Shown here: in pieces, positions 1 through 64,000 of the stretch
Position numbering within the stretch: the first letter of the stretch is position 1
Layout: each line of letters opens with the position of its first letter
Source: a virus
Virus record (IMG/VR): IMGVR_UViG_3300045988_166195
Location: 32,001-96,000 of that record
Reading direction: 5' to 3' (one strand)
Length of the DNA: 64,000 bases
The notes under the pieces: generated by a model
The model's database searches: none
What the model was told of the DNA's origin: nothing
Seen by the model: the letters and a program-made list of their open reading frames with translations, nothing else
Translations under genes and position numbers: made by a program

Positions 1-293
1 CGGCGCGAGCCGAACAAGCGATCGAGCTCAGACCAGTACTCGGGATTACCGGAATCACCGATAGCACGAGAGGTCTGCTTGTATGGGCTGTCGCCCATTT
101 TTTCGACGCGGGTGACGATTAGTGAGGCGGGATCTTCGTTGTCGTTGAAGTTCTCCCACAACGCAACATGGTAGACGTAGTTCCAGTCATCGAACCATGT
201 CTGGCGATGCATGTAGGAGTCTTCAAAGAGGCCGACATCGGGGCCGGTCTTTTCCCATTGTCGCCAATCGATGTCGAGAGGTACGTGAGGCAT
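1..293 (-). CDS. Hypothetical protein, 5' part only; the gene continues past the window start
   Basis: Minus-strand frame is open from an ATG at 293 (MPHVPLDIDWRQWEKTGPDVGLFEDSYMHRQTWFDDWNYVYHVALWENFN...) to the window edge. A GAAGGAG Shine-Dalgarno sits 6 nt upstream. It is absent from the ORF track only because no stop lies inside the window. Confidence 0.4.
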   Translation of the reverse strand, partial: MPHVPLDIDWRQWEKTGPDVGLFEDSYMHRQTWFDDWNYVYHVALWENFNDNEDPASLIVTRVEKMGDSPYKQTSRAIGDSGNPEYWSELDRLFGSR

Positions 294-310
294 GAGTGTG
301 CTCCTTCTTT

Positions 311-562
311 TCAGTTGGCGGTGTCGATGACAACCACGACAAATTCCATCTCAAACTTGTCATAGAATTCCTGGACAGTCAGCTGAGTCTGCTCACCCGG
401 CATCAGCCAGAAACCGTCCCTGGTGTTGTCGCTCGACAGGAACATGAACCGCTGGCCGGAGACAAGGACGACGGTCCCAGGGACGGTAATTTTCCAGTAC
501 CCTTCCGTCCTGATCTCACCGTTACGGATGACGAGAAGAGGCTTGTCGTAGATAGTTACCAT
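311..562 (-). CDS. Hypothetical small protein (83 aa)
   Basis: Complex, non-repetitive amino-acid composition. It is co-directional with and tightly spaced to the flanking minus-strand genes. The overlapping plus-strand ORF 296-583 looks like a shadow. Confidence 0.35.
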   Translation of the reverse strand: MVTIYDKPLLVIRNGEIRTEGYWKITVPGTVVLVSGQRFMFLSSDNTRDGFWLMPGEQTQLTVQEFYDKFEMEFVVVVIDTAN

Positions 563-592
563 TGTTTTTCTTCTTTCTTCTGAAATTCTTTG

Positions 593-1081
593 CTATGAGA
601 AGAGCTTTTTGAGATTGGTTGACGGTGTGTCATTGAGGAACAACATAGTTGCGATCTGAGATCGCGATAGTTGCTGTAGCTCGTTGTCCAGATCAATGAA
701 GAAACCATCGCAAGCGATAATACGTCTATTTGCGATATGTAGTAGTTCGCCGGGCTTAGCATGCATCGCCCTATTGAGTGAGATGTCTTGACTCTTGATA
801 TTCTGCTCAGGGGATGGTTGGCTGAAATCGATATAGCATGCGTCTTCGTATTTGGGATTCTTACCTTGGACGAAGCTGGTGAATTCTGATGGGTTCAACT
901 CCCCAATAGTTTCGTTGGTGCAGATGAGGGTATCGCGAATCGTTGTGACGAATTCGTAAGTATCACCGTCGAAAAATTCAACGTGGACAATGTGAGCCTT
1001 GGGGAGACTCTTGAGCACTAGCGCCAGAATATCTGGATTGTGGACGAGATCGATGTTACTCGTGTCAATGTTGATGTTCAT
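593..1081 (-). CDS. Hypothetical protein (162 aa from an internal ATG)
   Basis: ORF 593-1105. The ATG at 1081 (MNINIDTSN...) lies 5 nt downstream of AAAGGAG. Composition is complex. No recognisable domain. Confidence 0.45.
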   Translation of the reverse strand: MNINIDTSNIDLVHNPDILALVLKSLPKAHIVHVEFFDGDTYEFVTTIRDTLICTNETIGELNPSEFTSFVQGKNPKYEDACYIDFSQPSPEQNIKSQDISLNRAMHAKPGELLHIANRRIIACDGFFIDLDNELQQLSRSQIATMLFLNDTPSTNLKKLFS

Positions 1082-1111
1082 CGGGCTCCTTTTGGGTGTT
1101 GTCAATGTGGG

Positions 1112-1240
1112 TTAGTAAGACCAATATCCTTCATCCCCATGACAGTAGAAGCAATCGCAATCATCGAAACCGTTGCAATCCGTACAGTCACATGGGAATT
1201 GATCGCTGTAGTCGCAGCAGAGACATGTGTGCTTTGTCAT
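1112..1240 (-). CDS. Unannotated 42-aa cysteine-rich peptide, MTKHTCLCCDYSDQFPCDCTDCNGFDDCDCFYCHGDEGYWSY
   Basis: Hand translation of the minus strand gives ATG at 1240 and TAA at 1112-1114. There are 10 Cys in 42 residues. An AAGAAGG-like Shine-Dalgarno lies about 11 nt upstream. It exactly fills the gap between the 76-aa membrane-protein gene and the 593-1081 gene in the same operon. It is too short for the ORF track. Confidence 0.35.
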   Translation of the reverse strand: MTKHTCLCCDYSDQFPCDCTDCNGFDDCDCFYCHGDEGYWSY

Positions 1241-1274
1241 TTCGAAATCGCCTTCTTTCGGTTGTTGTTTGTTG

Positions 1275-1505
1275 TTACCAGATCGCTGGAATGAGCCAGT
1301 AGTAAATGACGTTGATCATGCCCCACAAGGCGATTACACTGGACAAGGCGCTTGGCACTCCAAAAATCATAATGATAGCGAAGCGATCTTCTTCACCCTT
1401 GCTGCCAAGAATAAAGTAGCAAGCTGCAACGAACATGGCTATCGCGGCAGCACCTGTCATTACAATAAAAATAAGTGCCTTCATGATAGCGTTAAAGGTT
1501 TCCAT
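1275..1505 (-). CDS. Small membrane protein with two predicted TM helices
   Basis: Two hydrophobic stretches: FIVMTGAAAIAMFVAACYFILG and IIMIFGVPSALSSVIALWGMINVIYYWLI. Sits in the operon. Confidence 0.4.
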   Translation of the reverse strand: METFNAIMKALIFIVMTGAAAIAMFVAACYFILGSKGEEDRFAIIMIFGVPSALSSVIALWGMINVIYYWLIPAIW

Positions 1506-1520
1506 TTTTCCTCCTGGGAT

Positions 1521-2315
1521 CTATTGAAGCTCTTCTTTCAAACCACCATCGTGGATTTCCCCATTGTGGTAGTTAATATCCCAATGGTTAGCGGTATTGA
1601 ACACTGTAATGTGCTCGGAAATGGACTGGTCGCACGATTCCATGTCGATGGTGACGGTGCGAGGGATTAGTTCGCTGTTGATGTAGTTGGGTGTCACAGC
1701 ATAGTAGAGCGGACATTGTGCGTTGGCTGGGTTATCCAGATAGTCACGCGCCTTGGTCTCTGCGTACGCCATACCGCCAGTGTGGTTGTTATCGATGCCG
1801 ACGTTCTGAGTACGTGTTCCGGTGACAAGGTTTTCTTTCACGGGATCTCCACCGAGCGAATCAGCGATCATGTGTGAGCGGTTCCAGAACCATCCGTAAT
1901 AGGGTTTGTCGTCTCTGCCATAGGTGGCACTATAGATGGTGGCCTTTCGGTTCTTTTTGGGCCATCCGGTAGGGTTGATATTGATGTCTTGCCTGCCGCG
2001 CTCTTTGGCTTGGAGCCTACTCTCGGTGGTGAGTACGCCATACGCGCACGTCGGGCGACTCAGCTCGTCGAGAGGGCAGTACGCGATGGTACCATCAGAG
2101 GATGCGTCAGTCTGGTACGGATGCTGCGCCGGGCCTCCGATGCTGTAGTAATTGCTGGTGACACCGGATTGATTGGGCTGGGGGAGGTTATTAAAGAATC
2201 CAAATAAATACCCTATCAGCGTAATAGTCAGTACCATTGCGACGATAAGGAAGATGGTTTTTCTAATCAATTCATCAGGTGAAATGTTTGGTTTAGCAAA
2301 ATAATGATTGAGCAT
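1521..2315 (-). CDS. Membrane-anchored extracellular protein with a non-specific endonuclease-like domain (paralog 1 of 3)
   Basis: N-terminal TM helix IFLIVAMVLTITLIGYLFGFF. Conserved blocks are shared with 2330-3121 and 6632-7387: YCPLDxxxRPTCAxGxL, PxGWP, NRSxxxxDSLGG, ENLxTGT, CPLYYAxxP, IPRxxTIDxESCD. These recall secreted DNA/RNA non-specific or DNA-entry nuclease families. The family assignment is from memory, not searched. Confidence 0.5.
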   Translation of the reverse strand: MLNHYFAKPNISPDELIRKTIFLIVAMVLTITLIGYLFGFFNNLPQPNQSGVTSNYYSIGGPAQHPYQTDASSDGTIAYCPLDELSRPTCAYGVLTTESRLQAKERGRQDININPTGWPKKNRKATIYSATYGRDDKPYYGWFWNRSHMIADSLGGDPVKENLVTGTRTQNVGIDNNHTGGMAYAETKARDYLDNPANAQCPLYYAVTPNYINSELIPRTVTIDMESCDQSISEHITVFNTANHWDINYHNGEIHDGGLKEELQ

Positions 2316-2329
2316 GTTTACGTCCTTTA

Positions 2330-3121
2330 CTATCTGCGAGTTTCGCCCGTGTGGTAATTGATGTCGTAGGTGGTTTCAACGTTGTAGATTGTCATTCGCT
2401 TAGAGAGCGACTGATCACACGCTTCAATATCAACTGTCAGGCTTCGTGGAATAAGCTCATCTGCCTCGTAATTAGCCGTCACCGCGTAGTACAATGGACA
2501 CTGCGCGTTGTACTGGTCATCAAGATACTGTGCGGCAAGATACTCGGGGTATTGAAGGCCGTTCTTGAAATAGCTATTACCCTTATGCCCAGAGTTATTC
2601 AGGTGTTCGGTACCTGTGATGGTGTTATTGGGAACGAAGTCACCACCTAGTTGCGTTCCGAGCATAGGGGTCTTGACCCAGAGTGGTCCGAAGTATTCAA
2701 CATAAGTATTGGTTTCGGGCCAGCCGCTGGGGTTGAAATCAACGTCGTGACGTTGGTAATTCTTACCCTTTTCACGGTTCTCTGGAGTCAGGAGACCGTA
2801 AGCGCATGTGGGACGACCGTGATCGTCAGGATCGCAGTAGGTGATGGTGCCTTCGCTTGGCTGATACGTACGTTGTGCAGGACCGTCGAATGCGATGTAT
2901 TTCTCGGATGATGAGAGCACACCAGGGCCTGAGACGAATGGGTCAGGCTGTGTAAACTTCTTATGCAGTTCGATGCCGCTATTAACCACGAGGAAGGCAA
3001 TGAAGATTGCGCCTATGAATGCGATGATTCGAGCGACGTTTTCTGGAATTCGGATTGTGCCGAAGAGGTAAAGGTCGGTTGTGGCAGGTTCTAGGTTTCG
3101 ATGCTCTCGTTCTGGGTACAT
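2330..3121 (-). CDS. Membrane-anchored nuclease-like protein (paralog 2 of 3)
   Basis: TM helix IIAFIGAIFIAFLVVNSG. Same conserved blocks as 1521-2315 (ITYCDPDDHGRPTCAYGLL, FNPSGWP, QCPLYYAVT, IPRSLTVDIEACD). Tandem arrangement. Confidence 0.5.
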   Translation of the reverse strand: MYPEREHRNLEPATTDLYLFGTIRIPENVARIIAFIGAIFIAFLVVNSGIELHKKFTQPDPFVSGPGVLSSSEKYIAFDGPAQRTYQPSEGTITYCDPDDHGRPTCAYGLLTPENREKGKNYQRHDVDFNPSGWPETNTYVEYFGPLWVKTPMLGTQLGGDFVPNNTITGTEHLNNSGHKGNSYFKNGLQYPEYLAAQYLDDQYNAQCPLYYAVTANYEADELIPRSLTVDIEACDQSLSKRMTIYNVETTYDINYHTGETRR

Positions 3122-3138
3122 GTGTTTCCTTTTCAGTT

Positions 3139-3321
3139 TTAATTCAGATGGTCTAAGAAGATTAAGCCAAGTGCAATCATTAGGAGAATGATAGCTACTG
3201 ATCCGCAGAATACGAATAGTTTCGGGATAATGAATGATCCGATGTGAATCTTCGCATTATCGGGTATTCGTGCAATGAGGGATCCATCTTCGTTCTCGAT
3301 GATTTCAATCATGGGATTCAT
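3139..3321 (-). CDS. Small membrane protein (60 aa)
   Basis: C-terminal TM segment LFVFCGSVAIILLMIALGLIFL. Sits in the operon. Confidence 0.3.
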   Translation of the reverse strand: MNPMIEIIENEDGSLIARIPDNAKIHIGSFIIPKLFVFCGSVAIILLMIALGLIFLDHLN

Positions 3322-3345
3322 AGGTATGGGGTGTCTTTTTTCTGC

Positions 3346-3582
3346 TTAGAGGGAGATAGATGGGCACCAGCCATGGCCGCTGAGCAACCACGGCACGTCG
3401 ACACGCAGCATGTCTGCGAGCATGTCGAGATCTCCAAACGTGAGATCCAGCAGCTGACCCGTCACCGATCGAATGACGTTGTGGTCAGTGTTTGGATAGA
3501 TCTGGTCACTGCGGGAGATAACCCGATCGATGAAAGCCTTCTGAGCGCTTTCACCTGTGATGTTACGGATGTTAACAGCCAT
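3346..3582 (-). CDS. Hypothetical small protein (78 aa from the internal ATG MAVNIRNITGE...)
   Basis: The C-terminal half of ORF 3346-3735 reads like a real protein. The N-terminal part of that ORF is S/P/T-rich and probably not coding. Confidence 0.3.
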   Translation of the reverse strand: MAVNIRNITGESAQKAFIDRVISRSDQIYPNTDHNVIRSVTGQLLDLTFGDLDMLADMLRVDVPWLLSGHGWCPSISL

Positions 3583-3598
3583 GGTATGAGGTCTTTCC

Positions 3599-3883
3599 TT
3601 AGTTGGTGTGCACAGATGCAAGAGTATCGAGCGTCTGTGTAACTGTGTCGAAGTGAGTGCCGCCAACGATGTAATCGGTGGCGGTGACCACGATAACGAT
3701 CGGATCGGCGTTGTTTTGAGCGCCGAGGTGCGCATGGAGAGTGATGGTACCGTCGTGACGGGACACTACATCGAAGGTGATGTCTCGGGCTTCGCTCATG
3801 AGATCGAAGGCAAGCTCGTCTGCGCGATGATCGTGTACGTTGTAAGAACGGTCGGAGCGAGCGTTCTTCTGCTTCTTGGTCAT
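3599..3883 (-). CDS. Hypothetical small protein (94 aa, MTKKQKNARSDRSYNVHDHRADELAFDL...)
   Basis: The internal ATG of ORF 3599-4411 gives a compact gene abutting the upstream SLOG-like gene. The upstream part of that ORF overlaps the SLOG gene out of frame. Confidence 0.35.
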   Translation of the reverse strand: MTKKQKNARSDRSYNVHDHRADELAFDLMSEARDITFDVVSRHDGTITLHAHLGAQNNADPIVIVVTATDYIVGGTHFDTVTQTLDTLASVHTN

Positions 3884-3911
3884 GATGATATGGGTCTTTC
3901 TGGTAGTTGTA

Positions 3912-4394
3912 TTAGTGGGTGTATGGATCAAGGACGCGATACGTTCCATGGGTGGGATGATTGGGGTTATATACCCACAAACGCTGACCCCACACAACAA
4001 GGACGGGGATTCCGGCCTGCTGCGCGAGGTCGATGCAGTTCCATGTGCCTCGGGATCCGTGGCCCCCTTGATTCTTGGGGTGATCGGGGAACGCAAGGCA
4101 AAGATCTGCTCCCAGCTCAACCATCTGCTTATTGCGGATGGGACCAGCGGCCCTGCCGTACTTCTTCCAGTCGGCTCGATGCACTTCAGTCTGGAGGTTG
4201 AACAGGCGTTGTCCGTGGAGAGCCGCTTCGGTGTCGGCTCCGGTCGCACCGCCATGGACGATGATGGGGTTCTTCTGGGTCTTGTTGAAGATGTCCTGTA
4301 CAGCGAGGCGTAGAGCGTCGGAATCGTATGGTGTCCACTGGTGTGTGCGGGAACCGGTGATGAGCAAGCGGGGCAAACGTGTTGTCTCAGACAT
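3912..4394 (-). CDS. SLOG-superfamily protein (DprA/Smf-LOG-like, DUF2493/YspA-like)
   Basis: Motifs PIIVHGGATGADTEAALHG ... ADWKKYGRAAGPIRNKQMV match the GGAxGAD Rossmann signature of SLOG and DUF2493 proteins common on phages and plasmids. The start at MSETTRLPRLL follows a GGAG Shine-Dalgarno. Confidence 0.45.
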   Translation of the reverse strand: MSETTRLPRLLITGSRTHQWTPYDSDALRLAVQDIFNKTQKNPIIVHGGATGADTEAALHGQRLFNLQTEVHRADWKKYGRAAGPIRNKQMVELGADLCLAFPDHPKNQGGHGSRGTWNCIDLAQQAGIPVLVVWGQRLWVYNPNHPTHGTYRVLDPYTH

Positions 4395-4479
4395 GCGGTT
4401 ACTCCAAGCAAAAAGAGAGAGGTGGGGGGGAATCAATACGATTCCCGGCACACGGTAGTGTGCTGAGATGGTTAATGCA

Positions 4480-4977
4480 TCAACGAACGATGGGGTGCTC
4501 GCTGTAGTAGTCGCGCATTGCGTCTTGAGTGATGATCTCATCAGTGGTGACGATGGGGAGGTGTACCAGATGAGAGAGCGATGATGATGTGTGTCGTGCG
4601 TAAGCATCTGCCCATGGAAGTTCGCGATACGTTCTTTTGCTCAGTGCGGCGTGGGTCATGCTGCCTATAGCAGCACAGACACGATCGATGAGAGCTCGCT
4701 CTCTGCACAGGGTTGGGTGCGTGAGAGCCGAGGGGTTACCGGAGGGCAGTTCTCCTGGTCGAATCAAGAGCTTGCCCCGATGAAGGTGGTAGAGCTCTGG
4801 GTTCACAGGGCCGACTACCCATGCATGAAAATCCTCTGGAAACAGAGGGGATGCGTGGCGAACAAGATGTGCAGCCTGTGCGTAAAACGCAAGCTTATGG
4901 AGCTTCAGTGTCACCATTGTGCTCTCACGAGCGAGGATGTATGCAGCGACATCCACGATGGATACAGATACAGCCAT
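4480..4977 (-). CDS. Panacea-domain protein (DUF4065, SocA/PanA antitoxin-like)
   Basis: MAVSVSIVDVAAYILARESTMVTLKLHKLAFYAQAAHLVRHASPLFPEDFHAWVVGPVNPELY. The pattern KLxKLxxYAQxxHL...F.E.F.AW..GPV..lY is the Panacea-domain hallmark. An AGAAGAGG Shine-Dalgarno precedes the ATG at 4977. Confidence 0.5.
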   Translation of the reverse strand: MAVSVSIVDVAAYILARESTMVTLKLHKLAFYAQAAHLVRHASPLFPEDFHAWVVGPVNPELYHLHRGKLLIRPGELPSGNPSALTHPTLCRERALIDRVCAAIGSMTHAALSKRTYRELPWADAYARHTSSSLSHLVHLPIVTTDEIITQDAMRDYYSEHPIVR

Positions 4978-5192
4978 GGTGTACCTCTTCTTTCTGTTGT
5001 CTGGTGAGGGGGAGGGCCGGTACCAACAGTACCGACGGATCATGATGATGCTCGGCACACGGGAGTGTGCCAAGGCTCTGTGTTATACTTAGTTATCAGG
5101 AAAAACAAAGAGCCACAACACGGATACAACAAGTAAGACAGGAGGTTGTAGTGACAGTGACTAATAGAAAAGCTGGCGAAGCAGGAGAGCCG

Positions 5193-5501
5193 ATGGTTCG
5201 GCTCAATGTGCGTATGCCAGCGAGTGTGCGTGACAAGGTGGATTATTGGGCCGAAAAAGAGGGCTTGAGCGCCAATGAGTTTATCATTGAGTGCATCGAT
5301 GGTCACGTTGCCCGTAAGAACGGAGACTACGATCTACCAACGCTAGAACAGGCGCGTCTGGCCCAGCTTGTTGATGCGCAGATCTCGTTGGCCAGCAACG
5401 TTGCAAACCTTGAGAAGACTGTCATGTCCATGGCATCGACAATCATTGGCCTGACTCGTGGTGATAGCTACCTGTTGGATGATGAAGACGGCGAAGAGTA
5501 A
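5193..5501 (+). CDS. Ribbon-helix-helix (CopG/Arc/MetJ-like) DNA-binding protein
   Basis: MVRLNVRMPASVRDKVDYWAEKEGLSANEFIIECI has a beta-strand, helix, helix layout with alternating R/N/V in the strand. The start could instead be an upstream GTG at about 5148 after GGAGG. It is divergent to the Panacea gene. Confidence 0.5.
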   Translation: MVRLNVRMPASVRDKVDYWAEKEGLSANEFIIECIDGHVARKNGDYDLPTLEQARLAQLVDAQISLASNVANLEKTVMSMASTIIGLTRGDSYLLDDEDGEE

Positions 5502-5520
5502 GAACTACAGGGAGTAAGCA

Positions 5521-6579
5521 ATGAGCAATTTTGAGTACGATGAGCCATCGCCTGAGGTGTTCGATCCTTTGTATGCGGCTCAGAAAGAGTTGCGTGAGCG
5601 TATGAATCAGCAGCCAGCCGTTGTGTCGGCGCGCTCTGCGCGTGTTGGTAATACAGCTACGGGGGCAGCGCTGAACGCGCGTCGTCAGTCTGGTGGCGGC
5701 GCAAACGGCAGTAACAACGCCGGTAATGCTTCGCCAGCAGGTGCCTCTGGTGTGGGCTCTGCGCCGCCTGAGCCGCAACGTAATGAGCCTGATGATCTGA
5801 TCACTGAAGCTGATAGCGCTGTTGCTGATCTCGATGAAAAGACTTCATCTGTTGGGGAGACACACCGCGATGAGCCCATCGAGCACGGTGAGCCGGATAG
5901 CGATGCTCAGCAGCCTCAGCAGCAGCTCCAGCAATCAGCAGAGCGCCTGTATGAGCCAGTGCCGATGGCGTTGCGTCATCGTGACGGTAGTGAAATCCCC
6001 ACGACGATCGAGGGCGATGTTCGTTTTGCCTTTGATGGTGATTCGACAAGGCCGCGAGATTTGCCTGCTGTCATCGTGCAAGCGATTCGAGACGAGCTGA
6101 CGCGCCTGGGTGCGCCAGAGCTCGGTGCTGTTCCGACGCCAAAGACGCAGAGCAAAACGCTGTCATCGGGTTCGTTGATCACAGCGTTGGTGATGAGTGC
6201 GCTCGACATCGAGATCCCCGGTGTCGACGAGAACACTCGGCGTGCTGCTGAAGTGTTGCGCACGGGGCAGGGCCGTGTGGCGGCGATCGAGATGAAGGTG
6301 GAGCAGGTGCTGGATAACCAGCAGCGCGCTCAGAAAGACCTTGATGCGATGACGAAGCGTGCGCTCAGCGCTGAGAAACAGCTCTATGAGCTGGAGCTCA
6401 TGCTCACATGGTTGCTTGTCGACAAGACTGAGCCGCGTTTGTTCAATAACGCGACTGCGCTGTCCATCGATTTGACGAACAAGACGGTGGTTGATGCACG
6501 TGCGAAGCTTCGGGAGAAAGCCCGAGAGTTGAGCAAAGACGAGTCTGTGCGGCGAGGGAATCTGAAGATCGTGGAGTAG
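5521..6579 (+). CDS. Hypothetical protein with a Gln/Ala/Ser-rich disordered middle and a coiled-coil C-terminus
   Basis: AGGGAG-like Shine-Dalgarno (acagggagtaagcaATG). The C-terminal 110 aa have heptad-like character (KVEQVLDNQQRAQKDLDAMTKRALSAEKQLYELELML). It is followed by a strong hairpin. Confidence 0.5.
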   Translation: MSNFEYDEPSPEVFDPLYAAQKELRERMNQQPAVVSARSARVGNTATGAALNARRQSGGGANGSNNAGNASPAGASGVGSAPPEPQRNEPDDLITEADSAVADLDEKTSSVGETHRDEPIEHGEPDSDAQQPQQQLQQSAERLYEPVPMALRHRDGSEIPTTIEGDVRFAFDGDSTRPRDLPAVIVQAIRDELTRLGAPELGAVPTPKTQSKTLSSGSLITALVMSALDIEIPGVDENTRRAAEVLRTGQGRVAAIEMKVEQVLDNQQRAQKDLDAMTKRALSAEKQLYELELMLTWLLVDKTEPRLFNNATALSIDLTNKTVVDARAKLREKARELSKDESVRRGNLKIVE

Positions 6580-6584
6580 TATAG

Positions 6585-6619
6585 ACAACGCCCCGTAGCT
6601 TTTGCTGCGGGGCGTTGTC
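6585..6619. terminator. Bidirectional GC-rich hairpin terminator between convergent genes
   Basis: GACAACGCCCCG-tagcttttgctg-CGGGGCGTTGTC. A 12-bp perfect stem lies between the stop of 5521-6579 and the stop of the minus gene 6632-7387. Confidence 0.5.
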
Positions 6620-6631
6620 TTCCGATGGGAA

Positions 6632-7387
6632 TTAGCGCTTGATCGGGCTAAAGGATCCATTGGAGTAGTCGATCGTGTATCCGTTGGCTGTGTTGAAGAC
6701 GATGACATGCTGGGACAATGAGCGATCGCATGATTCAATGTCAATGGTGACGATTGATGGGATTGGACTATTTCCGTCGTATTTGGGTTTTGCCGCGTAG
6801 TAGAGCGGGCATTTGTCGTGAGACGGATCATCGAGATATTGCTGCGCAAGTGTTTCTACGTACGCCATACCGCCGTCATGAGCTGTGGTCGCACCGACGT
6901 TTTGGGCGAGTGTTCCAGTGATGAGGTTTTCCTTCACAGGTTTACCACCAAGCGAATCAGGGAGAAGATATGAGCGGTTCCAGAACTCGCCGTTGTTGGA
7001 GTCGATGGTGACTTTTTCGTTGTGACTGGGCCACCCAGCTGGATCGATTTCAATGGGCTGAGGGTCGCGTTCTTTGGCTTCGGCACGAGTGTGTGTCGAC
7101 AACAGTCCTACGGCGCACGTAGGGCGTGATTGGTCATCGAGAGGGCAATATCCGATGTTCCCCATGTCGTCGGCAACGTTGTGGACATCTTGCGCTGGAC
7201 CGTCGATCACGTAGTAGTTGGTGGGGGCTGGGACGGCTGTACGGTATGTCTGTTCGATGGCCGTTTTCTCGTGGAAGTGCCAGATGTGGTATCCGAAAGC
7301 TCCGGTGGTCACGATGAGAATTGTCGTGAGAATGAACGGCATGCTCTTTTCGATGAACGGTTTGATGTTTTTAAGATTGGTGATCAC
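6632..7387 (-). CDS. Membrane-anchored nuclease-like protein (paralog 3 of 3)
   Basis: The GTG at 7387 (VITNLKNIKPFIEKSMPFILTTILIVTTG...) lies 5 nt after AAAGGAG. It gives 252 aa, matching the 263-264-aa paralogs. The blocks YCPLDDQSRPTCAVGLL, PAGWP, NRSYLLPDSLGG, CPLYYAAKP and IPSIVTIDIESCD are shared. The long N-terminal extension in the ORF track is probably not translated. Confidence 0.5.
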   Translation of the reverse strand: MITNLKNIKPFIEKSMPFILTTILIVTTGAFGYHIWHFHEKTAIEQTYRTAVPAPTNYYVIDGPAQDVHNVADDMGNIGYCPLDDQSRPTCAVGLLSTHTRAEAKERDPQPIEIDPAGWPSHNEKVTIDSNNGEFWNRSYLLPDSLGGKPVKENLITGTLAQNVGATTAHDGGMAYVETLAQQYLDDPSHDKCPLYYAAKPKYDGNSPIPSIVTIDIESCDRSLSQHVIVFNTANGYTIDYSNGSFSPIKR

Positions 7388-7532
7388 GAAAACTCCTTTT
7401 GGTGGTTGTGGCTGATGTGGGGCAAGATTGTGTGCCATAACTCTATGGTATGCTGGTTTACCAGAATAATCAATGAGCCATGGGAGGGAAGATAGGGTTG
7501 CACTACCCTTGTACCGATGATAGAATTGCCTC

Positions 7533-9692
7533 ATGAATGAAGCAAAACTATTTTCCGAGGGTAGCGCGACTGACCTGGTGTGCCGGGGTTGGTCGCGTGA
7601 GCGTGTCATTGATGCCACCGGCATCGATCCTGGCTATCACAACTCTTCGATGAAGACTGAGTTGAAGGGCGTTGATCGTCATACATATAAGATCGAGCAT
7701 GTGCGTCAACGTGTTGCACAGGAGACTGTGCGAGACGTGCTGGAACGCTATGCTGCGTGCGATCTGGATAAAGCAGGTCTGTTGGAGCAGCTTGGGCTGC
7801 ATGACGCGGTGAATCTGATCAAGCTTGCTGATCTGTTCACAGGTCTGGGTCTTGGCGAAGAGTTCCGTGACGCCGATCGTCGGTCTCGTCGTGGTGTCAT
7901 GCGAGCAGGCATGATCGCTCAGCATGGTACAGACAACCCGTTCAAGCTTGATGAGTACCAGGAGAAGGCTGCCCAGACAAGGGAAGATCGTTACGGCGCT
8001 CGGTACACGTTGGCCGAGGGTTCGGTATTTGCTGACGAGGCTCGGAAGAAAGCCAAAACGACTCGTTATTCTCGCGAGAGATATACACGTGTTTTGACCT
8101 CGGATGAGATCGCACAGCGTAGCGCACGTGCGGTAAAAACTTCACGATCGCGTTATGGCGTTGACCATTCCAGTCAAACTCCTGATGCTCGTGCGGCTCA
8201 GAGGCAACGGGCTGAGCAGTATGGGAAGCAATGGGCTGAGAAAGCTCGTCAAACGAGTATCGAAAGGTATGGCTTTCCTTCATGGACTATGCGTGAGGAA
8301 TCTCGTCGAGAGATCTCCAAACGCATGTCAAGCGCACGTGTGCAACAGCGGTCGTTGGCGACGAAGAAACGTAATGCCACATTGGCTACCTTTTCATCAG
8401 AGGACGCGCTTCATGAGCTGCTCGTTGAGTATGCGGATCAGCTCGGTATGACCGTGGTGCGACAGTATCGTGATGAGGAACGTTATCCCTTTGCTGTTGA
8501 TTTTTATATCCCTGAGCGCGATCTGTTCATCGAACTCAATGGTTCGTGGTCGCATGGCGGGCACTGGCATGAATCCGATCGCGAGATGGATCAGAAGACA
8601 GTGCAAACCTGGCGCAAGAAGGGTAAGAAGTCCCAGTATTACCTCAATGCGCTTGGGACGTGGACTGAGCGAGACGTGCGTAAGCGTGAAGCGGCTCGCG
8701 ACGCACAGTTGAATTACGTGACGCTGTGGGATGGCTCTGAGGCTTTGGCCGATGCTCATCTGTGGTTTGCTCTCGGGGCTCCTGATGGCCACGATTGGGA
8801 ACGTGAGTACTCCTGGCTCGATCTACCTGAATCTCTGATCGATCTCAGGGAAGGTTTGGATGAGCAGGCGCAGCAGTGGGCGGATATTGATGTCGCGAAC
8901 GCTGGTTCGAGGCAGATCTCCTGGCTTGCCCGTAGCGGAACGTGGGAGACGTTCTATGCTCGTGAGTTGCAGATGTGGGAAACCGACGAGGTTCATCATC
9001 GTAAGTGGGGCCGTCTGCGTGCACGTCTGCTCGCTAATCGGTTGCATTATCTCGGCAAGCTTCCTGAGTCAGCTCTGGAGGTTGTGCGAGGGCTGGCCAT
9101 CAGCGGTGAGATCCGTTCGTACTCGACGTTCGTCAACACGGCTATGCTGGCTGTTCTCGATCGGTATGAGCCGACGCATATGTATGACCCGTGTAGTGGG
9201 TGGGGTGAGCGTATGCTCACCTGTGCTCAGCGTGGTGTGACGTACACAGGCACAGACATCTCTGAAGCGGTGGTGACGGCTCACCAGAGTCTTATTGACC
9301 GTCTGGGTTTGACGAATGTCAGTGTGACGCTTGGGGACAGCGCTACTCGCGATATGCGAGGTGGCTCGCATGAGATGGTTCTGACCTGCCCACCGTATGG
9401 TGATACGGAGATCTACACTTCTCAGGGTGCTGAGAATCTGGATGACGAGGCGTTCTTGGAATGGTGGAAGCAGGTTGTTTCCATGAGCGTTGCTCCGTCG
9501 ACGCGTGTTTTCGCCTTCCAGATCAGTGAGAAATGGCGCAAGCGTATGTCGGCAGTGGCTCAGAGCGTATTGGGTGAGCAGTGGCACCTGGTAGATGAGA
9601 TTGATGCGTCGGTATCGCGTAATCATTTCCAGCGTGCACGGTCGCGTGAGAAGCATCGTGGTGAAACGATGGTGGTCTTTGAACGACTCTGA
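7533..9692 (+). CDS. Multidomain orphan DNA methyltransferase: RYG-repeat region, DUF559/Vsr-like endonuclease-fold domain and a C-terminal SAM-dependent N6A/N4C-type methyltransferase
   Basis: C-terminus: motif I-like YDPCSGWGERM ... GTDIS, then a catalytic LTCPPYGD (xPPY) about 60 aa later. Middle: PFAVDFYIPERDLFIELNGSWSHGGHWHE resembles the DUF559/Vsr PD-(D/E)xK core (fxVDFylp...liiElDG.yH). N-terminal half: three spaced RYG(A/V/F) repeats (DRYGARYTL, SRYGVDHSSQTP, IERYGFPSW). Confidence 0.55.
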   Translation: MNEAKLFSEGSATDLVCRGWSRERVIDATGIDPGYHNSSMKTELKGVDRHTYKIEHVRQRVAQETVRDVLERYAACDLDKAGLLEQLGLHDAVNLIKLADLFTGLGLGEEFRDADRRSRRGVMRAGMIAQHGTDNPFKLDEYQEKAAQTREDRYGARYTLAEGSVFADEARKKAKTTRYSRERYTRVLTSDEIAQRSARAVKTSRSRYGVDHSSQTPDARAAQRQRAEQYGKQWAEKARQTSIERYGFPSWTMREESRREISKRMSSARVQQRSLATKKRNATLATFSSEDALHELLVEYADQLGMTVVRQYRDEERYPFAVDFYIPERDLFIELNGSWSHGGHWHESDREMDQKTVQTWRKKGKKSQYYLNALGTWTERDVRKREAARDAQLNYVTLWDGSEALADAHLWFALGAPDGHDWEREYSWLDLPESLIDLREGLDEQAQQWADIDVANAGSRQISWLARSGTWETFYARELQMWETDEVHHRKWGRLRARLLANRLHYLGKLPESALEVVRGLAISGEIRSYSTFVNTAMLAVLDRYEPTHMYDPCSGWGERMLTCAQRGVTYTGTDISEAVVTAHQSLIDRLGLTNVSVTLGDSATRDMRGGSHEMVLTCPPYGDTEIYTSQGAENLDDEAFLEWWKQVVSMSVAPSTRVFAFQISEKWRKRMSAVAQSVLGEQWHLVDEIDASVSRNHFQRARSREKHRGETMVVFERL

Positions 9693-9710
9693 TATACTCG
9701 TATACGAACG
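9691..9710 (+). promoter_or_regulatory. Recurrent motif GATATACTCGTATACGAACG, candidate element promoter or operator, about 40 nt upstream of the topoisomerase gene
   Basis: Near-identical copies lie at 33079, 46114 (variant), 47478 and 48429. All are intergenic and upstream of plus-strand genes. The motif contains a TATACT -10-like hexamer. Confidence 0.35.
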
Positions 9711-9749
9711 TTTTCGATAATTTTTCGATCATAGATTTGGAGGACATGT

Positions 9750-11963
9750 ATGACGGTTGGAATTCTCACTGAGAAGCCAAGCGCGGCGCGTAATTTCGCG
9801 AAGGCGCTTGGTGGTCAGACTGGAACCTACAACGGTGAGAACTATGTGATCGCGTTTGCACGCGGTCACCTGTTTGAGCTCAAACAGCCGGTGGATCAGG
9901 TGGATCCGTCGAAGCGTACGCAGTATGCGTCGTGGGTGCTGAGTGATCTGCCGTGGGATGTGAACGATCTTGCTTTCGAGCGAGAGAAGAAGGATGGTGT
10001 GTCGAAACTGCTGTCCGACATCCGCACGGCGTTCCGTTCGTGCGATGAGATTTGTATTGCTACCGACGTTGATCCGTCGGGCGAAGGAGGGCTATTAGCC
10101 TGGGAAATCATCGCTGCCCTCGGACTGAACACAAAGCCGATCTCGCGCATGTATTTCACCGATGAGGCTCCAGCCTCGATCAAGAAGGCGTTTACGTCGC
10201 GTAAGCGTTTGACTTCGATGGAAGATCACGATGAGTACCGCATGGCATGGTTGCGGTCCCGATGGGATTTCCTCTCGATGCAGTGGACCCGTGTCGCATC
10301 CCAGCTTGCTGGACAGCGTACTGTCCTGCGTCAGGGTCGACTCAAGTCGGCCATGACTGTACTCGTGGGTGATCAGCTGAAGGCCCATAAGTCGTGGAAG
10401 AAGGTGCCGTTCTACGAGCCCCGTTTCCGCGATGAGAATGGCGTGATGTACTCGGACCCTGATGCGCAGCGACACGCCAAGGAAAGCGATGTCGATCTGA
10501 GTGGTCTGCATGTATCGAGCGTGACGGTTGATGCCAAGACCATGAAGCGTTCCGGCCCGCCTCGGATGCTGGATCTGGCTGGCCTGTCAGCACTCCTGAG
10601 CGCTAAGGGCGTGAAGGCGGCGGACGTGCTGAAGATCTATCAAAAAATGTACGAAGCCCAAGTCGTCAGCTATCCCCGTACCGAAGACAAGCACGTCACC
10701 AAGGAGCAATTCGCGGAGCTTGTTAGTAATGCTCCTGCAATCGCTCGCGCTGTCGGTATCGATCCAGCTCTGCTGACGCACACTGCTGCCAGGTCGACTC
10801 ACGTCAAGGACTCGGGTGCTCACGGTGCAAACCGTCCTGGTCCGAATGTTCCTCAGTCGCTTGCAGACGTGGAGGCGAAGTACGGCAAGACGGGTGCCAT
10901 GATCTATGAGTTGCTTGCTCGGTCTGCTCTCGCTGTTCTCGCAGAGGACTACGAGTACGAGGCTCAGAAGGGTCACGTCACTGACTTCCCCTCCTACACG
11001 GGTTCGTGCTCGGTGCCGAAGAAGCCGGGTTGGAAGTCTGTTCTTGGTGGCGCATCGATGGCAGACGATGATGACGATGAGAACAACGTGACGGGTCTGG
11101 GTACCCAGGCTCAGCCGTTCGTTCACGAGGGTGTTCCACCGCGCCCTGCGGCCCCCACCGTTAAGTGGCTCATGAAGCAACTGGAGAGGCGAGACGTGGG
11201 CACTGGTGCAACGCGCACCAGCACCTTCGCTGAGGTGTCAAGCTCGAAGGCTCGGTATCCTCTCATGACTGAAACGAGGGGCAAGATTGCTCTCACTGAG
11301 CATGGTGACATGAGCTACCGGCTGTTGCCAGGAACTCATATTGGTGATCTCACGATCACTGAACGAGTGTTCGCTGACATGAAGGCTGTGGCCAAGGGTC
11401 AGAAGAATGCAGACGATGTTCTGGCTGAAGTGGCCGGACTGATCACAGATGATATTGCCGTCATGACGGCGAATGCACAAACAATGCGAAAGGAACTTGG
11501 AATGAGCGAATTTGTCGAGAAGGAATACTTCGAGGGTACGTGGGCCAAGAACGGTCAGCACGTGAAGTTCAACCGTACGTGGAGTGGCCATCGCTTCACC
11601 GATCAGGAGTGCATGGATCTCCTGGCTGGTAAGGACATCGAGATTACTGCCACGTCGGCCAAGACGGGTAACGATTTCTCTGTCGTTGGCGCACTTGGTG
11701 AAAGTGAGTACAAGGGTCGTAAGTTCGTTGGCTTCCAAGCTGATTTTAAGAAGCCCACCGCTGCTGCAAAGAAGGGCGTTGCACCCAAGTCGATGCTTGG
11801 CGTGAAGCTCACTGATGAGCAGCGTGAGAAGATTGAGGCGGGTGAGAAGGTGCTGATCAAGGGCATGAAGTCCAAGAAGACGGGAAAGACCTTCGATGCC
11901 TATTTGTCCCTGGAAGATAAGCCGGATGGGACGCGAGGTATCGCGTTCTCGTTCGACAAGTGA
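9750..11963 (+). CDS. Type IA DNA topoisomerase (Topo III/TraE-like) of the conjugative element
   Basis: TOPRIM region MTVGILTEKPSAARNFAKAL ... EICIATDVDPSGEGGLLAWEI with the DxD acidic motif. The active-site tyrosine context is VVSYPRTEDKHVTKEQF (compare xYxRTD in type IA enzymes). AGGAG Shine-Dalgarno (tttggaggacatgtATG). Size 737 aa. Confidence 0.7.
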   Translation: MTVGILTEKPSAARNFAKALGGQTGTYNGENYVIAFARGHLFELKQPVDQVDPSKRTQYASWVLSDLPWDVNDLAFEREKKDGVSKLLSDIRTAFRSCDEICIATDVDPSGEGGLLAWEIIAALGLNTKPISRMYFTDEAPASIKKAFTSRKRLTSMEDHDEYRMAWLRSRWDFLSMQWTRVASQLAGQRTVLRQGRLKSAMTVLVGDQLKAHKSWKKVPFYEPRFRDENGVMYSDPDAQRHAKESDVDLSGLHVSSVTVDAKTMKRSGPPRMLDLAGLSALLSAKGVKAADVLKIYQKMYEAQVVSYPRTEDKHVTKEQFAELVSNAPAIARAVGIDPALLTHTAARSTHVKDSGAHGANRPGPNVPQSLADVEAKYGKTGAMIYELLARSALAVLAEDYEYEAQKGHVTDFPSYTGSCSVPKKPGWKSVLGGASMADDDDDENNVTGLGTQAQPFVHEGVPPRPAAPTVKWLMKQLERRDVGTGATRTSTFAEVSSSKARYPLMTETRGKIALTEHGDMSYRLLPGTHIGDLTITERVFADMKAVAKGQKNADDVLAEVAGLITDDIAVMTANAQTMRKELGMSEFVEKEYFEGTWAKNGQHVKFNRTWSGHRFTDQECMDLLAGKDIEITATSAKTGNDFSVVGALGESEYKGRKFVGFQADFKKPTAAAKKGVAPKSMLGVKLTDEQREKIEAGEKVLIKGMKSKKTGKTFDAYLSLEDKPDGTRGIAFSFDK

Positions 11964-11998
11964 TGTGACGGATGTGAGAGAAGAAAGGAGGGTTGTGA

Positions 11999-12883
11999 AT
12001 GGCTGTCAAAGAACGGTATTCCATTCCCGTGTCGCTGGATCGGACGATCCTCGATCATGAGCTGAGCCTGTCGAATAACTCCGTCAAGCTGAAGCCACTT
12101 CCGATGAAGGTGATCTTCGCCTGGATCGGTAGCATTGTCATCCTCATGTGGCTGCTTATGGGCACGCCACTGAAGGGTGCAAATTTTGGCTATCTGGTGT
12201 TCATCTCGGTGTGGTGGATTGCTGCCACAGCGTACTTCGCTGCGTACTCGAAGACGAAGGAGATGCGCGGTGAGATGATCATGGCTCTGTTCGATTACTT
12301 GCCAAAGACTGCGCGCAAGGTGCTGACGCGATCTGATTCGAGTCCGGGTCAGTTCCACTCGATCGTTGGCATCAAGGATGTCGACGAGAAGACTGGTTTC
12401 ATCACTTTTGTCGACGGCATGGTGGGCCAAGCGTATTCGGTCGTGGGATCTGCATCGCGTCTGTTGTTCGATCAGGACCGGAATGCGATCCTGAATCGCA
12501 ACGATCGTTTCTATTGCAAGCTGGAGCCGGGCGTGGAGTTGGTCTTTGTGACCACGAAGGAGCCTCAGCGCGTTCATTCGCAGAAGGCTGCACTGGAGAG
12601 GCGTAATCGGGCACTGGATCCTGAGGCTCGTGATCCTGAACTGATTGCTCTCATGGATGAGCAGTATCAGTCTCTGAACAGCTATGTGGGTACGAGCTTC
12701 TTCAGCATCCACCAGTACCTGATTCTCATCGCGAGCAACGACGAGGATCTTCGCAAGGCTCACAACCTGCTCGATGCTGAAGTGGCTGATTCGTCGCTGA
12801 TGTTCAAGCAGGTGGCGATGCTCACCTACGATGAGACGATCGATCTCCTGAGGACTCATTACGGACCTGTCACCACGAAGTAA
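11999..12883 (+). CDS. Conjugation-cluster membrane protein (two TM helices, in the ConD/TcpE-like position)
   Basis: AGGAGG Shine-Dalgarno (gaaaggagggttgtgaATG). TM helices VIFAWIGSIVILMWLLMG and YLVFISVWWIAATAYFAAY, with a cytoplasmic C-terminal domain. It immediately precedes the VirB4-position gene. The antisense 354-aa ORF is an R/L/H-rich shadow. Confidence 0.5.
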   Translation: MAVKERYSIPVSLDRTILDHELSLSNNSVKLKPLPMKVIFAWIGSIVILMWLLMGTPLKGANFGYLVFISVWWIAATAYFAAYSKTKEMRGEMIMALFDYLPKTARKVLTRSDSSPGQFHSIVGIKDVDEKTGFITFVDGMVGQAYSVVGSASRLLFDQDRNAILNRNDRFYCKLEPGVELVFVTTKEPQRVHSQKAALERRNRALDPEARDPELIALMDEQYQSLNSYVGTSFFSIHQYLILIASNDEDLRKAHNLLDAEVADSSLMFKQVAMLTYDETIDLLRTHYGPVTTK

Positions 12884-12917
12884 GAGATGGTGCAGCCTCG
12901 GAGTTGCAAGAGCTGTG

Positions 12918-12948
12918 ACAACCCCGGACGTTCGCGTCCGGGGTTGTT
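12918..12948 (+). terminator. Rho-independent-type hairpin
   Basis: ACAACCCCGGACG-ttcgc-CGTCCGGGGTTGT, a 13-bp perfect stem 35 nt after the stop, followed by TCTGTATCT. Confidence 0.5.
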
Positions 12949-13080
12949 CTGTATCTAACGTCATTAAACGTCAATAAAAGAGTGTTATGCGATGGGCTTT
13001 TGCCTGGTTTTCGTGTAGAATAGCCTGAGGAACGACCATAATTGGTCTTCGATTGATCACAACAGTAATGATGGAAAGGA

Positions 13081-15207
13081 GTGGTATCTATGGCCAAAAA
13101 TGAGAGTGTCACGAATGCGATGACGGATGAGTCATCGCCGTGGGGTATGGCGACCTCTCGCGTTCGCGAAGCGAGTGCCTCGATGGCTGCTGATGAGGCG
13201 CGCGATCGTGCTGCGTCGCAACAGCGAAGCTTGAAGGGTATGTCTCGTAAGGAGCGCAAGGCGTTGTTTGCTAAGACCAACGGTGCAACGTTTAAGGAGT
13301 ATGCACATCTCTTGGCAGTGAAGCCTCGTCAGGGCTATGTGTTCCACTCGGACTACTTCGAGATTGATGGGAACGTCGGGTGTATCCTGGGCTACTTCCA
13401 CGACGAGAGCGCCCGTGATGAGCTCCCTCCGTTCTGGGGTGTGAACCTCATTCCGTATCTGCCTCAGAACGTGACGGCTGTTCTGCTCCAGCAGGTCTCG
13501 CGCGTGACTGAGTCCTGGCTCAAGGACAAGATCAAGGCGTCTGAGCGCCTCGATCGTCTCGACGAGCAGGAGCAGAGCGAGAACGGCACGAAGTCGTCCC
13601 GTCGCAAGGCATCGAAGGTGTCTGCTGAGGTTGAGCAGGCGATCGCTGAAATCCAGGACGGCGCTGCCTACCTGTCTGTGCACTACCGCATTCTCTTGAA
13701 GGCTCCCTTGTTGGAGATCCTCGATGATGTCATCGATGATCTGCGTCATCGGTACATCGATAGCGTTGGCAACCTGTCGATCGCTGCACATCCTGGTCTT
13801 CAGCGCCAGGAGTTGGCGACGCTGTTTGCCCCTAACGCCTCGAAGAAAGGCAAGGGTTTCCACTTCACCTCGACTGAGCTGGCGGGTGCGTTCAACCTTG
13901 TCACCAACGGTCTCAATGACCGTGGTGGTGAGTTCGTCGGCTACATGGTCGGTGACGTGAACAACTCGGGCGTCCTCATGGACGTTGATCAGTACAGTCA
14001 TCACGTGGTGGTTGCCGATGATGAGAAGTCTCGCGCTGAGATCATGAACAAGGCTCAGGTTGCCGATATGTGGGCATCGAAGATCTCACAGGCGGCTCTG
14101 ATCAACAACAAGCGCGTTGTGCACATCATTCTCGATGGCGCTGATCTGACGGGTGTTCTCGGTCCTCGTATGGACACGATCACTGCGCGCATCGACATGT
14201 CGCAAGGTGATGTCAACCCCTTTGAGGTCTTCGGTGATCGCAAGGATCAGCTCTCACTGTTTTCGACTCACCTGGAAAAGATGGTGCTTCTGACCGAGCA
14301 GGTGTATCAGCCTACTGATGACGATCGGACGATCATCCAAGGTCAGCTGAAGGACACTCTGGAACAGTTCTATGTGGATCAGAACATGTGGGCGCGTAAC
14401 GCGAAGGACAATCAGGATCGTTTGCGTCTTGTGGGCGTGCCTCACGATCAGGTACCGCAGCTGAAGCTGTTTGTCACGTATCTCGATCAGCGCTATAAGG
14501 CGCTGACCGGCAGGGCTAACCGTGACGATGAGATGGTGCACGCATACTCTGTGCTGTCTTCTGTCTTTAAGTCCATGCTGAGTGCAAACGGTGACTTGTT
14601 CAACGTCATCACGAACGATGTCATTGATGGAACCCAAAAGGCTCGTCGCGTCATCTATGACTTTTCGGCTCTGGTGGATCGTGGGAAGGGTGTTGCGATG
14701 GCACAGCTCGTCAATGTGCTGGCGTTCGCGGCTTCGGCCTTGGGCGAAGGTGACACACTGATCATCCACGGTGCTGAGTTGATCGATAAGGGTGTGAAGC
14801 CGTACATGACTGAGCAGTTCCAGCGCCTCTTCCGTCGCAATGGCCGTGTCGCCCTGTGCTACAACGGCGTGAAGGCGATGCTGTATGACTCGGAGTTCAA
14901 CCACTTCGATGAGGCTGATTGGACGGCGCTCGGTGCGATGAGCGATGCTCTCGTGCCTGTGTATGAGAAGAAGCTGGCCAAGCAGATTCCTGTCGACATG
15001 ACGAAGGTCATCACTCAACGAGGTGAGGGGCTCACATTCTTGCGACGAGGGACGGTCAACGTTGTCTTCAAGCGTGACCTTGCGCTCGGTCTCCATGCTC
15101 ACGTGCGCGACATTACCTACGATGGAAGTGTTGCTCCCGGTCGACACAGAGGATCTGTGATGGCCCGGCAGAAAGCCCGCAAAAACGCTGAAAGGAAGAA
15201 CAAGTGA
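13081..15207 (+). CDS. Conserved T4SS-cluster protein in the VirB4/ConE/TcpF position, with no canonical Walker A found
   Basis: GGAG Shine-Dalgarno (atggaaaggagtggtatctATG). 708 aa, soluble. Gene order (2-TM protein, this gene, large polytopic protein, hydrolase) mirrors conD-conE-conG-cwlT and tcpE-tcpF-tcpH-tcpG. A scan for GxxxxGK[ST] finds nothing. The closest match is NASKKGKGF. Confidence 0.45.
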   Translation: MVSMAKNESVTNAMTDESSPWGMATSRVREASASMAADEARDRAASQQRSLKGMSRKERKALFAKTNGATFKEYAHLLAVKPRQGYVFHSDYFEIDGNVGCILGYFHDESARDELPPFWGVNLIPYLPQNVTAVLLQQVSRVTESWLKDKIKASERLDRLDEQEQSENGTKSSRRKASKVSAEVEQAIAEIQDGAAYLSVHYRILLKAPLLEILDDVIDDLRHRYIDSVGNLSIAAHPGLQRQELATLFAPNASKKGKGFHFTSTELAGAFNLVTNGLNDRGGEFVGYMVGDVNNSGVLMDVDQYSHHVVVADDEKSRAEIMNKAQVADMWASKISQAALINNKRVVHIILDGADLTGVLGPRMDTITARIDMSQGDVNPFEVFGDRKDQLSLFSTHLEKMVLLTEQVYQPTDDDRTIIQGQLKDTLEQFYVDQNMWARNAKDNQDRLRLVGVPHDQVPQLKLFVTYLDQRYKALTGRANRDDEMVHAYSVLSSVFKSMLSANGDLFNVITNDVIDGTQKARRVIYDFSALVDRGKGVAMAQLVNVLAFAASALGEGDTLIIHGAELIDKGVKPYMTEQFQRLFRRNGRVALCYNGVKAMLYDSEFNHFDEADWTALGAMSDALVPVYEKKLAKQIPVDMTKVITQRGEGLTFLRRGTVNVVFKRDLALGLHAHVRDITYDGSVAPGRHRGSVMARQKARKNAERKNK

Positions 15208-18200
15208 ACAAGAACCATGAAAAGAAAGGAGAGAGTTTGATGCTCACAAGCCGTGTTCGAGCAGTTCGGGGCTTCACCCGTGCGATGTCGTTTGTCGCAG
15301 CTGTGCTCATTGCCGTCTTTGGTCTCACCATGATCGGCGGAAGTGCGTACGCTGACAAGGACAAGGCTGAGAAGTATGACTTCTACACGCTCTCGTCTAA
15401 CGTCACTGCCTACTTCTCCGATGCGACTAAGCCTGGTGAAGGCGATGGTCTCTCGGCGGATGAGGGCTGGACGACGATCGCTCAGAATGCCAGTGAGGGT
15501 GGAAACTTGCTGGGTTACGGAGACGATGATGTGTCGAGCTTCTCCGGCTGGCTCGTTTCTAAGGCCACGGGTTCATCGAACACGGTGGGTTATGACTCGT
15601 TGAAAGTTCGCGACAACGATTCGAGCAGTGCAAACTCCGCGTATAGCGGCGTTCTCGCATATGCGCAGTATGGCTCGCTGTTGAACGCGTTGGGTCTTGA
15701 TTCCACGTCGACGGGTCTGGGGCTTCACTTCCAGAACATGGCGTTTGGTTCCATCATGGCCCTGCTGTATCTGCTCGCTGGTGGTATCGATACGATCTTC
15801 TCGGCTGTGATCTGGCTGCTGGAGACGCTTAACCCGTTCAAGCTCTTCTTCTCTGCGATCTCTGCATCGAGCACGGCAATGGCCAACGGTATGACCGGTG
15901 GACAGGGTGTGCCGGTGTGGATGCAGAGCCTCGATACCTGGTTCAGCGGCTGGTATCAGGCGCTTGTGAACCTGTCATGGACTGTGCTCATTCCGCTCTT
16001 CCTCTTTGTGTTCATCATCTCGTCTCTCATGTGGAAGAAGGGCAATGCTCTCGGTGGCTTGAAGAAGCTTGTCATCCGCGTGCTCTTCCTCGGTGTGGGT
16101 CTGCCTCTTATCGGTTCGATGTACACGGCATCGTTGGGTGTCATGAAGGACGCGACAGCGGGTGCTGGTATGGGTGCGACGCGCGTTGTGATCTCCACGT
16201 TTGTCGACTTCGAGAACTGGGCGAAGAAGGACCGCCTTGCTGTGCCGGACAATGCCACGCTTCAGTGGGATTCGTCTAAGCAGGCTCCGACCGGCGCATC
16301 TGTGAACAAGCTGCGTCAGACGACTGTGGCGATCAACAAGCTTGCGAACTCGGGTGCATTCTCGTCTGTGTCGGATATTGATGTGTCTGGCCTTGGCTCT
16401 ATCTCCACGGAGGCTGCGAAGGCAGATACGACATCGAGCGGCGGTCTGAAGGATTTCACCTATGTCGCTGCCATGGAGATGCTTCTGCGCTACACGACTG
16501 CTCAGTCGTACCAGGCATCTGACTTTGATACGGCCATTAAGGGTCGTATCAGCCAGCAAGCATCGAGCGGCCAGGAGCAGGTCAAGAGCTGTGCGACGAC
16601 CTGGTTCAATGTCCAGGCCGATGGTTCGACCAAGGCTGATGGCAAGGGTTGTTCTGCGACCAAGGCATCGGATAATCCGGTGCTGAAGGTTCGTGAGGGA
16701 TCTGGTCTCCAGGCGTCCGGTGAAAGCGGCACCATTACGTTCACGACGAGCGGCGATAAGTACGCTGGTGACTGGGTGATGCTCGGTGAGAACTTCAACG
16801 GTGCGAACTTGTCTGCGCTGTCCATGTATAACTACTTGAACACGACGTTCGACAAGAACTCGGCAACCACCTACTCGTCGAGCAACGCGGTGTCGTCTGC
16901 TACTCGTGAGTACCACAACTCTGTGAACCTGGTTGGTTCTGCTGGCGTGAGCTGGTTGTACTGGGTGAACGGCGCTGTGACGCTGCTGTGCTTCATCGTG
17001 CTTGGCCTTGGTTACGCATTCGGTATGTTCACCGGTGCGATCAAGAACTCGATGCACATCATCACGGCGGTTCCGTTCGCAACGCTGGGTTCTATGGCAG
17101 GTATCGCGAAGGTGGTTATCTACACCTTTACGATGATTACCGAGATCATCGCAACCATGTTCATCTACCGTCTCGTCCAGGAGATCATTCTGTCGATTCC
17201 GAGCATCTTCGAGGGCGGCTTGGAACATATGTTCAACTCGATGGGTGGTTTCGGTGTCTACCTGAAGAACAGTGGTAACGTCACGCTCTTTACGTCGCTG
17301 GTGTCCACTGTGCTGTTGATTCTTCTGACGTGGAAGATGATGCACTTCCGTGGTGCCTTCGTGAAGGGTCTCAATGAGGCTGTCACGAAGATTGTCGATA
17401 AGTTCCTGGACACGAATGTCGCGCCTCCCGCTGGTGGCGGCAAGCTGATGCCAGCTCTGGCCGGTGGTGTTGGCGCAGGCGTTGGCTCTGCTGCTGCTAA
17501 CCGTCTGATGAGCGGTCGTGGTGGTCTGGGCTCTGGCTCGGGACGCGGCGGTGCATCGAGCGGTCTCATGGCTGGCTCTGGCGGTATTCAGGATGGAAAC
17601 GGCGGTGTCTCGGGTATGGGCGGTGGATCGATGCTATCCATCAACGGTACCGATGGCCCTGGCCCGGATGAGATCGGTCCCGGTGCATCCGGTGGTGATC
17701 CCAACGCTCCTGGTGGCAGTGGCGGCGGTTTGCTGCTCAGCGACGGGTCGGGCGGTGTGAACGTCGACAACAGCACAAGCAACGACAACTCCAGCGCACT
17801 GATGACATCCGAGTCGGATCGTCAGCTCGCAAGTGAAGTTGATGCTCGTGGTGGTTTGTCTGAGCCAGCTCAGCTTGAGGCTGGTCCGCAGGCTGATGCA
17901 GCTGCATCAAGCAAGGTCGCCAACAACGCCGATGACGCTATGAGTGAGACGGCAGGGTCGATTCAGTCGACGATGGACGCTCATAACAAGGCTGATAAGG
18001 CGCGTGTTGACCAGGCAACGTCCGGTGTGAAGGCTGTGTGGCACGGTGGTAAGGCCGCTGCTAAGGCTTACTCCGGTGATGTCGCAGGTGCTGCTCAGGA
18101 TGGCCAGAAGGCCCTGGGTGATGTCCAGAGCGCTCAGACCAAGGGTCAGGAGGCGAAGGCTCACCGTCAGTCGGCTGAGGCACCGCGTCCTGTTCAGCCA

Positions 18201-18512
18201 GCGCGTACAAGCCAGCCACAGTCTCAGCCTCAGCGTGGTGCTGTGGGTGCTCAGCGTCAGCAGGTTCGTCAGCCTCAGGCGCAGCCTCAGCAGCAGGCAC
18301 CGACGCAGACGCAGGCTCCAGCACAGACTCCTGCGCCGTCTCGACCGGCACCGTCCCGTGGTGGTAGTTCTCGCTCGCTGAGTGCGCCTCGTCAGGGCGC
18401 GTCGCAGATGCCTGTGAAGGGTAGCTCTCAGGGTGCATCGGGTAAGGCGGGCAAGGGCCTGAAAGGCGTGAAGCCTTCGGGTGGTTCTTCGATGCCGCCG
18501 ATGCCCTCGTGA
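15204..18512 (+). CDS. Large polytopic membrane protein (VirB6/ConG/TcpH-like) with a low-complexity Gly/Ser, then Gln/Pro/Ala-rich C-terminal tail
   Basis: N-terminal signal or TM segment AMSFVAAVLIAVFGLTMIGGSAYA. At least 6 further hydrophobic helices between aa 170-710. Tail GGLGSGSGRGGASSG ... QPQSQPQRGAVGAQRQQVRQPQAQPQQQAPTQTQAPAQTPAPSRP. A more likely start is ATG 15240 (MLTSRV) after AAAGGAGAG. The 456-aa antisense ORF is a shadow. Confidence 0.5.
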   Translation: MNKNHEKKGESLMLTSRVRAVRGFTRAMSFVAAVLIAVFGLTMIGGSAYADKDKAEKYDFYTLSSNVTAYFSDATKPGEGDGLSADEGWTTIAQNASEGGNLLGYGDDDVSSFSGWLVSKATGSSNTVGYDSLKVRDNDSSSANSAYSGVLAYAQYGSLLNALGLDSTSTGLGLHFQNMAFGSIMALLYLLAGGIDTIFSAVIWLLETLNPFKLFFSAISASSTAMANGMTGGQGVPVWMQSLDTWFSGWYQALVNLSWTVLIPLFLFVFIISSLMWKKGNALGGLKKLVIRVLFLGVGLPLIGSMYTASLGVMKDATAGAGMGATRVVISTFVDFENWAKKDRLAVPDNATLQWDSSKQAPTGASVNKLRQTTVAINKLANSGAFSSVSDIDVSGLGSISTEAAKADTTSSGGLKDFTYVAAMEMLLRYTTAQSYQASDFDTAIKGRISQQASSGQEQVKSCATTWFNVQADGSTKADGKGCSATKASDNPVLKVREGSGLQASGESGTITFTTSGDKYAGDWVMLGENFNGANLSALSMYNYLNTTFDKNSATTYSSSNAVSSATREYHNSVNLVGSAGVSWLYWVNGAVTLLCFIVLGLGYAFGMFTGAIKNSMHIITAVPFATLGSMAGIAKVVIYTFTMITEIIATMFIYRLVQEIILSIPSIFEGGLEHMFNSMGGFGVYLKNSGNVTLFTSLVSTVLLILLTWKMMHFRGAFVKGLNEAVTKIVDKFLDTNVAPPAGGGKLMPALAGGVGAGVGSAAANRLMSGRGGLGSGSGRGGASSGLMAGSGGIQDGNGGVSGMGGGSMLSINGTDGPGPDEIGPGASGGDPNAPGGSGGGLLLSDGSGGVNVDNSTSNDNSSALMTSESDRQLASEVDARGGLSEPAQLEAGPQADAAASSKVANNADDAMSETAGSIQSTMDAHNKADKARVDQATSGVKAVWHGGKAAAKAYSGDVAGAAQDGQKALGDVQSAQTKGQEAKAHRQSAEAPRPVQPARTSQPQSQPQRGAVGAQRQQVRQPQAQPQQQAPTQTQAPAQTPAPSRPAPSRGGSSRSLSAPRQGASQMPVKGSSQGASGKAGKGLKGVKPSGGSSMPPMPS

Positions 18513-18553
18513 GCCCATGGTGACTGTGTGAGAGTGTTCATGTGACACTCATG

Positions 18554-18598
18554 ACGCCCTCGATTATGCTGGATCTCCAGTGTGATCGAGGGCGTTTC
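18554..18598 (+). terminator. Hairpin terminator
   Basis: ACGCCCTCGAT-tatgctggatctccagtgtg-ATCGAGGGCGT, an 11-bp stem followed by TTCACTTGCT. A second short inverted repeat GAGTGT-tcatgtg-ACACTC lies just upstream. Confidence 0.45.
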
Positions 18599-18718
18599 AC
18601 TTGCTCGATGCACGTGGGTTGTGTAGTATGTATCTAGGTCATGAGTGTAGGCATCTGACAACCCGCCGGGCTCTGGCCAGATGCACATGTCAGCTATTTT
18701 CAAACGAAAGGAGAGATC

Positions 18719-19123
18719 ATGTCTCTCGATATTCTCGCTACTCAGACGATCGATGTCCTCAACGCCCAGGCGAATCGTGCACTCTTCGCGATCGCGGATA
18801 ACCCGCTTGTTGCGGACTGGGATCTGAAGAGCTTCCTCGTCAATGCGACGACCTACATCAAGTTCATTGGTGGTCTGGTCATCGTGCTGCTCGGTACGGC
18901 TGCGGTCGTGTGGGGCGCTTACAAGTTCTTCAGCAAGTTGTTTGGTGGCCAGTCGGCCGCTCAGACTTCTTGGGTGACTGTCGCGCTGCTCATCATTATC
19001 GGTGGTGCAGCGATGGCCGGTGGTGGCTCTCTCGTCTTCGGTATTGCCGAGGGTGGTAAGACCACGATTGAGGATCTCGGCGGAGGCACGATTCTGCCGT
19101 ATCTTCTGACCATGTGGCCGTGA
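18719..19123 (+). CDS. Small membrane protein with two TM helices and Gly-rich helices (VirB2/pilin-like or TcpD-like position)
   Basis: AGGAGAG Shine-Dalgarno (aaaggagagatcATG). Helices FIGGLVIVLLGTAAVVWGAY and VTVALLIIIGGAAMAGGGSLVFGI. Confidence 0.45.
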   Translation: MSLDILATQTIDVLNAQANRALFAIADNPLVADWDLKSFLVNATTYIKFIGGLVIVLLGTAAVVWGAYKFFSKLFGGQSAAQTSWVTVALLIIIGGAAMAGGGSLVFGIAEGGKTTIEDLGGGTILPYLLTMWP

Positions 19124-19161
19124 TAGGTTAACAGCGCAACGATGGTCAAAAGGTCACTGTG

Positions 19162-19195
19162 ACAGCCGGGGCCGGTTCATCCGGCTCCGGCTGTT
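19162..19195 (+). terminator. Imperfect GC-rich hairpin after the small membrane-protein gene
   Basis: ACAGCCGGGGCCGG-ttcat-CCGGCTCCGGCTGT. Confidence 0.4.
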
Positions 19196-19253
19196 GCTAT
19201 CCACACGCACTCCCAGATTAAAAACATAGAACACGAATCGAAAGGATCACAAT

Positions 19254-20702
19254 ATGGCATGGGGTAAAGGTAAAAAGAACGGTGAGAATCAGAATGTATC
19301 TGTGGATGACGTTCGTGATGATGCCGCTGTAGACACTGTAGTGGCTGACGATACCTCGTCTAGTTTCGCTGCGAAGTTTAAGGCATTCCAGACCCGCTTC
19401 AAGTTTGATTCGCACCACGCGATGGAGCGATTTGGTGTCGCTGTGGCTGTTTTCAGTCTGACGGGCGCAGCACTGTTGACTGGTGCAGGTGTGTCGTCGT
19501 ACACGAATGCCCAGGAACAGCTCAGCGCGACGGCGATGTACACGCAGAGTTTTACGACCTCTCGCACGCAGGCAACCGGTCGCGTGATGGGTGTGTACAC
19601 GGATCCGTCTAAGACTCGCACAATGGTGCTTCTCAATGCTCGTGACGAGGCACGTCTTCCCGCGAACGCGGATGACTACCAGGTGTTCCTGACGGGCACC
19701 GATCGCGAGCTCCATCAGCACTCGTTGAAGGGTAAGTCGATCACGGCTCGTTACGTGACGTTCGGTAACAACGCCAAGTACATGGCGGTTGTCCTGGATA
19801 ATCCGAACGGCTTCGATCTTCAGATCCTTGATATGACGATCCGTATCAACCGAGAGATCTCCTACAAGGAGGGCGAGGGTGCTGCCAGTGAGCCCCAGTC
19901 CGGTGGATCGTCTTCGTCGAAGACTGACCCTAACGCAGGCGATAAGTCTTTCCAGCAGTACGATCAGATGCGTATTGCTTTCAACCCTGTGGCATCGGGA
20001 TCTGTCAGCATGAACCTTGGAACGGCTGGCACTGAGTTCAACGCAGGCGATGTCTACCACGAGGCTGTGACTCGTGATGCCGAGCAGAAGTTGCGTGATC
20101 AGATGGATGGCCAGTTGCTTCAGATGAAGGCCGATTTGGCGAAGATCGACCAGTACACCTCGCAGATTTCTACAACCTCTGTGAACGATCGTGGCACGAT
20201 GCTTCAGCTCAATGAGCCTGTCGTTCCCGATGTCATCGCAGGCGATCAGGTGACCGGTCAGGATGCGAAGAGCAGCAAGACCGGTGAGTCGACGCTGTTC
20301 CTGTCGTCCAAGACTGTGGTACCTGGTGGTTACGACTTCGATTGGCGACACGGCACCGTGAACGAGGGTTACCTCGATCAGGTTGTGCCTAAGGGCATGA
20401 GCTACGTGGACTTCATGAAGTCTCAGGCTGCGTTGTCGACTGGTTCGCCGGATTGGCAGAAGGTTGAGTTCACTCTGACCAACGGTACGCCGTTGACTGC
20501 GTACACGAACCGTGACACGTTCGTGAAGCCGTTGCTGGATCTGCGTAGCAACCTCATCACGTCGTGGCAGACCTATTACGACCACAAGAAGGCGTACCAG
20601 GTCACGTCCTACAACGATCTGCTTAATCTGGAGATCGAGCTGCGTAATGTGCGAACGAACACAGTGCAGAATACAAATGCCAATGTGTTGACGTTGTACT
20701 GA
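19254..20702 (+). CDS. Bitopic membrane protein with a large extracytoplasmic domain (ConB/TcpC/VirB8-like position)
   Basis: AGGA Shine-Dalgarno (cgaaaggatcacaatATG). A single TM (VAVAVFSLTGAALLTGAGV) follows a charged N-terminus. The rest is about 400 aa and Ser/Thr/Asn-rich. Its stop overlaps the start of the hydrolase gene (ACTGAGTG). The 598-aa antisense ORF is a shadow. Confidence 0.45.
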   Translation: MAWGKGKKNGENQNVSVDDVRDDAAVDTVVADDTSSSFAAKFKAFQTRFKFDSHHAMERFGVAVAVFSLTGAALLTGAGVSSYTNAQEQLSATAMYTQSFTTSRTQATGRVMGVYTDPSKTRTMVLLNARDEARLPANADDYQVFLTGTDRELHQHSLKGKSITARYVTFGNNAKYMAVVLDNPNGFDLQILDMTIRINREISYKEGEGAASEPQSGGSSSSKTDPNAGDKSFQQYDQMRIAFNPVASGSVSMNLGTAGTEFNAGDVYHEAVTRDAEQKLRDQMDGQLLQMKADLAKIDQYTSQISTTSVNDRGTMLQLNEPVVPDVIAGDQVTGQDAKSSKTGESTLFLSSKTVVPGGYDFDWRHGTVNEGYLDQVVPKGMSYVDFMKSQAALSTGSPDWQKVEFTLTNGTPLTAYTNRDTFVKPLLDLRSNLITSWQTYYDHKKAYQVTSYNDLLNLEIELRNVRTNTVQNTNANVLTLY

Positions 20703-22640
20703 GTGTGGGACGGGACGAAAGAACGGATAAGAGCTCGAATGAACGAAAAGGAGATAGGTATGAAACCAGAGGGGATTGAAAAGCTCCCTCAGAGTCAAGA
20801 TGCCGGTATTGAACCGTCTGCTCAGCCCAATGAGCCTGTGGACACGGGAACTGACACAGGAGCGAACGGCACCGATGTGATGGGTTCTGGTGGCGCTGAG
20901 CCCGGTGGCGGCGGTTTGCTGGGTGACGGTATCCAGGGAGGCCAGAACAAGAGTGGCGCGAGTAAGGCTGCGACCGGAGCTGCTGCTGGAGCAGCGGCTC
21001 CTGCTGCGGCGCAAGCCGCTGCGCTGACTGTGTTTCTCAATTGGCTCAAGACGGTGATGATGTCGATCATGGCAGCGGCTCAGTCACTGTGGTCTGCGAT
21101 CACAGGTGCTGTTGTTGCAGCAGCAAAGGCTGTCGTTGGTTTCTTCACAGGAGCCGGTGCAGCTGTTGCCAGCGCACTAGGTGGAGCTGTGTCGGCGGCG
21201 ACCGCGACTGTTGCAACGGTTGTGGCAACGGCTGTTGGCGCGGGTGCTGTTATTGCTGGTGGCGCGGTTGCGTTGCGTGATGGCGACATGGCTGCTCGCA
21301 GCGATGGGTTGCTAGAGCCATGCACTGTGGCTGTTGAAAACGCAGCAAAGGCAGCAGACGGCGCTGTTGGTGATGTATCTGCCAAGACCGAAGAGAATGC
21401 CAAGACTGTGTACTCTGTGCTCTCTGCCTGGGGTATGTCGGATGAGAACATTGCTGGTGTTCTGGGCAACTGGTCGCACGAGTCGGGTATCGATCCAACC
21501 AGTGTGGAGACGATCTTTGACGAGAAGTTCACGATTGGTCCTCGTAAGCAAGACGCTGAGGCCAAGGGCTTCAAGATTGCACAGGTGGATCCTGCGTATT
21601 CGGCACGTTTCCCTGCGATCGATCTCATGGGTATTGGTCTGGGTCAGTGGACAAACGGTCGTAACGCGCTGCTCACCGAGTACGCACAATCGATCGGTAA
21701 GCCGTGGTCGACGCTGGAAACCCAGCTCGGCTTCATGATTTCAAAGGACGATCCGGCTCGCGTGGCTCAGGTGAAGGCTCTGATCGACAACTCCGAGGGT
21801 GGTAGTGTCTCTGCGTCGACCTCGTACTTCCTCACCAAGTGGGAGGGCATCAACGATGGTACGCTCGGCTCTCGCGAGAGCGCTGCTGGTACCTGGTTTG
21901 CCAAGATGGGCGGCTGGGAGAAGAACAAGTCTCTCGCTGATTCGATTTTGGCTCAGTCGGGTAGTGCTGTGACTGGTGCGAACAGTAGCTCCGTGGCTGC
22001 TGCTGCCAGCAAGTGCAAGTCGCACGGTGGCAAGGTGGATAACTCCACGATGGTCAAGGCTGCGATCTCTTACGCATGGCCGTACAACGACGATGGTAAG
22101 GGTAACGACGGTACTGACATCTACAAGTACCTCCACAAGGAGGTGCTCGGTGAGTCGGATAACTACTTCGCCTCGTGCGACCGTACTGTTGCCACCGCTG
22201 TTCGCTGGTCTGGTACTGACGATACGTATCCTGCTGGTGGCGTGTCCAACCAGCTAGAGTATCTTCAGGGCCAGGGTGGCTCGAAGTGGACCAAGATCGA
22301 TTACAACGGCGATAAGTCCAAGCTTCAGCCCGGTGACATCCTCCTGCGTACGACCGGCGGTGTGTCGCACACGGTCATGTATGTGGGCGAAGACTCTGTG
22401 AAGGAGGTCTGGGGCGAGGGTAACTACGAGCCTCAGGGTGAGATTGTCTCGGGTTCGCTCAACGATCGTGCTCCGACAGTGGGCCAGTTCTACACCGGTT
22501 CGACCGGTCTCGATACGGACTATGTCGCGTATCGAAACACCACGAAGGAGTCTTCCTCGAAGTTTGCATCGGTGACGGTTCCGTCCACGATGCAAAAGGG
22601 TCAGGGCGATAAGAACTCTCGTCTGACCCCTGGTCCGTGA
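20703..22640 (+). CDS. CwlT/TcpG-like bifunctional cell-wall hydrolase: Ala-rich membrane segment, phage-tail-lysozyme-like muramidase domain, and C-terminal NlpC/P60 (CHAP-like) peptidase
   Basis: Muramidase-like block: VLGNWSHESGIDPTSVETIFDE ... LMGIGLGQWTNGRNALLTEYA. Peptidase: catalytic Cys context YFASCDRTVATAV and His context GGVSHTVMYVGED. The hydrophobic Ala-rich region (aa 85-160) probably anchors it. The real start is probably ATG 20760 (MKPEG...) after AAAGGAGATAGG. Confidence 0.7.
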   Translation: MWDGTKERIRARMNEKEIGMKPEGIEKLPQSQDAGIEPSAQPNEPVDTGTDTGANGTDVMGSGGAEPGGGGLLGDGIQGGQNKSGASKAATGAAAGAAAPAAAQAAALTVFLNWLKTVMMSIMAAAQSLWSAITGAVVAAAKAVVGFFTGAGAAVASALGGAVSAATATVATVVATAVGAGAVIAGGAVALRDGDMAARSDGLLEPCTVAVENAAKAADGAVGDVSAKTEENAKTVYSVLSAWGMSDENIAGVLGNWSHESGIDPTSVETIFDEKFTIGPRKQDAEAKGFKIAQVDPAYSARFPAIDLMGIGLGQWTNGRNALLTEYAQSIGKPWSTLETQLGFMISKDDPARVAQVKALIDNSEGGSVSASTSYFLTKWEGINDGTLGSRESAAGTWFAKMGGWEKNKSLADSILAQSGSAVTGANSSSVAAAASKCKSHGGKVDNSTMVKAAISYAWPYNDDGKGNDGTDIYKYLHKEVLGESDNYFASCDRTVATAVRWSGTDDTYPAGGVSNQLEYLQGQGGSKWTKIDYNGDKSKLQPGDILLRTTGGVSHTVMYVGEDSVKEVWGEGNYEPQGEIVSGSLNDRAPTVGQFYTGSTGLDTDYVAYRNTTKESSSKFASVTVPSTMQKGQGDKNSRLTPGP

Positions 22641-22660
22641 TCATGTAGCATCACTCATGG

Positions 22661-22697
22661 CACCCCGTACTGGATGATTGCATCTGGTACGGGGTGT
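22661..22697 (+). terminator. Rho-independent terminator
   Basis: CACCCCGTAC-tggatgattgcatctg-GTACGGGGTG, then TTGTGGTATGATTGATTATGTTG (T-rich). Confidence 0.5.
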
Positions 22698-22765
22698 TGT
22701 GGTATGATTGATTATGTTGATACACGAGTGAAATCACGTCAGTGGAAAAGAGATAGAGAAAGGGA

Positions 22766-23545
22766 GTGATGACCATGGCAGATCGAATGAGCAAGCTCAG
22801 TGAATGGGCGAAGACACCAACGCCGAAAACGCATTGGAAGAGTGGTCAGGAATTGGCCGATGAGCTCGAACGTAAGAGGGCTCAGCGCGCCGAGAAGAAG
22901 GCTCACGACGACGGTGACGGTAAGAAGCGTCGTATCGATCTGAAGATCGCAGCAGGTCTGGGCCTGGCTGCAATGGGAATCGGCATTGCGATTGTTGGTA
23001 CTCAGAGTGCTCCGATCGATCGAAGCGCTGAGATCCAAACGTTGACTGCGCAGGTTGCCCAAGCTCAGCAGGCATCCGAGGTTGTGCCCGATGTCGAGGG
23101 TGCGAAGGCGGCTGTGAATTCTCTCCAGGAGAAGAGCCAGCAGGTGGCTGATCTCCAGAACGAATACCGTGGATGGTCGACGAGCACCTCGGACGCAGAT
23201 GCGCAGCGTGTGGCTGATCTACATGCTCGGCTTGCCGAGTTTGTACCTGATGGTGCTGCTGTGCGTTGGTACGCGCCACTGGCAAAAGACGCCTCGGGTC
23301 AGACGAGTGCCTTGCCCGCTGATCAGTACGAATGGGAATCGGTTGTCACGTACGGCGTGACAGACACGTCGGCACTGCCGATTGCATGGCTGTGCAAGAG
23401 TTCTGACGGCACGCTGTTGGCGTGGACGACGGCTACGTATGATGCTGCCTCGGGTACGTTCTCCGGTGTCCACACCGGAGTGACGACCGCTGGTGCGCGT
23501 TTGCTTGTCAGCGATGACACTGCTCATGAGAACGGAGTTGGTTGA
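22766..23545 (+). CDS. Bitopic membrane protein with a coiled-coil/Gln-rich ectodomain (T4SS accessory, VirB8/VirB10-like candidate)
   Basis: GGGAG Shine-Dalgarno (agaaagggagtgatgaccATG). TM helix AAGLGLAAMGIGIAIVG follows a charged N-terminus. Composition is Q/A-rich (TLTAQVAQAQQASEVV). Confidence 0.45.
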   Translation: MMTMADRMSKLSEWAKTPTPKTHWKSGQELADELERKRAQRAEKKAHDDGDGKKRRIDLKIAAGLGLAAMGIGIAIVGTQSAPIDRSAEIQTLTAQVAQAQQASEVVPDVEGAKAAVNSLQEKSQQVADLQNEYRGWSTSTSDADAQRVADLHARLAEFVPDGAAVRWYAPLAKDASGQTSALPADQYEWESVVTYGVTDTSALPIAWLCKSSDGTLLAWTTATYDAASGTFSGVHTGVTTAGARLLVSDDTAHENGVG

Positions 23546-23546
23546 G

Positions 23547-24212
23547 ATGCAAGAGAACAAGAAGACGCCTGTTATTGCACGGTTCGGTGCGCTGATCGCA
23601 GGAAGCGCGATCCTCCTGGGTGGTGTCGGTGTTGCGGCAACGCACAGTGACCATGTGGCCGATGAGAATGCTCGCAACGAGGCTCAGGTGCAGCAGCTGC
23701 AATCGCAGCTCTCGTCGCTGGAAACGTCGACGACGAACAACCAAGAGGTTGTTTCGTCTGAGGCAACGGGTATGTCCCCGGCGCGTAAGCACAGCGATGA
23801 CGAGAATATGAAGGCGATCATGAAGCAGGCGCTGACGTGGTCGAATGGCAACGAGTACATCTCTGCGCGACAGGCTCTCATTGATCGTTGGCATCTGGAT
23901 GAGACCTCTCAGTTCCTCACGGTGTTCATGCCGGGGGAAGACGCTGGTGCATGGCGTACAGACTCGTCTGGAAAGACGTACTTCGCCTATGAGGGCGCAA
24001 ACTCGTCTCTCGACAGTTTCACGACCTCTGTGACAGACGTTGACGGCACGAAGTATACGTACTTTGCTGTCGTCGGTATCACGACCACAAGCACCGATGG
24101 CAAGGCGACGAGCACGTCGTACTCCACGATGCGTTACACGCTTGATAGCGATGGTTCGATCTCGGACATCACCGGTTGGGCCGGTGCTCCGGGACGCGAT
24201 CGAACCTACTGA
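23547..24212 (+). CDS. Bitopic membrane or secreted protein
   Basis: The internal ATG (MQENKKTPVIARFGALIAGSAILLGGVGVAA...) follows GGAG (aacggagttggttgagATG). One TM, then a Q-rich segment and a Thr/Ser-rich C-terminal domain. Architecture is similar to 22766-23545. Confidence 0.4.
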   Translation: MQENKKTPVIARFGALIAGSAILLGGVGVAATHSDHVADENARNEAQVQQLQSQLSSLETSTTNNQEVVSSEATGMSPARKHSDDENMKAIMKQALTWSNGNEYISARQALIDRWHLDETSQFLTVFMPGEDAGAWRTDSSGKTYFAYEGANSSLDSFTTSVTDVDGTKYTYFAVVGITTTSTDGKATSTSYSTMRYTLDSDGSISDITGWAGAPGRDRTY

Positions 24213-24277
24213 GCGATGATGGGTGCGGTCCCACTCGTTCTTCCATTTTTTCACCAATAACCTGAAAGGAATCTGTT

Positions 24278-24757
24278 ATGAATCTGTCTTCTCTCATTAA
24301 CACTGCTCGCACGCCTATGACCCTTGATGAGAAGGGCTCGATTAAGCGCAGTGCTCGCATGGGCGTCTATGTTGTGGCGCGCGTTATCGGCTTTGTTTCG
24401 TGGGTTCTTGTGAGCCTATGGGTCATGCTGTGGGGTGCCCTGAAGGTCATCCCGAACATGGGTCGTCTTGTTCAAGATGGTCTTGGCGTGACGAGCGCGA
24501 ATGCCCCGAGTACGGAAGCTTTCATCGCGTACTGGGTTGCTCCTATGCTGCTCATTACGATCGTGATCTCGGCTGGTGTGATCTGGTTGTGCGCACTTGG
24601 CCATCGTGGCATGAACAAGGTGTTTGCAGCGATGCGCCGTTGGGTTGATCGCGCTGAGTTCGACACGAGCGCCAAGGCGCTTGACAAGATGTCTGAGAAG
24701 TTGTCTGAGACGTTGGAGCTGGCGAAGAAGGCAGAGAAGAAGTCGCGCCAGCGCTGA
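24278..24757 (+). CDS. Small membrane protein (two TM helices, basic C-terminal tail)
   Basis: AGGA Shine-Dalgarno (ctgaaaggaatctgttATG). Helices VYVVARVIGFVSWVLVSLWVMLWGAL and VAPMLLITIVISAGVIWLCAL. Confidence 0.45.
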   Translation: MNLSSLINTARTPMTLDEKGSIKRSARMGVYVVARVIGFVSWVLVSLWVMLWGALKVIPNMGRLVQDGLGVTSANAPSTEAFIAYWVAPMLLITIVISAGVIWLCALGHRGMNKVFAAMRRWVDRAEFDTSAKALDKMSEKLSETLELAKKAEKKSRQR

Positions 24758-24796
24758 TCGCGTTGGGGTATCCACCAAACAACAGAAAGAAGGAAC

Positions 24797-25945
24797 ATGA
24801 GTACAGTAACAGGCATGAAGCGCTCCAACCGTTGGGCGCGACATGCGCTATCGATGCGAGGCGTTGAGTCTCGCGAGGTCAAGGGTGAAGCTGACATCAA
24901 GGTGCTCGTTGACACCTTGTACTTCACCAACCACGGGGCCAGGTCGAACTACCGACCTGTCCTCCACGTCCGAGGTCGTCTTGTGGGACTTGTCCCCTAC
25001 GGATCGCCTGAGATCGCCTATGGCGTGACAGAGGTGGATTTCGATCAGATGGACGGCGGTGCGACAACCGTCGATGCATTCTACGAGTTCACCGACGAGC
25101 AGCTCGTGTCGCTGGTCGAAAAGGGTTTCTTCAACGAGGGCTTTGAGCCACCCAGCGATCTGCTCAACCAGGTGTGGATGCTTCCGGCTCACTATGAAGG
25201 TGTTGTTATCGCACCTCGTAACGAGAACGAAGCACCCCTGGCATTCCTCGATGTCGTCGATCGGGATGGCCTGGTTGTCGACGCTGTGACATCGGGTCTG
25301 GATCTGTCCGACTACTTCCCGGATTACCTCGCTCAGATCCGTGCTCGTGATCATGAGAACGAGAAGTCTGTCGATCATGCGCTGGAGCGCACGGATCACG
25401 TGAATGACATCTTCGCTGGGATGGAGTCTCAGTTCGATGACGAGGGTACCGATGGTCGCACCAACGAGGCCGAGGGCGCATCGATCGCTCAGGCTCTCAG
25501 CGGTGAGTCGACCGTGCTACCCGTCATGGACTCGCCTCTCTTCGATGCGCTCATGCGCAACGCTCAGGCCGCTCAGCAGGCGCAGGAGACTGAGCCGGAG
25601 ATTGAGGCTGAATCCGAGATCCAGTCCGCGCCTGATGTCGAGGCTCAGCCTGAGGTCGTTGACGACGTTGAGAGCCAGCGTGCAACCCTGACGACCGATG
25701 CTCTGGCGTCGACCTTCCGTGAGGTCGTGGCCGATGTCATCAACACCTCTGTGGCTCAGAACGCGCCTGAGATTCTGGCTCAGCCCGAGGTTGATTCGAT
25801 CGAGGATCTGCACGAGGCTGTCGCTGATGCTGAACGAGACACGGAGCGCAAGCGTCTGTCGGCTCGTGAGGCTGTGGAGGCGGCGGCACCGGTCGCAACG
25901 GCGGACGAGATTGATGCTGCTGATCTCGATGATCCAGAATTCTGA
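24797..25945 (+). CDS. Acidic hypothetical protein upstream of the relaxase, ending in ...DLDDPEF
   Basis: AAGGA Shine-Dalgarno (gaaagaaggaacATG). Very acidic C-terminal half (EPEIEAESEIQSAPDVEAQPEVVDDVES...). The terminal D-D-P-E-F is shared with 28542-29114. Confidence 0.5.
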   Translation: MSTVTGMKRSNRWARHALSMRGVESREVKGEADIKVLVDTLYFTNHGARSNYRPVLHVRGRLVGLVPYGSPEIAYGVTEVDFDQMDGGATTVDAFYEFTDEQLVSLVEKGFFNEGFEPPSDLLNQVWMLPAHYEGVVIAPRNENEAPLAFLDVVDRDGLVVDAVTSGLDLSDYFPDYLAQIRARDHENEKSVDHALERTDHVNDIFAGMESQFDDEGTDGRTNEAEGASIAQALSGESTVLPVMDSPLFDALMRNAQAAQQAQETEPEIEAESEIQSAPDVEAQPEVVDDVESQRATLTTDALASTFREVVADVINTSVAQNAPEILAQPEVDSIEDLHEAVADAERDTERKRLSAREAVEAAAPVATADEIDAADLDDPEF

Positions 25946-25966
25946 CATCATGAGCAGCAAGTAATG

Positions 25967-26000
25967 ACAGGGGCGGTGGGGCATACCTGCCGCCCCTGTC
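25967..26000 (+). terminator. Hairpin terminator
   Basis: GACAGGGGCGG-tggggcatacctg-CCGCCCCTGTC, an 11-bp perfect stem. Confidence 0.5.
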
Positions 26001-26074
26001 GGCACTGCACTGTATGTATTCAACGATCTTTATTTAAAAAATAGATGCGATTTGAAGTAACTTGAAAGAAAGGT

Positions 26075-28414
26075 GTGTCGATACCGATGAGCTTGAAGCA
26101 GAGCATTGTTGTTGTCAACGAGTTCAGTGTGCCAACCCCAGGCTCGGGCAAGCATGGTGGTTCTCGTGGTGGCACACCCGGTGCTTACGTGATGCGCTAT
26201 ATGGCTCGTAAAGGCGCAACTGAGCCTGTGACGCCTATTCGTCGACGCAACACCGAGGATTTCATCCTGCGTTACATGGCACGAGAGAGCGCCACAGAAA
26301 AAGCCGTGTCGAGGCATCAGCTCAAAGACAACGTGCTGCATGTGTCCGGTCAAGGCGGCGTTGCATTCGGTTATGGTCAGCCGTCGTTGTCTGATGAAGG
26401 CGTGCGCCGTGCCAGTGCTGACATTCAGCGTTTGTTCGACAAGGGGCACACGGTGATGAAAACCGTGCTGTCTTTCAGCCCTGAGTATCTTCAGGAGACG
26501 GGCGTCGTCCCCAAGGGCTTCGTCGCACAGAACAAGGGCGATTACCGAGGTCATATCGACCAGATGCGTCTGCGTATGGCAATCATGCATGGTTTGGAGC
26601 GTATGGGGCATCGTTTTGATGACCTGCGCTACGTGGGCGTTATTCAGGTTGATACGTTGCATGTTCACTGCCACCTTGCCATGGTTGATGCTGGGCTCGG
26701 TCGACGTGTGCGTACAGAGAAGGGCATGCAACAGAAGGGTAAGCTCACCAGCACGGATATATCGCTCTTGCGACGCGGTGTTGACTCGTGGCTTGATGAG
26801 AACCAGCATGTGGCACACATGTCCAGTGCCGTGGGCTATGAGCGCATGAACGTTGCTGCGTTCGTGAAGCGTTGGGCTCATGAGAAGGTGCTCGATGAGT
26901 CACTACCCCAGTTGTTGTTGGCGTGTCTGCCTGCTGACAAGACGCTGTGGCGTTACGGGTCTCATCGACCGGAGATGCGACGTGCGAACAGTGTTGCGAC
27001 AGAGCTCGTCACTGAGTTGCTCGATCGCCTTGGTTCCCCCATGGGATCAGCCATGATCGCTGTGGAGACATATGCGAACCGTCGTGCTCATCGCGAAGGT
27101 CTGAGCGATCAGGAGAAACGAGCGTTGATTCGTCGTGGCCATGAGACGATTATGGAGCGCAGCGTCAATGGTCTGTACCAAGTGTTGCAATCTCTTCCAC
27201 CTGAGGCTCTTTCCGTGCGTACGCCGATGCTCACTGTGATGAGCCAGGATGTGGAGACGCTCATGGCAACGCAATCTCAGCGCATGAAGACCCAGGCTCA
27301 GGGTATGAGCGTTGATGATGATCTAGTGGGATTCTCACTGCGCCTTCGATCGTATGGAGCTCGTCTACGGGAACATGATACACAGCGTGAGTATTGGCGT
27401 ATGCGTGCTGCTGACTGGGAAGCCGGTCTTCAGGCAGGCGCAGTGTCCCCACAGTCCGAGGTGATGCACAAGCTGTATCTGGAGGAAGAGGAATACCACG
27501 CTCGTTGCGTCAGTAAGTACCGATCGTTGCTCGGGCCACTAGCGGTAGGTGTTGACGGGCAGCGTCAGGATGACGACTCGTGGAAAGACGTGTTGGAGTC
27601 GGTGGATAAGCGACGCGAAGCAGTCGTTGGTCTCGAAGCTCTGCTGGCAGATCGCTCGATTCCGAAGATGAAGGATGCTGATGAAGCTGAAAAGCTTGGT
27701 GTTGCTGCTCACGGCGTGAGCGGTGGACGCTTGCTGGTAGCTGGTGGGAAAGCTGGACGGACCACTTTGAAGCAACGCTTGGAGCGTGCTCGCGCATCGC
27801 TGGCTTCCCGAACAGCCGATCTTGTGTCGATGCTGTCCGGGAAAGGACTTGTATTGCAAGCGATACAAGACGATGCGCGCGAGGATGATCAAGGTAAGCA
27901 AAGCGATGCTGTCACCGTGGTTCCAGGGGAGCGATGGGCGTTGTCTCAGACGAAGGGTATGGATCTGCACGACGTGCGTTCCGATACTGTTGTCGACATG
28001 GCGCTTGGTCGCCATGTTGCCGATCGGTTCGTTACCTGGGCGCGCAGAAGGCGACAGCTTGTTGATGACGCTCAGGCGTATCTGCATGAGTCTGGTCAGG
28101 AAGACATTGTCGAGATGGTTCTTCCCCTCGATGATGTACGGCGTATGAATCGTGTTGCTGATGATCTGGAACGCCAGATGTCAGCGAAGAAGACCGGGGA
28201 TCTCATTCTCACGAGTGCTCTTAGTGATGTGGTGCCAGTAGCGAAACGTATTCGCCGTAGCGCAACAGTGACGTTTGATGAGGGTCTTGCCGGTATTGTT
28301 CGTGAGAACACATGGCGCGAGACTGAGCGTTTGGTGCCTCAACTGGAACAGGTGTTGGAAGAGAGCGACACGCAGTCTTCTGATGCCTCGATGGATTCCA
28401 TGGAATTGGGATGA
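26075..28414 (+). CDS. Conjugative relaxase (MOB family, MOBP/MOBQ-like histidine cluster) with a long C-terminal domain
   Basis: 3-His motif GVIQVDTLHVHCHLAMVD (compare the relaxase HxDxxxxHxHxH motif). N-terminal candidate catalytic Tyr motifs are duplicated: AYVMRYMARKGATE and FILRYMARESATE. It is positioned next to the coupling protein and the T4SS genes. The start could be ATG 26087. The 283-aa antisense ORF is a shadow. Confidence 0.55.
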   Translation: MSIPMSLKQSIVVVNEFSVPTPGSGKHGGSRGGTPGAYVMRYMARKGATEPVTPIRRRNTEDFILRYMARESATEKAVSRHQLKDNVLHVSGQGGVAFGYGQPSLSDEGVRRASADIQRLFDKGHTVMKTVLSFSPEYLQETGVVPKGFVAQNKGDYRGHIDQMRLRMAIMHGLERMGHRFDDLRYVGVIQVDTLHVHCHLAMVDAGLGRRVRTEKGMQQKGKLTSTDISLLRRGVDSWLDENQHVAHMSSAVGYERMNVAAFVKRWAHEKVLDESLPQLLLACLPADKTLWRYGSHRPEMRRANSVATELVTELLDRLGSPMGSAMIAVETYANRRAHREGLSDQEKRALIRRGHETIMERSVNGLYQVLQSLPPEALSVRTPMLTVMSQDVETLMATQSQRMKTQAQGMSVDDDLVGFSLRLRSYGARLREHDTQREYWRMRAADWEAGLQAGAVSPQSEVMHKLYLEEEEYHARCVSKYRSLLGPLAVGVDGQRQDDDSWKDVLESVDKRREAVVGLEALLADRSIPKMKDADEAEKLGVAAHGVSGGRLLVAGGKAGRTTLKQRLERARASLASRTADLVSMLSGKGLVLQAIQDDAREDDQGKQSDAVTVVPGERWALSQTKGMDLHDVRSDTVVDMALGRHVADRFVTWARRRRQLVDDAQAYLHESGQEDIVEMVLPLDDVRRMNRVADDLERQMSAKKTGDLILTSALSDVVPVAKRIRRSATVTFDEGLAGIVRENTWRETERLVPQLEQVLEESDTQSSDASMDSMELG

Positions 28415-28541
28415 GATTCGCCTTGACATCCAGAGTTTCTCTCGTTTATGATGAGAGAGCGCTACACGGGACAAGCCCGTGTATGTGAGAGGGCTGATTA
28501 ACCCTCGACCGACATCCTGCGGGATGAGATAAGAAAGGAGG

Positions 28542-29114
28542 GTGGTCATTATGGCTACTCTACGTGGTAAGGGTTCGATGAAGTCGGTGGAACTGGTCGT
28601 TGTGGAGTATCCCAACGCTCATTCCAAGGATGGCAAGCGTGCCTTCCTCGACGTGATGGTTCGACCTGTTGAGGGTGCTGCCCCTCAGCGAGTTCCTCAC
28701 CTGGTTTCGACCAAGAAGGAACTCGACGGTAAGACCGTCTACGATCATCAGGCTGGCTACAGCGCTTCTCAGCGCGATGCGTTCGTTGCAGCTGCGGGCG
28801 ATAACATCGTCCAGATGCCGGAGCGCAACGGTCGACCTGGTCCGACTGTTTACGCCATTCAGGCGGATGTCATGTCCGCTTCTGGCAAGCAGACCGGCTT
28901 GGTCATCAACTCTAAGACGGTGAAGCCGTCCGAGTTGGAGCCGATCGACGAGAACATTCTCGATACGATCTACGCCGCTTCCAAGGCTGCTGCTGAGGCC
29001 GACAAGGCCCGCAAGGCTGCTGAGAAGGAGGCGCAGAACGAGGCTGCCGCCGAGGCCCAGGTTTCCGAGCCTGAGGTCGAAGAGGTTGCCGAGATCGACG
29101 AGCCTGAGTTCTGA
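28542..29114 (+). CDS. Hypothetical acidic-tailed protein ending in ...EIDEPEF (possible single-strand-binding or relaxosome accessory role is speculative)
   Basis: AGGAGGG Shine-Dalgarno (gaaaggagggtggtcattATG). Beta-rich N-terminal domain (MKSVELVVVEYPNAHSKDGKRAFLDVMVRPVEG). Ala/Glu-rich linker (AAEADKARKAAEKEAQNEAAAEAQ). The terminal D-E-P-E-F is reminiscent of the acidic SSB tip. Confidence 0.5.
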   Translation: MVIMATLRGKGSMKSVELVVVEYPNAHSKDGKRAFLDVMVRPVEGAAPQRVPHLVSTKKELDGKTVYDHQAGYSASQRDAFVAAAGDNIVQMPERNGRPGPTVYAIQADVMSASGKQTGLVINSKTVKPSELEPIDENILDTIYAASKAAAEADKARKAAEKEAQNEAAAEAQVSEPEVEEVAEIDEPEF

Positions 29115-29135
29115 TCGAACCTGATCTTTCACGGT

Positions 29136-29168
29136 GCCGCCCCTGCTGGTTTTTCCAGTGGGGGCGGT
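29136..29168 (+). terminator. Rho-independent terminator
   Basis: CCGCCCCTGCTGG-tttttcc-CCAGTGGGGGCGG (one mismatch), followed by TTTCCTGTTTCTGCTCTGTTTCT. Confidence 0.55.
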
Positions 29169-29259
29169 TTCCTGTTTCTGCTCTGTTTCTATAGAAGTCA
29201 CTAACTATGCTAGAATGACTGGTACACCAGCCTAATCGATTGAAAGATGGAGGAAAGAT

Positions 29260-32200
29260 TTGTTTGATGATGAGCGTTTGAACGATAAGTACCCGATGCT
29301 GCGAGACTTTGCGGCTAAGCTTGCGCCGCCTGCTCGTGACATTGTGGGGCGAGAGAGCGAGAAGATCTCGCTCATGAGCTCCCTGGCTCGTCCTGAGATG
29401 TGTAACGTGATCTTGCTGGCCCCGCCTGGCACCGGTAAAGCTCACCCGAATGATGAGTTGATCCCTGTTGCCGATGAGCGTGGATATGTCCGTGTTGGTT
29501 TGCTCAAGGTGGGCGATCGTGTCTTTGATGAGCACGGTGAGCCTGTGACCGTGACGGGTGTGTTTCCTCAGGGGATCAAGCGTGAGTACGTCGTGGTGAC
29601 GAACCATGGCGACCGTGTGCGCTGCAACGATGAGCACCTGTGGACGGTGCGATCGGTTGGTGATGCAGAAGGTGTGCAGCAAACGATGTCACTGCGTGAG
29701 ATCATGGACGCGGGACTTATTGGTTCCGATGGCGCACCCATCTGGCAGCTTCCTGCTTCTGGTGCGCTTGTGCGACAGAGCCGTCTTCTCCCGGTTGACC
29801 CTTATGTGTGTGGTGCGCTGCTGGGCTGGGGCGTTCGCATCGATGAGCGTGGGTACGTGACCATTCCTCATGAGATGCCCGATGAAGTTTTTGTTGCTAT
29901 CGAGGACCACATGGGGTGGGAGCGTGTGTATGGCAGTGGTGACAGTGTTGAGCGTTCGACGTTTATCAACCGTGCGACAGGTAAGCGTCTGACACCTGAT
30001 GAGGTGATGACTCATCCGGTGATGACGAGTGTCATCGTTAAGCCGGAGGATCAGCGTCATATTCCGTACACGTACATCACCAGCTCGGTGAAGGATCGAG
30101 AGACTGTGCTACGAGCGCTGCGAGACAGTGAGTCGTACCGTTTGTCCCAAGGGACTGCATGGGTTGTTGATGCTGATATGCATGAGCTAGAGCGTTCTCT
30201 CGATGTGACTGGCGATATGATCGCTGAGGTGATCGACACCGATCGCGAGATTGAGATGACGTGCATCATGGTCGACTCTGAGACACACCTGTATCAGGTG
30301 GGTCGAGGCCATGTTGTCACGCACAACACGGTGCTCGTGCAGTCCTGTATGCAAGATGATCCAGAGCGTATTTACCTGGAAGTCGACATGGCAAAGATGA
30401 TCGCTGACTTGTCGAACCCTGAAGAGATGGCTGCGCGCTTGAAGGCTCTGTTTGATGAGGCTGAGAGTTTTTCTAGGTCCGAAGGTCGAGAGATCGTGCT
30501 GTTCATCGACGAGTTCCACCAGGTGGTGCAGCTGTCTGCTGCTGCCGTGGAAGCGTTGAAGCCGTTGCTTGCTGCTTCTGGATCTCGGGGTATTAAGGTT
30601 ATCGCTGCGACCACGTATGACGAGTTCAACGCTCATATCGCATCGAATCTGCCGCTTGTTGAGCGTCTCGCGCGCATTAACATTCCTCAGACGAATCGTG
30701 AGGTGACGATCGCCATCCTGAAGGGTATGGCGAAGAAGTACGGTGTCGATGAGGGGATCTTTGATGATGCTCTGTATGAGCAGATCTTTGAGTACACGAA
30801 CAGGTACGTTCCTGCCTCTGTGCAGCCTCGTAAGTCGATCCGTGTGCTCGATGCCATGGTTGGTCGTCATCGGTATCTGGGCGAGCGTATGGACAAGACG
30901 CTGTTGGCAACCGTGCTGAAGATTGAGTTCGGTGTTGAAGTGGAGATCGATGTCAATGCTGCTGAGATCAAGGCTGAGCTGGATAAGCGAGTGTTTAGTC
31001 AGGACTTTGCCACCACGTCGATTGCTCGTCGACTCCAGTTGTGCGTCGCTGGTCTGAATGACCAGAGCAAGCCTATGTCATCGCTGTTGTTCACCGGAGC
31101 GACAGGTGTGGGCAAAGCCACCACAGATTCTACTCGTGTACCAGTCTTTTCTGAGGACGGTTCTGTGGCATGGAAACTTGCTGGTGACCTTGTTGCCGGT
31201 GACTACGTGTTTGCTCGCGATGGCTCTCCGACGAAGGTACTCGGGGTGTTCCCTCAGGGGGAACGCGACGTGTATCGAGTGACAATGGGGGATGGGCGCA
31301 TTCTTGATGTGTCTGACAATCATCTGTGGGCGGTTTACCCAAATCGGCAATCGCGTGAGCAAGGTCCAACAATCTATTCGACCGAAACTCTGATGAACAA
31401 GGGTATCGTGTCGAAGTTGAACAATGGTCGTCAGGGGATGAAGTATGTTGTTCCAATGAATAAGCCAGTTCAGTGGCCTACGGTTGATCTCCCTGTGGAT
31501 CCTTACGCACTTGGAGCTTTGATTGCCAATGGTTCGCTCACTGAGAAGGCGCTTGCCATCTCTTCGGATGATGAGGAAACGGTTGCTCGCGTTGGTCAAG
31601 CTATTGGTGCTGCGTCATGGGATCAGAATGGTAACAATTACTCTTGGTACTTCGGTACAGGAGAGGTATGGGGCGATGACATGAAGCGACGGATTCAGCT
31701 CGCGGATGTGTTTGTCGGTTCGCTTTCTGAACTGATTGGTGTGAAGTCGCCTCAGCGATTTATCCCTGAGCAGTATCTACATTCGTCAATCGAGCAGCGA
31801 TGGGCGTTGGTTCAAGGGTTGTTCGATTGCGATGGCTCGATTGGTGCGCGTGATGGTGGTCGTTACAACGTTTCGTATGCTACGGCTTCGAAGCGTTTGG
31901 CCGAGGATGTTCGCATTCTTCTGTTCTCCCTTGGGGTGCCGTGTTCCGTTAACCAGCATGTGCGCGAAAGGAACGGTAATACCCAGGTTGAGTATGAGGT
32001 TCATGTGAAGGCTCATAACTCGGATAAGCATCTCTTTTTCCGTCTCGATCGAAAGAAGAGCCTTGCCATCAAGGCTCAATCTGTGGCAAAACAGCGAGAG
32101 AAAAAGTTCGATTATGTCGGCATTCGTTCTATCGAAAAACTCGATACGAAAGAGAGCATGACGTGTATCTACGTCGACAATGACGAGCACCTGTATCAGG

Positions 32201-33033
32201 CTGGTGATTTCATCGTCACGCACAACACTGAGATCACTAAGCAGCTCGCAAAGATTCTTTTCGGTGACGATCAGCGTCACCTCATCCGTTTCGACATGTC
32301 GGAATGGGGCCGTGACGACAGCGTGGATCTGTTCCGTGAAGAGCTCTCGCGTCAAGTGTGGGCAACCAGCCATTGCGTGTTGCTCTTTGATGAGATCGAG
32401 AAGGCGTCCCCGCTTGTTGTGCGTTTGCTGCTTCAGGTGCTCGATGACGGTCGACTCTCGGATAAGGACGGGCGACAGGTGTCGTTCCTAAACACCTATA
32501 TCGTGTTGACGACAAACGCTGGTTCGGAGATCTACCGCACCATCGGTGAGTACAACGCTGATGATCACGGTAGTGAGGCCAGCATGCGTGAGTATGAGAA
32601 GGTCATCGAAGAGTCGATCAAGAGCACCGATGGTGGTAAGTTCCCACCTGAGCTCCTGGGACGTATTGATGCGATCGTGCCGTTCCAGCCGTTGTCGCGG
32701 CCTACGTTGCGCAAGATCATGATGAAGAAGTTGAGTGCTCTCAAGGCTGATGTGAAGCGTAAGCACGGTATCGATCTGACGATCGATAAGCGTGTTGTCG
32801 ACTTTCTGGTGGAAGACGAATCGCGTAGTGACTCTGATGCTGGTGGTGCACGTGACATGGTGCGTCGCATGCAGCGTTACCTTTCGACGGAAGTCGCAGC
32901 GTTCATCAATGAACATCCCGAGGAACGTGTGATCGCAGCCAAGATCGATGGCACGTTGCGTAGCGAAGATGTGACGATCTTGAAATCTGATGCTCGTGTG
33001 GTGGTCTTGCCATACGACAAGCCACGGGCTTAG
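29260..33033 (+). CDS. Clp/Hsp100-family double AAA+ ATPase (ClpA/B/C-like, no N-domain, short linker) interrupted by two inteins, one in each Walker A
   Basis: TTG start after GGAGGAAAG. D1 exteins: GRESEKISLMSSLARPEMCNVILLAPPGTGK | TVLVQSCMQD ... EIVLFIDEFHQV. D2 exteins: MSSLLFTGATGVGK | TEITKQLAKILFGDDQRHLIRFDMSEWG ... CVLLFDEIEKA. Both align to ClpB GEPGVGKTAIVEGLA and GPTGVGKTELAKALA contexts recalled from memory. The spliced extein is about 591 aa, close to the intein-free paralog at 58411-60285 (624 aa). Confidence 0.7.
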   Translation: MFDDERLNDKYPMLRDFAAKLAPPARDIVGRESEKISLMSSLARPEMCNVILLAPPGTGKAHPNDELIPVADERGYVRVGLLKVGDRVFDEHGEPVTVTGVFPQGIKREYVVVTNHGDRVRCNDEHLWTVRSVGDAEGVQQTMSLREIMDAGLIGSDGAPIWQLPASGALVRQSRLLPVDPYVCGALLGWGVRIDERGYVTIPHEMPDEVFVAIEDHMGWERVYGSGDSVERSTFINRATGKRLTPDEVMTHPVMTSVIVKPEDQRHIPYTYITSSVKDRETVLRALRDSESYRLSQGTAWVVDADMHELERSLDVTGDMIAEVIDTDREIEMTCIMVDSETHLYQVGRGHVVTHNTVLVQSCMQDDPERIYLEVDMAKMIADLSNPEEMAARLKALFDEAESFSRSEGREIVLFIDEFHQVVQLSAAAVEALKPLLAASGSRGIKVIAATTYDEFNAHIASNLPLVERLARINIPQTNREVTIAILKGMAKKYGVDEGIFDDALYEQIFEYTNRYVPASVQPRKSIRVLDAMVGRHRYLGERMDKTLLATVLKIEFGVEVEIDVNAAEIKAELDKRVFSQDFATTSIARRLQLCVAGLNDQSKPMSSLLFTGATGVGKATTDSTRVPVFSEDGSVAWKLAGDLVAGDYVFARDGSPTKVLGVFPQGERDVYRVTMGDGRILDVSDNHLWAVYPNRQSREQGPTIYSTETLMNKGIVSKLNNGRQGMKYVVPMNKPVQWPTVDLPVDPYALGALIANGSLTEKALAISSDDEETVARVGQAIGAASWDQNGNNYSWYFGTGEVWGDDMKRRIQLADVFVGSLSELIGVKSPQRFIPEQYLHSSIEQRWALVQGLFDCDGSIGARDGGRYNVSYATASKRLAEDVRILLFSLGVPCSVNQHVRERNGNTQVEYEVHVKAHNSDKHLFFRLDRKKSLAIKAQSVAKQREKKFDYVGIRSIEKLDTKESMTCIYVDNDEHLYQAGDFIVTHNTEITKQLAKILFGDDQRHLIRFDMSEWGRDDSVDLFREELSRQVWATSHCVLLFDEIEKASPLVVRLLLQVLDDGRLSDKDGRQVSFLNTYIVLTTNAGSEIYRTIGEYNADDHGSEASMREYEKVIEESIKSTDGGKFPPELLGRIDAIVPFQPLSRPTLRKIMMKKLSALKADVKRKHGIDLTIDKRVVDFLVEDESRSDSDAGGARDMVRRMQRYLSTEVAAFINEHPEERVIAAKIDGTLRSEDVTILKSDARVVVLPYDKPRA
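29440..30327 (+). mobile_element. Intein 1 (296 aa) in the D1 P-loop; Ala1 with a class 3-like Trp/Cys/Thr pattern; carries a LAGLIDADG homing-endonuclease domain
   Basis: Starts AHPNDELIPV (Ala1) right after GTGK. Block B: TNHGDRVRCNDEHLWTV (T..H and a conserved W). Blocks F/G: EMTCIMVDSETHLYQVGRGHVVTHN followed by +1 Thr. LAGLIDADG-like DPYVCGALLGWGV. The reconstituted P-loop reads GTGKT. Confidence 0.6.
31117..32226 (+). mobile_element. Intein 2 (370 aa) in the D2 P-loop; Ala1 with a class 3-like pattern; carries a LAGLIDADG homing-endonuclease domain
   Basis: Starts ATTDSTRVPVF after GVGK. Block B: SDNHLWAVY. LAGLIDADG motifs DPYALGALIANGS and LVQGLFDCDGSI. Blocks F/G: SMTCIYVDNDEHLYQAGDFIVTHN followed by +1 Thr. 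The reconstituted P-loop reads GVGKTEITKQLA. Confidence 0.6.
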
Positions 33034-33078
33034 TCATATCGAATCTGCTTGTATGCGAGCACATTTGGCACAAAGTGT

Positions 33079-33098
33079 GATACCCTCGTATACGAGTG
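33079..33098 (+). promoter_or_regulatory. Copy of the recurrent GATAcCCTCGTATACGAGTG motif upstream of the 33184 gene
   Basis: Same core (CTCGTATACGAG) as at 9691. Intergenic, about 90 nt upstream of the start codon. Confidence 0.35.
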
Positions 33099-33183
33099 CA
33101 AACACAGTGTGCTTGCCGGTACCTGCAAACATTCCCAATGATGCAGGTACCGGCTCACATACAACCGAATCGATCGAAAGGAT

Positions 33184-35466
33184 TTGTCTATGCTGTTTGG
33201 TAAGAAGGACGACACCAAGGTCGTCGACGAGCAGGTTGCGGTGGCTCCTGCTCTTGACAAGAAGGCTCAGAAGGCTGAGGCTAAGAAGGCCAAGGACTCT
33301 CTCGCGCTTGTCATCGATGAGACGGAGCCCGGTGCGGCTCTTGATTTGATCCGTAACAATGAGCAGTGGGCGCTCCCCAACGGTGCGAGCGTCATCCTGT
33401 CCCTCCCTGTTGATGCGCCCATCGAAGAAGGTGGCATCGGGGGTCTGGGCAAGGTCTCGTCTAAGGGCAACGAGGATAAGGGTTCGATTCTTCAGCGCAT
33501 TGCTGACGATAAGATTCAGGTATTTATGACGGAGGATATGCTCCGTCATAACATCCTGGGTATCATTCCGACGGAGCAGTCCCTCAGTGCCGAAGGTATG
33601 GGTGAATACACCCTCTTCGACAAGGCGATCTTCATGCTCACGTCTGTGAGTGTCGGTGCAGATGGTTTTCCCGTTGTGAACCCGGTTCATTACGATGAAC
33701 TGACGAAGACCATTGATGTTCCTGTTGGGGATGTCGATACGATCACTCTTGCTCAGGCGCAGGCTATCTCTTCTGGCGCTGTGTCTTTGACGACTCTGAT
33801 TCCCTCGCTGTGGCGTCGTCTGGGTGGCGAGGTTGACGCTGATTCGGTCGAGTCTGAGTCTGAGGATCTCGTTGAGGATATTCCTGCGCCGCCGTCGACT
33901 TCTGTGAACAACGTGAACGAGACTGATGAGTCTTTGGAGAATGTCGATAATCTGCCGGATTTCGACCCTGACGATATTCCAGATGAGCCTCTGGAAGACG
34001 ATCTTCCGTTCGATGAGGGCTCGTATGACGACGATGATTCTGACATTGAAGATCCGTTTAAAGATCTCGATGTCGAGTCTGACGTTGAGGCTACGGTTGC
34101 GACTGAGACCGAAGATGCAGCGGGTTCCATCCCTGCACCTGTCGTCGACAACCGCGTCTTCGACCGGGAGGCGGTGCGCAACACGATTGCCCGACGTTTC
34201 CTCGATGAGGATCTGGGCTTTGGTGTCGACATGACCCCGTTTGAGACTCTGTTCGGTCACGAGGCGGACGAGGCCAGCCGTTTCTCGCTGGATCACCTTG
34301 ACGGTGATAACTGGCTGGACAGCCAGATTAAGCTGCTGTCGCAGCAGGCCAACGATGCGTTGGCTGATCGTCGTCGTCGTGACATCAATGAGCTGCGTGA
34401 TCTCTACTTCTCGCTTGTCTCGAATACCGGCGACGAGATCGCCGCGAAGATGAGCACCGGACCTGGTGCTGACAATGTGTGGGCTCAGACGCTGGCTGAA
34501 GCCGATGGCAACGCCGAGAAGTCTCGTGAGAGCCTCGTGGACATCGTGGGTGCACAGCGTGCTGCCATTATGGCTAAGTATGAGAAGGAACGAGAAGAGC
34601 ATGCGCAGGCGCGCGCTATTGAGGCGAAGTCTCTCTACGACGTGCGGCACAAGCCCAGTCTCGATCGAGAACTGGCGGAGATTGAGCCAAATCTCCGGGC
34701 GACCATCGACGAGGATCACGCTCTTCGTCGTCGTCAGATTCTCGATGCGCGTAAGCAGTCTGCTCAGGCGTCGTTCGACGCAGCTCTTACTCGCGTGATG
34801 GATCACCTGATCCAGAAGCGCTCTGAGCAGGTCGCTCGTGAGGCAGAACTCATGGAGCAGTTCCGCGATGAGATGGGCGCGTTCCTTGACGAGAATCGCA
34901 AGGAAGACATCGCTCGCGCCGAAGCGCTGCAAGAGCAGCTGTCTCGACAGAATATTGTCGAGGAAAAGACGGCTGAGTTCGCCGCTCGTGAGAAGGAGCT
35001 GCGTGAGCAGATCGTGCGTGAGCGCGAGGAAGCTCAGAAGCGTTCTCTGGCTGCTCAGGAAGAGACGAACAAGCTCATTGAGCGTATGCGACTGGATCAC
35101 GAGGCTGCTTTGGCTCAGGCCAAGGCTGAGATTGAGCGTGCGAATGAGCGCACGAAGGAAGAAGCGGCTCGCGTGAACGTTGTTCGCGACGAGATCTCGC
35201 GTCAGTTCGAGAGCCAGGTGTCCTCTCTCCAGCTCGATAAGCAGCTGCTGATCGATCAGATGGATCGAGAAAGCGTTGTCGCTAAGCGTGCCAACCGTCT
35301 GTACATCGCTTTGGCGGTTCTGGTGGCGCTGGCGTTCCTCGCGCTCGGTGTCATCGCGGGCATTCTGCTGCACAGCACGCTGGGTGATGCGAACGCCGCA
35401 GCAGCGGCGATCGCTGATGTTTCTGCACAGGTGGTGACTAACAGCGCAACGTCGATCGGTGTGTAG
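33184..35466 (+). CDS. Large coiled-coil protein with an acidic middle region and a C-terminal TM anchor (T4SS-associated candidate)
   Basis: AAAGGA Shine-Dalgarno (atcgaaaggatttgtctATG). Acidic D/E-rich segment (DFDPDDIPDEPLEDDLPFDEGSYDDDDSDIEDPF). Long heptad-rich region (AREKELREQIVREREEAQKRSLAAQEETNKLIERMRLDHEAALAQAKAEIERANERTKEEA). C-terminal TM LYIALAVLVALAFLALGVIAGILL. The antisense 811-aa ORF (33034-35469) is an R/L/Q-rich shadow. Confidence 0.5.
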   Translation: MSMLFGKKDDTKVVDEQVAVAPALDKKAQKAEAKKAKDSLALVIDETEPGAALDLIRNNEQWALPNGASVILSLPVDAPIEEGGIGGLGKVSSKGNEDKGSILQRIADDKIQVFMTEDMLRHNILGIIPTEQSLSAEGMGEYTLFDKAIFMLTSVSVGADGFPVVNPVHYDELTKTIDVPVGDVDTITLAQAQAISSGAVSLTTLIPSLWRRLGGEVDADSVESESEDLVEDIPAPPSTSVNNVNETDESLENVDNLPDFDPDDIPDEPLEDDLPFDEGSYDDDDSDIEDPFKDLDVESDVEATVATETEDAAGSIPAPVVDNRVFDREAVRNTIARRFLDEDLGFGVDMTPFETLFGHEADEASRFSLDHLDGDNWLDSQIKLLSQQANDALADRRRRDINELRDLYFSLVSNTGDEIAAKMSTGPGADNVWAQTLAEADGNAEKSRESLVDIVGAQRAAIMAKYEKEREEHAQARAIEAKSLYDVRHKPSLDRELAEIEPNLRATIDEDHALRRRQILDARKQSAQASFDAALTRVMDHLIQKRSEQVAREAELMEQFRDEMGAFLDENRKEDIARAEALQEQLSRQNIVEEKTAEFAAREKELREQIVREREEAQKRSLAAQEETNKLIERMRLDHEAALAQAKAEIERANERTKEEAARVNVVRDEISRQFESQVSSLQLDKQLLIDQMDRESVVAKRANRLYIALAVLVALAFLALGVIAGILLHSTLGDANAAAAAIADVSAQVVTNSATSIGV

Positions 35467-35491
35467 CATCGATTACGTGATCGCATAGAAC

Positions 35492-35535
35492 AAGAGGTGC
35501 GGTGAGGGTTATCCTTGCCGCACCTCTTTTCTGTG
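35492..35535 (+). terminator. Rho-independent terminator
   Basis: AAGAGGTGCGG-tgagggttatccttg-CCGCACCTCTT, then TTCTGTGTCTCTG. Confidence 0.5.
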
Positions 35536-35640
35536 TCTCTGCGCTTCTGTTTCTGATATGATTAGGTTGGTGAATCAACCAAATCGAAAAGATGCAAGAA
35601 AGACGTAAGAGACAGAAGAGAAAGGTGAAAGGTGGTGCAT

Positions 35641-38600
35641 ATGGCTTTCGGACGAAAGAAATCCGGTGGAGCAGCGCCTCGTGAACACGGTAGCCAAGCG
35701 TGGAACCAGTTGGGTAAGCAAGACGAGCTTGACTCGCTGGCCTATCAGGATGTGCACGGCGACCAGCAACTAGAACGTAGCGACATCGAGGCGAAGATCT
35801 CTCCGGTGTCGCGTGAGGTCGCATCGGCTGTTGCCGGTGTGCTTATCTTTATCCTCGTGTGGATGCTGTTCTCGTTCGGCACGATGGGTGTGGCCATGGG
35901 CCGTGACGCTCTGTGGCGTTCGTCTGTTCCGAGCTACGCGGTGCAGAACAAGGCTCTGACGAAGGAGCTGGGCAAGCCTGTGTGGAGCGAAGGGTGTTTC
36001 TCTCCAGCTCTCGAAACAGGTGAGATCGATACGTCCGATGAGACGTGCTATGAAGCTGCTGAGGATGTTCCTGAGCCACAGTGGCACGTGGATGCCGTTG
36101 CAGCAGAACAGGCTGAGCGCGATGTAGAACTAGCGGATCGCCCAAGCGGTGCGATGGGATGGATGCTGTCATTCGATTGGCTGAAGTTCATTGTGTCGTC
36201 GATCGCTGGTCTTGTCGTGTGGGGCTTGCTGCGTATGCGACTGATGCGCAACTTGAAGGCTCAGAACTTGATGCGGGATACGACCGACATCAACCAATAC
36301 AAAAACGACCAGCACGTGGCACTTCCTGAAGAAGTGCGTGAGCGTTTCGATGTGGTGCCTGACGTGGGCGCGCACACAGGTGTAAGTGCGACGACGCTCA
36401 TTTCCCACTCGATGGTCTCGAACAAGGGCATCAAGAAGGTGGCATTTGCGCAGCGAGCAACTGAGGACATTCTCGACGAGGATGGCGATGTGGCTCTGTT
36501 CGAGGGAGAAGCTCTCACGGACGATAACGGCGACGTTGTGACCAAGATGGTGCCGATGTTTGACGAAGAGTTTGGTACAGCTCTGTGGAACGCATCGGGG
36601 CTACCAGATAACAAGCAACTGCGTCGTCGTTTGGATCCTCGAAACGTGCCGTACAACCCAGGGAATGCCAACCGAGACAAGCTCAAGGGTTTCAACACCC
36701 TGGCTGATCTGGTGAACGGTGAGTGGGAACTTCCGATGTATGAGCCGCAGCGTCCTGCTGGCGTCTACTACGTGGATACGGCTCCTGCGAACACCATGAT
36801 CCTAGCTATGACTCGTGCTGGTAAGGGTCAGACGTACATTGAGCCGATGCTCGATATTTGGATGCGTCAGAAGCGCCCGGATAACATGGTGATCAACGAC
36901 CCCAAGGGCGAGCTCTTGGTGAAGAACTATGTTCGTGCCACCATGCGTGGTTTCCAGGTTGTGCAGTTCAACCTCATCAACGCCATGAAGACTGATATTT
37001 ACAACCCGCTTGGAATGGCTGCTGAGGCTGCACGCGAAGGTGATCAAACCAAGTGTGCTCTGTATGTCGAGAACATCGCAGATGTCTTCTTCCCTGTGGA
37101 TGGCGCGGAAGACCCTGTGTGGCCGAACGCTGCGAACAACGCGTTCAAGCGTGCGGCATACGGCCTCATCGATTACTACCTCGAAGAAGAACATCAGCTG
37201 CGTCAGTACGCGATGCGTCACGGTATGGATCAGAAGGTTCTGGAACAGAAACTCGATGCCATGTGGGGTAAGGTGACGCTCTACAACTGCTACCAGTTGT
37301 TCGTGCAGCTCACGAGTAAGAAGCGTAAGTCTCCGATGACTCAGGTGAACGAGCGCATTAAGAGTGGCTACTACGATCAGCAGTCGTCCGATCCTGATGA
37401 AGTCGACGCTCTGATCGAGCACGACAAGATGCAGGCTGAGCGTATTGAGTTCTTGTGGGAAGGTAAGCCGGAATCTGACTTGCTCACCTTGTTCTTCAAC
37501 GCCACTGAGGCGTTGCCTCAGTCGACGATGCGTACGTTGATCGCTAATGCGAACAACGCACTGCGTGCAATGGCTGGAGCTGAGAAGATGCTCGCATCTG
37601 TGTACGGTATTGCTATCACGGCAATGTCGTTCTTCACGGATCCGACGATCTCGACGTTGACCTCTGGTACTCCGTCACAGAACACGGATCTTGGCGGTCT
37701 GTCGTTCCCTCGTCGCTTCGGTGTGCGTTTCGCTCAGAACTTCACCAAGCGAGACGGTCTCATCGGTGCTCAGGCGAAGTGGGATGCGTTCGATGATCCC
37801 GAGTTGAAGCACAACCTGGGTAAGGATTTCGAGCACGAAGACACAGTGGTGCGAGAAGGATGGGCTCGTTATTACTTCGACGGTAAGTTCCCACATGACG
37901 TTGCCTACTTGCGACTGCGTTTGTTCAACCCCCAGACGGGTGTGTTGCTCAAAACGTTCTACTTCCAGTTCACGAAGGGTTACCAGCTCTCGTTGAATGG
38001 TCGTAAGTTCGTCAAGGATCCGATCACGGGTAACAAAATCATCCGTAATGGCGTTCTCGTGGAGATGGTGAAGGGTAAGAACGGGGTTCTTGTTTCTGGT
38101 CACCTGAGTTATCCGGCAACACGTCTGTTGGATAAGGCGGGGAGCCTCAAGACTGTACGAGAGGATGTCCCTGCGATTATCCTGTCGTCGGTTCGTTATT
38201 CGGAGCAGCCGAAGGCTGTGTTCCTGGTGACGCCACCTCACTTGATGAAGTACGCGAAGCTCGTACTGATTCTTGTGAAGCAGTTGGTGGATCTGAACTT
38301 CGATAAGTCGTACATGACGAAGGCGAACCAGAAGCCGCTCTACAAGACGCGCTTCATGCTCGACGAGCTCGGCAACTTGCAGTCCGAGGGTCACGGTATC
38401 TCGGGATTTGAGACCATGCTCTCCATTGGTCTGGGTCAGGAGCAGCAATTCACGCTGATTCTTCAGACGTTGCAGCAGGCTCGTGACGTTTACGGGGACA
38501 GCGTAGACAAGATCATTCAGGGAAACGTTGCCAATATCGTCTTCTTGAAGTCGACGGATGACACGATGATTGAGACGTTGGCCAAGATGTCCGGTACTCG

Positions 38601-39687
38601 CCACCGTGCGGTGCGAGACTCTAAGACGGTGACTCAGGATACTGAGCGTCTCATCGAAGGTCTGAACGTTGAGGGCAAAGTGTCGTACACGATCAGCGCG
38701 AAGGAAGAAAGTGTCATTGGGTACAACGATCTGGCATTCTTGCCGGAACGTAACTCGATCATCTTTTCGGCAGGCATCTCGCCTATCTGGAACCGCAATG
38801 CGGAGATTCTTCCTATGTCGTGGCGCTTGTTCAGCAACACGATCAAGCATCCGGGCCGCGAGTACTCACTTCAGACGATTCCGACTCTCTCGTCGGCGCT
38901 TGATTTCGATGTGCGTCTTAACCAGCCGAACTTCATGAAGATGCTGGATAAGCGCATCGAGCAAGCCGCGAATGCGGCTGAGGCGATGGAGTTGTACCAG
39001 GAGGCATACGATCTGGATGATTATGGCATCTCGATCCTGGATCCCGATGTGTACTCGGCTGAGGTCATGGATCTCATTGCCTCGATCGAGGAAGAGCGCA
39101 GGGGCCACGACATGGAGAACGAAGAGTACGACATGGACAGTGACGAGGCTCTACGTGCTCAGTTGGGATCTGGCTACGATATGTTCAACGAGGCTGACGA
39201 GATTAACGAAGATGTCCGCGAGGATCTTGCTGCTCGTCAGGAGATGTTGGCCGATCGAGCGAAGATGCGCTACGCGGAAGGTCAGATCAGCCGTGAGCAT
39301 CTGATGAGTGAGAGTGGACAGGTGTTGCACCATCTCGATGGTGACATCGTTGCTGCGTATCGTGAAGCGAAGCACGCAATGGTGGATGACGTTCGGTTCT
39401 TCCGAACAGACGAGAACGGTTCGCTGTGCTCGCTGGATGGAAAGGTCTACATCAGCCAGGGTGTGTCGAGCGATGAGCTGCGTACTCTCCAAACCGCATC
39501 GTCCGATGAGACGAGCGGTGTGTATGCGGATGATGAGTCGATCTCTGAGATCGCGGACCTGGGTTCGTGGCGAGTCCATGATGCGTTCTATAGGTTCTTG
39601 CACGGCCTGGAGTCGTGGGAGGATCTCGGCGGAGGCACTTTCGATCGCGCTATTGCACGAGTGTTCGAACGTCGAGAGAACGAGTGA
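35641..39687 (+). CDS. Type IV coupling protein (VirD4/TraG family) with a long C-terminal extension
   Basis: Two N-terminal TM helices (VAGVLIFILVWMLFSFGTMGV and FIVSSIAGLVVWGLLRM). TraG/VirD4 P-loop region MILAMTRAGKGQTYIEPMLDIWMRQKRPDNMVINDPKGEL (compare APTRSGKGVG...DPKGE). Walker B-like RFMLDELGNL. About 1350 aa. The C-terminal roughly 450 aa are acidic and not assignable. The start could be GTG 35632. Confidence 0.7.
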   Translation: MAFGRKKSGGAAPREHGSQAWNQLGKQDELDSLAYQDVHGDQQLERSDIEAKISPVSREVASAVAGVLIFILVWMLFSFGTMGVAMGRDALWRSSVPSYAVQNKALTKELGKPVWSEGCFSPALETGEIDTSDETCYEAAEDVPEPQWHVDAVAAEQAERDVELADRPSGAMGWMLSFDWLKFIVSSIAGLVVWGLLRMRLMRNLKAQNLMRDTTDINQYKNDQHVALPEEVRERFDVVPDVGAHTGVSATTLISHSMVSNKGIKKVAFAQRATEDILDEDGDVALFEGEALTDDNGDVVTKMVPMFDEEFGTALWNASGLPDNKQLRRRLDPRNVPYNPGNANRDKLKGFNTLADLVNGEWELPMYEPQRPAGVYYVDTAPANTMILAMTRAGKGQTYIEPMLDIWMRQKRPDNMVINDPKGELLVKNYVRATMRGFQVVQFNLINAMKTDIYNPLGMAAEAAREGDQTKCALYVENIADVFFPVDGAEDPVWPNAANNAFKRAAYGLIDYYLEEEHQLRQYAMRHGMDQKVLEQKLDAMWGKVTLYNCYQLFVQLTSKKRKSPMTQVNERIKSGYYDQQSSDPDEVDALIEHDKMQAERIEFLWEGKPESDLLTLFFNATEALPQSTMRTLIANANNALRAMAGAEKMLASVYGIAITAMSFFTDPTISTLTSGTPSQNTDLGGLSFPRRFGVRFAQNFTKRDGLIGAQAKWDAFDDPELKHNLGKDFEHEDTVVREGWARYYFDGKFPHDVAYLRLRLFNPQTGVLLKTFYFQFTKGYQLSLNGRKFVKDPITGNKIIRNGVLVEMVKGKNGVLVSGHLSYPATRLLDKAGSLKTVREDVPAIILSSVRYSEQPKAVFLVTPPHLMKYAKLVLILVKQLVDLNFDKSYMTKANQKPLYKTRFMLDELGNLQSEGHGISGFETMLSIGLGQEQQFTLILQTLQQARDVYGDSVDKIIQGNVANIVFLKSTDDTMIETLAKMSGTRHRAVRDSKTVTQDTERLIEGLNVEGKVSYTISAKEESVIGYNDLAFLPERNSIIFSAGISPIWNRNAEILPMSWRLFSNTIKHPGREYSLQTIPTLSSALDFDVRLNQPNFMKMLDKRIEQAANAAEAMELYQEAYDLDDYGISILDPDVYSAEVMDLIASIEEERRGHDMENEEYDMDSDEALRAQLGSGYDMFNEADEINEDVREDLAARQEMLADRAKMRYAEGQISREHLMSESGQVLHHLDGDIVAAYREAKHAMVDDVRFFRTDENGSLCSLDGKVYISQGVSSDELRTLQTASSDETSGVYADDESISEIADLGSWRVHDAFYRFLHGLESWEDLGGGTFDRAIARVFERRENE

Positions 39688-39702
39688 TTGACGTATTACC
39701 AT

Positions 39703-39740
39703 ACACAGAGGGGGTAACTAATTAGTTACCCCCTCTGTGT
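39703..39740. terminator. Perfect palindromic hairpin serving as a bidirectional terminator between convergent genes
   Basis: ACACAGAGGGGGTAACTA-at-TAGTTACCCCCTCTGTGT, an 18-bp perfect stem. Confidence 0.55.
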
Positions 39741-39758
39741 ATTCAGCAGTGTGCAACA

Positions 39759-40400
39759 CTATTGCTGAAGCTTGATTCTCCCGGAGCAGTACGGGCAACC
39801 AGTCTTTTTGGTGGTGCGGCTATACGGTGTTGCCTTCCACGTATGAGAGGGGTTTATGGGGCACTGCCATAGCACGGACACGTCCGATCCTGGTTTAAGA
39901 GTGGTAGCGAGAGATTGATCGATGAGTTGTTCGGCCAAGTCTGGATGTGTAGTTGCCAAGTCGCTTTGACCAGAGACGGCACGGCGACCTGAGCATTGAG
40001 GGCAGCGCGTTCCTTGGCGTGCGACGTTGCTGAGCGGAGCAGTCCAGTGATCGTGCATAGGGTTACCGCACCAGAACTCAACTTTCTTGTTGGAAGAGCC
40101 GGTGAGCTTTGTTTGTAGGCTCGTATCGACCATGAGAGCAGCAGCTTCGGGATGAGTGGTGGCAACGTCGTTGACACCGGGGATCACAGTCTTGCCATTA
40201 CATACGCTGCATCCGGTGGGGTTTTTCGCGTTCGTACGGTTCATAGGGCTGGCCCACCACACGTGACGAGAGTCAACGGGGCAGCGCCATTGGACCTTCT
40301 TGTCTGAACCGCGAGCGATAGATCTTAGGGATTGGTCCACAAGCTGGTCAGCAAGGGCGGGGTTGAACTGCTCAAGGGTCTGAGATGGTTTTCTTGGCAT
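39759..40400 (-). CDS. Triple zinc-ribbon repeat protein (DUF4379-type probable zinc-ribbon domains)
   Basis: Three repeats of about 65 aa with the pattern LAxQLxDQSL...GSxxxVxWxCPxxxxHxWxAxPxxRT.....GCxxCxG.....GxNDxATTHP. 12 Cys/His ligand positions are conserved. GGAG-like Shine-Dalgarno (aggagaaccgccATG on the minus strand). Confidence 0.55.
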   Translation of the reverse strand: MPRKPSQTLEQFNPALADQLVDQSLRSIARGSDKKVQWRCPVDSRHVWWASPMNRTNAKNPTGCSVCNGKTVIPGVNDVATTHPEAAALMVDTSLQTKLTGSSNKKVEFWCGNPMHDHWTAPLSNVARQGTRCPQCSGRRAVSGQSDLATTHPDLAEQLIDQSLATTLKPGSDVSVLWQCPINPSHTWKATPYSRTTKKTGCPYCSGRIKLQQ

Positions 40401-40580
40401 GGCGGTTCTCCTGATTCTATTAGGGGTTGTTTGTATTATTCAGTGTATCATAAATAGTCGGTTATATGTATGCGGGTTCCCTTGTGTTTCCAGTCGAAAT
40501 GCGGGTTTTTGTCGGGTAGAATGGAGGGCGTAATACCCGATCGATCCAGTGGATCGAAACTCCAGGAAGGAGAATGCGTT

Positions 40581-43500
40581 ATGCAAACGCGCAATGCCGG
40601 ACTCCGGCGTTACATGTACGAGCATATGATCGCTCGCACAATCAATCGAACCTCGGAGATCACGAAGACTCCGATTCTTGTATCTCAGGGTCGACGCCTG
40701 AGGGATCTCATGGAAGAGCGTCTCAATGAACAGGGTCGTTCTTTCAACGATGGTGATCTACCTGTTACCGATGCGCTGGATGCTATCCAGAGCATCATGG
40801 AAGAGCATGTTCCCGGATACAAGCCTTTGTTCCAGCCTGCCGATACATCGAGTAAGGGCTACAAGGTTCTATATGAAGAGTTCAGGAACATGGTCGGTCT
40901 GAATGGCTCTGCTGGCGCGGCTGGTCCGCGTCTGCCGATTTCTCCGTATGATCCCCGGTGGGGGAGCCGTCGCACTGTGAAGCAGGCTGGGACCTCTATC
41001 CTGTACGTGCTCGATGGCGACATCGCCGCATACGCAGACGGTAAGCCAAGCAACATCGAGAAAGCGACGACCTCAGAACTTACTCTGTACCGCTTGACTG
41101 ATGAAGGGAAGGCCAAAGAGGCAGGCCGCGCTCTCAGCCTTGATGATGTCTCGGGTCTCACCGAGCTCATGGGTCGCATGTCGACGGCTGAGTACAACGA
41201 GGTTCGTCAGTGGGTGCTGGACGGTGCTCGCAACCCTGAAACGGGGCGCTACAACGCCCGTCAGTTCATGAGCACTGATGCATTGGCTCGTTCCCGAGCT
41301 GTGCTGGACATGCTCGCAGAAGAGGGCATTCCGTACACGATCGAGAAGGATCTTCGCCCTGGTCAGATCCGTGCGCGTTTGACGGGTACGAATATGACGG
41401 TGCGCCTGACTGACACCCGAGACAAAGAGCAGTGGGTGGGTCGTGTCTACGACAACGGTGCAACTCTGTACTTCTCCACGACGGCTCGTCGAGACAACAA
41501 GCAGGTGGCCTACACGCCAACTGTTGACGAGGTGTGCGACCTCGTGCGTGTTGCGCTGGGTCGACCAGTGGAGCGCAAGGATGGTAAGGGCCTCGTGGGC
41601 CGAGTGGGCGAGCGTCAGACCAGCAAGGGTAAGACGGTTCAAGAGTCGTATCTCTCCACTGGAACACTGACGAGTGCGTACAAGGACATGCCCGGTATGA
41701 ACGGTGAGCAGATCGTGATTCGTCGTCAGATGAAGGAGCGTTCTGCGTCTTCGCGGTTCTTTGCCGATACGCCCGAAGGTCGTGAACAGGCATCCGGTTT
41801 CATTACCGGTGCTGTGCACAGCGCTCGTCACAATGTGATTGAGCAGCTCGATGTCGATGGTCTGATCCAGCAGTTCCGCGATCACGAGGATGCTGCCCGT
41901 GAGGGTACGTACATCCCTATGCTGTCTGGTGATCCTGATCTTGCGGCGGTTGGCCGCGCGTACTGGGATGTGCTTCGTGGCGCTGAGACAACTCTGCTGA
42001 AGCCTGAGGCTACGCGAGCTGAGTACGCTGAGGCGACGGGTCTGCTTGACGACATGGATCAAGAGAGCGATCTGTCGGGCGTTCACGACATGCTGGCCGG
42101 TTCCGTGGCGTACACGGGTACCCCGGAAGAACGTGTTCGTGCGCATCTTCGGGATCTTCTCGATACCCAGATCGGTATCGATGAGCCTATCGACTCTGAT
42201 GACTTCGTGTTCGATCCAGTGCGCGTTGCTCGTTACATGACGAGTGAACACGGCCAGTGGCGTAACAACGATGATCTCGTGGCTGCTATGCGCAGCGTTG
42301 GTATGCCTCAGGAGAAGATCGTCGGGGAGTCGTTCTATTCCAACACGTTCCGCGATCGACTGATCACCTTCGATGAGTCCACGGCTTTGCCGATGGAGAC
42401 GGTCGAAGATGAGTTCACTCAGTCGATGCTTCAGGTTGTGTCTGACACGCTGGAGTCCTGCGCTGTGACGCCTGGTTCTATCCGCGTCGACGCCAACGGC
42501 GTTGTGGAGTGGACGGGCTCCATCATGCGCTCGCAGACAGGTAAGGAAGAGCCCGTGAGCGGTACGATCGGACAGATCTTTGCTCGCGGTGAGAACGGTG
42601 AGATCATCACACGGTTCAATTCCGGTAACGATCTGATGATCGTGCCTGGTTTTGACGCACGTGTGGTGGCACAGAAGCCTGGAGAGAACAAGTCCCTCGA
42701 AGAGCGCACCCGGCTGATCGGTTACGAGCAGCAGATGAGTGACGCGATTCGATACCGAGTTCAGGCTGATGTGCTCTCAGGTCGTTCTCGTGTGGGTGAA
42801 CCCGCCTCGTTGAACAGTGTGTACCGTCGTCTGTCGGATACGCGCCATCGCGCGGATCACTACGAGCGCGCTCTCGAAGAGGGTATGGATCGGAAGATCC
42901 TTGATGCCATTCTTGCTACCGAAGCGCGTCGTGTGCGTTACCCGAACGCTTTGCGTGATGGGTCGACGATCGACGCTGACTTCCGTGCATCTCGTGCTCG
43001 GGAACAGGGTATTGGTGGCGATCCGGCCAACGACACGACCATGGATCCGTGGGTGTTGACCGGCGGTCGCAACATGTCGTTGCTCAGCGAAGAAGCCGAT
43101 GGCTACTTCGATCCGATCATGACATCGGGCGGTGTGAACCAGGGCGTGACTCGTTATCTGGTGTCCGGTGCGCAGGTGAATCCTGATGGATCGATCGTAC
43201 GTTCTGATAAGAACGACCGTGCACCGCTGATGTTGACTGAGCAGGCTCAGCTCATGAGCTACGATCCGTTCGATCGTCAGCAGATGACGACTTCTAATCT
43301 CATGAACGCATCGTCTGTGACGAAGCCTGTGGGCACGGCGTTCATGACTGCTGGTGGTTGGACGATGGAGGACTCCATCGTTGTCTCGGCTGACTTTGCC
43401 AAGCAGTACCGCGTTCGCGGCACTGACGGTCAGATGCGCGATCTCATCGTTGGTGACAAGATCTCCGATATGCACGGCAACAAGGGTGTTATCTCGCTCA

Positions 43501-46031
43501 TTGTTGATCGCAATGCCGATCTGTCTCCTGATGAGATTGAAGAGTTGCATGGATCGACTGACATGATGACGCTTTTCCGGGAGAATCCGGGTTTGGATGT
43601 CGTCATGGCACCGTTCAGCGCTGTGTCTCGTTTCAACGGCGGCTCGGCACGTGAGGCGATGCGGCAAACGTCTGCGCTTCATCTGCCAAACGGCACAACC
43701 GTTGAGGCAGGTATTGGTCAGGTGTCGTTTATCGGCACGCATATGACCGTGGATGCGAAGACGGCTGCATACGATGAAGCTGCGATCCGAGCTGGACAAG
43801 GTCGTAAGGCGTCGTCTCAGCTTGCATGGGCCTTGCAGTCCCAGGGCTGCGATAAGGTGTTGGGGCAGATGTATGGTGGCAACCTGCAAGCTCTTGCGCA
43901 GCTGCGTGAAATGGCTCTGGTGTGCGGTTTGGACATCGAGCCTGATGGCACCTTGCGCGATGGTCATGATGATCTTGCTGTTGGTGGGCAGCGCCGTCTC
44001 ATCGAGATGGGCGATGTGCCGCTGACTGAACGTGGATCGTTCGACGTGCGTCGCGTTCGTAACGATTTCGCGTCGCTGATTGGTGACGCTGGTGGTGACA
44101 TGGAGATTCCGTTCCCGCTGACGATGCCAACGGGCGCTCGTACGCCTCATGCAACAGACACCACCTGGCGTGTGCCGGTGCTGAGTTCGCATCTGCGATC
44201 GGGCCAGGATCTGGATGACGGTACGTCGACGGTCCATGATTACACGTATCGTTACCTTGCGATCCGTGAATGGTCGCTGCGCTACAAGCATGCGGCTGAT
44301 CGCGCTGCGTCTGGTGAGCTGACGGGTAAGGAGCTTTCCGATGCTCGTCGAACGATGGCTGAGGCTATGCACCGTGCGCAGACGGCTTACGATGGCATTG
44401 CGCAAGACATCATGCGTCGCCGGTTTACCGGCAAGCGCAATGTCTTCAAGGAAGGTCTCATGGCTTCGCGTCTGCCGCACTCGGCTACCGCTGTGTGGAC
44501 GGGTGATCCTCGCTTGGACATCGACCAGGTTGGTGTTGGCCCGGAGCTGGCGAAGAAACTACACTTGCGCGATGGTGACTACGCGCTTGTGTGGCGTGAT
44601 CCTGTTCTGCGTGATGCGGGTGTCCGTTACATGCGTGTTGCGATCGATGACCGTCTCACGGGTGTGAGTGTGAATCCAAACATGGTCAAGTGCTTCGACG
44701 GCGACTTCGACGGTGACTCTGTGGCTGTTGTGAAGCTGGGTGATGGTCCGGCACATGAGCAAGCGCTGGAGCGTCTGACTGTCGAGGCTAACCTCATCGA
44801 TCTCGGTCAGAGCATGGACGACGAGGGTCGTTACCCTCTTGCGATGCACAACGCGCTCGATGTGAAGGTGTCGCAGCACTACGACTCTCGTCATGCGGAT
44901 GCGATGGATGAGGTTCATCAGCGCGCCAACGATGCGTACTACGATCTGACTGAAGGGGATGCTACTCGTGAGCAGTTCCTGGAGGCGGGTCGTGATGTCG
45001 TTGATGCAGCGTCGTATATGTACCGTGATGCGCTTCAGCATCAGTACGGTGAGGCTGTGTTGTCGTTTGGTTCCGTTCAGGAGCACATGAAGTCTGTGGC
45101 GGCTGCGTGTATTGAGACGGGAGCTAAAGGCTCGCCTAAGAAGATGCTGGATTACGCTCGGTACATCGGCTATGACCCTGAGAACCAGGTGGATCTGGTG
45201 ACCACGTGTGTGACTCGTGGGGAACAGCAGGGCACCATGTTTGCGACGGCTGTGAAGTCGTTTGGTACCGGTGTTGCCGGTACGTTCTCGCAGCGTGGTG
45301 TGCGAGCTCTTCGTAACGATGAGCTCAAGGCTGTGTTGGAGCTGACCTACCCGGTGACGCAGAGTATTTTGCAGGCTAAGCACGACCCTGTGGATGCTCG
45401 TCATCGCTATGAGTTGCTGATGGGTCCGGCGCGAAGCTTGTGGCGTGGTCAGATGATTGCACAGGATGCCAACGGTGTGTGGAACACTGTGACGGATGAC
45501 GATCATAAGCCGGTTCAGGCTACCAAGGATCAGTGGGTCGCTGTGTTCTCGCAGTTCTATGGCGATGATGGTCTGGGTGTGGCTGTGAACAGTGACAACA
45601 TCACGAAGGTTGCAAATGCGCTCAGCGATAGCAACGGGGTGATGGTGAATCTGGAGGACGAGAAGGTCATTGAACAGCTCGCTTCTCCGATGGATCGTCT
45701 GGCTTACGGCGGTGACTTCACCACGATGCAAGCTCTGGCTGAGACTCGGGCAAACTTGTTCGAGGGTCGGTGGAACGTTACGTTTGCACCAGCTCGTGTG
45801 CGTGAGGTGCTGGAGGCTGATGTGGAGACGCAAGCTGAGGCACCGGTGATCGCCATGGAAGACACTGTGGCTCGCGTGGACCGTGATGAGAAGATCGGTC
45901 GACGTAAGTCGACATCGTGGGCTGTCCCAGTTCGCTCGAACACGGGTGCCAGCGCAGCTGAGCGTTACGGTTTGACGACACAAGACAACAGTGAGACAGA
46001 CAAGTCTGTCGATGATGGTTTCGAGCTGTAA
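40581..46031 (+). CDS. Giant single-chain RNA polymerase-like protein: RpoB-like module followed by RpoC-like module (YonO-like mobile-element RNAP family), ending in ...KSVDDGFEL
   Basis: AGGAAGGAGAA Shine-Dalgarno then ATG 40581 (MQTRNAG). Beta-like module: AFMTAGGWTMEDSIVVS (compare RpoB AFMPWNGYNFEDSILVS), GDKISDMHGNKGVISLIV (RpoB GDKMAGRHGNKGVISKI), DVVMAPFSAVSRFNGGSAREAM (RpoB [20 protein letters not shown]), SSQLAWALQSQG (RpoB GEMEVWALEAYG). Beta-prime-like module: LVWRDPVLRDAGVRYMRV (RpoC LLNRAPTLHRLGIQAF), VKCFDGDFDGDSVAVV (RpoC NADFDGDQMAVH, the Mg-binding aspartates), TGAKGSPKKMLDYARYIGY (RpoC SGARGS...RGLM). The E. coli sequences are from memory. The antisense ORFs inside it are shadows. 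Confidence 0.75.
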   Translation: MQTRNAGLRRYMYEHMIARTINRTSEITKTPILVSQGRRLRDLMEERLNEQGRSFNDGDLPVTDALDAIQSIMEEHVPGYKPLFQPADTSSKGYKVLYEEFRNMVGLNGSAGAAGPRLPISPYDPRWGSRRTVKQAGTSILYVLDGDIAAYADGKPSNIEKATTSELTLYRLTDEGKAKEAGRALSLDDVSGLTELMGRMSTAEYNEVRQWVLDGARNPETGRYNARQFMSTDALARSRAVLDMLAEEGIPYTIEKDLRPGQIRARLTGTNMTVRLTDTRDKEQWVGRVYDNGATLYFSTTARRDNKQVAYTPTVDEVCDLVRVALGRPVERKDGKGLVGRVGERQTSKGKTVQESYLSTGTLTSAYKDMPGMNGEQIVIRRQMKERSASSRFFADTPEGREQASGFITGAVHSARHNVIEQLDVDGLIQQFRDHEDAAREGTYIPMLSGDPDLAAVGRAYWDVLRGAETTLLKPEATRAEYAEATGLLDDMDQESDLSGVHDMLAGSVAYTGTPEERVRAHLRDLLDTQIGIDEPIDSDDFVFDPVRVARYMTSEHGQWRNNDDLVAAMRSVGMPQEKIVGESFYSNTFRDRLITFDESTALPMETVEDEFTQSMLQVVSDTLESCAVTPGSIRVDANGVVEWTGSIMRSQTGKEEPVSGTIGQIFARGENGEIITRFNSGNDLMIVPGFDARVVAQKPGENKSLEERTRLIGYEQQMSDAIRYRVQADVLSGRSRVGEPASLNSVYRRLSDTRHRADHYERALEEGMDRKILDAILATEARRVRYPNALRDGSTIDADFRASRAREQGIGGDPANDTTMDPWVLTGGRNMSLLSEEADGYFDPIMTSGGVNQGVTRYLVSGAQVNPDGSIVRSDKNDRAPLMLTEQAQLMSYDPFDRQQMTTSNLMNASSVTKPVGTAFMTAGGWTMEDSIVVSADFAKQYRVRGTDGQMRDLIVGDKISDMHGNKGVISLIVDRNADLSPDEIEELHGSTDMMTLFRENPGLDVVMAPFSAVSRFNGGSAREAMRQTSALHLPNGTTVEAGIGQVSFIGTHMTVDAKTAAYDEAAIRAGQGRKASSQLAWALQSQGCDKVLGQMYGGNLQALAQLREMALVCGLDIEPDGTLRDGHDDLAVGGQRRLIEMGDVPLTERGSFDVRRVRNDFASLIGDAGGDMEIPFPLTMPTGARTPHATDTTWRVPVLSSHLRSGQDLDDGTSTVHDYTYRYLAIREWSLRYKHAADRAASGELTGKELSDARRTMAEAMHRAQTAYDGIAQDIMRRRFTGKRNVFKEGLMASRLPHSATAVWTGDPRLDIDQVGVGPELAKKLHLRDGDYALVWRDPVLRDAGVRYMRVAIDDRLTGVSVNPNMVKCFDGDFDGDSVAVVKLGDGPAHEQALERLTVEANLIDLGQSMDDEGRYPLAMHNALDVKVSQHYDSRHADAMDEVHQRANDAYYDLTEGDATREQFLEAGRDVVDAASYMYRDALQHQYGEAVLSFGSVQEHMKSVAAACIETGAKGSPKKMLDYARYIGYDPENQVDLVTTCVTRGEQQGTMFATAVKSFGTGVAGTFSQRGVRALRNDELKAVLELTYPVTQSILQAKHDPVDARHRYELLMGPARSLWRGQMIAQDANGVWNTVTDDDHKPVQATKDQWVAVFSQFYGDDGLGVAVNSDNITKVANALSDSNGVMVNLEDEKVIEQLASPMDRLAYGGDFTTMQALAETRANLFEGRWNVTFAPARVREVLEADVETQAEAPVIAMEDTVARVDRDEKIGRRKSTSWAVPVRSNTGASAAERYGLTTQDNSETDKSVDDGFEL

Positions 46032-46047
46032 GACTCGGTGAGAGGGG

Positions 46048-46078
46048 CGGGTTGTTTCGCGTGGTTGAAGCAACCCGC
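46048..46078 (+). terminator. Weak hairpin after the RNAP-like gene
   Basis: GCGGGTTG-tttcgcgtggttgaag-CAACCCGC, then TTCCTCTTC. Confidence 0.3.
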
Positions 46079-46113
46079 TTCCTCTTCATGAGCCGGTGTA
46101 TCTTGATATGGCA

Positions 46114-46145
46114 GCGATAGTACAATATACTGATATATGAGTCGA
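46114..46145 (+). promoter_or_regulatory. Variant copy of the recurrent motif (GCGATAGTACAATATACTGATATATGAGTCG) upstream of DDGFEL-tail paralog A
   Basis: Two mismatches to ATATACTGGTATACGAGTCG at 48431. About 30 nt upstream of ATG 46176. Confidence 0.3.
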
Positions 46146-46175
46146 AAACCCGTTCCAAGAAAGGAAATATTTATC

Positions 46176-47387
46176 ATGTCTGTGTCAGCTATGTCAGAGT
46201 GGATGGCGAAGTTCCCCCAGGATTGGGTCGAGATTCGTTATGGTCTTGAGGCTCATGAGTGGGCTGGTTCGCTTTCTGATCGAGTGATGGCGATTATCAA
46301 TAAGAATGACCCCGCACGAGAAGATCGGGTTAATGCATTGCTGCGTGACAATGCTGTGCTTCTTGAAAGAAGGTTTCAGGGTCACAGGCGTCCAGGACCT
46401 GACGAGGACTTTATTGATTATGCCGAGTTCCGTGATGCCATTTCTCATGTTGTAGAAAATGGTATTTCTATTAACGATGAAACCTATTCGCAAATCCATT
46501 ATGTGGATAGTACATGTGTGCGTTCTCCGACAAAGGCGCTGCTGCGTCCGCATCATGAGGTATATCCCAATGCCAACGTACAGGCTTTTTATCGTCGGTC
46601 TTTGCGCGAGGGGAAGCCTTCAAAACCTTCGGATGGATATATCAAAAATGTGTATGGTCTGAGAGGCGATGAATGGACGGGCACATCAGTCGATGTGGGG
46701 GCGATCATCAATGATCGCTCATCGAGGATAGCATCGATAAGGGATCAGCGTGTCAATGATTTCTTGCGTGATCAGGTGGCTGTTTTCGAGATGGGCATGG
46801 AGAAGCTTGAGGCCAAGAACGCAACATATAACGATATGGGAGTAGGTGCTCGTGCTTATGGTTATGATCTGCGTGATGCGATTGAGGAAGCCGTAGAGAA
46901 TGGTATTTTGATTAATGCTGAAACGATGAACGCTATCAAGAGGGTAGAGCATGATTACGTGACTCCATATGTCGGGGAATCGTTGGCGAACCAATATGAC
47001 AAGTTGTATGAGCTTAATGAAGCACGGAAACATCATCATGAGATTGCGCCATCGTTTGCATCATCACATGAAAAGAAGTCTGAGCCAGCGATTCATTCGG
47101 TCATTACCGGTGGAAGTGGTCATGGTAAAGAACAGGTTCAGCTTGCTAACGTTTTGAGCGGACGGATGCCCTCGATGGGTCGCGATACAGACGGCCAGTC
47201 TTTGGCACCGTCTACCCCGTCTCAGGGTTCTCGTCAGGGGTCTATTGGGGCAGCGCTTCCCGGTAGTTCCATTACTGTTGGTCGTCGGACGCCTCGTGTG
47301 TCGCCCACTGCTGGTACGGCTCGTCGTATGGGTATTTCTGAGTCTCAGGTACAGACCCCAAGCGTCGATGACGGTTTCGAGCTGTGA
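46176..47387 (+). CDS. DDGFEL-tail repeat protein, paralog A (404 aa)
   Basis: Shine-Dalgarno GAAAGGAAAT. Contains RYGLEAHEWAGSLSDRVMAIINKNDPAREDRVNALLRDNA and a second copy NVYGLRGDEWTGTSVDVGAIINDRSSRIASIRDQRVNDFLRDQV. Then ILINAETMNAIKRVEHDYV, a Ser/Pro/Gly-rich disordered tail, and ...GSIGAALPGSSITVGRRTPRVSPTAGTARRMGISESQVQTPSVDDGFEL. Slightly lower GC than the neighbours. Confidence 0.55.
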   Translation: MSVSAMSEWMAKFPQDWVEIRYGLEAHEWAGSLSDRVMAIINKNDPAREDRVNALLRDNAVLLERRFQGHRRPGPDEDFIDYAEFRDAISHVVENGISINDETYSQIHYVDSTCVRSPTKALLRPHHEVYPNANVQAFYRRSLREGKPSKPSDGYIKNVYGLRGDEWTGTSVDVGAIINDRSSRIASIRDQRVNDFLRDQVAVFEMGMEKLEAKNATYNDMGVGARAYGYDLRDAIEEAVENGILINAETMNAIKRVEHDYVTPYVGESLANQYDKLYELNEARKHHHEIAPSFASSHEKKSEPAIHSVITGGSGHGKEQVQLANVLSGRMPSMGRDTDGQSLAPSTPSQGSRQGSIGAALPGSSITVGRRTPRVSPTAGTARRMGISESQVQTPSVDDGFEL

Positions 47388-47477
47388 TCGCCATGTGATC
47401 ATGGGTTGACACCATGAAGAAGCAGGTCTCGCCTTCGGGTGGGGCCTGCTTCTTTGTCTGTATACGTTGCAATGGTG

Positions 47478-47499
47478 CGATATACTGGTATACGAGCCA
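47478..47499 (+). promoter_or_regulatory. Recurrent motif GCGATATACTGGTATACGAGCC upstream of paralog B
   Basis: Part of a roughly 40-nt block (TACGTTGCAATGGTGCGATATACTGGTATACGAG) nearly identical to the one at 48415-48450. Confidence 0.4.
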
Positions 47500-47531
47500 A
47501 ACACGTGGCGATGATGGAAAGGAAGGGTGTT

Positions 47532-48344
47532 ATGACGCTTTATTACGATCAGGAAATCAAGGAGTATACCGATGCCGGGATCAGGCGATACAAAGGTCTT
47601 GATCCACATGAAGAGCTGGATGCACCAACCGAGCGGTATGGTCTTGATCCACATGAGTGGACAGGAACATTGGCCGATAAGGTGACAGCGATTATCGGTA
47701 AAAATACGCCCGAGAAGGAAACGCATGTGAATGCGTTGTTGCGCGATGCGGCAAAATCATTTATGAAGAATGCCAAATATGCGGAAATGAATGCCCATAA
47801 TGATGAAACTACCTTTAAGAAGGTAATGTCTGTCAACGGTGATGATTTGCGTGCTGCTATGTCCGAAGCGTCCTTGGGCGGCATTCTTATTAACGATGAA
47901 GCGATGGATGCTATCAAACGTGTGGAAAAGCGTTATCTTTCATATTGGAGTTTTGATTTCGGTTTTGATTCTCTGACGCATGCATACGATGAGCTGTATA
48001 AACTTAATGATGCGCGAGCTCATTTCCGTGAGAGTGCGCAAGTGATGCGAGGTGCTGCGAATACCCCAGCGATTTCAAATCCAGAGTTTGATCGTTTCGC
48101 CCCGCCTCAGGGTTCACGTGTGACGACGGTTCCGCCGCCTGTGCGGTCTGCGCCCTCTATCCCGTCTGCTCTTTCTATGTCCGCTGTGTCCACTCAGCGA
48201 ACTGGTTCTATCCAGGCTGTGCTTCCAGGCAGTGGTATCAAGGTGAGTCGAGCGGCACCTCATGTTCCGCAGACTGCCCGTCGTATGGGTGTTGTTGAGT
48301 CACAGGTGCAGACTCCGAATGTTGATGACGGGTTCGAGTTGTGA
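47532..48344 (+). CDS. DDGFEL-tail repeat protein, paralog B (270 aa)
   Basis: Shine-Dalgarno AAAGGAAGGG then ATG (MTLYYDQEIKEY). RYGLDPHEWTGTLADKVTAIIGKNTPEKETHVNALLRDAA. ILINDEAMDAIKRVEKRYL. Tail ...GSIQAVLPGSGIKVSRAAPHVPQTARRMGVVESQVQTPNVDDGFEL. Confidence 0.55.
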   Translation: MTLYYDQEIKEYTDAGIRRYKGLDPHEELDAPTERYGLDPHEWTGTLADKVTAIIGKNTPEKETHVNALLRDAAKSFMKNAKYAEMNAHNDETTFKKVMSVNGDDLRAAMSEASLGGILINDEAMDAIKRVEKRYLSYWSFDFGFDSLTHAYDELYKLNDARAHFRESAQVMRGAANTPAISNPEFDRFAPPQGSRVTTVPPPVRSAPSIPSALSMSAVSTQRTGSIQAVLPGSGIKVSRAAPHVPQTARRMGVVESQVQTPNVDDGFEL

Positions 48345-48428
48345 CGCTGACGTGATTATGTGATGGGGTAGGTCTTGCTTGAAAGCGGGGCCTACTTCAT
48401 CGTTTTGCCATGTTATCGTTGCAATAGT

Positions 48429-48450
48429 GCGATATACTGGTATACGAGTC
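48429..48450 (+). promoter_or_regulatory. Recurrent motif GCGATATACTGGTATACGAGTC upstream of paralog C
   Basis: Identical core to 47478. About 30 nt upstream of ATG 48480. Confidence 0.4.
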
Positions 48451-48479
48451 GAATGCAACTAAATGAAAGGAAGATGGTC

Positions 48480-49808
48480 ATGTCGACGATATGGTATGAA
48501 GGCCCCACCGATGGCAACATCGAGGGGCGTTACGGTCTCGATTCGCACGAGTGGGTGGGGTCGCTGTCCGATAGGGTGGCGACGATCATTGACAAGGATG
48601 ATCCTTGGAAGGAAACTCATGTGAATGCGCTCTTGCGTGATGGCGTGGAGTTCTATGCGCAGAAGTCGCAGGATCATCCAGAATTGAGTGATGATGATCA
48701 GATGCGCGATGCTATCTCTTATGTGGCGCATAGCGGTGTTCTCATCGATGATGAGACTCTGTTGGCTCTTACGGATGCGGATGACAAGTACGTCATCCCG
48801 TTTGGTGCAGAGTCTTTGATGTACGAATACAACAAGGTGCATCAGCCTGATTACGGACGGATTTATCAGCGTCAGCGTGATGCTGCGCAGTTGCCGTACG
48901 CGGAGGCAACAGACGAAGAGATCAAGGAGCACTATGGCCTTGATCCACATGAGTGGAAAGGGAGTCTTGCCGATAAGGTGATGGCGATTGTTAACAAGAA
49001 TACGCTTGACAAGGAAACGCATGTGAATGCGCTTCTACGTGATGGTGCACGGCTGTTCGCTCAGAATATGGAAGCTCAACCGGTATCGGGTGTGAGTGAA
49101 GATGAGATGAGGTACGCGGTGGAGTCTGGTGGCGATGAACTACGCGCTGCCATCTCTGACGCATCGTGGGCTGGTGTTCTCATCAACGATGAAGCGATGG
49201 AAGCCATCAAGCATGTGGAGAAGGAGTACATCACTGAGTTCGGTGGAGACTCTCTGACGCATGCGTATGATCAGATGCGTAAGCTGAACGATGCACGCGC
49301 TCATTATCGTGAGTCTGCGAAGGAGATGCGTGGCTCTGCGCCTGCTGCGCCTGCTGCGCCTGTTACCCAGGCACCTTCGAGCTTTGATCGTTTCGCCCCG
49401 CCTCAGGGTGCTCGTGTGACGACTGTTCCGTCGCCTGTGCGCACTGTTGGGTCTGCTCGGTCTACTCAGGCAGCTCAGTCTGCACTGTCTGTGCCTCCTA
49501 TTCCGCAACCTCCGAAGACGCCGGGATCCCAGGTTCGCACAGGTGGTCCTGTGCGGGTGGGTAATGTCGCCAAGGACTGGCTGGCTGCGAATGGTCGTGA
49601 CGAGAAGGGTCGGCCTCTTGCGTCTACATCTACGCCGTCTACGCCTCAGGTTCCGGCTCAGCGATCGGGTTCGATCCAGGCTTCGCTTCCTGGTAGCGGT
49701 GTCACCGTGGGTCGATCGACGCCGCGTGTGCCACCCACTGCCCATCGTATGGGTATCCCTGAGCCCCAGGCGCAAACCCCAAGCGTTGATGACGGCTTCG
49801 AGCTGTGA
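48480..49808 (+). CDS. DDGFEL-tail repeat protein, paralog C (442 aa), with two internal copies of the HEW/ETHVNALLRD module
   Basis: Shine-Dalgarno AAAGGAAGATGG then ATG (MSTIWYEG). Module copies RYGLDSHEWVGSLSDRVATIIDKDDPWKETHVNALLRDGV and HYGLDPHEWKGSLADKVMAIVNKNTLDKETHVNALLRDGA. VLINDEAMEAIKHVEKEYI. Pro/Ser-rich linker. Tail ...GSIQASLPGSGVTVGRSTPRVPPTAHRMGIPEPQAQTPSVDDGFEL. Confidence 0.55.
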   Translation: MSTIWYEGPTDGNIEGRYGLDSHEWVGSLSDRVATIIDKDDPWKETHVNALLRDGVEFYAQKSQDHPELSDDDQMRDAISYVAHSGVLIDDETLLALTDADDKYVIPFGAESLMYEYNKVHQPDYGRIYQRQRDAAQLPYAEATDEEIKEHYGLDPHEWKGSLADKVMAIVNKNTLDKETHVNALLRDGARLFAQNMEAQPVSGVSEDEMRYAVESGGDELRAAISDASWAGVLINDEAMEAIKHVEKEYITEFGGDSLTHAYDQMRKLNDARAHYRESAKEMRGSAPAAPAAPVTQAPSSFDRFAPPQGARVTTVPSPVRTVGSARSTQAAQSALSVPPIPQPPKTPGSQVRTGGPVRVGNVAKDWLAANGRDEKGRPLASTSTPSTPQVPAQRSGSIQASLPGSGVTVGRSTPRVPPTAHRMGIPEPQAQTPSVDDGFEL

Positions 49809-49850
49809 CGCGCTTGCGGGGAGATAGAAAGCAATAGAAAGGAGGACAAG

Positions 49851-51512
49851 ATGGCTCGTCCACCTCGTCAACTTCCAGCGCCTCGTTACGGGGGTGAAGT
49901 TGGTCCGCAGAAGGTTCAAGACGAAACTGCGACAATGGCTGTGACCAAGGAGCAGATTTTCGACAAGAAGCCTGAACCTGTTCACGCGGTAGAGCCAAAG
50001 CCTGCGCTCGATTGGGCGCAGCAGCTGAGGCTCGATATGCGCTATCACGCTGATGGGTATCTTCACGCTCTCAGCCAGATAAATCTGAAGACCATGAAGC
50101 GAAAGGCTGACATCGCTTCTCGCATGAACGATCTTCAGGGTAAGCACAAGGCTTATGCGTCGATGATGGTGCTCAGCGCATTGGTACCGTTGAAAGACGG
50201 CGTATCGATGTCGGCTGTGGTTGAATCTGTTGGCATGGGTGTCACTATGTGGATGTTGTCGCCCAACTTCCGCCAACAGGTGAAGTCATTCGCTCGTGAT
50301 GCGCGTATGGCTGTCGAAGACATGGCTGAGGCGCGTCGACGCAGTCAGTCGAAACAGTTGCATGATAAGGCCGATCAACATCGAGAGAAGCATGGTGGTG
50401 AATTGCCGCCCTCTCTGAAGCGTCGTCTGGAGCGTATCGAAGCGAAGGAGCGCAATGGTCGCATCCCGTTCAATGAAGCGAGTGCGGCTTTGACGCATCT
50501 TGGTCTGAGCGAAGCGATGTTCAACCAGATGCGGCAACCGGGTGTGGATCCTGTTGAGGTTCAGGAAGGCTATGCGCACCTGATGGAGCGCTTCTGGGAT
50601 GATGTCCACAAGGACGGCTTGGATCCCGAAAAGGTGAACACCGTCAGTCGTATGCTCATGGGCCAACGGATGCGTTATGAGCCCCACTGGGCGAATGCGT
50701 TCGTTGAAACCGCTCATGGCGAGGTCGATATGGACATGGTGGAGACGGTGGACGCTCAGACGGGTGAACCCCATCGAACGTGGACGGGTATCTGGTCCAC
50801 GCGCATGGGTGAGCCTATCGTGGGAGGTTCTTTCACTGTCCGTCCTCCGTACAACGAGATGCAGCATGAGTTGTCTCTGAGTACGTGCATGGCTCGTGAG
50901 ATGGAGCGTGCAGCGCTGAATGGTAACATTGCGGATCTGAATGAGTCGCTGCTTGCCTACGGTTCTGCGTGGTCTGTTCGAGACAAGAACCTGGACGTGC
51001 ACAGCGTTCCTGGTGCGATGGGTGAGAAGATTCGTCGAGCTCGTCGTGGTCTCGATGCCATGGAATTCGATGGTTTTGACCGCGATCAGCAGCGAGACAT
51101 CTATGCGACATCGTTCGTTCACGCCATGGACATGGTGGCGAAGGCTCACCCGGACATCGAGCGTCACTGGGCGCAGCAGTACGGTTCTCAATGGCGATCG
51201 GAGATGCGAGACTTCGCAGCGACGCCAGAGGAAACATACAACCGGTGGCAACGGGGGGAGTTTTACTCTGATGCACGTGAATCTCCAGGGCATGACAATG
51301 CCCATGTGGATCCGCACACGGAACGAATGAGGGAAGATTCCAAGCGTCGACGCAGCGCGTACAACCGTGCGCGTGACAACCAGGAGTACAACGCTCATGA
51401 GACATCGGCGTTCAAGGCTGAAGACTTTGAACTCAATGATGTCGACGACGAGTTTGACATGGGTGGGTACGATCGACCTAATGACAACGATGGTTTCGAA
51501 CCATCTCTATGA
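49851..51512 (+). CDS. Hypothetical protein (553 aa) ending in ...DRPNDNDGFEPSL
   Basis: Strong Shine-Dalgarno AAAGGAGGACAAG then ATG. Complex composition, no recognised domain. The C-terminal DGFE-containing tail is loosely related to the DDGFEL tails. The 370-aa antisense ORF is an R/H-rich shadow. Confidence 0.5.
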   Translation: MARPPRQLPAPRYGGEVGPQKVQDETATMAVTKEQIFDKKPEPVHAVEPKPALDWAQQLRLDMRYHADGYLHALSQINLKTMKRKADIASRMNDLQGKHKAYASMMVLSALVPLKDGVSMSAVVESVGMGVTMWMLSPNFRQQVKSFARDARMAVEDMAEARRRSQSKQLHDKADQHREKHGGELPPSLKRRLERIEAKERNGRIPFNEASAALTHLGLSEAMFNQMRQPGVDPVEVQEGYAHLMERFWDDVHKDGLDPEKVNTVSRMLMGQRMRYEPHWANAFVETAHGEVDMDMVETVDAQTGEPHRTWTGIWSTRMGEPIVGGSFTVRPPYNEMQHELSLSTCMAREMERAALNGNIADLNESLLAYGSAWSVRDKNLDVHSVPGAMGEKIRRARRGLDAMEFDGFDRDQQRDIYATSFVHAMDMVAKAHPDIERHWAQQYGSQWRSEMRDFAATPEETYNRWQRGEFYSDARESPGHDNAHVDPHTERMREDSKRRRSAYNRARDNQEYNAHETSAFKAEDFELNDVDDEFDMGGYDRPNDNDGFEPSL

Positions 51513-51524
51513 AAGGAGTGACCA

Positions 51525-51857
51525 ATGTTGGGTTTCCCAAAGGATGACGACACGATCGGCGGTCTGTTCGGTGTCAACGAAGAGGATCGTCACGCATGGG
51601 CCAAGGAGCGTCAGATGAGGCTGGAGCGTCAGCAGATGCAAAAGCCTGGTCTGGCGAAGAAGGCAACGATGGCTGCTTACGAAATCGCTGCTGCTGGCAT
51701 CACTTCGCAGATGCGTGCGGCGTACATCGAAGAGGCCCGTGGCACGATGGCGAAAGAGACGACCACGACGACTCGTAGTCAGTCTCGAAATATTGATCCC
51801 GAACTCGAAGAGATTCGACGGGAAGCACCGTCTGGTGGCTACGAATTCGTTGGCTGA
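51525..51857 (+). CDS. Small hypothetical protein (110 aa)
   Basis: Shine-Dalgarno AAAGGAGTGACCA then ATG. Its start overlaps the stop of the upstream gene (ATGAAAGGAGTGACCAATG). Charged, helical composition. Confidence 0.4.
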   Translation: MLGFPKDDDTIGGLFGVNEEDRHAWAKERQMRLERQQMQKPGLAKKATMAAYEIAAAGITSQMRAAYIEEARGTMAKETTTTTRSQSRNIDPELEEIRREAPSGGYEFVG

Positions 51858-51871
51858 TGTGTCGCTACGCT

Positions 51872-51908
51872 GATATATCCCCAGGGGTTCATCCCCTGGG
51901 GATATATT
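51872..51908 (+). terminator. Perfect palindromic hairpin
   Basis: GATATATCCCCAGGGG-ttcat-CCCCTGGGGATATAT, a 16-bp stem immediately after the stop at 51857. Confidence 0.5.
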
Positions 51909-52022
51909 TATGTATCGGTCGGTTAAGCATCGGTGTGTTCCGATATGTTAGACTGATACACGAACATAATCAGAAAGCGGCTATGTGCCGTTACACGTGG
52001 GGAAAGGATGAGAGGTTGGATC

Positions 52023-52373
52023 ATGGCGCTCAAGAAGGACGTACAGAAGAATGTGAGGGTGGATGATGACACCCGTATGACGAAGACGAAGTTGATACAG
52101 GCCGTATCGAAGCGTACGGGTATCGATAGCGCTACAGTGCGAGCTGTGTATGCAGCTATCGTCGATGAAATCATCACGACGACCCGTTCTGGCCGATCAG
52201 TTATGCTGACGGGATTCGGTCGTTTCTACCGGCTACATAAGGCCGGTCACACCGTGCAGTTCACCAAGTCGGGTACAGGCGCGGTTCCTGGTTACGACGT
52301 GCTGAAGTTTTCGGCCTCGTCGACGCTGAATCGATCATTGACAAGCGAGTCGAACGAGTCAGATGATCATTGA
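52023..52373 (+). CDS. HU/IHF-family histone-like DNA-binding protein
   Basis: MALKKDVQKN...TKTKLIQAVSKRTGIDSATVRAVYAAIVDEIITTTRSGRSVMLTGFGRFYRLHKAGHTVQFTKSGTGAVPGYDVLKFSASSTLNRSL. This is the classic HU layout (K..LI..V.......V......GF.F.....R.GRNP.TG). Shine-Dalgarno GGAAAGGATGAGAGG. Confidence 0.7.
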   Translation: MALKKDVQKNVRVDDDTRMTKTKLIQAVSKRTGIDSATVRAVYAAIVDEIITTTRSGRSVMLTGFGRFYRLHKAGHTVQFTKSGTGAVPGYDVLKFSASSTLNRSLTSESNESDDH

Positions 52374-52448
52374 TCACTGGTCAGTTGTATGATCGTGAAA
52401 ACAAAGCCCTGAGCACGCGATGTGCCCAGGGCTTTGTTCATGTGGGGG

Positions 52449-53606
52449 TCATTGAGAGATGGATCCATTGATCTCGACATATGTCGTCTGCACACTTGTT
52501 TGATCAGGTTGCTTTTCCCACATGATCCATCCATTCGTCAACAATTCTCGATTACTGTCGCGTTCTTTCCATCTAAACGATAGCCAGAACGATGGTCCGT
52601 TGAGAATGGATTCCCTCGTATCGGCGGGTAGTCGTGACAATCGGTGTGTCGCATATTTGACGACATCATCAATCGTATACCGGTAGCCATGCACTGCCGC
52701 CCCTTGGAACTTCACAGATGTGGTAAACATCTGAGGTTCTATTTCTCCAATGTGAATATCGTGGCGATCGAATTTCATTCGATAGCTATTGGTGCGAGAT
52801 GTTGTATCGTCATCTGAAGTAGCGAAGATGGATACCAACGTGCGCACTTCCGATTCACTAGATGCAGTGATGTCGACTGCGCCTTCCACAATTGATGTTG
52901 TCGGATGCTCTCTCATTATATCGAGAAGCTTATCTCGAAATTCGATAGCATCTGCTTCATTGAAATTCTCTAGGTAATAGAGATAGCCACGCCCATGGGG
53001 TTTCGCGAAGTATACAAGATCGTCGATGTCGTATTGTGAAAGCTCACCGATGATTGCCTCGTTGTTCTTGAACCTTGTCATGAAATTGGTGATTCCGGTA
53101 CGAGTGTAGTCGGCATACTTCCATGACGAAAAGCCCCATTGATCCAGTAGGTCAACAGTGAGATCTCTGCGGTCGTAGTACATGGTGTCCAAAATCGCAG
53201 AGTATAGTGCTGTTCCCTTGCTTTTTTGGATGAGGGTTTGCCCACGTGCGATGAATGAGTCCTCTGTCGTGAATTCTTTCCACGTGACGACAACGGTCAA
53301 CTCTTTGTCTGTGAGTTGTTGGATTTTGGGGCCCATATCTTTTTGCTTGTGGCGTCGACCAATTACATCGAACATATCGATGAGGTTGTTGCGATAGTCG
53401 TTGCGACCTGTCGCCTCAAAGGGAATGCCGTAACACATTTTGTCGTCAGGCTGAGGACTCCATAGAGTAATTTTGGGACCAATCTTTGTTGACCACTCAT
53501 ACTGTTTGGGGTGCAGTTCATTAACGATGTTGATAAACGTTTGGGCTACGTCTAACGATTCAGCAGTGATGTGAAAGTATCCTTTCACTGTGGTTGAGAC
53601 TACCAT
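52449..53606 (-). CDS. Hypothetical protein (385 aa), lower GC than the surroundings; candidate accessory or abortive-infection-type cargo
   Basis: Long ORF with complex composition (W/Y/F/K-rich, unlike the R/L-rich shadows). An AGG-rich Shine-Dalgarno region lies upstream. Local AT content is visibly higher than the flanks. No recognisable motif. Confidence 0.5.
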   Translation of the reverse strand: MVVSTTVKGYFHITAESLDVAQTFINIVNELHPKQYEWSTKIGPKITLWSPQPDDKMCYGIPFEATGRNDYRNNLIDMFDVIGRRHKQKDMGPKIQQLTDKELTVVVTWKEFTTEDSFIARGQTLIQKSKGTALYSAILDTMYYDRRDLTVDLLDQWGFSSWKYADYTRTGITNFMTRFKNNEAIIGELSQYDIDDLVYFAKPHGRGYLYYLENFNEADAIEFRDKLLDIMREHPTTSIVEGAVDITASSESEVRTLVSIFATSDDDTTSRTNSYRMKFDRHDIHIGEIEPQMFTTSVKFQGAAVHGYRYTIDDVVKYATHRLSRLPADTRESILNGPSFWLSFRWKERDSNRELLTNGWIMWEKQPDQTSVQTTYVEINGSISQ

Positions 53607-53680
53607 GGTTGACCTCTTTCGTTATTGTGCGCTCACTACTGTGAGTCTGATGTGGGTGCGTTTATTTAGTGCACCACAAT

Positions 53681-54034
53681 TCAGTCAAGGCCGAGAGCGA
53701 CAGCGATACCGTCCTGAATGGTCTCCAGCTCATGGTCTTCCACATGGCCGATGCGGCTCGTGAGTCGTGACTTATCGACGTTTGCCACCTGATTGCACAC
53801 AGCAATTGATTCTCGGCTGTTGACGTGAACCGTGGGGTTGGTGGTGTTGGTACGACGCTGCTTGTTCGGGGACGTGAGATAAACGACCTGGACGACACCA
53901 GATCGCTGGTTGATACCATCGTTGCTCACGATAACGGCAGGTCGTCCAGACCAGATTTCATTGCCAACAGTTCCGCCACCGGGGACGGGTGCGGCTTCGA
54001 CGAACCAAATGTCGCCTTGGCGGATAGCACGCAT
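53681..54034 (-). CDS. MazF/PemK/Kid-fold toxin-like protein (117 aa) with no visible antitoxin gene
   Basis: MRAIRQGDIWFVEAAPVPGGGTVGNEIWSGRPAVIVSNDGINQRSGVVQVVYLTSPNKQRRTNTTNPTVHVNSRESIAVCNQVANVDKSRLTSRIGHVEDHELETIQDGIAVALGLD. It matches the GDIw..dl.p..G.E...RPavVvS.d..N...........piTS.........v.v..........a.c.Q.r.idk.Rl....G.l.......i......l.gl pattern of MazF/PemK. Confidence 0.65.
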   Translation of the reverse strand: MRAIRQGDIWFVEAAPVPGGGTVGNEIWSGRPAVIVSNDGINQRSGVVQVVYLTSPNKQRRTNTTNPTVHVNSRESIAVCNQVANVDKSRLTSRIGHVEDHELETIQDGIAVALGLD

Positions 54035-54095
54035 GTGCGCTCCTTTCGAGTAGGGGGGGGGTAGGGGGGGGTTGAGTAGATAGAGTGTGAGGGTG

Positions 54096-54131
54096 CCACA
54101 TTGCCCCTGGGATTTCCCAGGGGCAATGTGG
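54096..54131. other. Perfect 36-bp palindrome (hairpin or operator) between the helicase gene stop and the mazF-like start, flanked by two TAGGGGGGGG tracts
   Basis: CCACATTGCCCCTGG-gattt-CCCAGGGGCAATGTGG. A 15-bp stem with a 6-nt loop. Upstream, AGTAGGGGGGGGGTAGGGGGGGGTTGAGTAG holds two G8-9 runs. Confidence 0.45.
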
Positions 54132-54154
54132 CAGGAGGACGGCATAAGGGCTTG

Positions 54155-57100
54155 TCAGTCCTCGTCCGTCGTCGGATCACTTGGATCCGCAGTAAGACCA
54201 GCAACGATGTTTCGAATCTGATCGAGATCGTTCTGTGCTGGTTGGGTGGTGCCCACCTGAGCAGCGTCTGTCTGATCAGACGGGATTGCATCCTCGATGG
54301 CATCAAGGACATCATCCTCGTCAACGACGATCGCGTCGACAGCATGGTTCTCACCATCGTCATCAACGTCGTTACCAGAGGTGGGGTTGGTCAGCGAATC
54401 AACGATGAGGTTGTAGTCGCTGACGATGCGAGCCGACAGCGTGGTGCCGTGAGAAAGAACGAAGAGGCTGTTCTTGGCGCGCGTGAACGCGACGTAATAC
54501 AGCCTCTTCTTCTCTTCGCTCATGTCCGACTGGTCCTTGTAGATGACAACGACGTTGTCAAACTCAAGGCCCTTGACACCATGGACCGTCGACACGATCA
54601 GATCCGCCTTGGTTTCAAGGTTGCGAATCTTGCGTTCCTCGTTGTTGCGATGCATAAGAGCATCGCGAATCGAGTTGTGGCGAATCTCGTGGTCCAAGAT
54701 GCACTTCTTCAAACGATCGAAGAAGACCTCCTTGGTGATGATGCCTGCCTGGTATTCGTACACCCAACCCTGGATAGTGAGGGCGGACGCAGTCCACCAT
54801 TCACTAGCCATCTTGGCGAGTGCTGCCTGCGCGTTCGGGTTGGCACCCGGACCCCGGCTCACGAGTTCCTTGGTGAACACAAACGACGCATTCGCCGGAT
54901 CGACTGCCTCGATGTCGCCCCAGTGGTGCTCGATGAACGACGAGAAGAACGTCGACGCACGACGACGATCGGAGATCATCGAAATGACCGAGCGACCGGG
55001 GAAGAGCTCTTCCAGGCGCTTCTGGATGGCGAAAGCCTCTCGGCGGGTGAATGCCAAGAAGGCGACCTGTTCTCCGCGATTCAGGCATTCCTGGATGTAG
55101 GAGTGCGTGTGCTTCGAGAGAAGCACAGGCAGGTCGCTGAGGAACTTCCTATCTGCCGTGTAGTGCTCATGCACAACACGCACCTTGTCCTGGAACGACT
55201 GTGCCGTCACAGGGGTCAGCGAATTAGCTCGCAGACGGATCTGCGCAAACTGATTTGCCTCGATCTCAGACAAGAGGTGGATATTTGCCATGTCCAAGAC
55301 TTCCTGGTTGGAGCGATAGTTCGTCTCCAGCTTGTACGGCGTGAAGACACCGGATGATTCGAGTGCATTCAGAGCCTTCGGGTTCGCTGAACGGAACTCA
55401 TAGAGCGTCTGCGAACTGTCCCCCACGATAAAGAGCGAACAGCCCAGCTTGTTCACCAGACGAAGCAGGTAGATGAACTCGAAGACCGAGTTATCTTGAA
55501 CTTCGTCAATGATGAGGTGACGGATGTTCAACCCAGCAGGCAGCGGCATCTTGTCGATCATCTGGTAAGCCAGGATGATCTCAAGCTCTAGCGATGTCTG
55601 CTTGATAAGGTTGAGCGCGTCAACTGTCTGCTCCAGGTGTGACTCGATGAAGTTGTTCAGCGCGGTGTGTGCACCCTCAGAGTTACGACCCTCCAGCCTG
55701 CGGAGCTTCTCAGCAAACTGGAACGCGAACGGATCCCCCGGCATGTAGATGCCCAAGGAGTTAGCGATCGTCTCCACAGAGCTCAGCTCGTGGGTGGGGA
55801 AGTAGCTCATATACAGATCGTGAATCATCCGCGCGATTGTCATGGAACGAACGTTGGGATTCTTCTTGATAATGTTGTCCGCCGCTGCGTTGGTGAACGA
55901 CAAGACAGTGATGTCAGACGGATTGACACCGCACAGACCAAGCTGTTGGATACGAGCCAGAATGACCGTGCTCTTACCAGCCCCTGCGCCTGCTTGAGTC
56001 AGGATGAGCGGCTCAGTCGATTGCACAGCAGCAAGCTGCTGAGGCGAGAGCTGTCGCTGTACAGGGATGGTCTTGATGGTCTCTGGTGCACGCTCCAGCT
56101 GATCGCGCTTGCTACCGAGGTCGCTGAGCGTGTCGTTCATGAGCAGGTTCATGTTCTGCTTGACCAGAAGCGAAGCGGTCTGGGGGTCACAGAGCATGTT
56201 GATGGACTCGTAGATCTTGCGATACGCCGACAACGGAACGTTGTACTGCTCCATGTAGCGCAGTTCGTAGACCATCTGGGCCAACTGCTCATCGTCGTAG
56301 GAATGCTTCTTCGACACAAGAGCGTCAATGACATCGTGAATGTCATCAGCGATGTCATCGCTGCTCCAGCGCTGCGCACTGTCCGTGATGTTGTCGTAGA
56401 CGCTGTACTCAGCGTAGAACGTCGCCAACGTGTCAAGGAAGTCGCGCTTACGCGAGTGACTGATACCCGTAGCACGGAAGATCTCATCCCACGGCAGATT
56501 CTCTGCGTCCTCAGCGGGAGCGTAGCTCCAGTCAGCGATGGCCCACGCCAGGTTGGCGTTGCTCATCTTGACGGCCTTGTTGGGGAAGGTGCTGATCGTC
56601 GTGCTGAGCAGAGTCGCACGCTCGCGGTAACTCTCATCCTCAGTGAGGATGAGTGTGTCGTCTGCCTCGTCGTCGAACAGAGCGATGTCATCATCGTCGA
56701 CCTCGATGAAGTCGGGATCGTCAGGATTGATGGTGCCAAGGTCGTTGATGAGACGGGCAAGCATCTGATCATTCAGATCATCGATGTCTTCGTCCTGCTT
56801 GGGCGGGACAACGTAGATCATCGTGCGATACGAGATCTGAAGATCCTTCACCTTGGTCTTGCCGCTGTTGTCTTCGCGCATAGCAAGGCCCTGCACAGAG
56901 CACGATGCCCACACGTCAAACGTGTTGGTGTCATCGGTGAGACGCACGGCGAACTGGTCCATGTCATCGGGGACGGGTACAGTCATGCGACCGTAGCCCT
57001 GCTCGTAGGCACGCTTCACGATGGTGCCAGTCGGGATGATACGGCTGGTGACTGCATTGGATGTCTGCGACATCTTGTAGCGAAGGTCTGTGGTTCCCAT

Positions 57101-57295
57101 GCTGAGACGATCCAGTCCCATGGGATAGCGGCCTGGGATAACAGAGCTGTTGAGCAAGCCCTGCTTCTTACCACGGCCAGTAAGATGCGACGAGAAGTAC
57201 TTGGGCGTCACCGCTTTAATGGTGCGGGCCTTGGTAGCTTCGACAGCAGTGCTGAACTTGGCTGCTTCGTCGATATTATCGAGGAGGATGGGCAT
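54155..57295 (-). CDS. UvrD/Rep-family SF1 helicase with a roughly 400-aa N-terminal domain of unknown function
   Basis: Helicase motifs I (LTQAGAGAGKSTVILARI), Ia (LSFTNAAADNI), II (HLIIDEVQDNS), III (LFIVGDSSQTLYEFRSANP), IV (YRSNQ) and VI (VSTVHGVKGLEFDNVVVI...VAFTRAKNSLFV). An acidic stretch lies between the domains (DDLNDQMLARL...EVDDDDIALFDDEADD). The two long plus-strand ORFs inside it (54101-55357 and 55667-57364) are shadows. Confidence 0.7.
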   Translation of the reverse strand: MPILLDNIDEAAKFSTAVEATKARTIKAVTPKYFSSHLTGRGKKQGLLNSSVIPGRYPMGLDRLSMGTTDLRYKMSQTSNAVTSRIIPTGTIVKRAYEQGYGRMTVPVPDDMDQFAVRLTDDTNTFDVWASCSVQGLAMREDNSGKTKVKDLQISYRTMIYVVPPKQDEDIDDLNDQMLARLINDLGTINPDDPDFIEVDDDDIALFDDEADDTLILTEDESYRERATLLSTTISTFPNKAVKMSNANLAWAIADWSYAPAEDAENLPWDEIFRATGISHSRKRDFLDTLATFYAEYSVYDNITDSAQRWSSDDIADDIHDVIDALVSKKHSYDDEQLAQMVYELRYMEQYNVPLSAYRKIYESINMLCDPQTASLLVKQNMNLLMNDTLSDLGSKRDQLERAPETIKTIPVQRQLSPQQLAAVQSTEPLILTQAGAGAGKSTVILARIQQLGLCGVNPSDITVLSFTNAAADNIIKKNPNVRSMTIARMIHDLYMSYFPTHELSSVETIANSLGIYMPGDPFAFQFAEKLRRLEGRNSEGAHTALNNFIESHLEQTVDALNLIKQTSLELEIILAYQMIDKMPLPAGLNIRHLIIDEVQDNSVFEFIYLLRLVNKLGCSLFIVGDSSQTLYEFRSANPKALNALESSGVFTPYKLETNYRSNQEVLDMANIHLLSEIEANQFAQIRLRANSLTPVTAQSFQDKVRVVHEHYTADRKFLSDLPVLLSKHTHSYIQECLNRGEQVAFLAFTRREAFAIQKRLEELFPGRSVISMISDRRRASTFFSSFIEHHWGDIEAVDPANASFVFTKELVSRGPGANPNAQAALAKMASEWWTASALTIQGWVYEYQAGIITKEVFFDRLKKCILDHEIRHNSIRDALMHRNNEERKIRNLETKADLIVSTVHGVKGLEFDNVVVIYKDQSDMSEEKKRLYYVAFTRAKNSLFVLSHGTTLSARIVSDYNLIVDSLTNPTSGNDVDDDGENHAVDAIVVDEDDVLDAIEDAIPSDQTDAAQVGTTQPAQNDLDQIRNIVAGLTADPSDPTTDED

Positions 57296-57415
57296 ATGAG
57301 CCCTCCTTTCTATTTGAATAAAGAAGAATTGAATAAATGTGTGTATTATCGATCGGCCCGTTAGCGTGTGTTGCCAATAGGCCGACCGATGAAAACAGTG
57401 TTGTGGGGATGGGGG

Positions 57416-58087
57416 TTATACGAGCTTGTAGCCGACGATTGCCATATCATCGCCACTGTCAGGATCGATGAGCGTTCCCACATCGGGCAGATCGCTCAGT
57501 GGCTGGTCGTAGAGACAGCCCTTTTCGTCCGTGTAGACGATATGCATCGAGTCAAGGTTCTTGTTGAGCTTGGGCGCATAGGGTGACAGCAGACCGTAGA
57601 GTGCGAGGGTGCTATCGACCTGCTTTTCCCATGCCGGGGCAAGGGTTGTCTCAATGAGACGCGCGAGGTCTTCCTTCGTCTCGATGTCTTTGAGCATGCA
57701 GGGTGTCGTGCGCAGATACTGCGCAGCACGGCGTCGACTGTCATCGCTGATGATGGCGTTGTAACGATCGTTGGGGTCGTCTTCTCGCAGCCAATACCAG
57801 CCATTGTCAAGTGCATACATGGGCGCACCGGTTCGGGCATCAGAAAGATGGAGATCGACGAGCTGGCGAAGCCACGGGAACGCTCGAAGGATGTGGTCAT
57901 GGACCATGCCGCAATCGTCGGGCTCGTTGTCGAAAAAGAATCCATCGTTGTCCTGGCGTTCGTAGTACACTTCCCCAGTAACGCTGATGCGGTCATCGTT
58001 AATGCCGTATGTGGCGATGACCTTGATGCGGGTTCCGTTGGTCTCGGTGAGGATGTCTTCAACGGTATGCGTGCATGTGTAACGCAT
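57416..58087 (-). CDS. Hypothetical protein (223 aa)
   Basis: Complex composition (Y/W/D-rich), co-directional with the flanking genes. No motif recognised. Confidence 0.4.
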   Translation of the reverse strand: MRYTCTHTVEDILTETNGTRIKVIATYGINDDRISVTGEVYYERQDNDGFFFDNEPDDCGMVHDHILRAFPWLRQLVDLHLSDARTGAPMYALDNGWYWLREDDPNDRYNAIISDDSRRRAAQYLRTTPCMLKDIETKEDLARLIETTLAPAWEKQVDSTLALYGLLSPYAPKLNKNLDSMHIVYTDEKGCLYDQPLSDLPDVGTLIDPDSGDDMAIVGYKLV

Positions 58088-58167
58088 GGGTATGGCTCCT
58101 TATGGGTAAGTGATGGGGTATGTGGACGTGGTTCGCCTACGCAACGTTTGTTACGTAGGCGAACCGG

Positions 58168-58395
58168 TTAGAAGCGGGTAAGAATCGGTGTCTTACTGTT
58201 ATCTGAGATGAGATCTTCAAGAGACCCATCAGTGAGATACTCACCCTGTGCGGAGATCCATGCTGGAGTCATATCATCCCCACGGAGGTATCGGAAGAAC
58301 ACCATTCCATCGAAAGTGATGACGGATCCACCAGGGAGCTGAGAAGTCTTCACCAGGAGGTTGTCCCCAGAGGGGTAGGTAACGATAGAGATCAT
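58168..58395 (-). CDS. Small hypothetical protein (75 aa)
   Basis: Compact ORF immediately upstream of the Clp-like gene, with AGGACC-like Shine-Dalgarno context. Confidence 0.25.
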   Translation of the reverse strand: MISIVTYPSGDNLLVKTSQLPGGSVITFDGMVFFRYLRGDDMTPAWISAQGEYLTDGSLEDLISDNSKTPILTRF

Positions 58396-58410
58396 TGCTG
58401 GTCCTTTCTA

Positions 58411-60285
58411 TTAGTTGTTCGCAGCAGAGAGTAGAGAGTCTTCGATGAAGCCTCGAATAGCTCGAACAGCGGGGCGCGCGCCTTGGTCTTTCAGGTATGT
58501 CTCTGCCACCAATCGATCGATGGTGTCATCGTCGATGGGATCGAAGCTCATACCTGGGTTCTCAGCGCAGATTCGTGCAACTTGGCGATCGTATTCATCA
58601 CGCAGAATCTCTGCGTATTCGCTGGTCCCTAGCGGCATGAATGCGATGAGGTCATCAAACCGGCCAAGTAGTTCCGCATCAAAGCTATTCTGTAGCTCAT
58701 TGGTGAGCGATTGCTTTGAAATACTCTGCGTATGGTTACCAAACCCCATCTGGGATCCAGAGAGCTTCTGCCTGCCAGCATTCGTTGTTGCGATGACAAT
58801 GCAACGAGACATGTCGACGGCGGGGCCGTTGGCCATCTGGATTTCGCCAGTATCGAGTGCGGAGAGGAACAGTCGCTGTACCGACATGTGTGCCTTCTCG
58901 AACTCATCCAGAACGATGACTCGATAGGGGTTCGATACCAAGGTATCGAACGGGCGCTCTCGTGCACTCTCAGAGCCAACATAGCCAGAGGGGGAACCAA
59001 TGATCCGGTTGATCGTGTGCGCATCGTGGAACTCTGCCATGTTGAGCAGGATGGGTTCCTGTCCTGTGACCATCTGGGAGATGATCTTGGCAGTCTCGGA
59101 CTTGCCCACGCCGGATGCCCCAGCGAAAAGCCACGACGTTGGTCGCGTTTGGGGGAAGATGTTCAGCTCGCGCCTGCGTAGTGCGTCAACGAGACGCGGA
59201 AGCACGTCCTCCTGGCCCTTCAACCTGGAGAGTTCACTCTCCAGAGTCTCGACATCAAGCTGCGGCGGCTGTGACTGGCCGGTCACAAGCAGCATGGCGA
59301 TCGTGTTGAGACGCTTGGAGGTCAGCGGGATCTGGGTGATCTGCTGAAGCATCTGCGCATACGAGGTGTTGCCAGAGGCGAGTGCTTCCTGGATCGCAGC
59401 GTGATGGCTGATCACGCTGTGGCTGAGAGCTCGATCGAGCAATGTGATGGCAGTATCGGGGCGATGCCCGGTACTCATGAGACGATCAGCGGTAGCAACG
59501 ATGTCATCGAGGACATCAGATGCAACGCTGACCTTGTTCTGGTAGTGCGTGAGCATGTCGGGTAGAACGACATCGAGAATCGAGCGAGTCTGCTCTCGGT
59601 TAAGCTCATCGACGATGACAGACGAGAAGCGACGCTTGAATGCCGGATCATCGTCAAGACGCTTTGCCTCACCCATCGTCGTTGCTGCGATGACACGTAG
59701 GTATCCTCGGGCCAACGCAGGCTTGAGGATTTGTGCAATCTTGCTGTAGGTGGGATTGCTGTCATCAGCAATGATGTGGATCTCATCAATGAAGAGCAGT
59801 GCGTCATTATCTGGATCCTGAGCGAACTTGATAATGTCGGTGATGCGGTTCTCTAGCTCACCGACGATGCCAGCGCCAGCGACAAGCGTGGCGATCGGCA
59901 GCTCATAGATGGTGGTGTTTTTGAGCTGCGGAGGCACGGATGCCTCCTGGTTGGCGATGCGCCTGGCAATCTCTTCGACGATGGCGGTTTTGCCAACACC
60001 TGCTGGACCAACAAGAAGCGCGTTCGGCTTACGCGACGACGAAATGATGCTCATCGTCTGAGTGACGATCTCGTCACGGAAGAGCGCCGGAGAGGACTTC
60101 TTGTGTTCTTCGTTGTAGTTGATGAGCATGTCATCAATCTCGGAGCCACCGGTAATGGTGTGATTGTGCGATGGCGCAGACGGGCCAACGCTGACGATGT
60201 TGGGTGCACCAGAGCCAACGCCTGATCCGGTTGGGTTGTTGGTGCTGTCGTCATCGTTACCGGGCGTGAAGTTGGACAGGCCCAT
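58411..60285 (-). CDS. Clp/Hsp100-family double AAA+ ATPase, intein-free paralog of 29260-33033
   Basis: D1: ALLVGPAGVGKTAIVEEIARRIA, Walker B ALLFIDEIHII. D2: WLFAGASGVGKSETAKIISQMV, Walker B RVIVLDEFEKAH. No Clp N-domain. Gly/Ser-rich N-terminus. GGAGG Shine-Dalgarno (aaaaaaggaggcacgccTATGgg on the minus strand). Confidence 0.65.
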   Translation of the reverse strand: MGLSNFTPGNDDDSTNNPTGSGVGSGAPNIVSVGPSAPSHNHTITGGSEIDDMLINYNEEHKKSSPALFRDEIVTQTMSIISSSRKPNALLVGPAGVGKTAIVEEIARRIANQEASVPPQLKNTTIYELPIATLVAGAGIVGELENRITDIIKFAQDPDNDALLFIDEIHIIADDSNPTYSKIAQILKPALARGYLRVIAATTMGEAKRLDDDPAFKRRFSSVIVDELNREQTRSILDVVLPDMLTHYQNKVSVASDVLDDIVATADRLMSTGHRPDTAITLLDRALSHSVISHHAAIQEALASGNTSYAQMLQQITQIPLTSKRLNTIAMLLVTGQSQPPQLDVETLESELSRLKGQEDVLPRLVDALRRRELNIFPQTRPTSWLFAGASGVGKSETAKIISQMVTGQEPILLNMAEFHDAHTINRIIGSPSGYVGSESARERPFDTLVSNPYRVIVLDEFEKAHMSVQRLFLSALDTGEIQMANGPAVDMSRCIVIATTNAGRQKLSGSQMGFGNHTQSISKQSLTNELQNSFDAELLGRFDDLIAFMPLGTSEYAEILRDEYDRQVARICAENPGMSFDPIDDDTIDRLVAETYLKDQGARPAVRAIRGFIEDSLLSAANN

Positions 60286-60396
60286 AGGCGTGCCTCCTTT
60301 TTTGAATAAATGGGAATTGAATGAATAGTTTGTGGACCCTCCCTCCCTCTCTTTTTCACCAGTAGATGGCTAAAAGAGGGGAGAGAGGGCGCAGTG

Positions 60397-62097
60397 TCAC
60401 TTGGTCATGCCGAGGATACGAGAGCCCGTGGTGGGATCGATCGTCTTCATGTGGTGAGTGAAATCTATAGCGCTTTGGCGCAAAAATTCGTACCAGTTAT
60501 CCGGGACAGAGATCGGCACATAGTACAGATTCTCAGGCACGTCGATGTGGTACGAGCCAGGCCACCATTCGAAGTCGGTGATCACCAGGTTAAGTCGACG
60601 CTTGAACGGAGGATTCTCGTTAATGAGCTTGTAGATCTGCTCATAGTCCGTACCACCGCTCACCTTAGGCACGGCAGCAAACTGCTTCCACACCTGGGTG
60701 ATGGAACGGTCCTTGATACGAAGACGCACAGGCGTTGGCATGACGTGCGAGAAACTCGTGAAGTACAGATCCACGCCCATTCGCTTGGCAAACTGAATGA
60801 GCATCTTGATCGTATCCTCGTAGTTCTCGGTGGAGATAGACCCGGAGGTATCCAGGTAGATGTGGATGTCCGGCATATACTTGCGAGACACAATCTTGCC
60901 TGGCTTGTTCGGATCGTTAGGCTGACGCCTGTTCGCTCGAACAAAGCTCGTGCTGACATTCCTGATGGAATTGAGCGACTGGTTGACCTTAGACATGCGC
61001 GTGAGGACACGCATGACCGACTTGTAAATGTCAACCGGTCGTGTGGGTCGCTTGCGGAACACAACGCGACCGCTACGGCCCGCTTGGTGCTGTGCGTTGG
61101 ACAAGCTGTTGGCAGCTTGCGCGGACGCCTTTTGCTGGGCGCGAGCGAGCGCAGTGAGCTTGCTGAGCTGACCGGGCGTGACAAGTTTGACCGGGTTGTG
61201 GAGGGACTTCATGATGAGATCCCACTCAGCGTTGATCTTGCGCATCGACGCCCTGGCATGAGCCTCGACATTGATGAGGACCAACGTACGAGGCAGTGCC
61301 AACTCAGCGATGCTGAAGGGCAGCATGCCGCACGTTTCAGGCGCACCAGGCTGGCTTGGCTGCTGCATGTGGGTCCACGTACTGAGAGCCCACATGAGGA
61401 TACGTGCGAATGAGTACTCGTTGAGAGCCTGTGAATCATTTGCTCGCAGAATGAGAGACTCAGTGAGGCCGCTGAGGTCGATCTTGTCAAACTGCTGGAA
61501 CATCCGGTTATCAGCCGGGGTGATGTTCGATGAGATCTTGGCGAGTTCGCCGCGTAGCCACGTCTTGAAGCTGTCGAATTCTGCATCCGTACGGAACCAG
61601 AAGCCGACAGTGTGCGGGTGGAAAGTCCATCCCAAAGACACCAGCAGGAGATCCGTACCGGCATTGCCAGCAAGAACATCCTTGGCCGTAGGCATCACGT
61701 CGCTCTGCGTGGTGTACAGAGCCTTGCTGGGATCAGGCAGCTTACAACGCGCTGCTGCTTGGGTGATGAACACTTCGTCGACAGGCGATGATGCGGACGG
61801 AATCCATCGAACAAGGGACTGTTCGAAGATCACGCGCATGGTGGCCTGCGCGTCTGCGTCGAGAACCTCGCCAACGGCGCGAAGGAGCAGATCGTTGACT
61901 CCATCAGAGTCAACATCGCGTCCGTCGATCGTCAGATCGACATTACCGCCTGGGGTAAGCGGCTCGAAGACGGTCTGCGTGATCATCGTGTCGAGCGTGA
62001 CGAGGGGTTCGCAATCACCCGTGAAAGGGGCGATAGGAACATACTGGTCGATATGATTGGGCTTTTGCCCGGTTAGGGTAATGGATGGAGAAGCCAT
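60397..62097 (-). CDS. von Willebrand factor A (vWA/MIDAS) domain protein, partner of the adjacent MoxR-like ATPase
   Basis: C-terminal vWA with MIDAS DxSGS (MPDIHIYLDTSGSISTENYEDTIKML) and a downstream T/D (VSGGTDYEQIY ... LVITDFEW). The large N-terminal region is unassigned. The 339-aa plus-strand ORF inside is a shadow. Confidence 0.6.
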   Translation of the reverse strand: MASPSITLTGQKPNHIDQYVPIAPFTGDCEPLVTLDTMITQTVFEPLTPGGNVDLTIDGRDVDSDGVNDLLLRAVGEVLDADAQATMRVIFEQSLVRWIPSASSPVDEVFITQAAARCKLPDPSKALYTTQSDVMPTAKDVLAGNAGTDLLLVSLGWTFHPHTVGFWFRTDAEFDSFKTWLRGELAKISSNITPADNRMFQQFDKIDLSGLTESLILRANDSQALNEYSFARILMWALSTWTHMQQPSQPGAPETCGMLPFSIAELALPRTLVLINVEAHARASMRKINAEWDLIMKSLHNPVKLVTPGQLSKLTALARAQQKASAQAANSLSNAQHQAGRSGRVVFRKRPTRPVDIYKSVMRVLTRMSKVNQSLNSIRNVSTSFVRANRRQPNDPNKPGKIVSRKYMPDIHIYLDTSGSISTENYEDTIKMLIQFAKRMGVDLYFTSFSHVMPTPVRLRIKDRSITQVWKQFAAVPKVSGGTDYEQIYKLINENPPFKRRLNLVITDFEWWPGSYHIDVPENLYYVPISVPDNWYEFLRQSAIDFTHHMKTIDPTTGSRILGMTK

Positions 62098-62198
62098 CGG
62101 TGCCCCTTTCTTGAAAACGGGGGATAAAGCTATATGTGGTCGTGTCCGGCGTAGCCGAAGGAGAATGAAGCGCTACGCCGGACACGATGCTTGTGAAC

Positions 62199-63449
62199 TC
62201 AGTCGATGCCCATGGCTGCGATGACCGTGTTGATCTTGAGCGCGACGCCATCGCTGAGATGCATGAGAGTTTCGCAGTTCTTCTTATAGAGTGCGCCACT
62301 CGACCACAAGACAATGAGATCGTTGATATGGCTCTGTTCGAGCTTGTCGAGTCGTGCATTCAACGCCTGGATGATCACATGGTTGTCTTCGCGCTCGTAC
62401 ATAGCGAACACGAGGCAACCGGATGCGTCGTTGTCGGTCATGGTTGCAACAACCTGGTTGACGGCATCAATGCTGTTCGTCGCGGCCTTCTTGAGCTCGC
62501 TATAGATGCGAGGCTTGACAACCCGTTGAGCGTTGTTGTTACCAGTACTGCCCTTGCTGAGCTCATCACTGATGACGCCCATCAGCAAGGTGGTGAACGA
62601 GGTGTTGCCGGTCATACCTTCGATGACCTCCTGAAGATAGGAGACATGTCGACCGTCTCGGGTCGTCGACGGAGTAGCCATGAGACTGGCAACCTCTTCG
62701 AACGACAGGACGCCCAGGTACTGAGAGACGCCGTCGATCGTACGCGGGGTAGCGAACGGTCGGATCTCTTCGGTTCCGTCGAAAAGGTCGAAGACGGACA
62801 CCGTGGCGTTGTCGTCATCATCGTCGTCTTGACCATCTGCGACAGCCTGCTCGTTGGTGTTCTTGACGAACACCGTCTCAGGGTGCTTTTCGAGCACAGT
62901 CTTCACCCACGGGTGGAGGTTCTGACCAAGAACCTCGATAAGCGTCGACGCATCAGGCGCGACATTGATGATGGTGAAACGCGAAACAGATGCATCATCC
63001 AGAGCAGTGACGTTACCCTTGTCGTTACCTGCGACAATGATGCGCAGGTTCTTGGGCAAGTCTTCGTCACCGATGCGACGCAGCGTGACAAGCGTGAGAG
63101 TACCCGAAGTCACGTCAGACGTGGTTCGGTTAATCTCATCGAGAAAGAGAATCGGCTGCTCATTCGGGTTCTCCTTGGCGTAATTGATCGCCTGGGAAAT
63201 AACCGAATGCGGGAAGAACTTCTGAGACCACACTCCCGTCTTCTCGTCCAGAACAAGGCGTGCGCCCGTTAGGTCAGCTTTATCGGCCAACAGGTTGCAG
63301 GGCAAGGTAAAGCACCGGGTGTTGGTGCGTCGGGCCACGTCCTCGACGAACGAGGACTTGCCGATGCCCGGCTCGCCCATGAGGGCTGGGACGCGGTTGG
63401 CGTCCAGTAGCTTGACCGTGGTGGTGACAAGCAGTTCGTTGAAGAGCAT
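62199..63449 (-). CDS. MoxR-family AAA+ ATPase
   Basis: Walker A VPALMGEPGIGKSSFVEDVAR. Walker B PILFLDEINRTTSDV. Sensor and arginine region LRIIVAGNDKG. A start at the internal ATG (MLFNELLV...) follows AGGAGG. The roughly 70-aa N-terminal extension in the ORF track is probably untranslated. Confidence 0.65.
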   Translation of the reverse strand: MLFNELLVTTTVKLLDANRVPALMGEPGIGKSSFVEDVARRTNTRCFTLPCNLLADKADLTGARLVLDEKTGVWSQKFFPHSVISQAINYAKENPNEQPILFLDEINRTTSDVTSGTLTLVTLRRIGDEDLPKNLRIIVAGNDKGNVTALDDASVSRFTIINVAPDASTLIEVLGQNLHPWVKTVLEKHPETVFVKNTNEQAVADGQDDDDDDNATVSVFDLFDGTEEIRPFATPRTIDGVSQYLGVLSFEEVASLMATPSTTRDGRHVSYLQEVIEGMTGNTSFTTLLMGVISDELSKGSTGNNNAQRVVKPRIYSELKKAATNSIDAVNQVVATMTDNDASGCLVFAMYEREDNHVIIQALNARLDKLEQSHINDLIVLWSSGALYKKNCETLMHLSDGVALKINTVIAAMGID

Positions 63450-63635
63450 ATTTCCTCCTGAATAAAATTGGTTGAATAAAGTCATGGAGTCAGACCGCGC
63501 CGTGAGGCGGTCTGACTCTCTATTTCTTGTCTCGGGTCGTACTTTGTACGACCGTCCATAACTCTCCCGAAAACCCTGGTGTTCCAGTAGAATGGATACA
63601 TAGCACTGGACATACATAGGAGAGGTGAGAGAGTT

Positions 63636-64000
63636 ATGCGGGGTTCGCATCATATTGTTGCCGGGTTGGCGATGCTTGGTATCGGGCGTGCTGCCATCTT
63701 GATGGGCGAGAGTGCCGATCGTTCCCAGGTGATACCGTTGATGGATACAGAGTCGATAGAGGATAGCTACGGGGTTATCGGCTCTGTTCGCTCGTGGGTA
63801 TCGGATGGTTTGGATGCACTAGGTGGATCCATCGCATCATGGAGTACGTGGATTCATCATCTGTTTGTGAGCGATGATGAGTACTGGTACATCAGCGTCG
63901 CAATTGGTATGCCGTTGTTTATCATCGGCACTTTGCTGGCTGATGCTGATCTGCCGCACTCATTGATGGGGCGTTTCATGCCATGGGGGACAATATGGCG
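63636..64000 (+). CDS. Hypothetical membrane protein, N-terminal part only (possible YdjM-like membrane-bound hydrolase); continues past the window end
   Basis: ATG 63636 after AGGAGAGGTGAGAG. MRGSHHIVAGLAMLGIGRAA ... ISVAIGMPLFIIGTLLADADLPHS. The frame is open to the window edge. Confidence 0.35.
   Translation, partial: MRGSHHIVAGLAMLGIGRAAILMGESADRSQVIPLMDTESIEDSYGVIGSVRSWVSDGLDALGGSIASWSTWIHHLFVSDDEYWYISVAIGMPLFIIGTLLADADLPHSLMGRFMPWGTIW

Follow-up and report, generated by a model that had tools for sequence, protein, structure and literature searches.

Here we describe a short C-terminal motif that is shared by nine soluble proteins of a conjugative element of oral Actinomyces, an element that encodes its own RNA polymerase (RNAP). 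The motif is non-random, conserved, located in disordered regions and restricted to these nine proteins within the window, that is, the whole 64,000-nucleotide stretch of DNA that was analysed. The carriers form a single + strand block at 24.8-51.9 kb around the relaxase and a giant type IV coupling protein (T4CP). The tail probably acts as an address label that takes its carriers to one shared partner, and this partner is perhaps the DNA-transfer machine. The reading we prefer, at a probability of roughly 40 %, is that the tail module recruits its carriers to the adjacent T4CP for co-transfer with DNA.

Table 1. Genes and tail elements discussed in the text (window positions)
Feature	Position	Strand	Description and evidence
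p382, upstream of relaxase	24797-25945	+	tail DLDDPEF 25922-25942
MobL relaxase	26075-28414	+	Pfam MobL E 1e-62; tail DSMELG 28394-28411
p190, downstream of relaxase	28542-29114	+	tail IDEPEF 29094-29111
Clp/Hsp100-like double-AAA ATPase	29260-33033	+	two inteins, no tail; Pfam AAA, AAA_2, ClpB_D2-small, LAGLIDADG_3
760-aa membrane-anchored coiled-coil protein	33184-35466	+	between ATPase and T4CP; no terminal motif
Giant T4CP, 1351 aa	35632-39687	+	N-terminal TM segments, no tail; Pfam T4SS-DNA_transf, TraG-D_C, TrwB_AAD_bind
Fused beta/beta'-like two-barrel RNAP (1853 aa as ORF)	40470-46031	+	Pfam, invariant motifs, AF2/Foldseek
Arg-rich, acid-poor RNAP tail segment (residues -40 to -21)	45909-45968	+	family-wide composition
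RNAP tail tip VDDGFEL	46008-46028	+	113/135 distinct RNAP-family C-termini with motif class
Paralog 1	46176-47387	+	two orphan all-alpha domain copies, disordered linker, tail module; tip VDDGFEL 47364-47384
Paralog 2	47532-48344	+	one domain copy; tip VDDGFEL 48321-48341
Paralog 3	48480-49808	+	two domain copies; Arg-containing conserved segment 49656-49745; tip VDDGFEL 49785-49805
p553, conserved RNAP partner gene	49851-51512	+	three motif copies: EDFEL 51420-51434, DEFDM 51447-51461, terminal NDGFEPSL 51486-51509
p110, small conserved protein downstream of p553	51525-51857	+	tail GGYEFVG 51834-51854

A preliminary description of this DNA had pointed to a giant RNAP ending in KSVDDGFEL, and both the terminus and the identity of the protein are borne out. 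The ORF matches Pfam Rpb2_6 and Rpb1_2, and the motifs DFDGD and GDKxSDxHGNKG are invariant across homologs (D1410-G-D-x-D-G-D1416; K997...G1003-N-K-G-V). When the C-terminal 1200 aa were modelled with AF2 (pLDDT 87.8), the top Foldseek hits were bacterial RNAP beta' (E 1.5e-11, probability 1.00). Judged by motifs, Pfam and predicted fold, the ORF is thus confirmed as a multisubunit-type (two double-psi beta-barrel) RNAP. In close homologs the start set by gene callers lies about 37 aa further in, near 40581. Disorder is predicted for the C-terminal ~50 aa of the protein (residues 1804-1853, pLDDT 24-38), and the motif lies 0-2 residues from the C-terminus in 109/120 RNAP tails.

The same heptapeptide, VDDGFEL, ends the RNAP and all three tandem paralogs downstream of it. 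The paralog C-termini that had been reported for 46137-47387 (QVQTPSVDDGFEL), 47439-48344 (QVQTPNVDDGFEL) and 48375-49808 (QAQTPSVDDGFEL) are all present, as is the conserved segment GSIQAxLPGSGxxVxRxxPxVPxTAxRMG. The starts are corrected here to those of Table 1, where a ribosome binding site (RBS) and an ATG follow a promoter-like repeat and which are likely the true ones. The four DNA copies of the tip vary at 4/7 codons by synonymous changes only, the sequences that follow the stop codons show no relationship, and upstream of the tail the RNAP is unrelated to the paralogs. From residue frequencies we estimate the probability of an identical 7-mer arising by chance on an unrelated protein to be of the order of 1e-9. 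The match is real and more than chance. Conservation of the paralogs is concentrated at this end: conservation is 0.99 in the last 7 columns of the family alignment compared to 0.83 in the folded domain, the tail comes third among 258 windows ranked by conservation, and 111/120 of the closest paralog 3 homologs end in SVDDGFEL. Searched against 1.84 billion proteins, a profile of the domain from which the tail had been removed found only 20 representatives, all the full-length ones of which end in the motif. In one relative (L005) the tails of RNAP and paralogs differ (EDDGFEL, ADGGFEL, DEASFEL) yet keep the class. The AF2 model of paralog 2 consists of a helical bundle (residues 33-177, pLDDT 70-90), for which the structure search gave no fold match, followed by a disordered stretch (residues 177-270, pLDDT below 50).

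In order to survey the motif beyond identical tips, we used a PSSM trained only on distant RNAP homologs (<75 % identity), which learned [DE][DG][YF][GEQ][ML]. With a threshold of p<0.01, 9/45 window proteins are positive: the RNAP, the three paralogs, p553, p110, the MobL relaxase and the two relaxase-flanking proteins. All nine are soluble; T4CP and the 760-aa protein are membrane-anchored. The scan of the window gave no score for T4CP, the Clp-like ATPase, HU, T4SS parts, the cell-wall hydrolase or the topoisomerase. Across related loci 83 % of RNAP tails, 70 % of p553, 67 % of p110 and 80 % of paralog tails are positive, compared to 0 % of T4CP, Clp-like, HU, UvrD and AAA624 tails and a background of 1.8 % among other ORFs. 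For the p553 family, 70 % of 44 distinct tails exceed the 99th percentile of the null. The tails NDNDGFEPSL, DLDDPEF and IDEPEF that had been listed for p553, p382 and p190 are indeed there. To these carriers we add p110, which ends SGGYEFVG, and the relaxase with DSMELG (p=0.003); p553 has two internal copies, EDFEL and DEFDM, besides the terminal one.

The tail caps a larger disordered C-terminal module that is Arg-rich, then acidic, then hydrophobic-E/Q/G-hydrophobic. Family-wide, residues -40 to -21 have an Arg fraction of 0.17-0.21 and a D+E fraction of 0.03, while residues -20 to -1 have 0.01-0.03 Arg and 0.20-0.27 D+E; the acidic stretch itself spans -20 to -6. In both AF2 models, of RNAP and of paralog 2, the module sits on the extension predicted to be disordered. 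As expected of a T4SS signal, it lies at the extreme C-terminus in an unstructured region, is common to unrelated soluble proteins and is absent from components of the machine.

In about 70 actinobacterial elements the families of RNAP, p553 and p110 retain motif-class tails. The test proposed in the preliminary description, whether related elements conserve the tails irrespective of the domains upstream, is thus passed. The tails therefore behave as a selected short linear motif common to unrelated proteins. This part of the original shared-docking proposal is supported; its analogy to the SSB tip and its division of the tails into two types are not supported in the form given. We treat the tails as one interchangeable class because variants move between protein families: EPSL and PELG endings shift between the RNAP, p553 and p190 families, and the single paralog of one related element (L073) ends DDEPEF. 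Relatives of p382 end DLDDPEF, DFDEFEA, DEDLEL, DEELEM or DDEPGF, the p190 family elsewhere has [DE][DE]P[AE][VL]G, mostly PAVG, and positional orthologs of p110 end NGYEL, NGYEF, EGFEF, PDFEL or EEIEPDLEL. That identical variants turn up on different families from one element to another argues for a single tolerant receptor. In Streptomyces elements the variants are distinct for each family (RNAP DDYGMGY, p553 EDYQPA, p110 EPDLEL), a pattern that would fit separate partners just as well. Conservation of the tail reaches from actinobacteria into staphylococci, where plasmid RNAP homologs of ~26 % identity end GFELEM or GFDLEM and have a giant T4CP nearby.

Gene order and context make T4CP the leading candidate for the receptor. 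RNAP homologs are present in 77 loci, p553 in 74 and T4CP in 73, and in the relatives examined, whether annotated or gene-called, T4CP lies directly upstream of RNAP. In Staphylococcus SAP020A a T4CP of 1289 aa is encoded two genes ahead of the RNAP homolog. A single distant RNAP homolog (L070) has neither the tail nor a detectable upstream T4CP, and this joint absence is compatible with the T4CP reading. The relaxase, an obligatory T4CP substrate, carries the motif in the lineage of the window, which counts in favour: DSMELG ends 13/14 of its close relatives and is lineage-specific. The distant relaxases of Streptomyces, Rhodococcus and Gordonia relatives show no consistent motif, so that within this family the motif does not mark T4CP substrates universally. 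Against T4CP as a receptor counts its own C-terminal region, which is strongly acidic.

We infer that all the tails bind one partner, that this partner is T4CP and that binding leads to translocation. Under this preferred reading the module would tag a defined set of soluble proteins for a common partner, and the membrane-anchored T4CP would read it as a recruitment or translocation signal. F-type T4SS transfer plasmid proteins into recipients (PMC8406263), and T4SS translocation needs unfolding of the substrate (PMC5826034). Because T4SS substrates travel as unfolded monomers, a separate 'ticket' would be carried by RNAP, by its conserved partners p553 and p110, and by every lineage-specific paralog and relaxase-associated protein. 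The tagged proteins would enter the recipient together with the single-stranded DNA, where transcription or priming of the incoming strand by the RNAP set could precede host-dependent expression. A bolder version, which we consider unlikely, is that a widespread family of Gram-positive conjugative elements in Actinomycetota and Bacillota exports its own fused beta/beta' RNAP with specificity or accessory proteins via its T4SS, using a bipartite signal and a large T4CP, possibly helped by the Clp-like unfoldase. Such an export would be the conjugative equivalent of the N4 virion RNAP, with early transcription or priming of the incoming strand independent of the recipient polymerase and with the Actinomyces-specific paralogs as co-injected effectors.

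The tail may instead dock to a different element-encoded hub in the donor, with the carriers staying unexported, an explanation to which we give a minor but real chance. Candidates for such a hub are the carriers themselves, the 760-aa coiled-coil protein, the Clp-like ATPase and the relaxosome/oriT complex, of which one possible part, comparable to TraM, is the basic 159-aa protein (pI 10.2; 24278-24757) that adjoins the relaxase genes. RNAP, p553 and p110, the core carriers, are encoded side by side and inherited together, and their tails could assemble a transcription complex in the donor; the three tandem motif copies of p553 suggest avidity for an oligomeric hub. Docking of an acidic tail into a relaxosome protein is established (PMC3159463). 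The Clp-like ATPase, an unfoldase or alternative receptor candidate whose intein boundaries were set by comparison with one relative (L075), and the 760-aa protein are conserved between relaxase and T4CP in relatives; in three of these (L001-L003) the annotated homologs of the latter are encoded on the + strand and have a TM segment at the C-terminus. However, subunits of a complex normally need no common peptide to bind each other, and the AF2 model, as a weak negative, places the RNAP tail, with its disordered last 50 aa, nowhere on the RNAP core.

Mimicry of the SSB C-terminal tip, or engagement of another host hub such as the sliding clamp, is improbable. Like the SSB tip (DDDIPF; actinobacterial ...DEPPF), the tails are acidic-aromatic ends behind disordered linkers, and DLDDPEF and IDEPEF resemble the plasmid SSB tips GSDEEPPF and HNDEPPF of related elements. 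SSB requires Phe as the last residue, though, after an acidic run and (I/P)P. In DDGFEL the Phe is at -3; GFEPSL, GYEFVG, SMELG, YGMGY and YQPA likewise have no terminal Pro-Phe, and the terminal Phe of the DDPEF and DEPEF variants is lost in p190 and p382 homologs (PAVG, DEFEA, DLEL, ELEM). The internal p553 copies have no free carboxylate, and the tails vary between host lineages beyond what a universal host pocket would predict. The clamp motif QL[SD]LF is a Gln-x-x-Leu-Phe pentapeptide and the HbYX/GQYL proteasome-activator tail has a penultimate Tyr; the tails have no QLxLF-type motif and their aromatic residue is at -3 or further from the end, so both identities were rejected. About as improbable, or slightly more so, is a C-terminal degron for a host or element AAA+ protease or unfoldase that keeps the foreign RNAP and its factors short-lived. 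Peptide tags on disordered C-termini are typical of degrons, as in ssrA/ClpX, and the element encodes two Clp-like ATPases (29260-33033 and 58411-60285). Known C-terminal degrons have non-polar ends of the ...LAA type, unlike this tail, the ATPases have no protease partner inside the 64-kb window, and deep conservation on the enzyme itself, across Actinomycetota and Bacillota, speaks more for targeting than for turnover. Strongly disfavoured is a functionless relic, in which duplication or gene conversion left the RNAP 3' end on the neighbouring paralogs. The 22-nt tail-coding stretches of RNAP and paralog 1, which are adjacent genes, are 95 % identical; however, the homology ends exactly at the tail with synonymous differences only, the L005 tails diverge but keep their class, the class recurs in unrelated families and distant elements, and the paralog tail is more conserved than the folded domain.

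The preferred T4CP reading has several partial precedents. In Dot/Icm, DotM, a protein of the coupling complex, binds acidic C-terminal signals (PMC5802825). As with the Glu-rich 'E-block' of that type IVB system, an acidic unstructured C-terminal peptide occurs here on many unrelated soluble proteins, and the Dot/Icm receptor is a coupling-complex component encoded beside T4CP. In contrast, the present system is of the Gram-positive class with a MobL relaxase and has no DotM homolog, and its motif, known here from sequence, is shorter, with a defined aromatic/hydrophobic tip and an upstream Arg-rich patch. Agrobacterium VirB/D4 substrates are said, after work by Vergunst et al. in 2005, to carry an Arg-rich C-terminal transport signal. 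That signal is likewise C-terminal and disordered with clustered arginines; unlike it, the extreme end here is acidic rather than basic, with the Arg patch (Arg fraction 0.14-0.21 at -40 to -21) set back from it by 20-40 residues. In phage T7, the acidic C-terminal tails of gp2.5 and gp4 share one docking site on the DNA polymerase. There too several unrelated proteins of one element have similar acidic-aromatic tails for one partner, although T7 concerns a replisome whose polymerase serves as receptor; here the polymerase is itself a tail carrier, and the transfer apparatus is the proposed receptor. In the F plasmid the acidic TraD tail docks in TraM (PMC3159463). Both cases involve conjugation-specific acidic tails with an aromatic residue and plasmid-specific variants, with multivalency raising affinity. 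The F tail is on the T4CP and the pocket on a relaxosome protein, while here the soluble proteins are tailed and T4CP is not: its C-termini (…FERRENE, …IEMNSK) score 0 % with the PSSM, and coupling of the TraD-TraM type, with the acidic tail on the coupling protein, was rejected. Phage N4 injects its virion RNA polymerase with its DNA (PMC5512222). The outcome proposed here would be similar, an element-encoded RNAP delivered with incoming DNA for early gene transcription; the N4 enzyme is T7-like, single-subunit and virion-delivered, whereas this one is of the fused beta/beta' type, belongs to a conjugative element and its delivery is hypothetical.

To our knowledge, the translocation and recruitment signals of Gram-positive conjugation are essentially uncharacterised. 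Our full-text literature search returned no paper tying the plasmid-borne beta/beta'-type RNAP family to conjugation, and the exact phrase 'plasmid-encoded RNA polymerase' was absent among the top-ranked matches. The motif is compact and movable to other proteins, and it comes with nine candidate cargo or client proteins and one named candidate receptor. This makes directly testable whether a conjugative element delivers its own transcription machinery to the recipient. If so, our understanding of early gene expression, host range and anti-defence in these elements would change; if the tail only tethers proteins in the donor, it would still represent a novel hub motif that connects the transfer apparatus with a plasmid RNAP. 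The element family is abundant in human oral Actinomyces and also occurs in Streptomyces, Arthrobacter, Rhodococcus, Gordonia and staphylococcal plasmids.

A disordered, bipartite C-terminal module under selection is carried by a defined set of soluble proteins encoded near the relaxase, type IV coupling protein (T4CP) and RNA polymerase (RNAP) genes, and its tail functions, with a probability of roughly 0.85, as a shared docking motif of one kind or another. One + strand gene block extends from 24.3 to 52.4 kb, from a small basic protein through HU; p382, p190, p553 and p110 are named by length in amino acids.

Genes of the + strand block and the oppositely oriented gene within it
Feature	Position	Strand	Remark
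Small basic protein	24278-24757	+	first gene of block
p382	24797-25945	+	
MobL relaxase	26075-28414	+	
p190	28542-29114	+	
Clp/Hsp100-like double-AAA ATPase	29260-33033	+	
760-aa membrane-anchored coiled-coil protein	33184-35466	+	
T4CP, 1351 aa	35632-39687	+	
DUF4379 zinc-finger gene	39759-40400	opposite	between T4CP and RNAP genes
RNAP-like protein, 1853 aa	40470-46031	+	
Three paralogous genes	between RNAP gene and p553	+	
p553	49851-51512	+	
p110	51525-51857	+	
HU protein	52008-52373	+	last gene of block

All C-termini cited in the preliminary description were found, and VDDGFEL is common to the RNAP and the three paralogs. The four DNA copies of this heptapeptide differ in four of seven codons, every difference being synonymous; 5′ of the tail the RNAP sequence is unrelated to that of the paralogs, and the sequences 3′ of the stop codons are likewise unrelated. 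The unrelated flanks and synonymous differences rule out a DNA-level cause (stop-codon overlap with a repeat, a terminator or an RBS) and indicate that tail sharing is kept at the protein level. A relic of gene conversion without function is a very improbable explanation of the tail.

Conservation in related elements, named in the preliminary description as a check on its proposal, was borne out in the paralog and RNAP families. SVDDGFEL is terminal in 111 of the 120 closest paralog homologs (56-100% identity), the others carrying near-variants. In the paralog alignment the last seven columns are 0.99 conserved, ranking third of 258 windows, while the segment from -50 to -21 is conserved at 0.95 and the folded domain at 0.83. 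An exhaustive profile search used the paralog domain only, so that the tail was unable to bias the matches; it recovered just 20 representatives in 1.84 billion proteins, and [DE][DGA][GSE]FE[LF] terminates every full-length match, one 7917-aa repetitive protein with a weak low-complexity match being set aside. Nearly all RNAP homologs of 31% to 97% identity terminate in a run of acidic residues with an aromatic or hydrophobic one after it (endings include DGYEL, DDYQL, GPELG, DGFEYGL, DDYGMGY, NGLEA and GGFEL), and the motif holds 1.9-2.7 bits per position against 0.5-1.2 bits in the variable preceding linker, a comparison whose anchoring is partly circular. In Bacillota, staphylococcal plasmid homologs (~26% identity) terminate NDKGFELEM and ASGFDLEM, a third staphylococcal plasmid homolog IDLQYGQ and a Lactococcus homolog EVEIEMEV.

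Which proteins carry the tail was determined with a 5-residue scoring matrix (PSSM), [DE][DG][YF][GEQ][ML], trained on RNAP homologs of <75% identity to the window RNAP; each of the 45 window proteins was scored over its final 8 residues, with internal windows as the null. At p<0.01, where 0.45 proteins would be expected, there were nine: the RNAP, the three paralogs, p553, p110, the MobL relaxase, p382 and p190. Each of the nine is a predicted soluble protein; membrane anchors occur on the T4CP and the 760-aa protein. Across the related loci, a phylogenetically non-independent set dominated by Streptomyces sequences and with mechanical ORF calls in high-GC loci, the matrix flagged 83% of RNAP, 70% of p553, 67% of p110 and 80% of paralog tails. 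It flagged no T4CP, Clp-like, HU, UvrD-like, AAA624 or DUF4379 tail in these loci, and the background was 1.8% of 903 other ORF ends, several of them module proteins by position. The p190 family keeps its own variant, [DE][DE]P[AE][VL]G.

The division into two separate tail types made in the preliminary description does not hold, as the single paralog of L073, a related element with a 79%-identical RNAP, ends SIDDEPEF, the supposed second type. Close relatives of p382 terminate DLDDPEF, DFDEFEA, DEDLEL, DEELEM or DDEPGF. EPSL ends the RNAP of related locus L075 as well as p553 in the window and in L005, and PELG ends Arthrobacter-type RNAPs, p553 of Gordonia and Nocardiopsis, and p190 of Plantibacter. 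Streptomyces p110 orthologs terminate EEIEPDLEL, others PDFEL, EGFEF or NGYEL. Since variants thus move between protein families, a single recognition system that tolerates variation is the favoured reading. Uniform tails occur in the window and L004, and differing ones in L005, L073 and L075, and Streptomyces has its own variant for each family; strict within-element co-variation was not found among the elements compared and is therefore unusable as a pointer to the receptor. Streptomyces HU homologs (among L013-L069, 3′ of p110) have their own conserved C-terminal peptide, FENV.EDRELRAAS, which does not match the RNAP-derived motif, so a further tail class may exist.

The tail is the end of a longer module. 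Four families (RNAP, p553, p110 and the paralogs) share a charge profile: arginine makes up 0.11-0.21 of residues -40 to -21, a stretch nearly devoid of acidic residues in all of them except p553, and acidic residues make up 0.2-0.3 of positions -20 to -1, where Arg is nearly absent. Control families lack this Arg-then-acidic profile. The conserved GSIQA...RMG segment represents the Arg-containing part in the paralogs. In AF2 models the module lies on disordered extensions of ~95 residues in paralog 2 and ~50 in the RNAP. Three tandem tips in p553 (EDFEL, DEFDM, NDGFEPSL), kept in its close homologs, make multivalency likely and mean that a free carboxylate is not strictly required. Pfam, PHROGs and PDB sequence searches found no family for the paralogs, p553, p110, p382 or p190, and paralog function is not inferable from structure because Foldseek matched the paralog 2 AF2 model to generic helical bundles only (E>0.4) in the PDB. 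Each paralog gene has its own upstream GC-rich hairpin (e.g. 47417-47454) and one copy of a conserved 37-nt promoter-like repeat (TTGCAA ... TATAC; 46110-46146, 47465-47501 and 48417-48453), followed by a GAAAGGAAG RBS. With a hairpin and a repeat apiece, the paralogs seem to be transcribed separately, outside the long transfer operon.

The window belongs to a large conjugative element, most closely related to two contigs from an uncultured Actinomyces MAG (RNAP identity 95% and 86%) and to many ~120 kb metagenome contigs. Plasmids of Streptomyces, Rhodococcus fascians and Gordonia keep the order relaxase, small protein, AAA ATPase, membrane protein, T4CP, RNAP, ~570-aa protein and ~110-aa protein, followed by an HU gene in the Streptomyces plasmid and a cutinase-family gene in the other two; the three paralogs are absent from these plasmids. 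In Firmicute plasmids typed 'mobilizable' or 'non-mobilizable' (L095, Staphylococcus plasmid SAP020A; L096, Lactococcus pJM4A; L097; L098), RNAP-like genes of 1787-2382 aa are annotated hypothetical. SAP020A encodes a 1289-aa T4CP two genes upstream of its RNAP-like gene, together with a topoisomerase and a lysozyme/CHAP protein, a gene set with the same module logic as the actinobacterial elements.

The label "giant RNAP" used in the preliminary description is fair, since several lines agree: Pfam finds Rpb2_6 and Rpb1_2, the beta′-type DFDGD and beta-type GDKxSDxHGNKG motifs are invariant across 21 diverse homologs, and the C-terminal 1200 residues give a confident AF2 model (pLDDT 87.8, pTM 0.84) whose closest counterparts in the PDB are bacterial RNAP beta′ subunits (E 1.5e-11, probability 1.00). 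The protein is presumably catalytically active.

The module would serve as a docking signal for a single partner, for which the giant T4CP is the best candidate. Among the relatives examined for gene order it is encoded directly upstream of the RNAP, the two co-occur in both phyla, in this lineage the motif is present on the relaxase, T4CPs are to our knowledge the substrate-selecting proteins in all T4SSs, and the architecture resembles known C-terminal T4SS signals. VirB/D4 substrates have Arg-rich C-terminal signals. Acidic C-terminal signals of the Dot/Icm system are recognised by the coupling-complex protein DotM (PMC5802825). The RNAP set would then travel with the T-strand, with precedents in protein transfer by an F-type T4SS (PMC8406263) and in the injected virion RNAP of N4 (PMC5512222). 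T4SS substrates are reported to need unfolding (PMC5826034), which could account for the conserved Clp-like ATPase. The full chain, from docking of the module on one partner, the giant T4CP, to co-transfer of the RNAP set, is tentative, plausible but short of probable.

Docking on a donor-side hub other than the T4CP (a relaxosome protein, a membrane-anchored protein, the Clp-like ATPase or the RNAP complex itself) is possible though doubtful; for the RNAP as its own receptor the AF2 model of the C-terminal 1200 residues offers no support, the tail being disordered and undocked on the core, a weak negative. Mimicry of the SSB tip, raised in the preliminary description, or use of another host hub is unlikely, as most tail variants break the terminal Phe rule of SSB, and a role as a degron is quite unlikely. 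The tail would work like the SSB tip and the T7 gp2.5/gp4 tails, or like the Dot/Icm E-block with DotM, the VirB/D4 Arg-rich tails and the TraD tail with TraM, yet on the tested features it is a member of none of these.

Three things are new: the motif, the fact that it occurs in Gram-positive conjugation systems and, most of all, the putative marked cargo, a plasmid-encoded beta/beta′-type RNAP with its partners. No paper in the literature searched ties this plasmid RNAP family to conjugation, and the papers retrieved there on plasmid RNAPs in conjugation, pWBG749 and unfoldases in T4SSs hold no description of the present system; matches for YonO were the author name Yonogi, and ClpI (PMC10149685) is unrelated to conjugation.

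The Clp-like ATPase contains two inteins, each in a Walker-A P-loop. The first (~aa 61-356) is also in the L075 homolog; the second (~aa 620-989), with a LAGLIDADG homing-endonuclease domain, is absent from it. Predicted splicing leaves ~590 aa, matching the intein-free Rhodococcus and Gordonia plasmid homologs. The longest ORF downstream, 33034-35469 (-), is an antisense artefact of the gene for the 760-aa protein; annotations of related plasmids place homologs of this protein on the + strand. This protein has long coiled coils, a C-terminal TM anchor and an acidic linker holding the SSB-like peptides DDLPFDEG and IEDPFKD. On the - strand, 52449-63653 holds genes for two ATPases, one a second Clp-like double-AAA protein of 624 aa and the other of AAA_5 type, and for a PemK/MazF-like toxin and a UvrD-like helicase of 1046 aa; ArdA and SSB genes occupy this position in related elements L075, L002 and L003, and the block looks like a leading/establishment region that a transferred polymerase could transcribe. 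At the left window edge, outside the transfer block, lie two tandem paralogous DNA/RNA non-specific endonuclease (Endonuclea_NS_2) genes (1521-3121, - strand).
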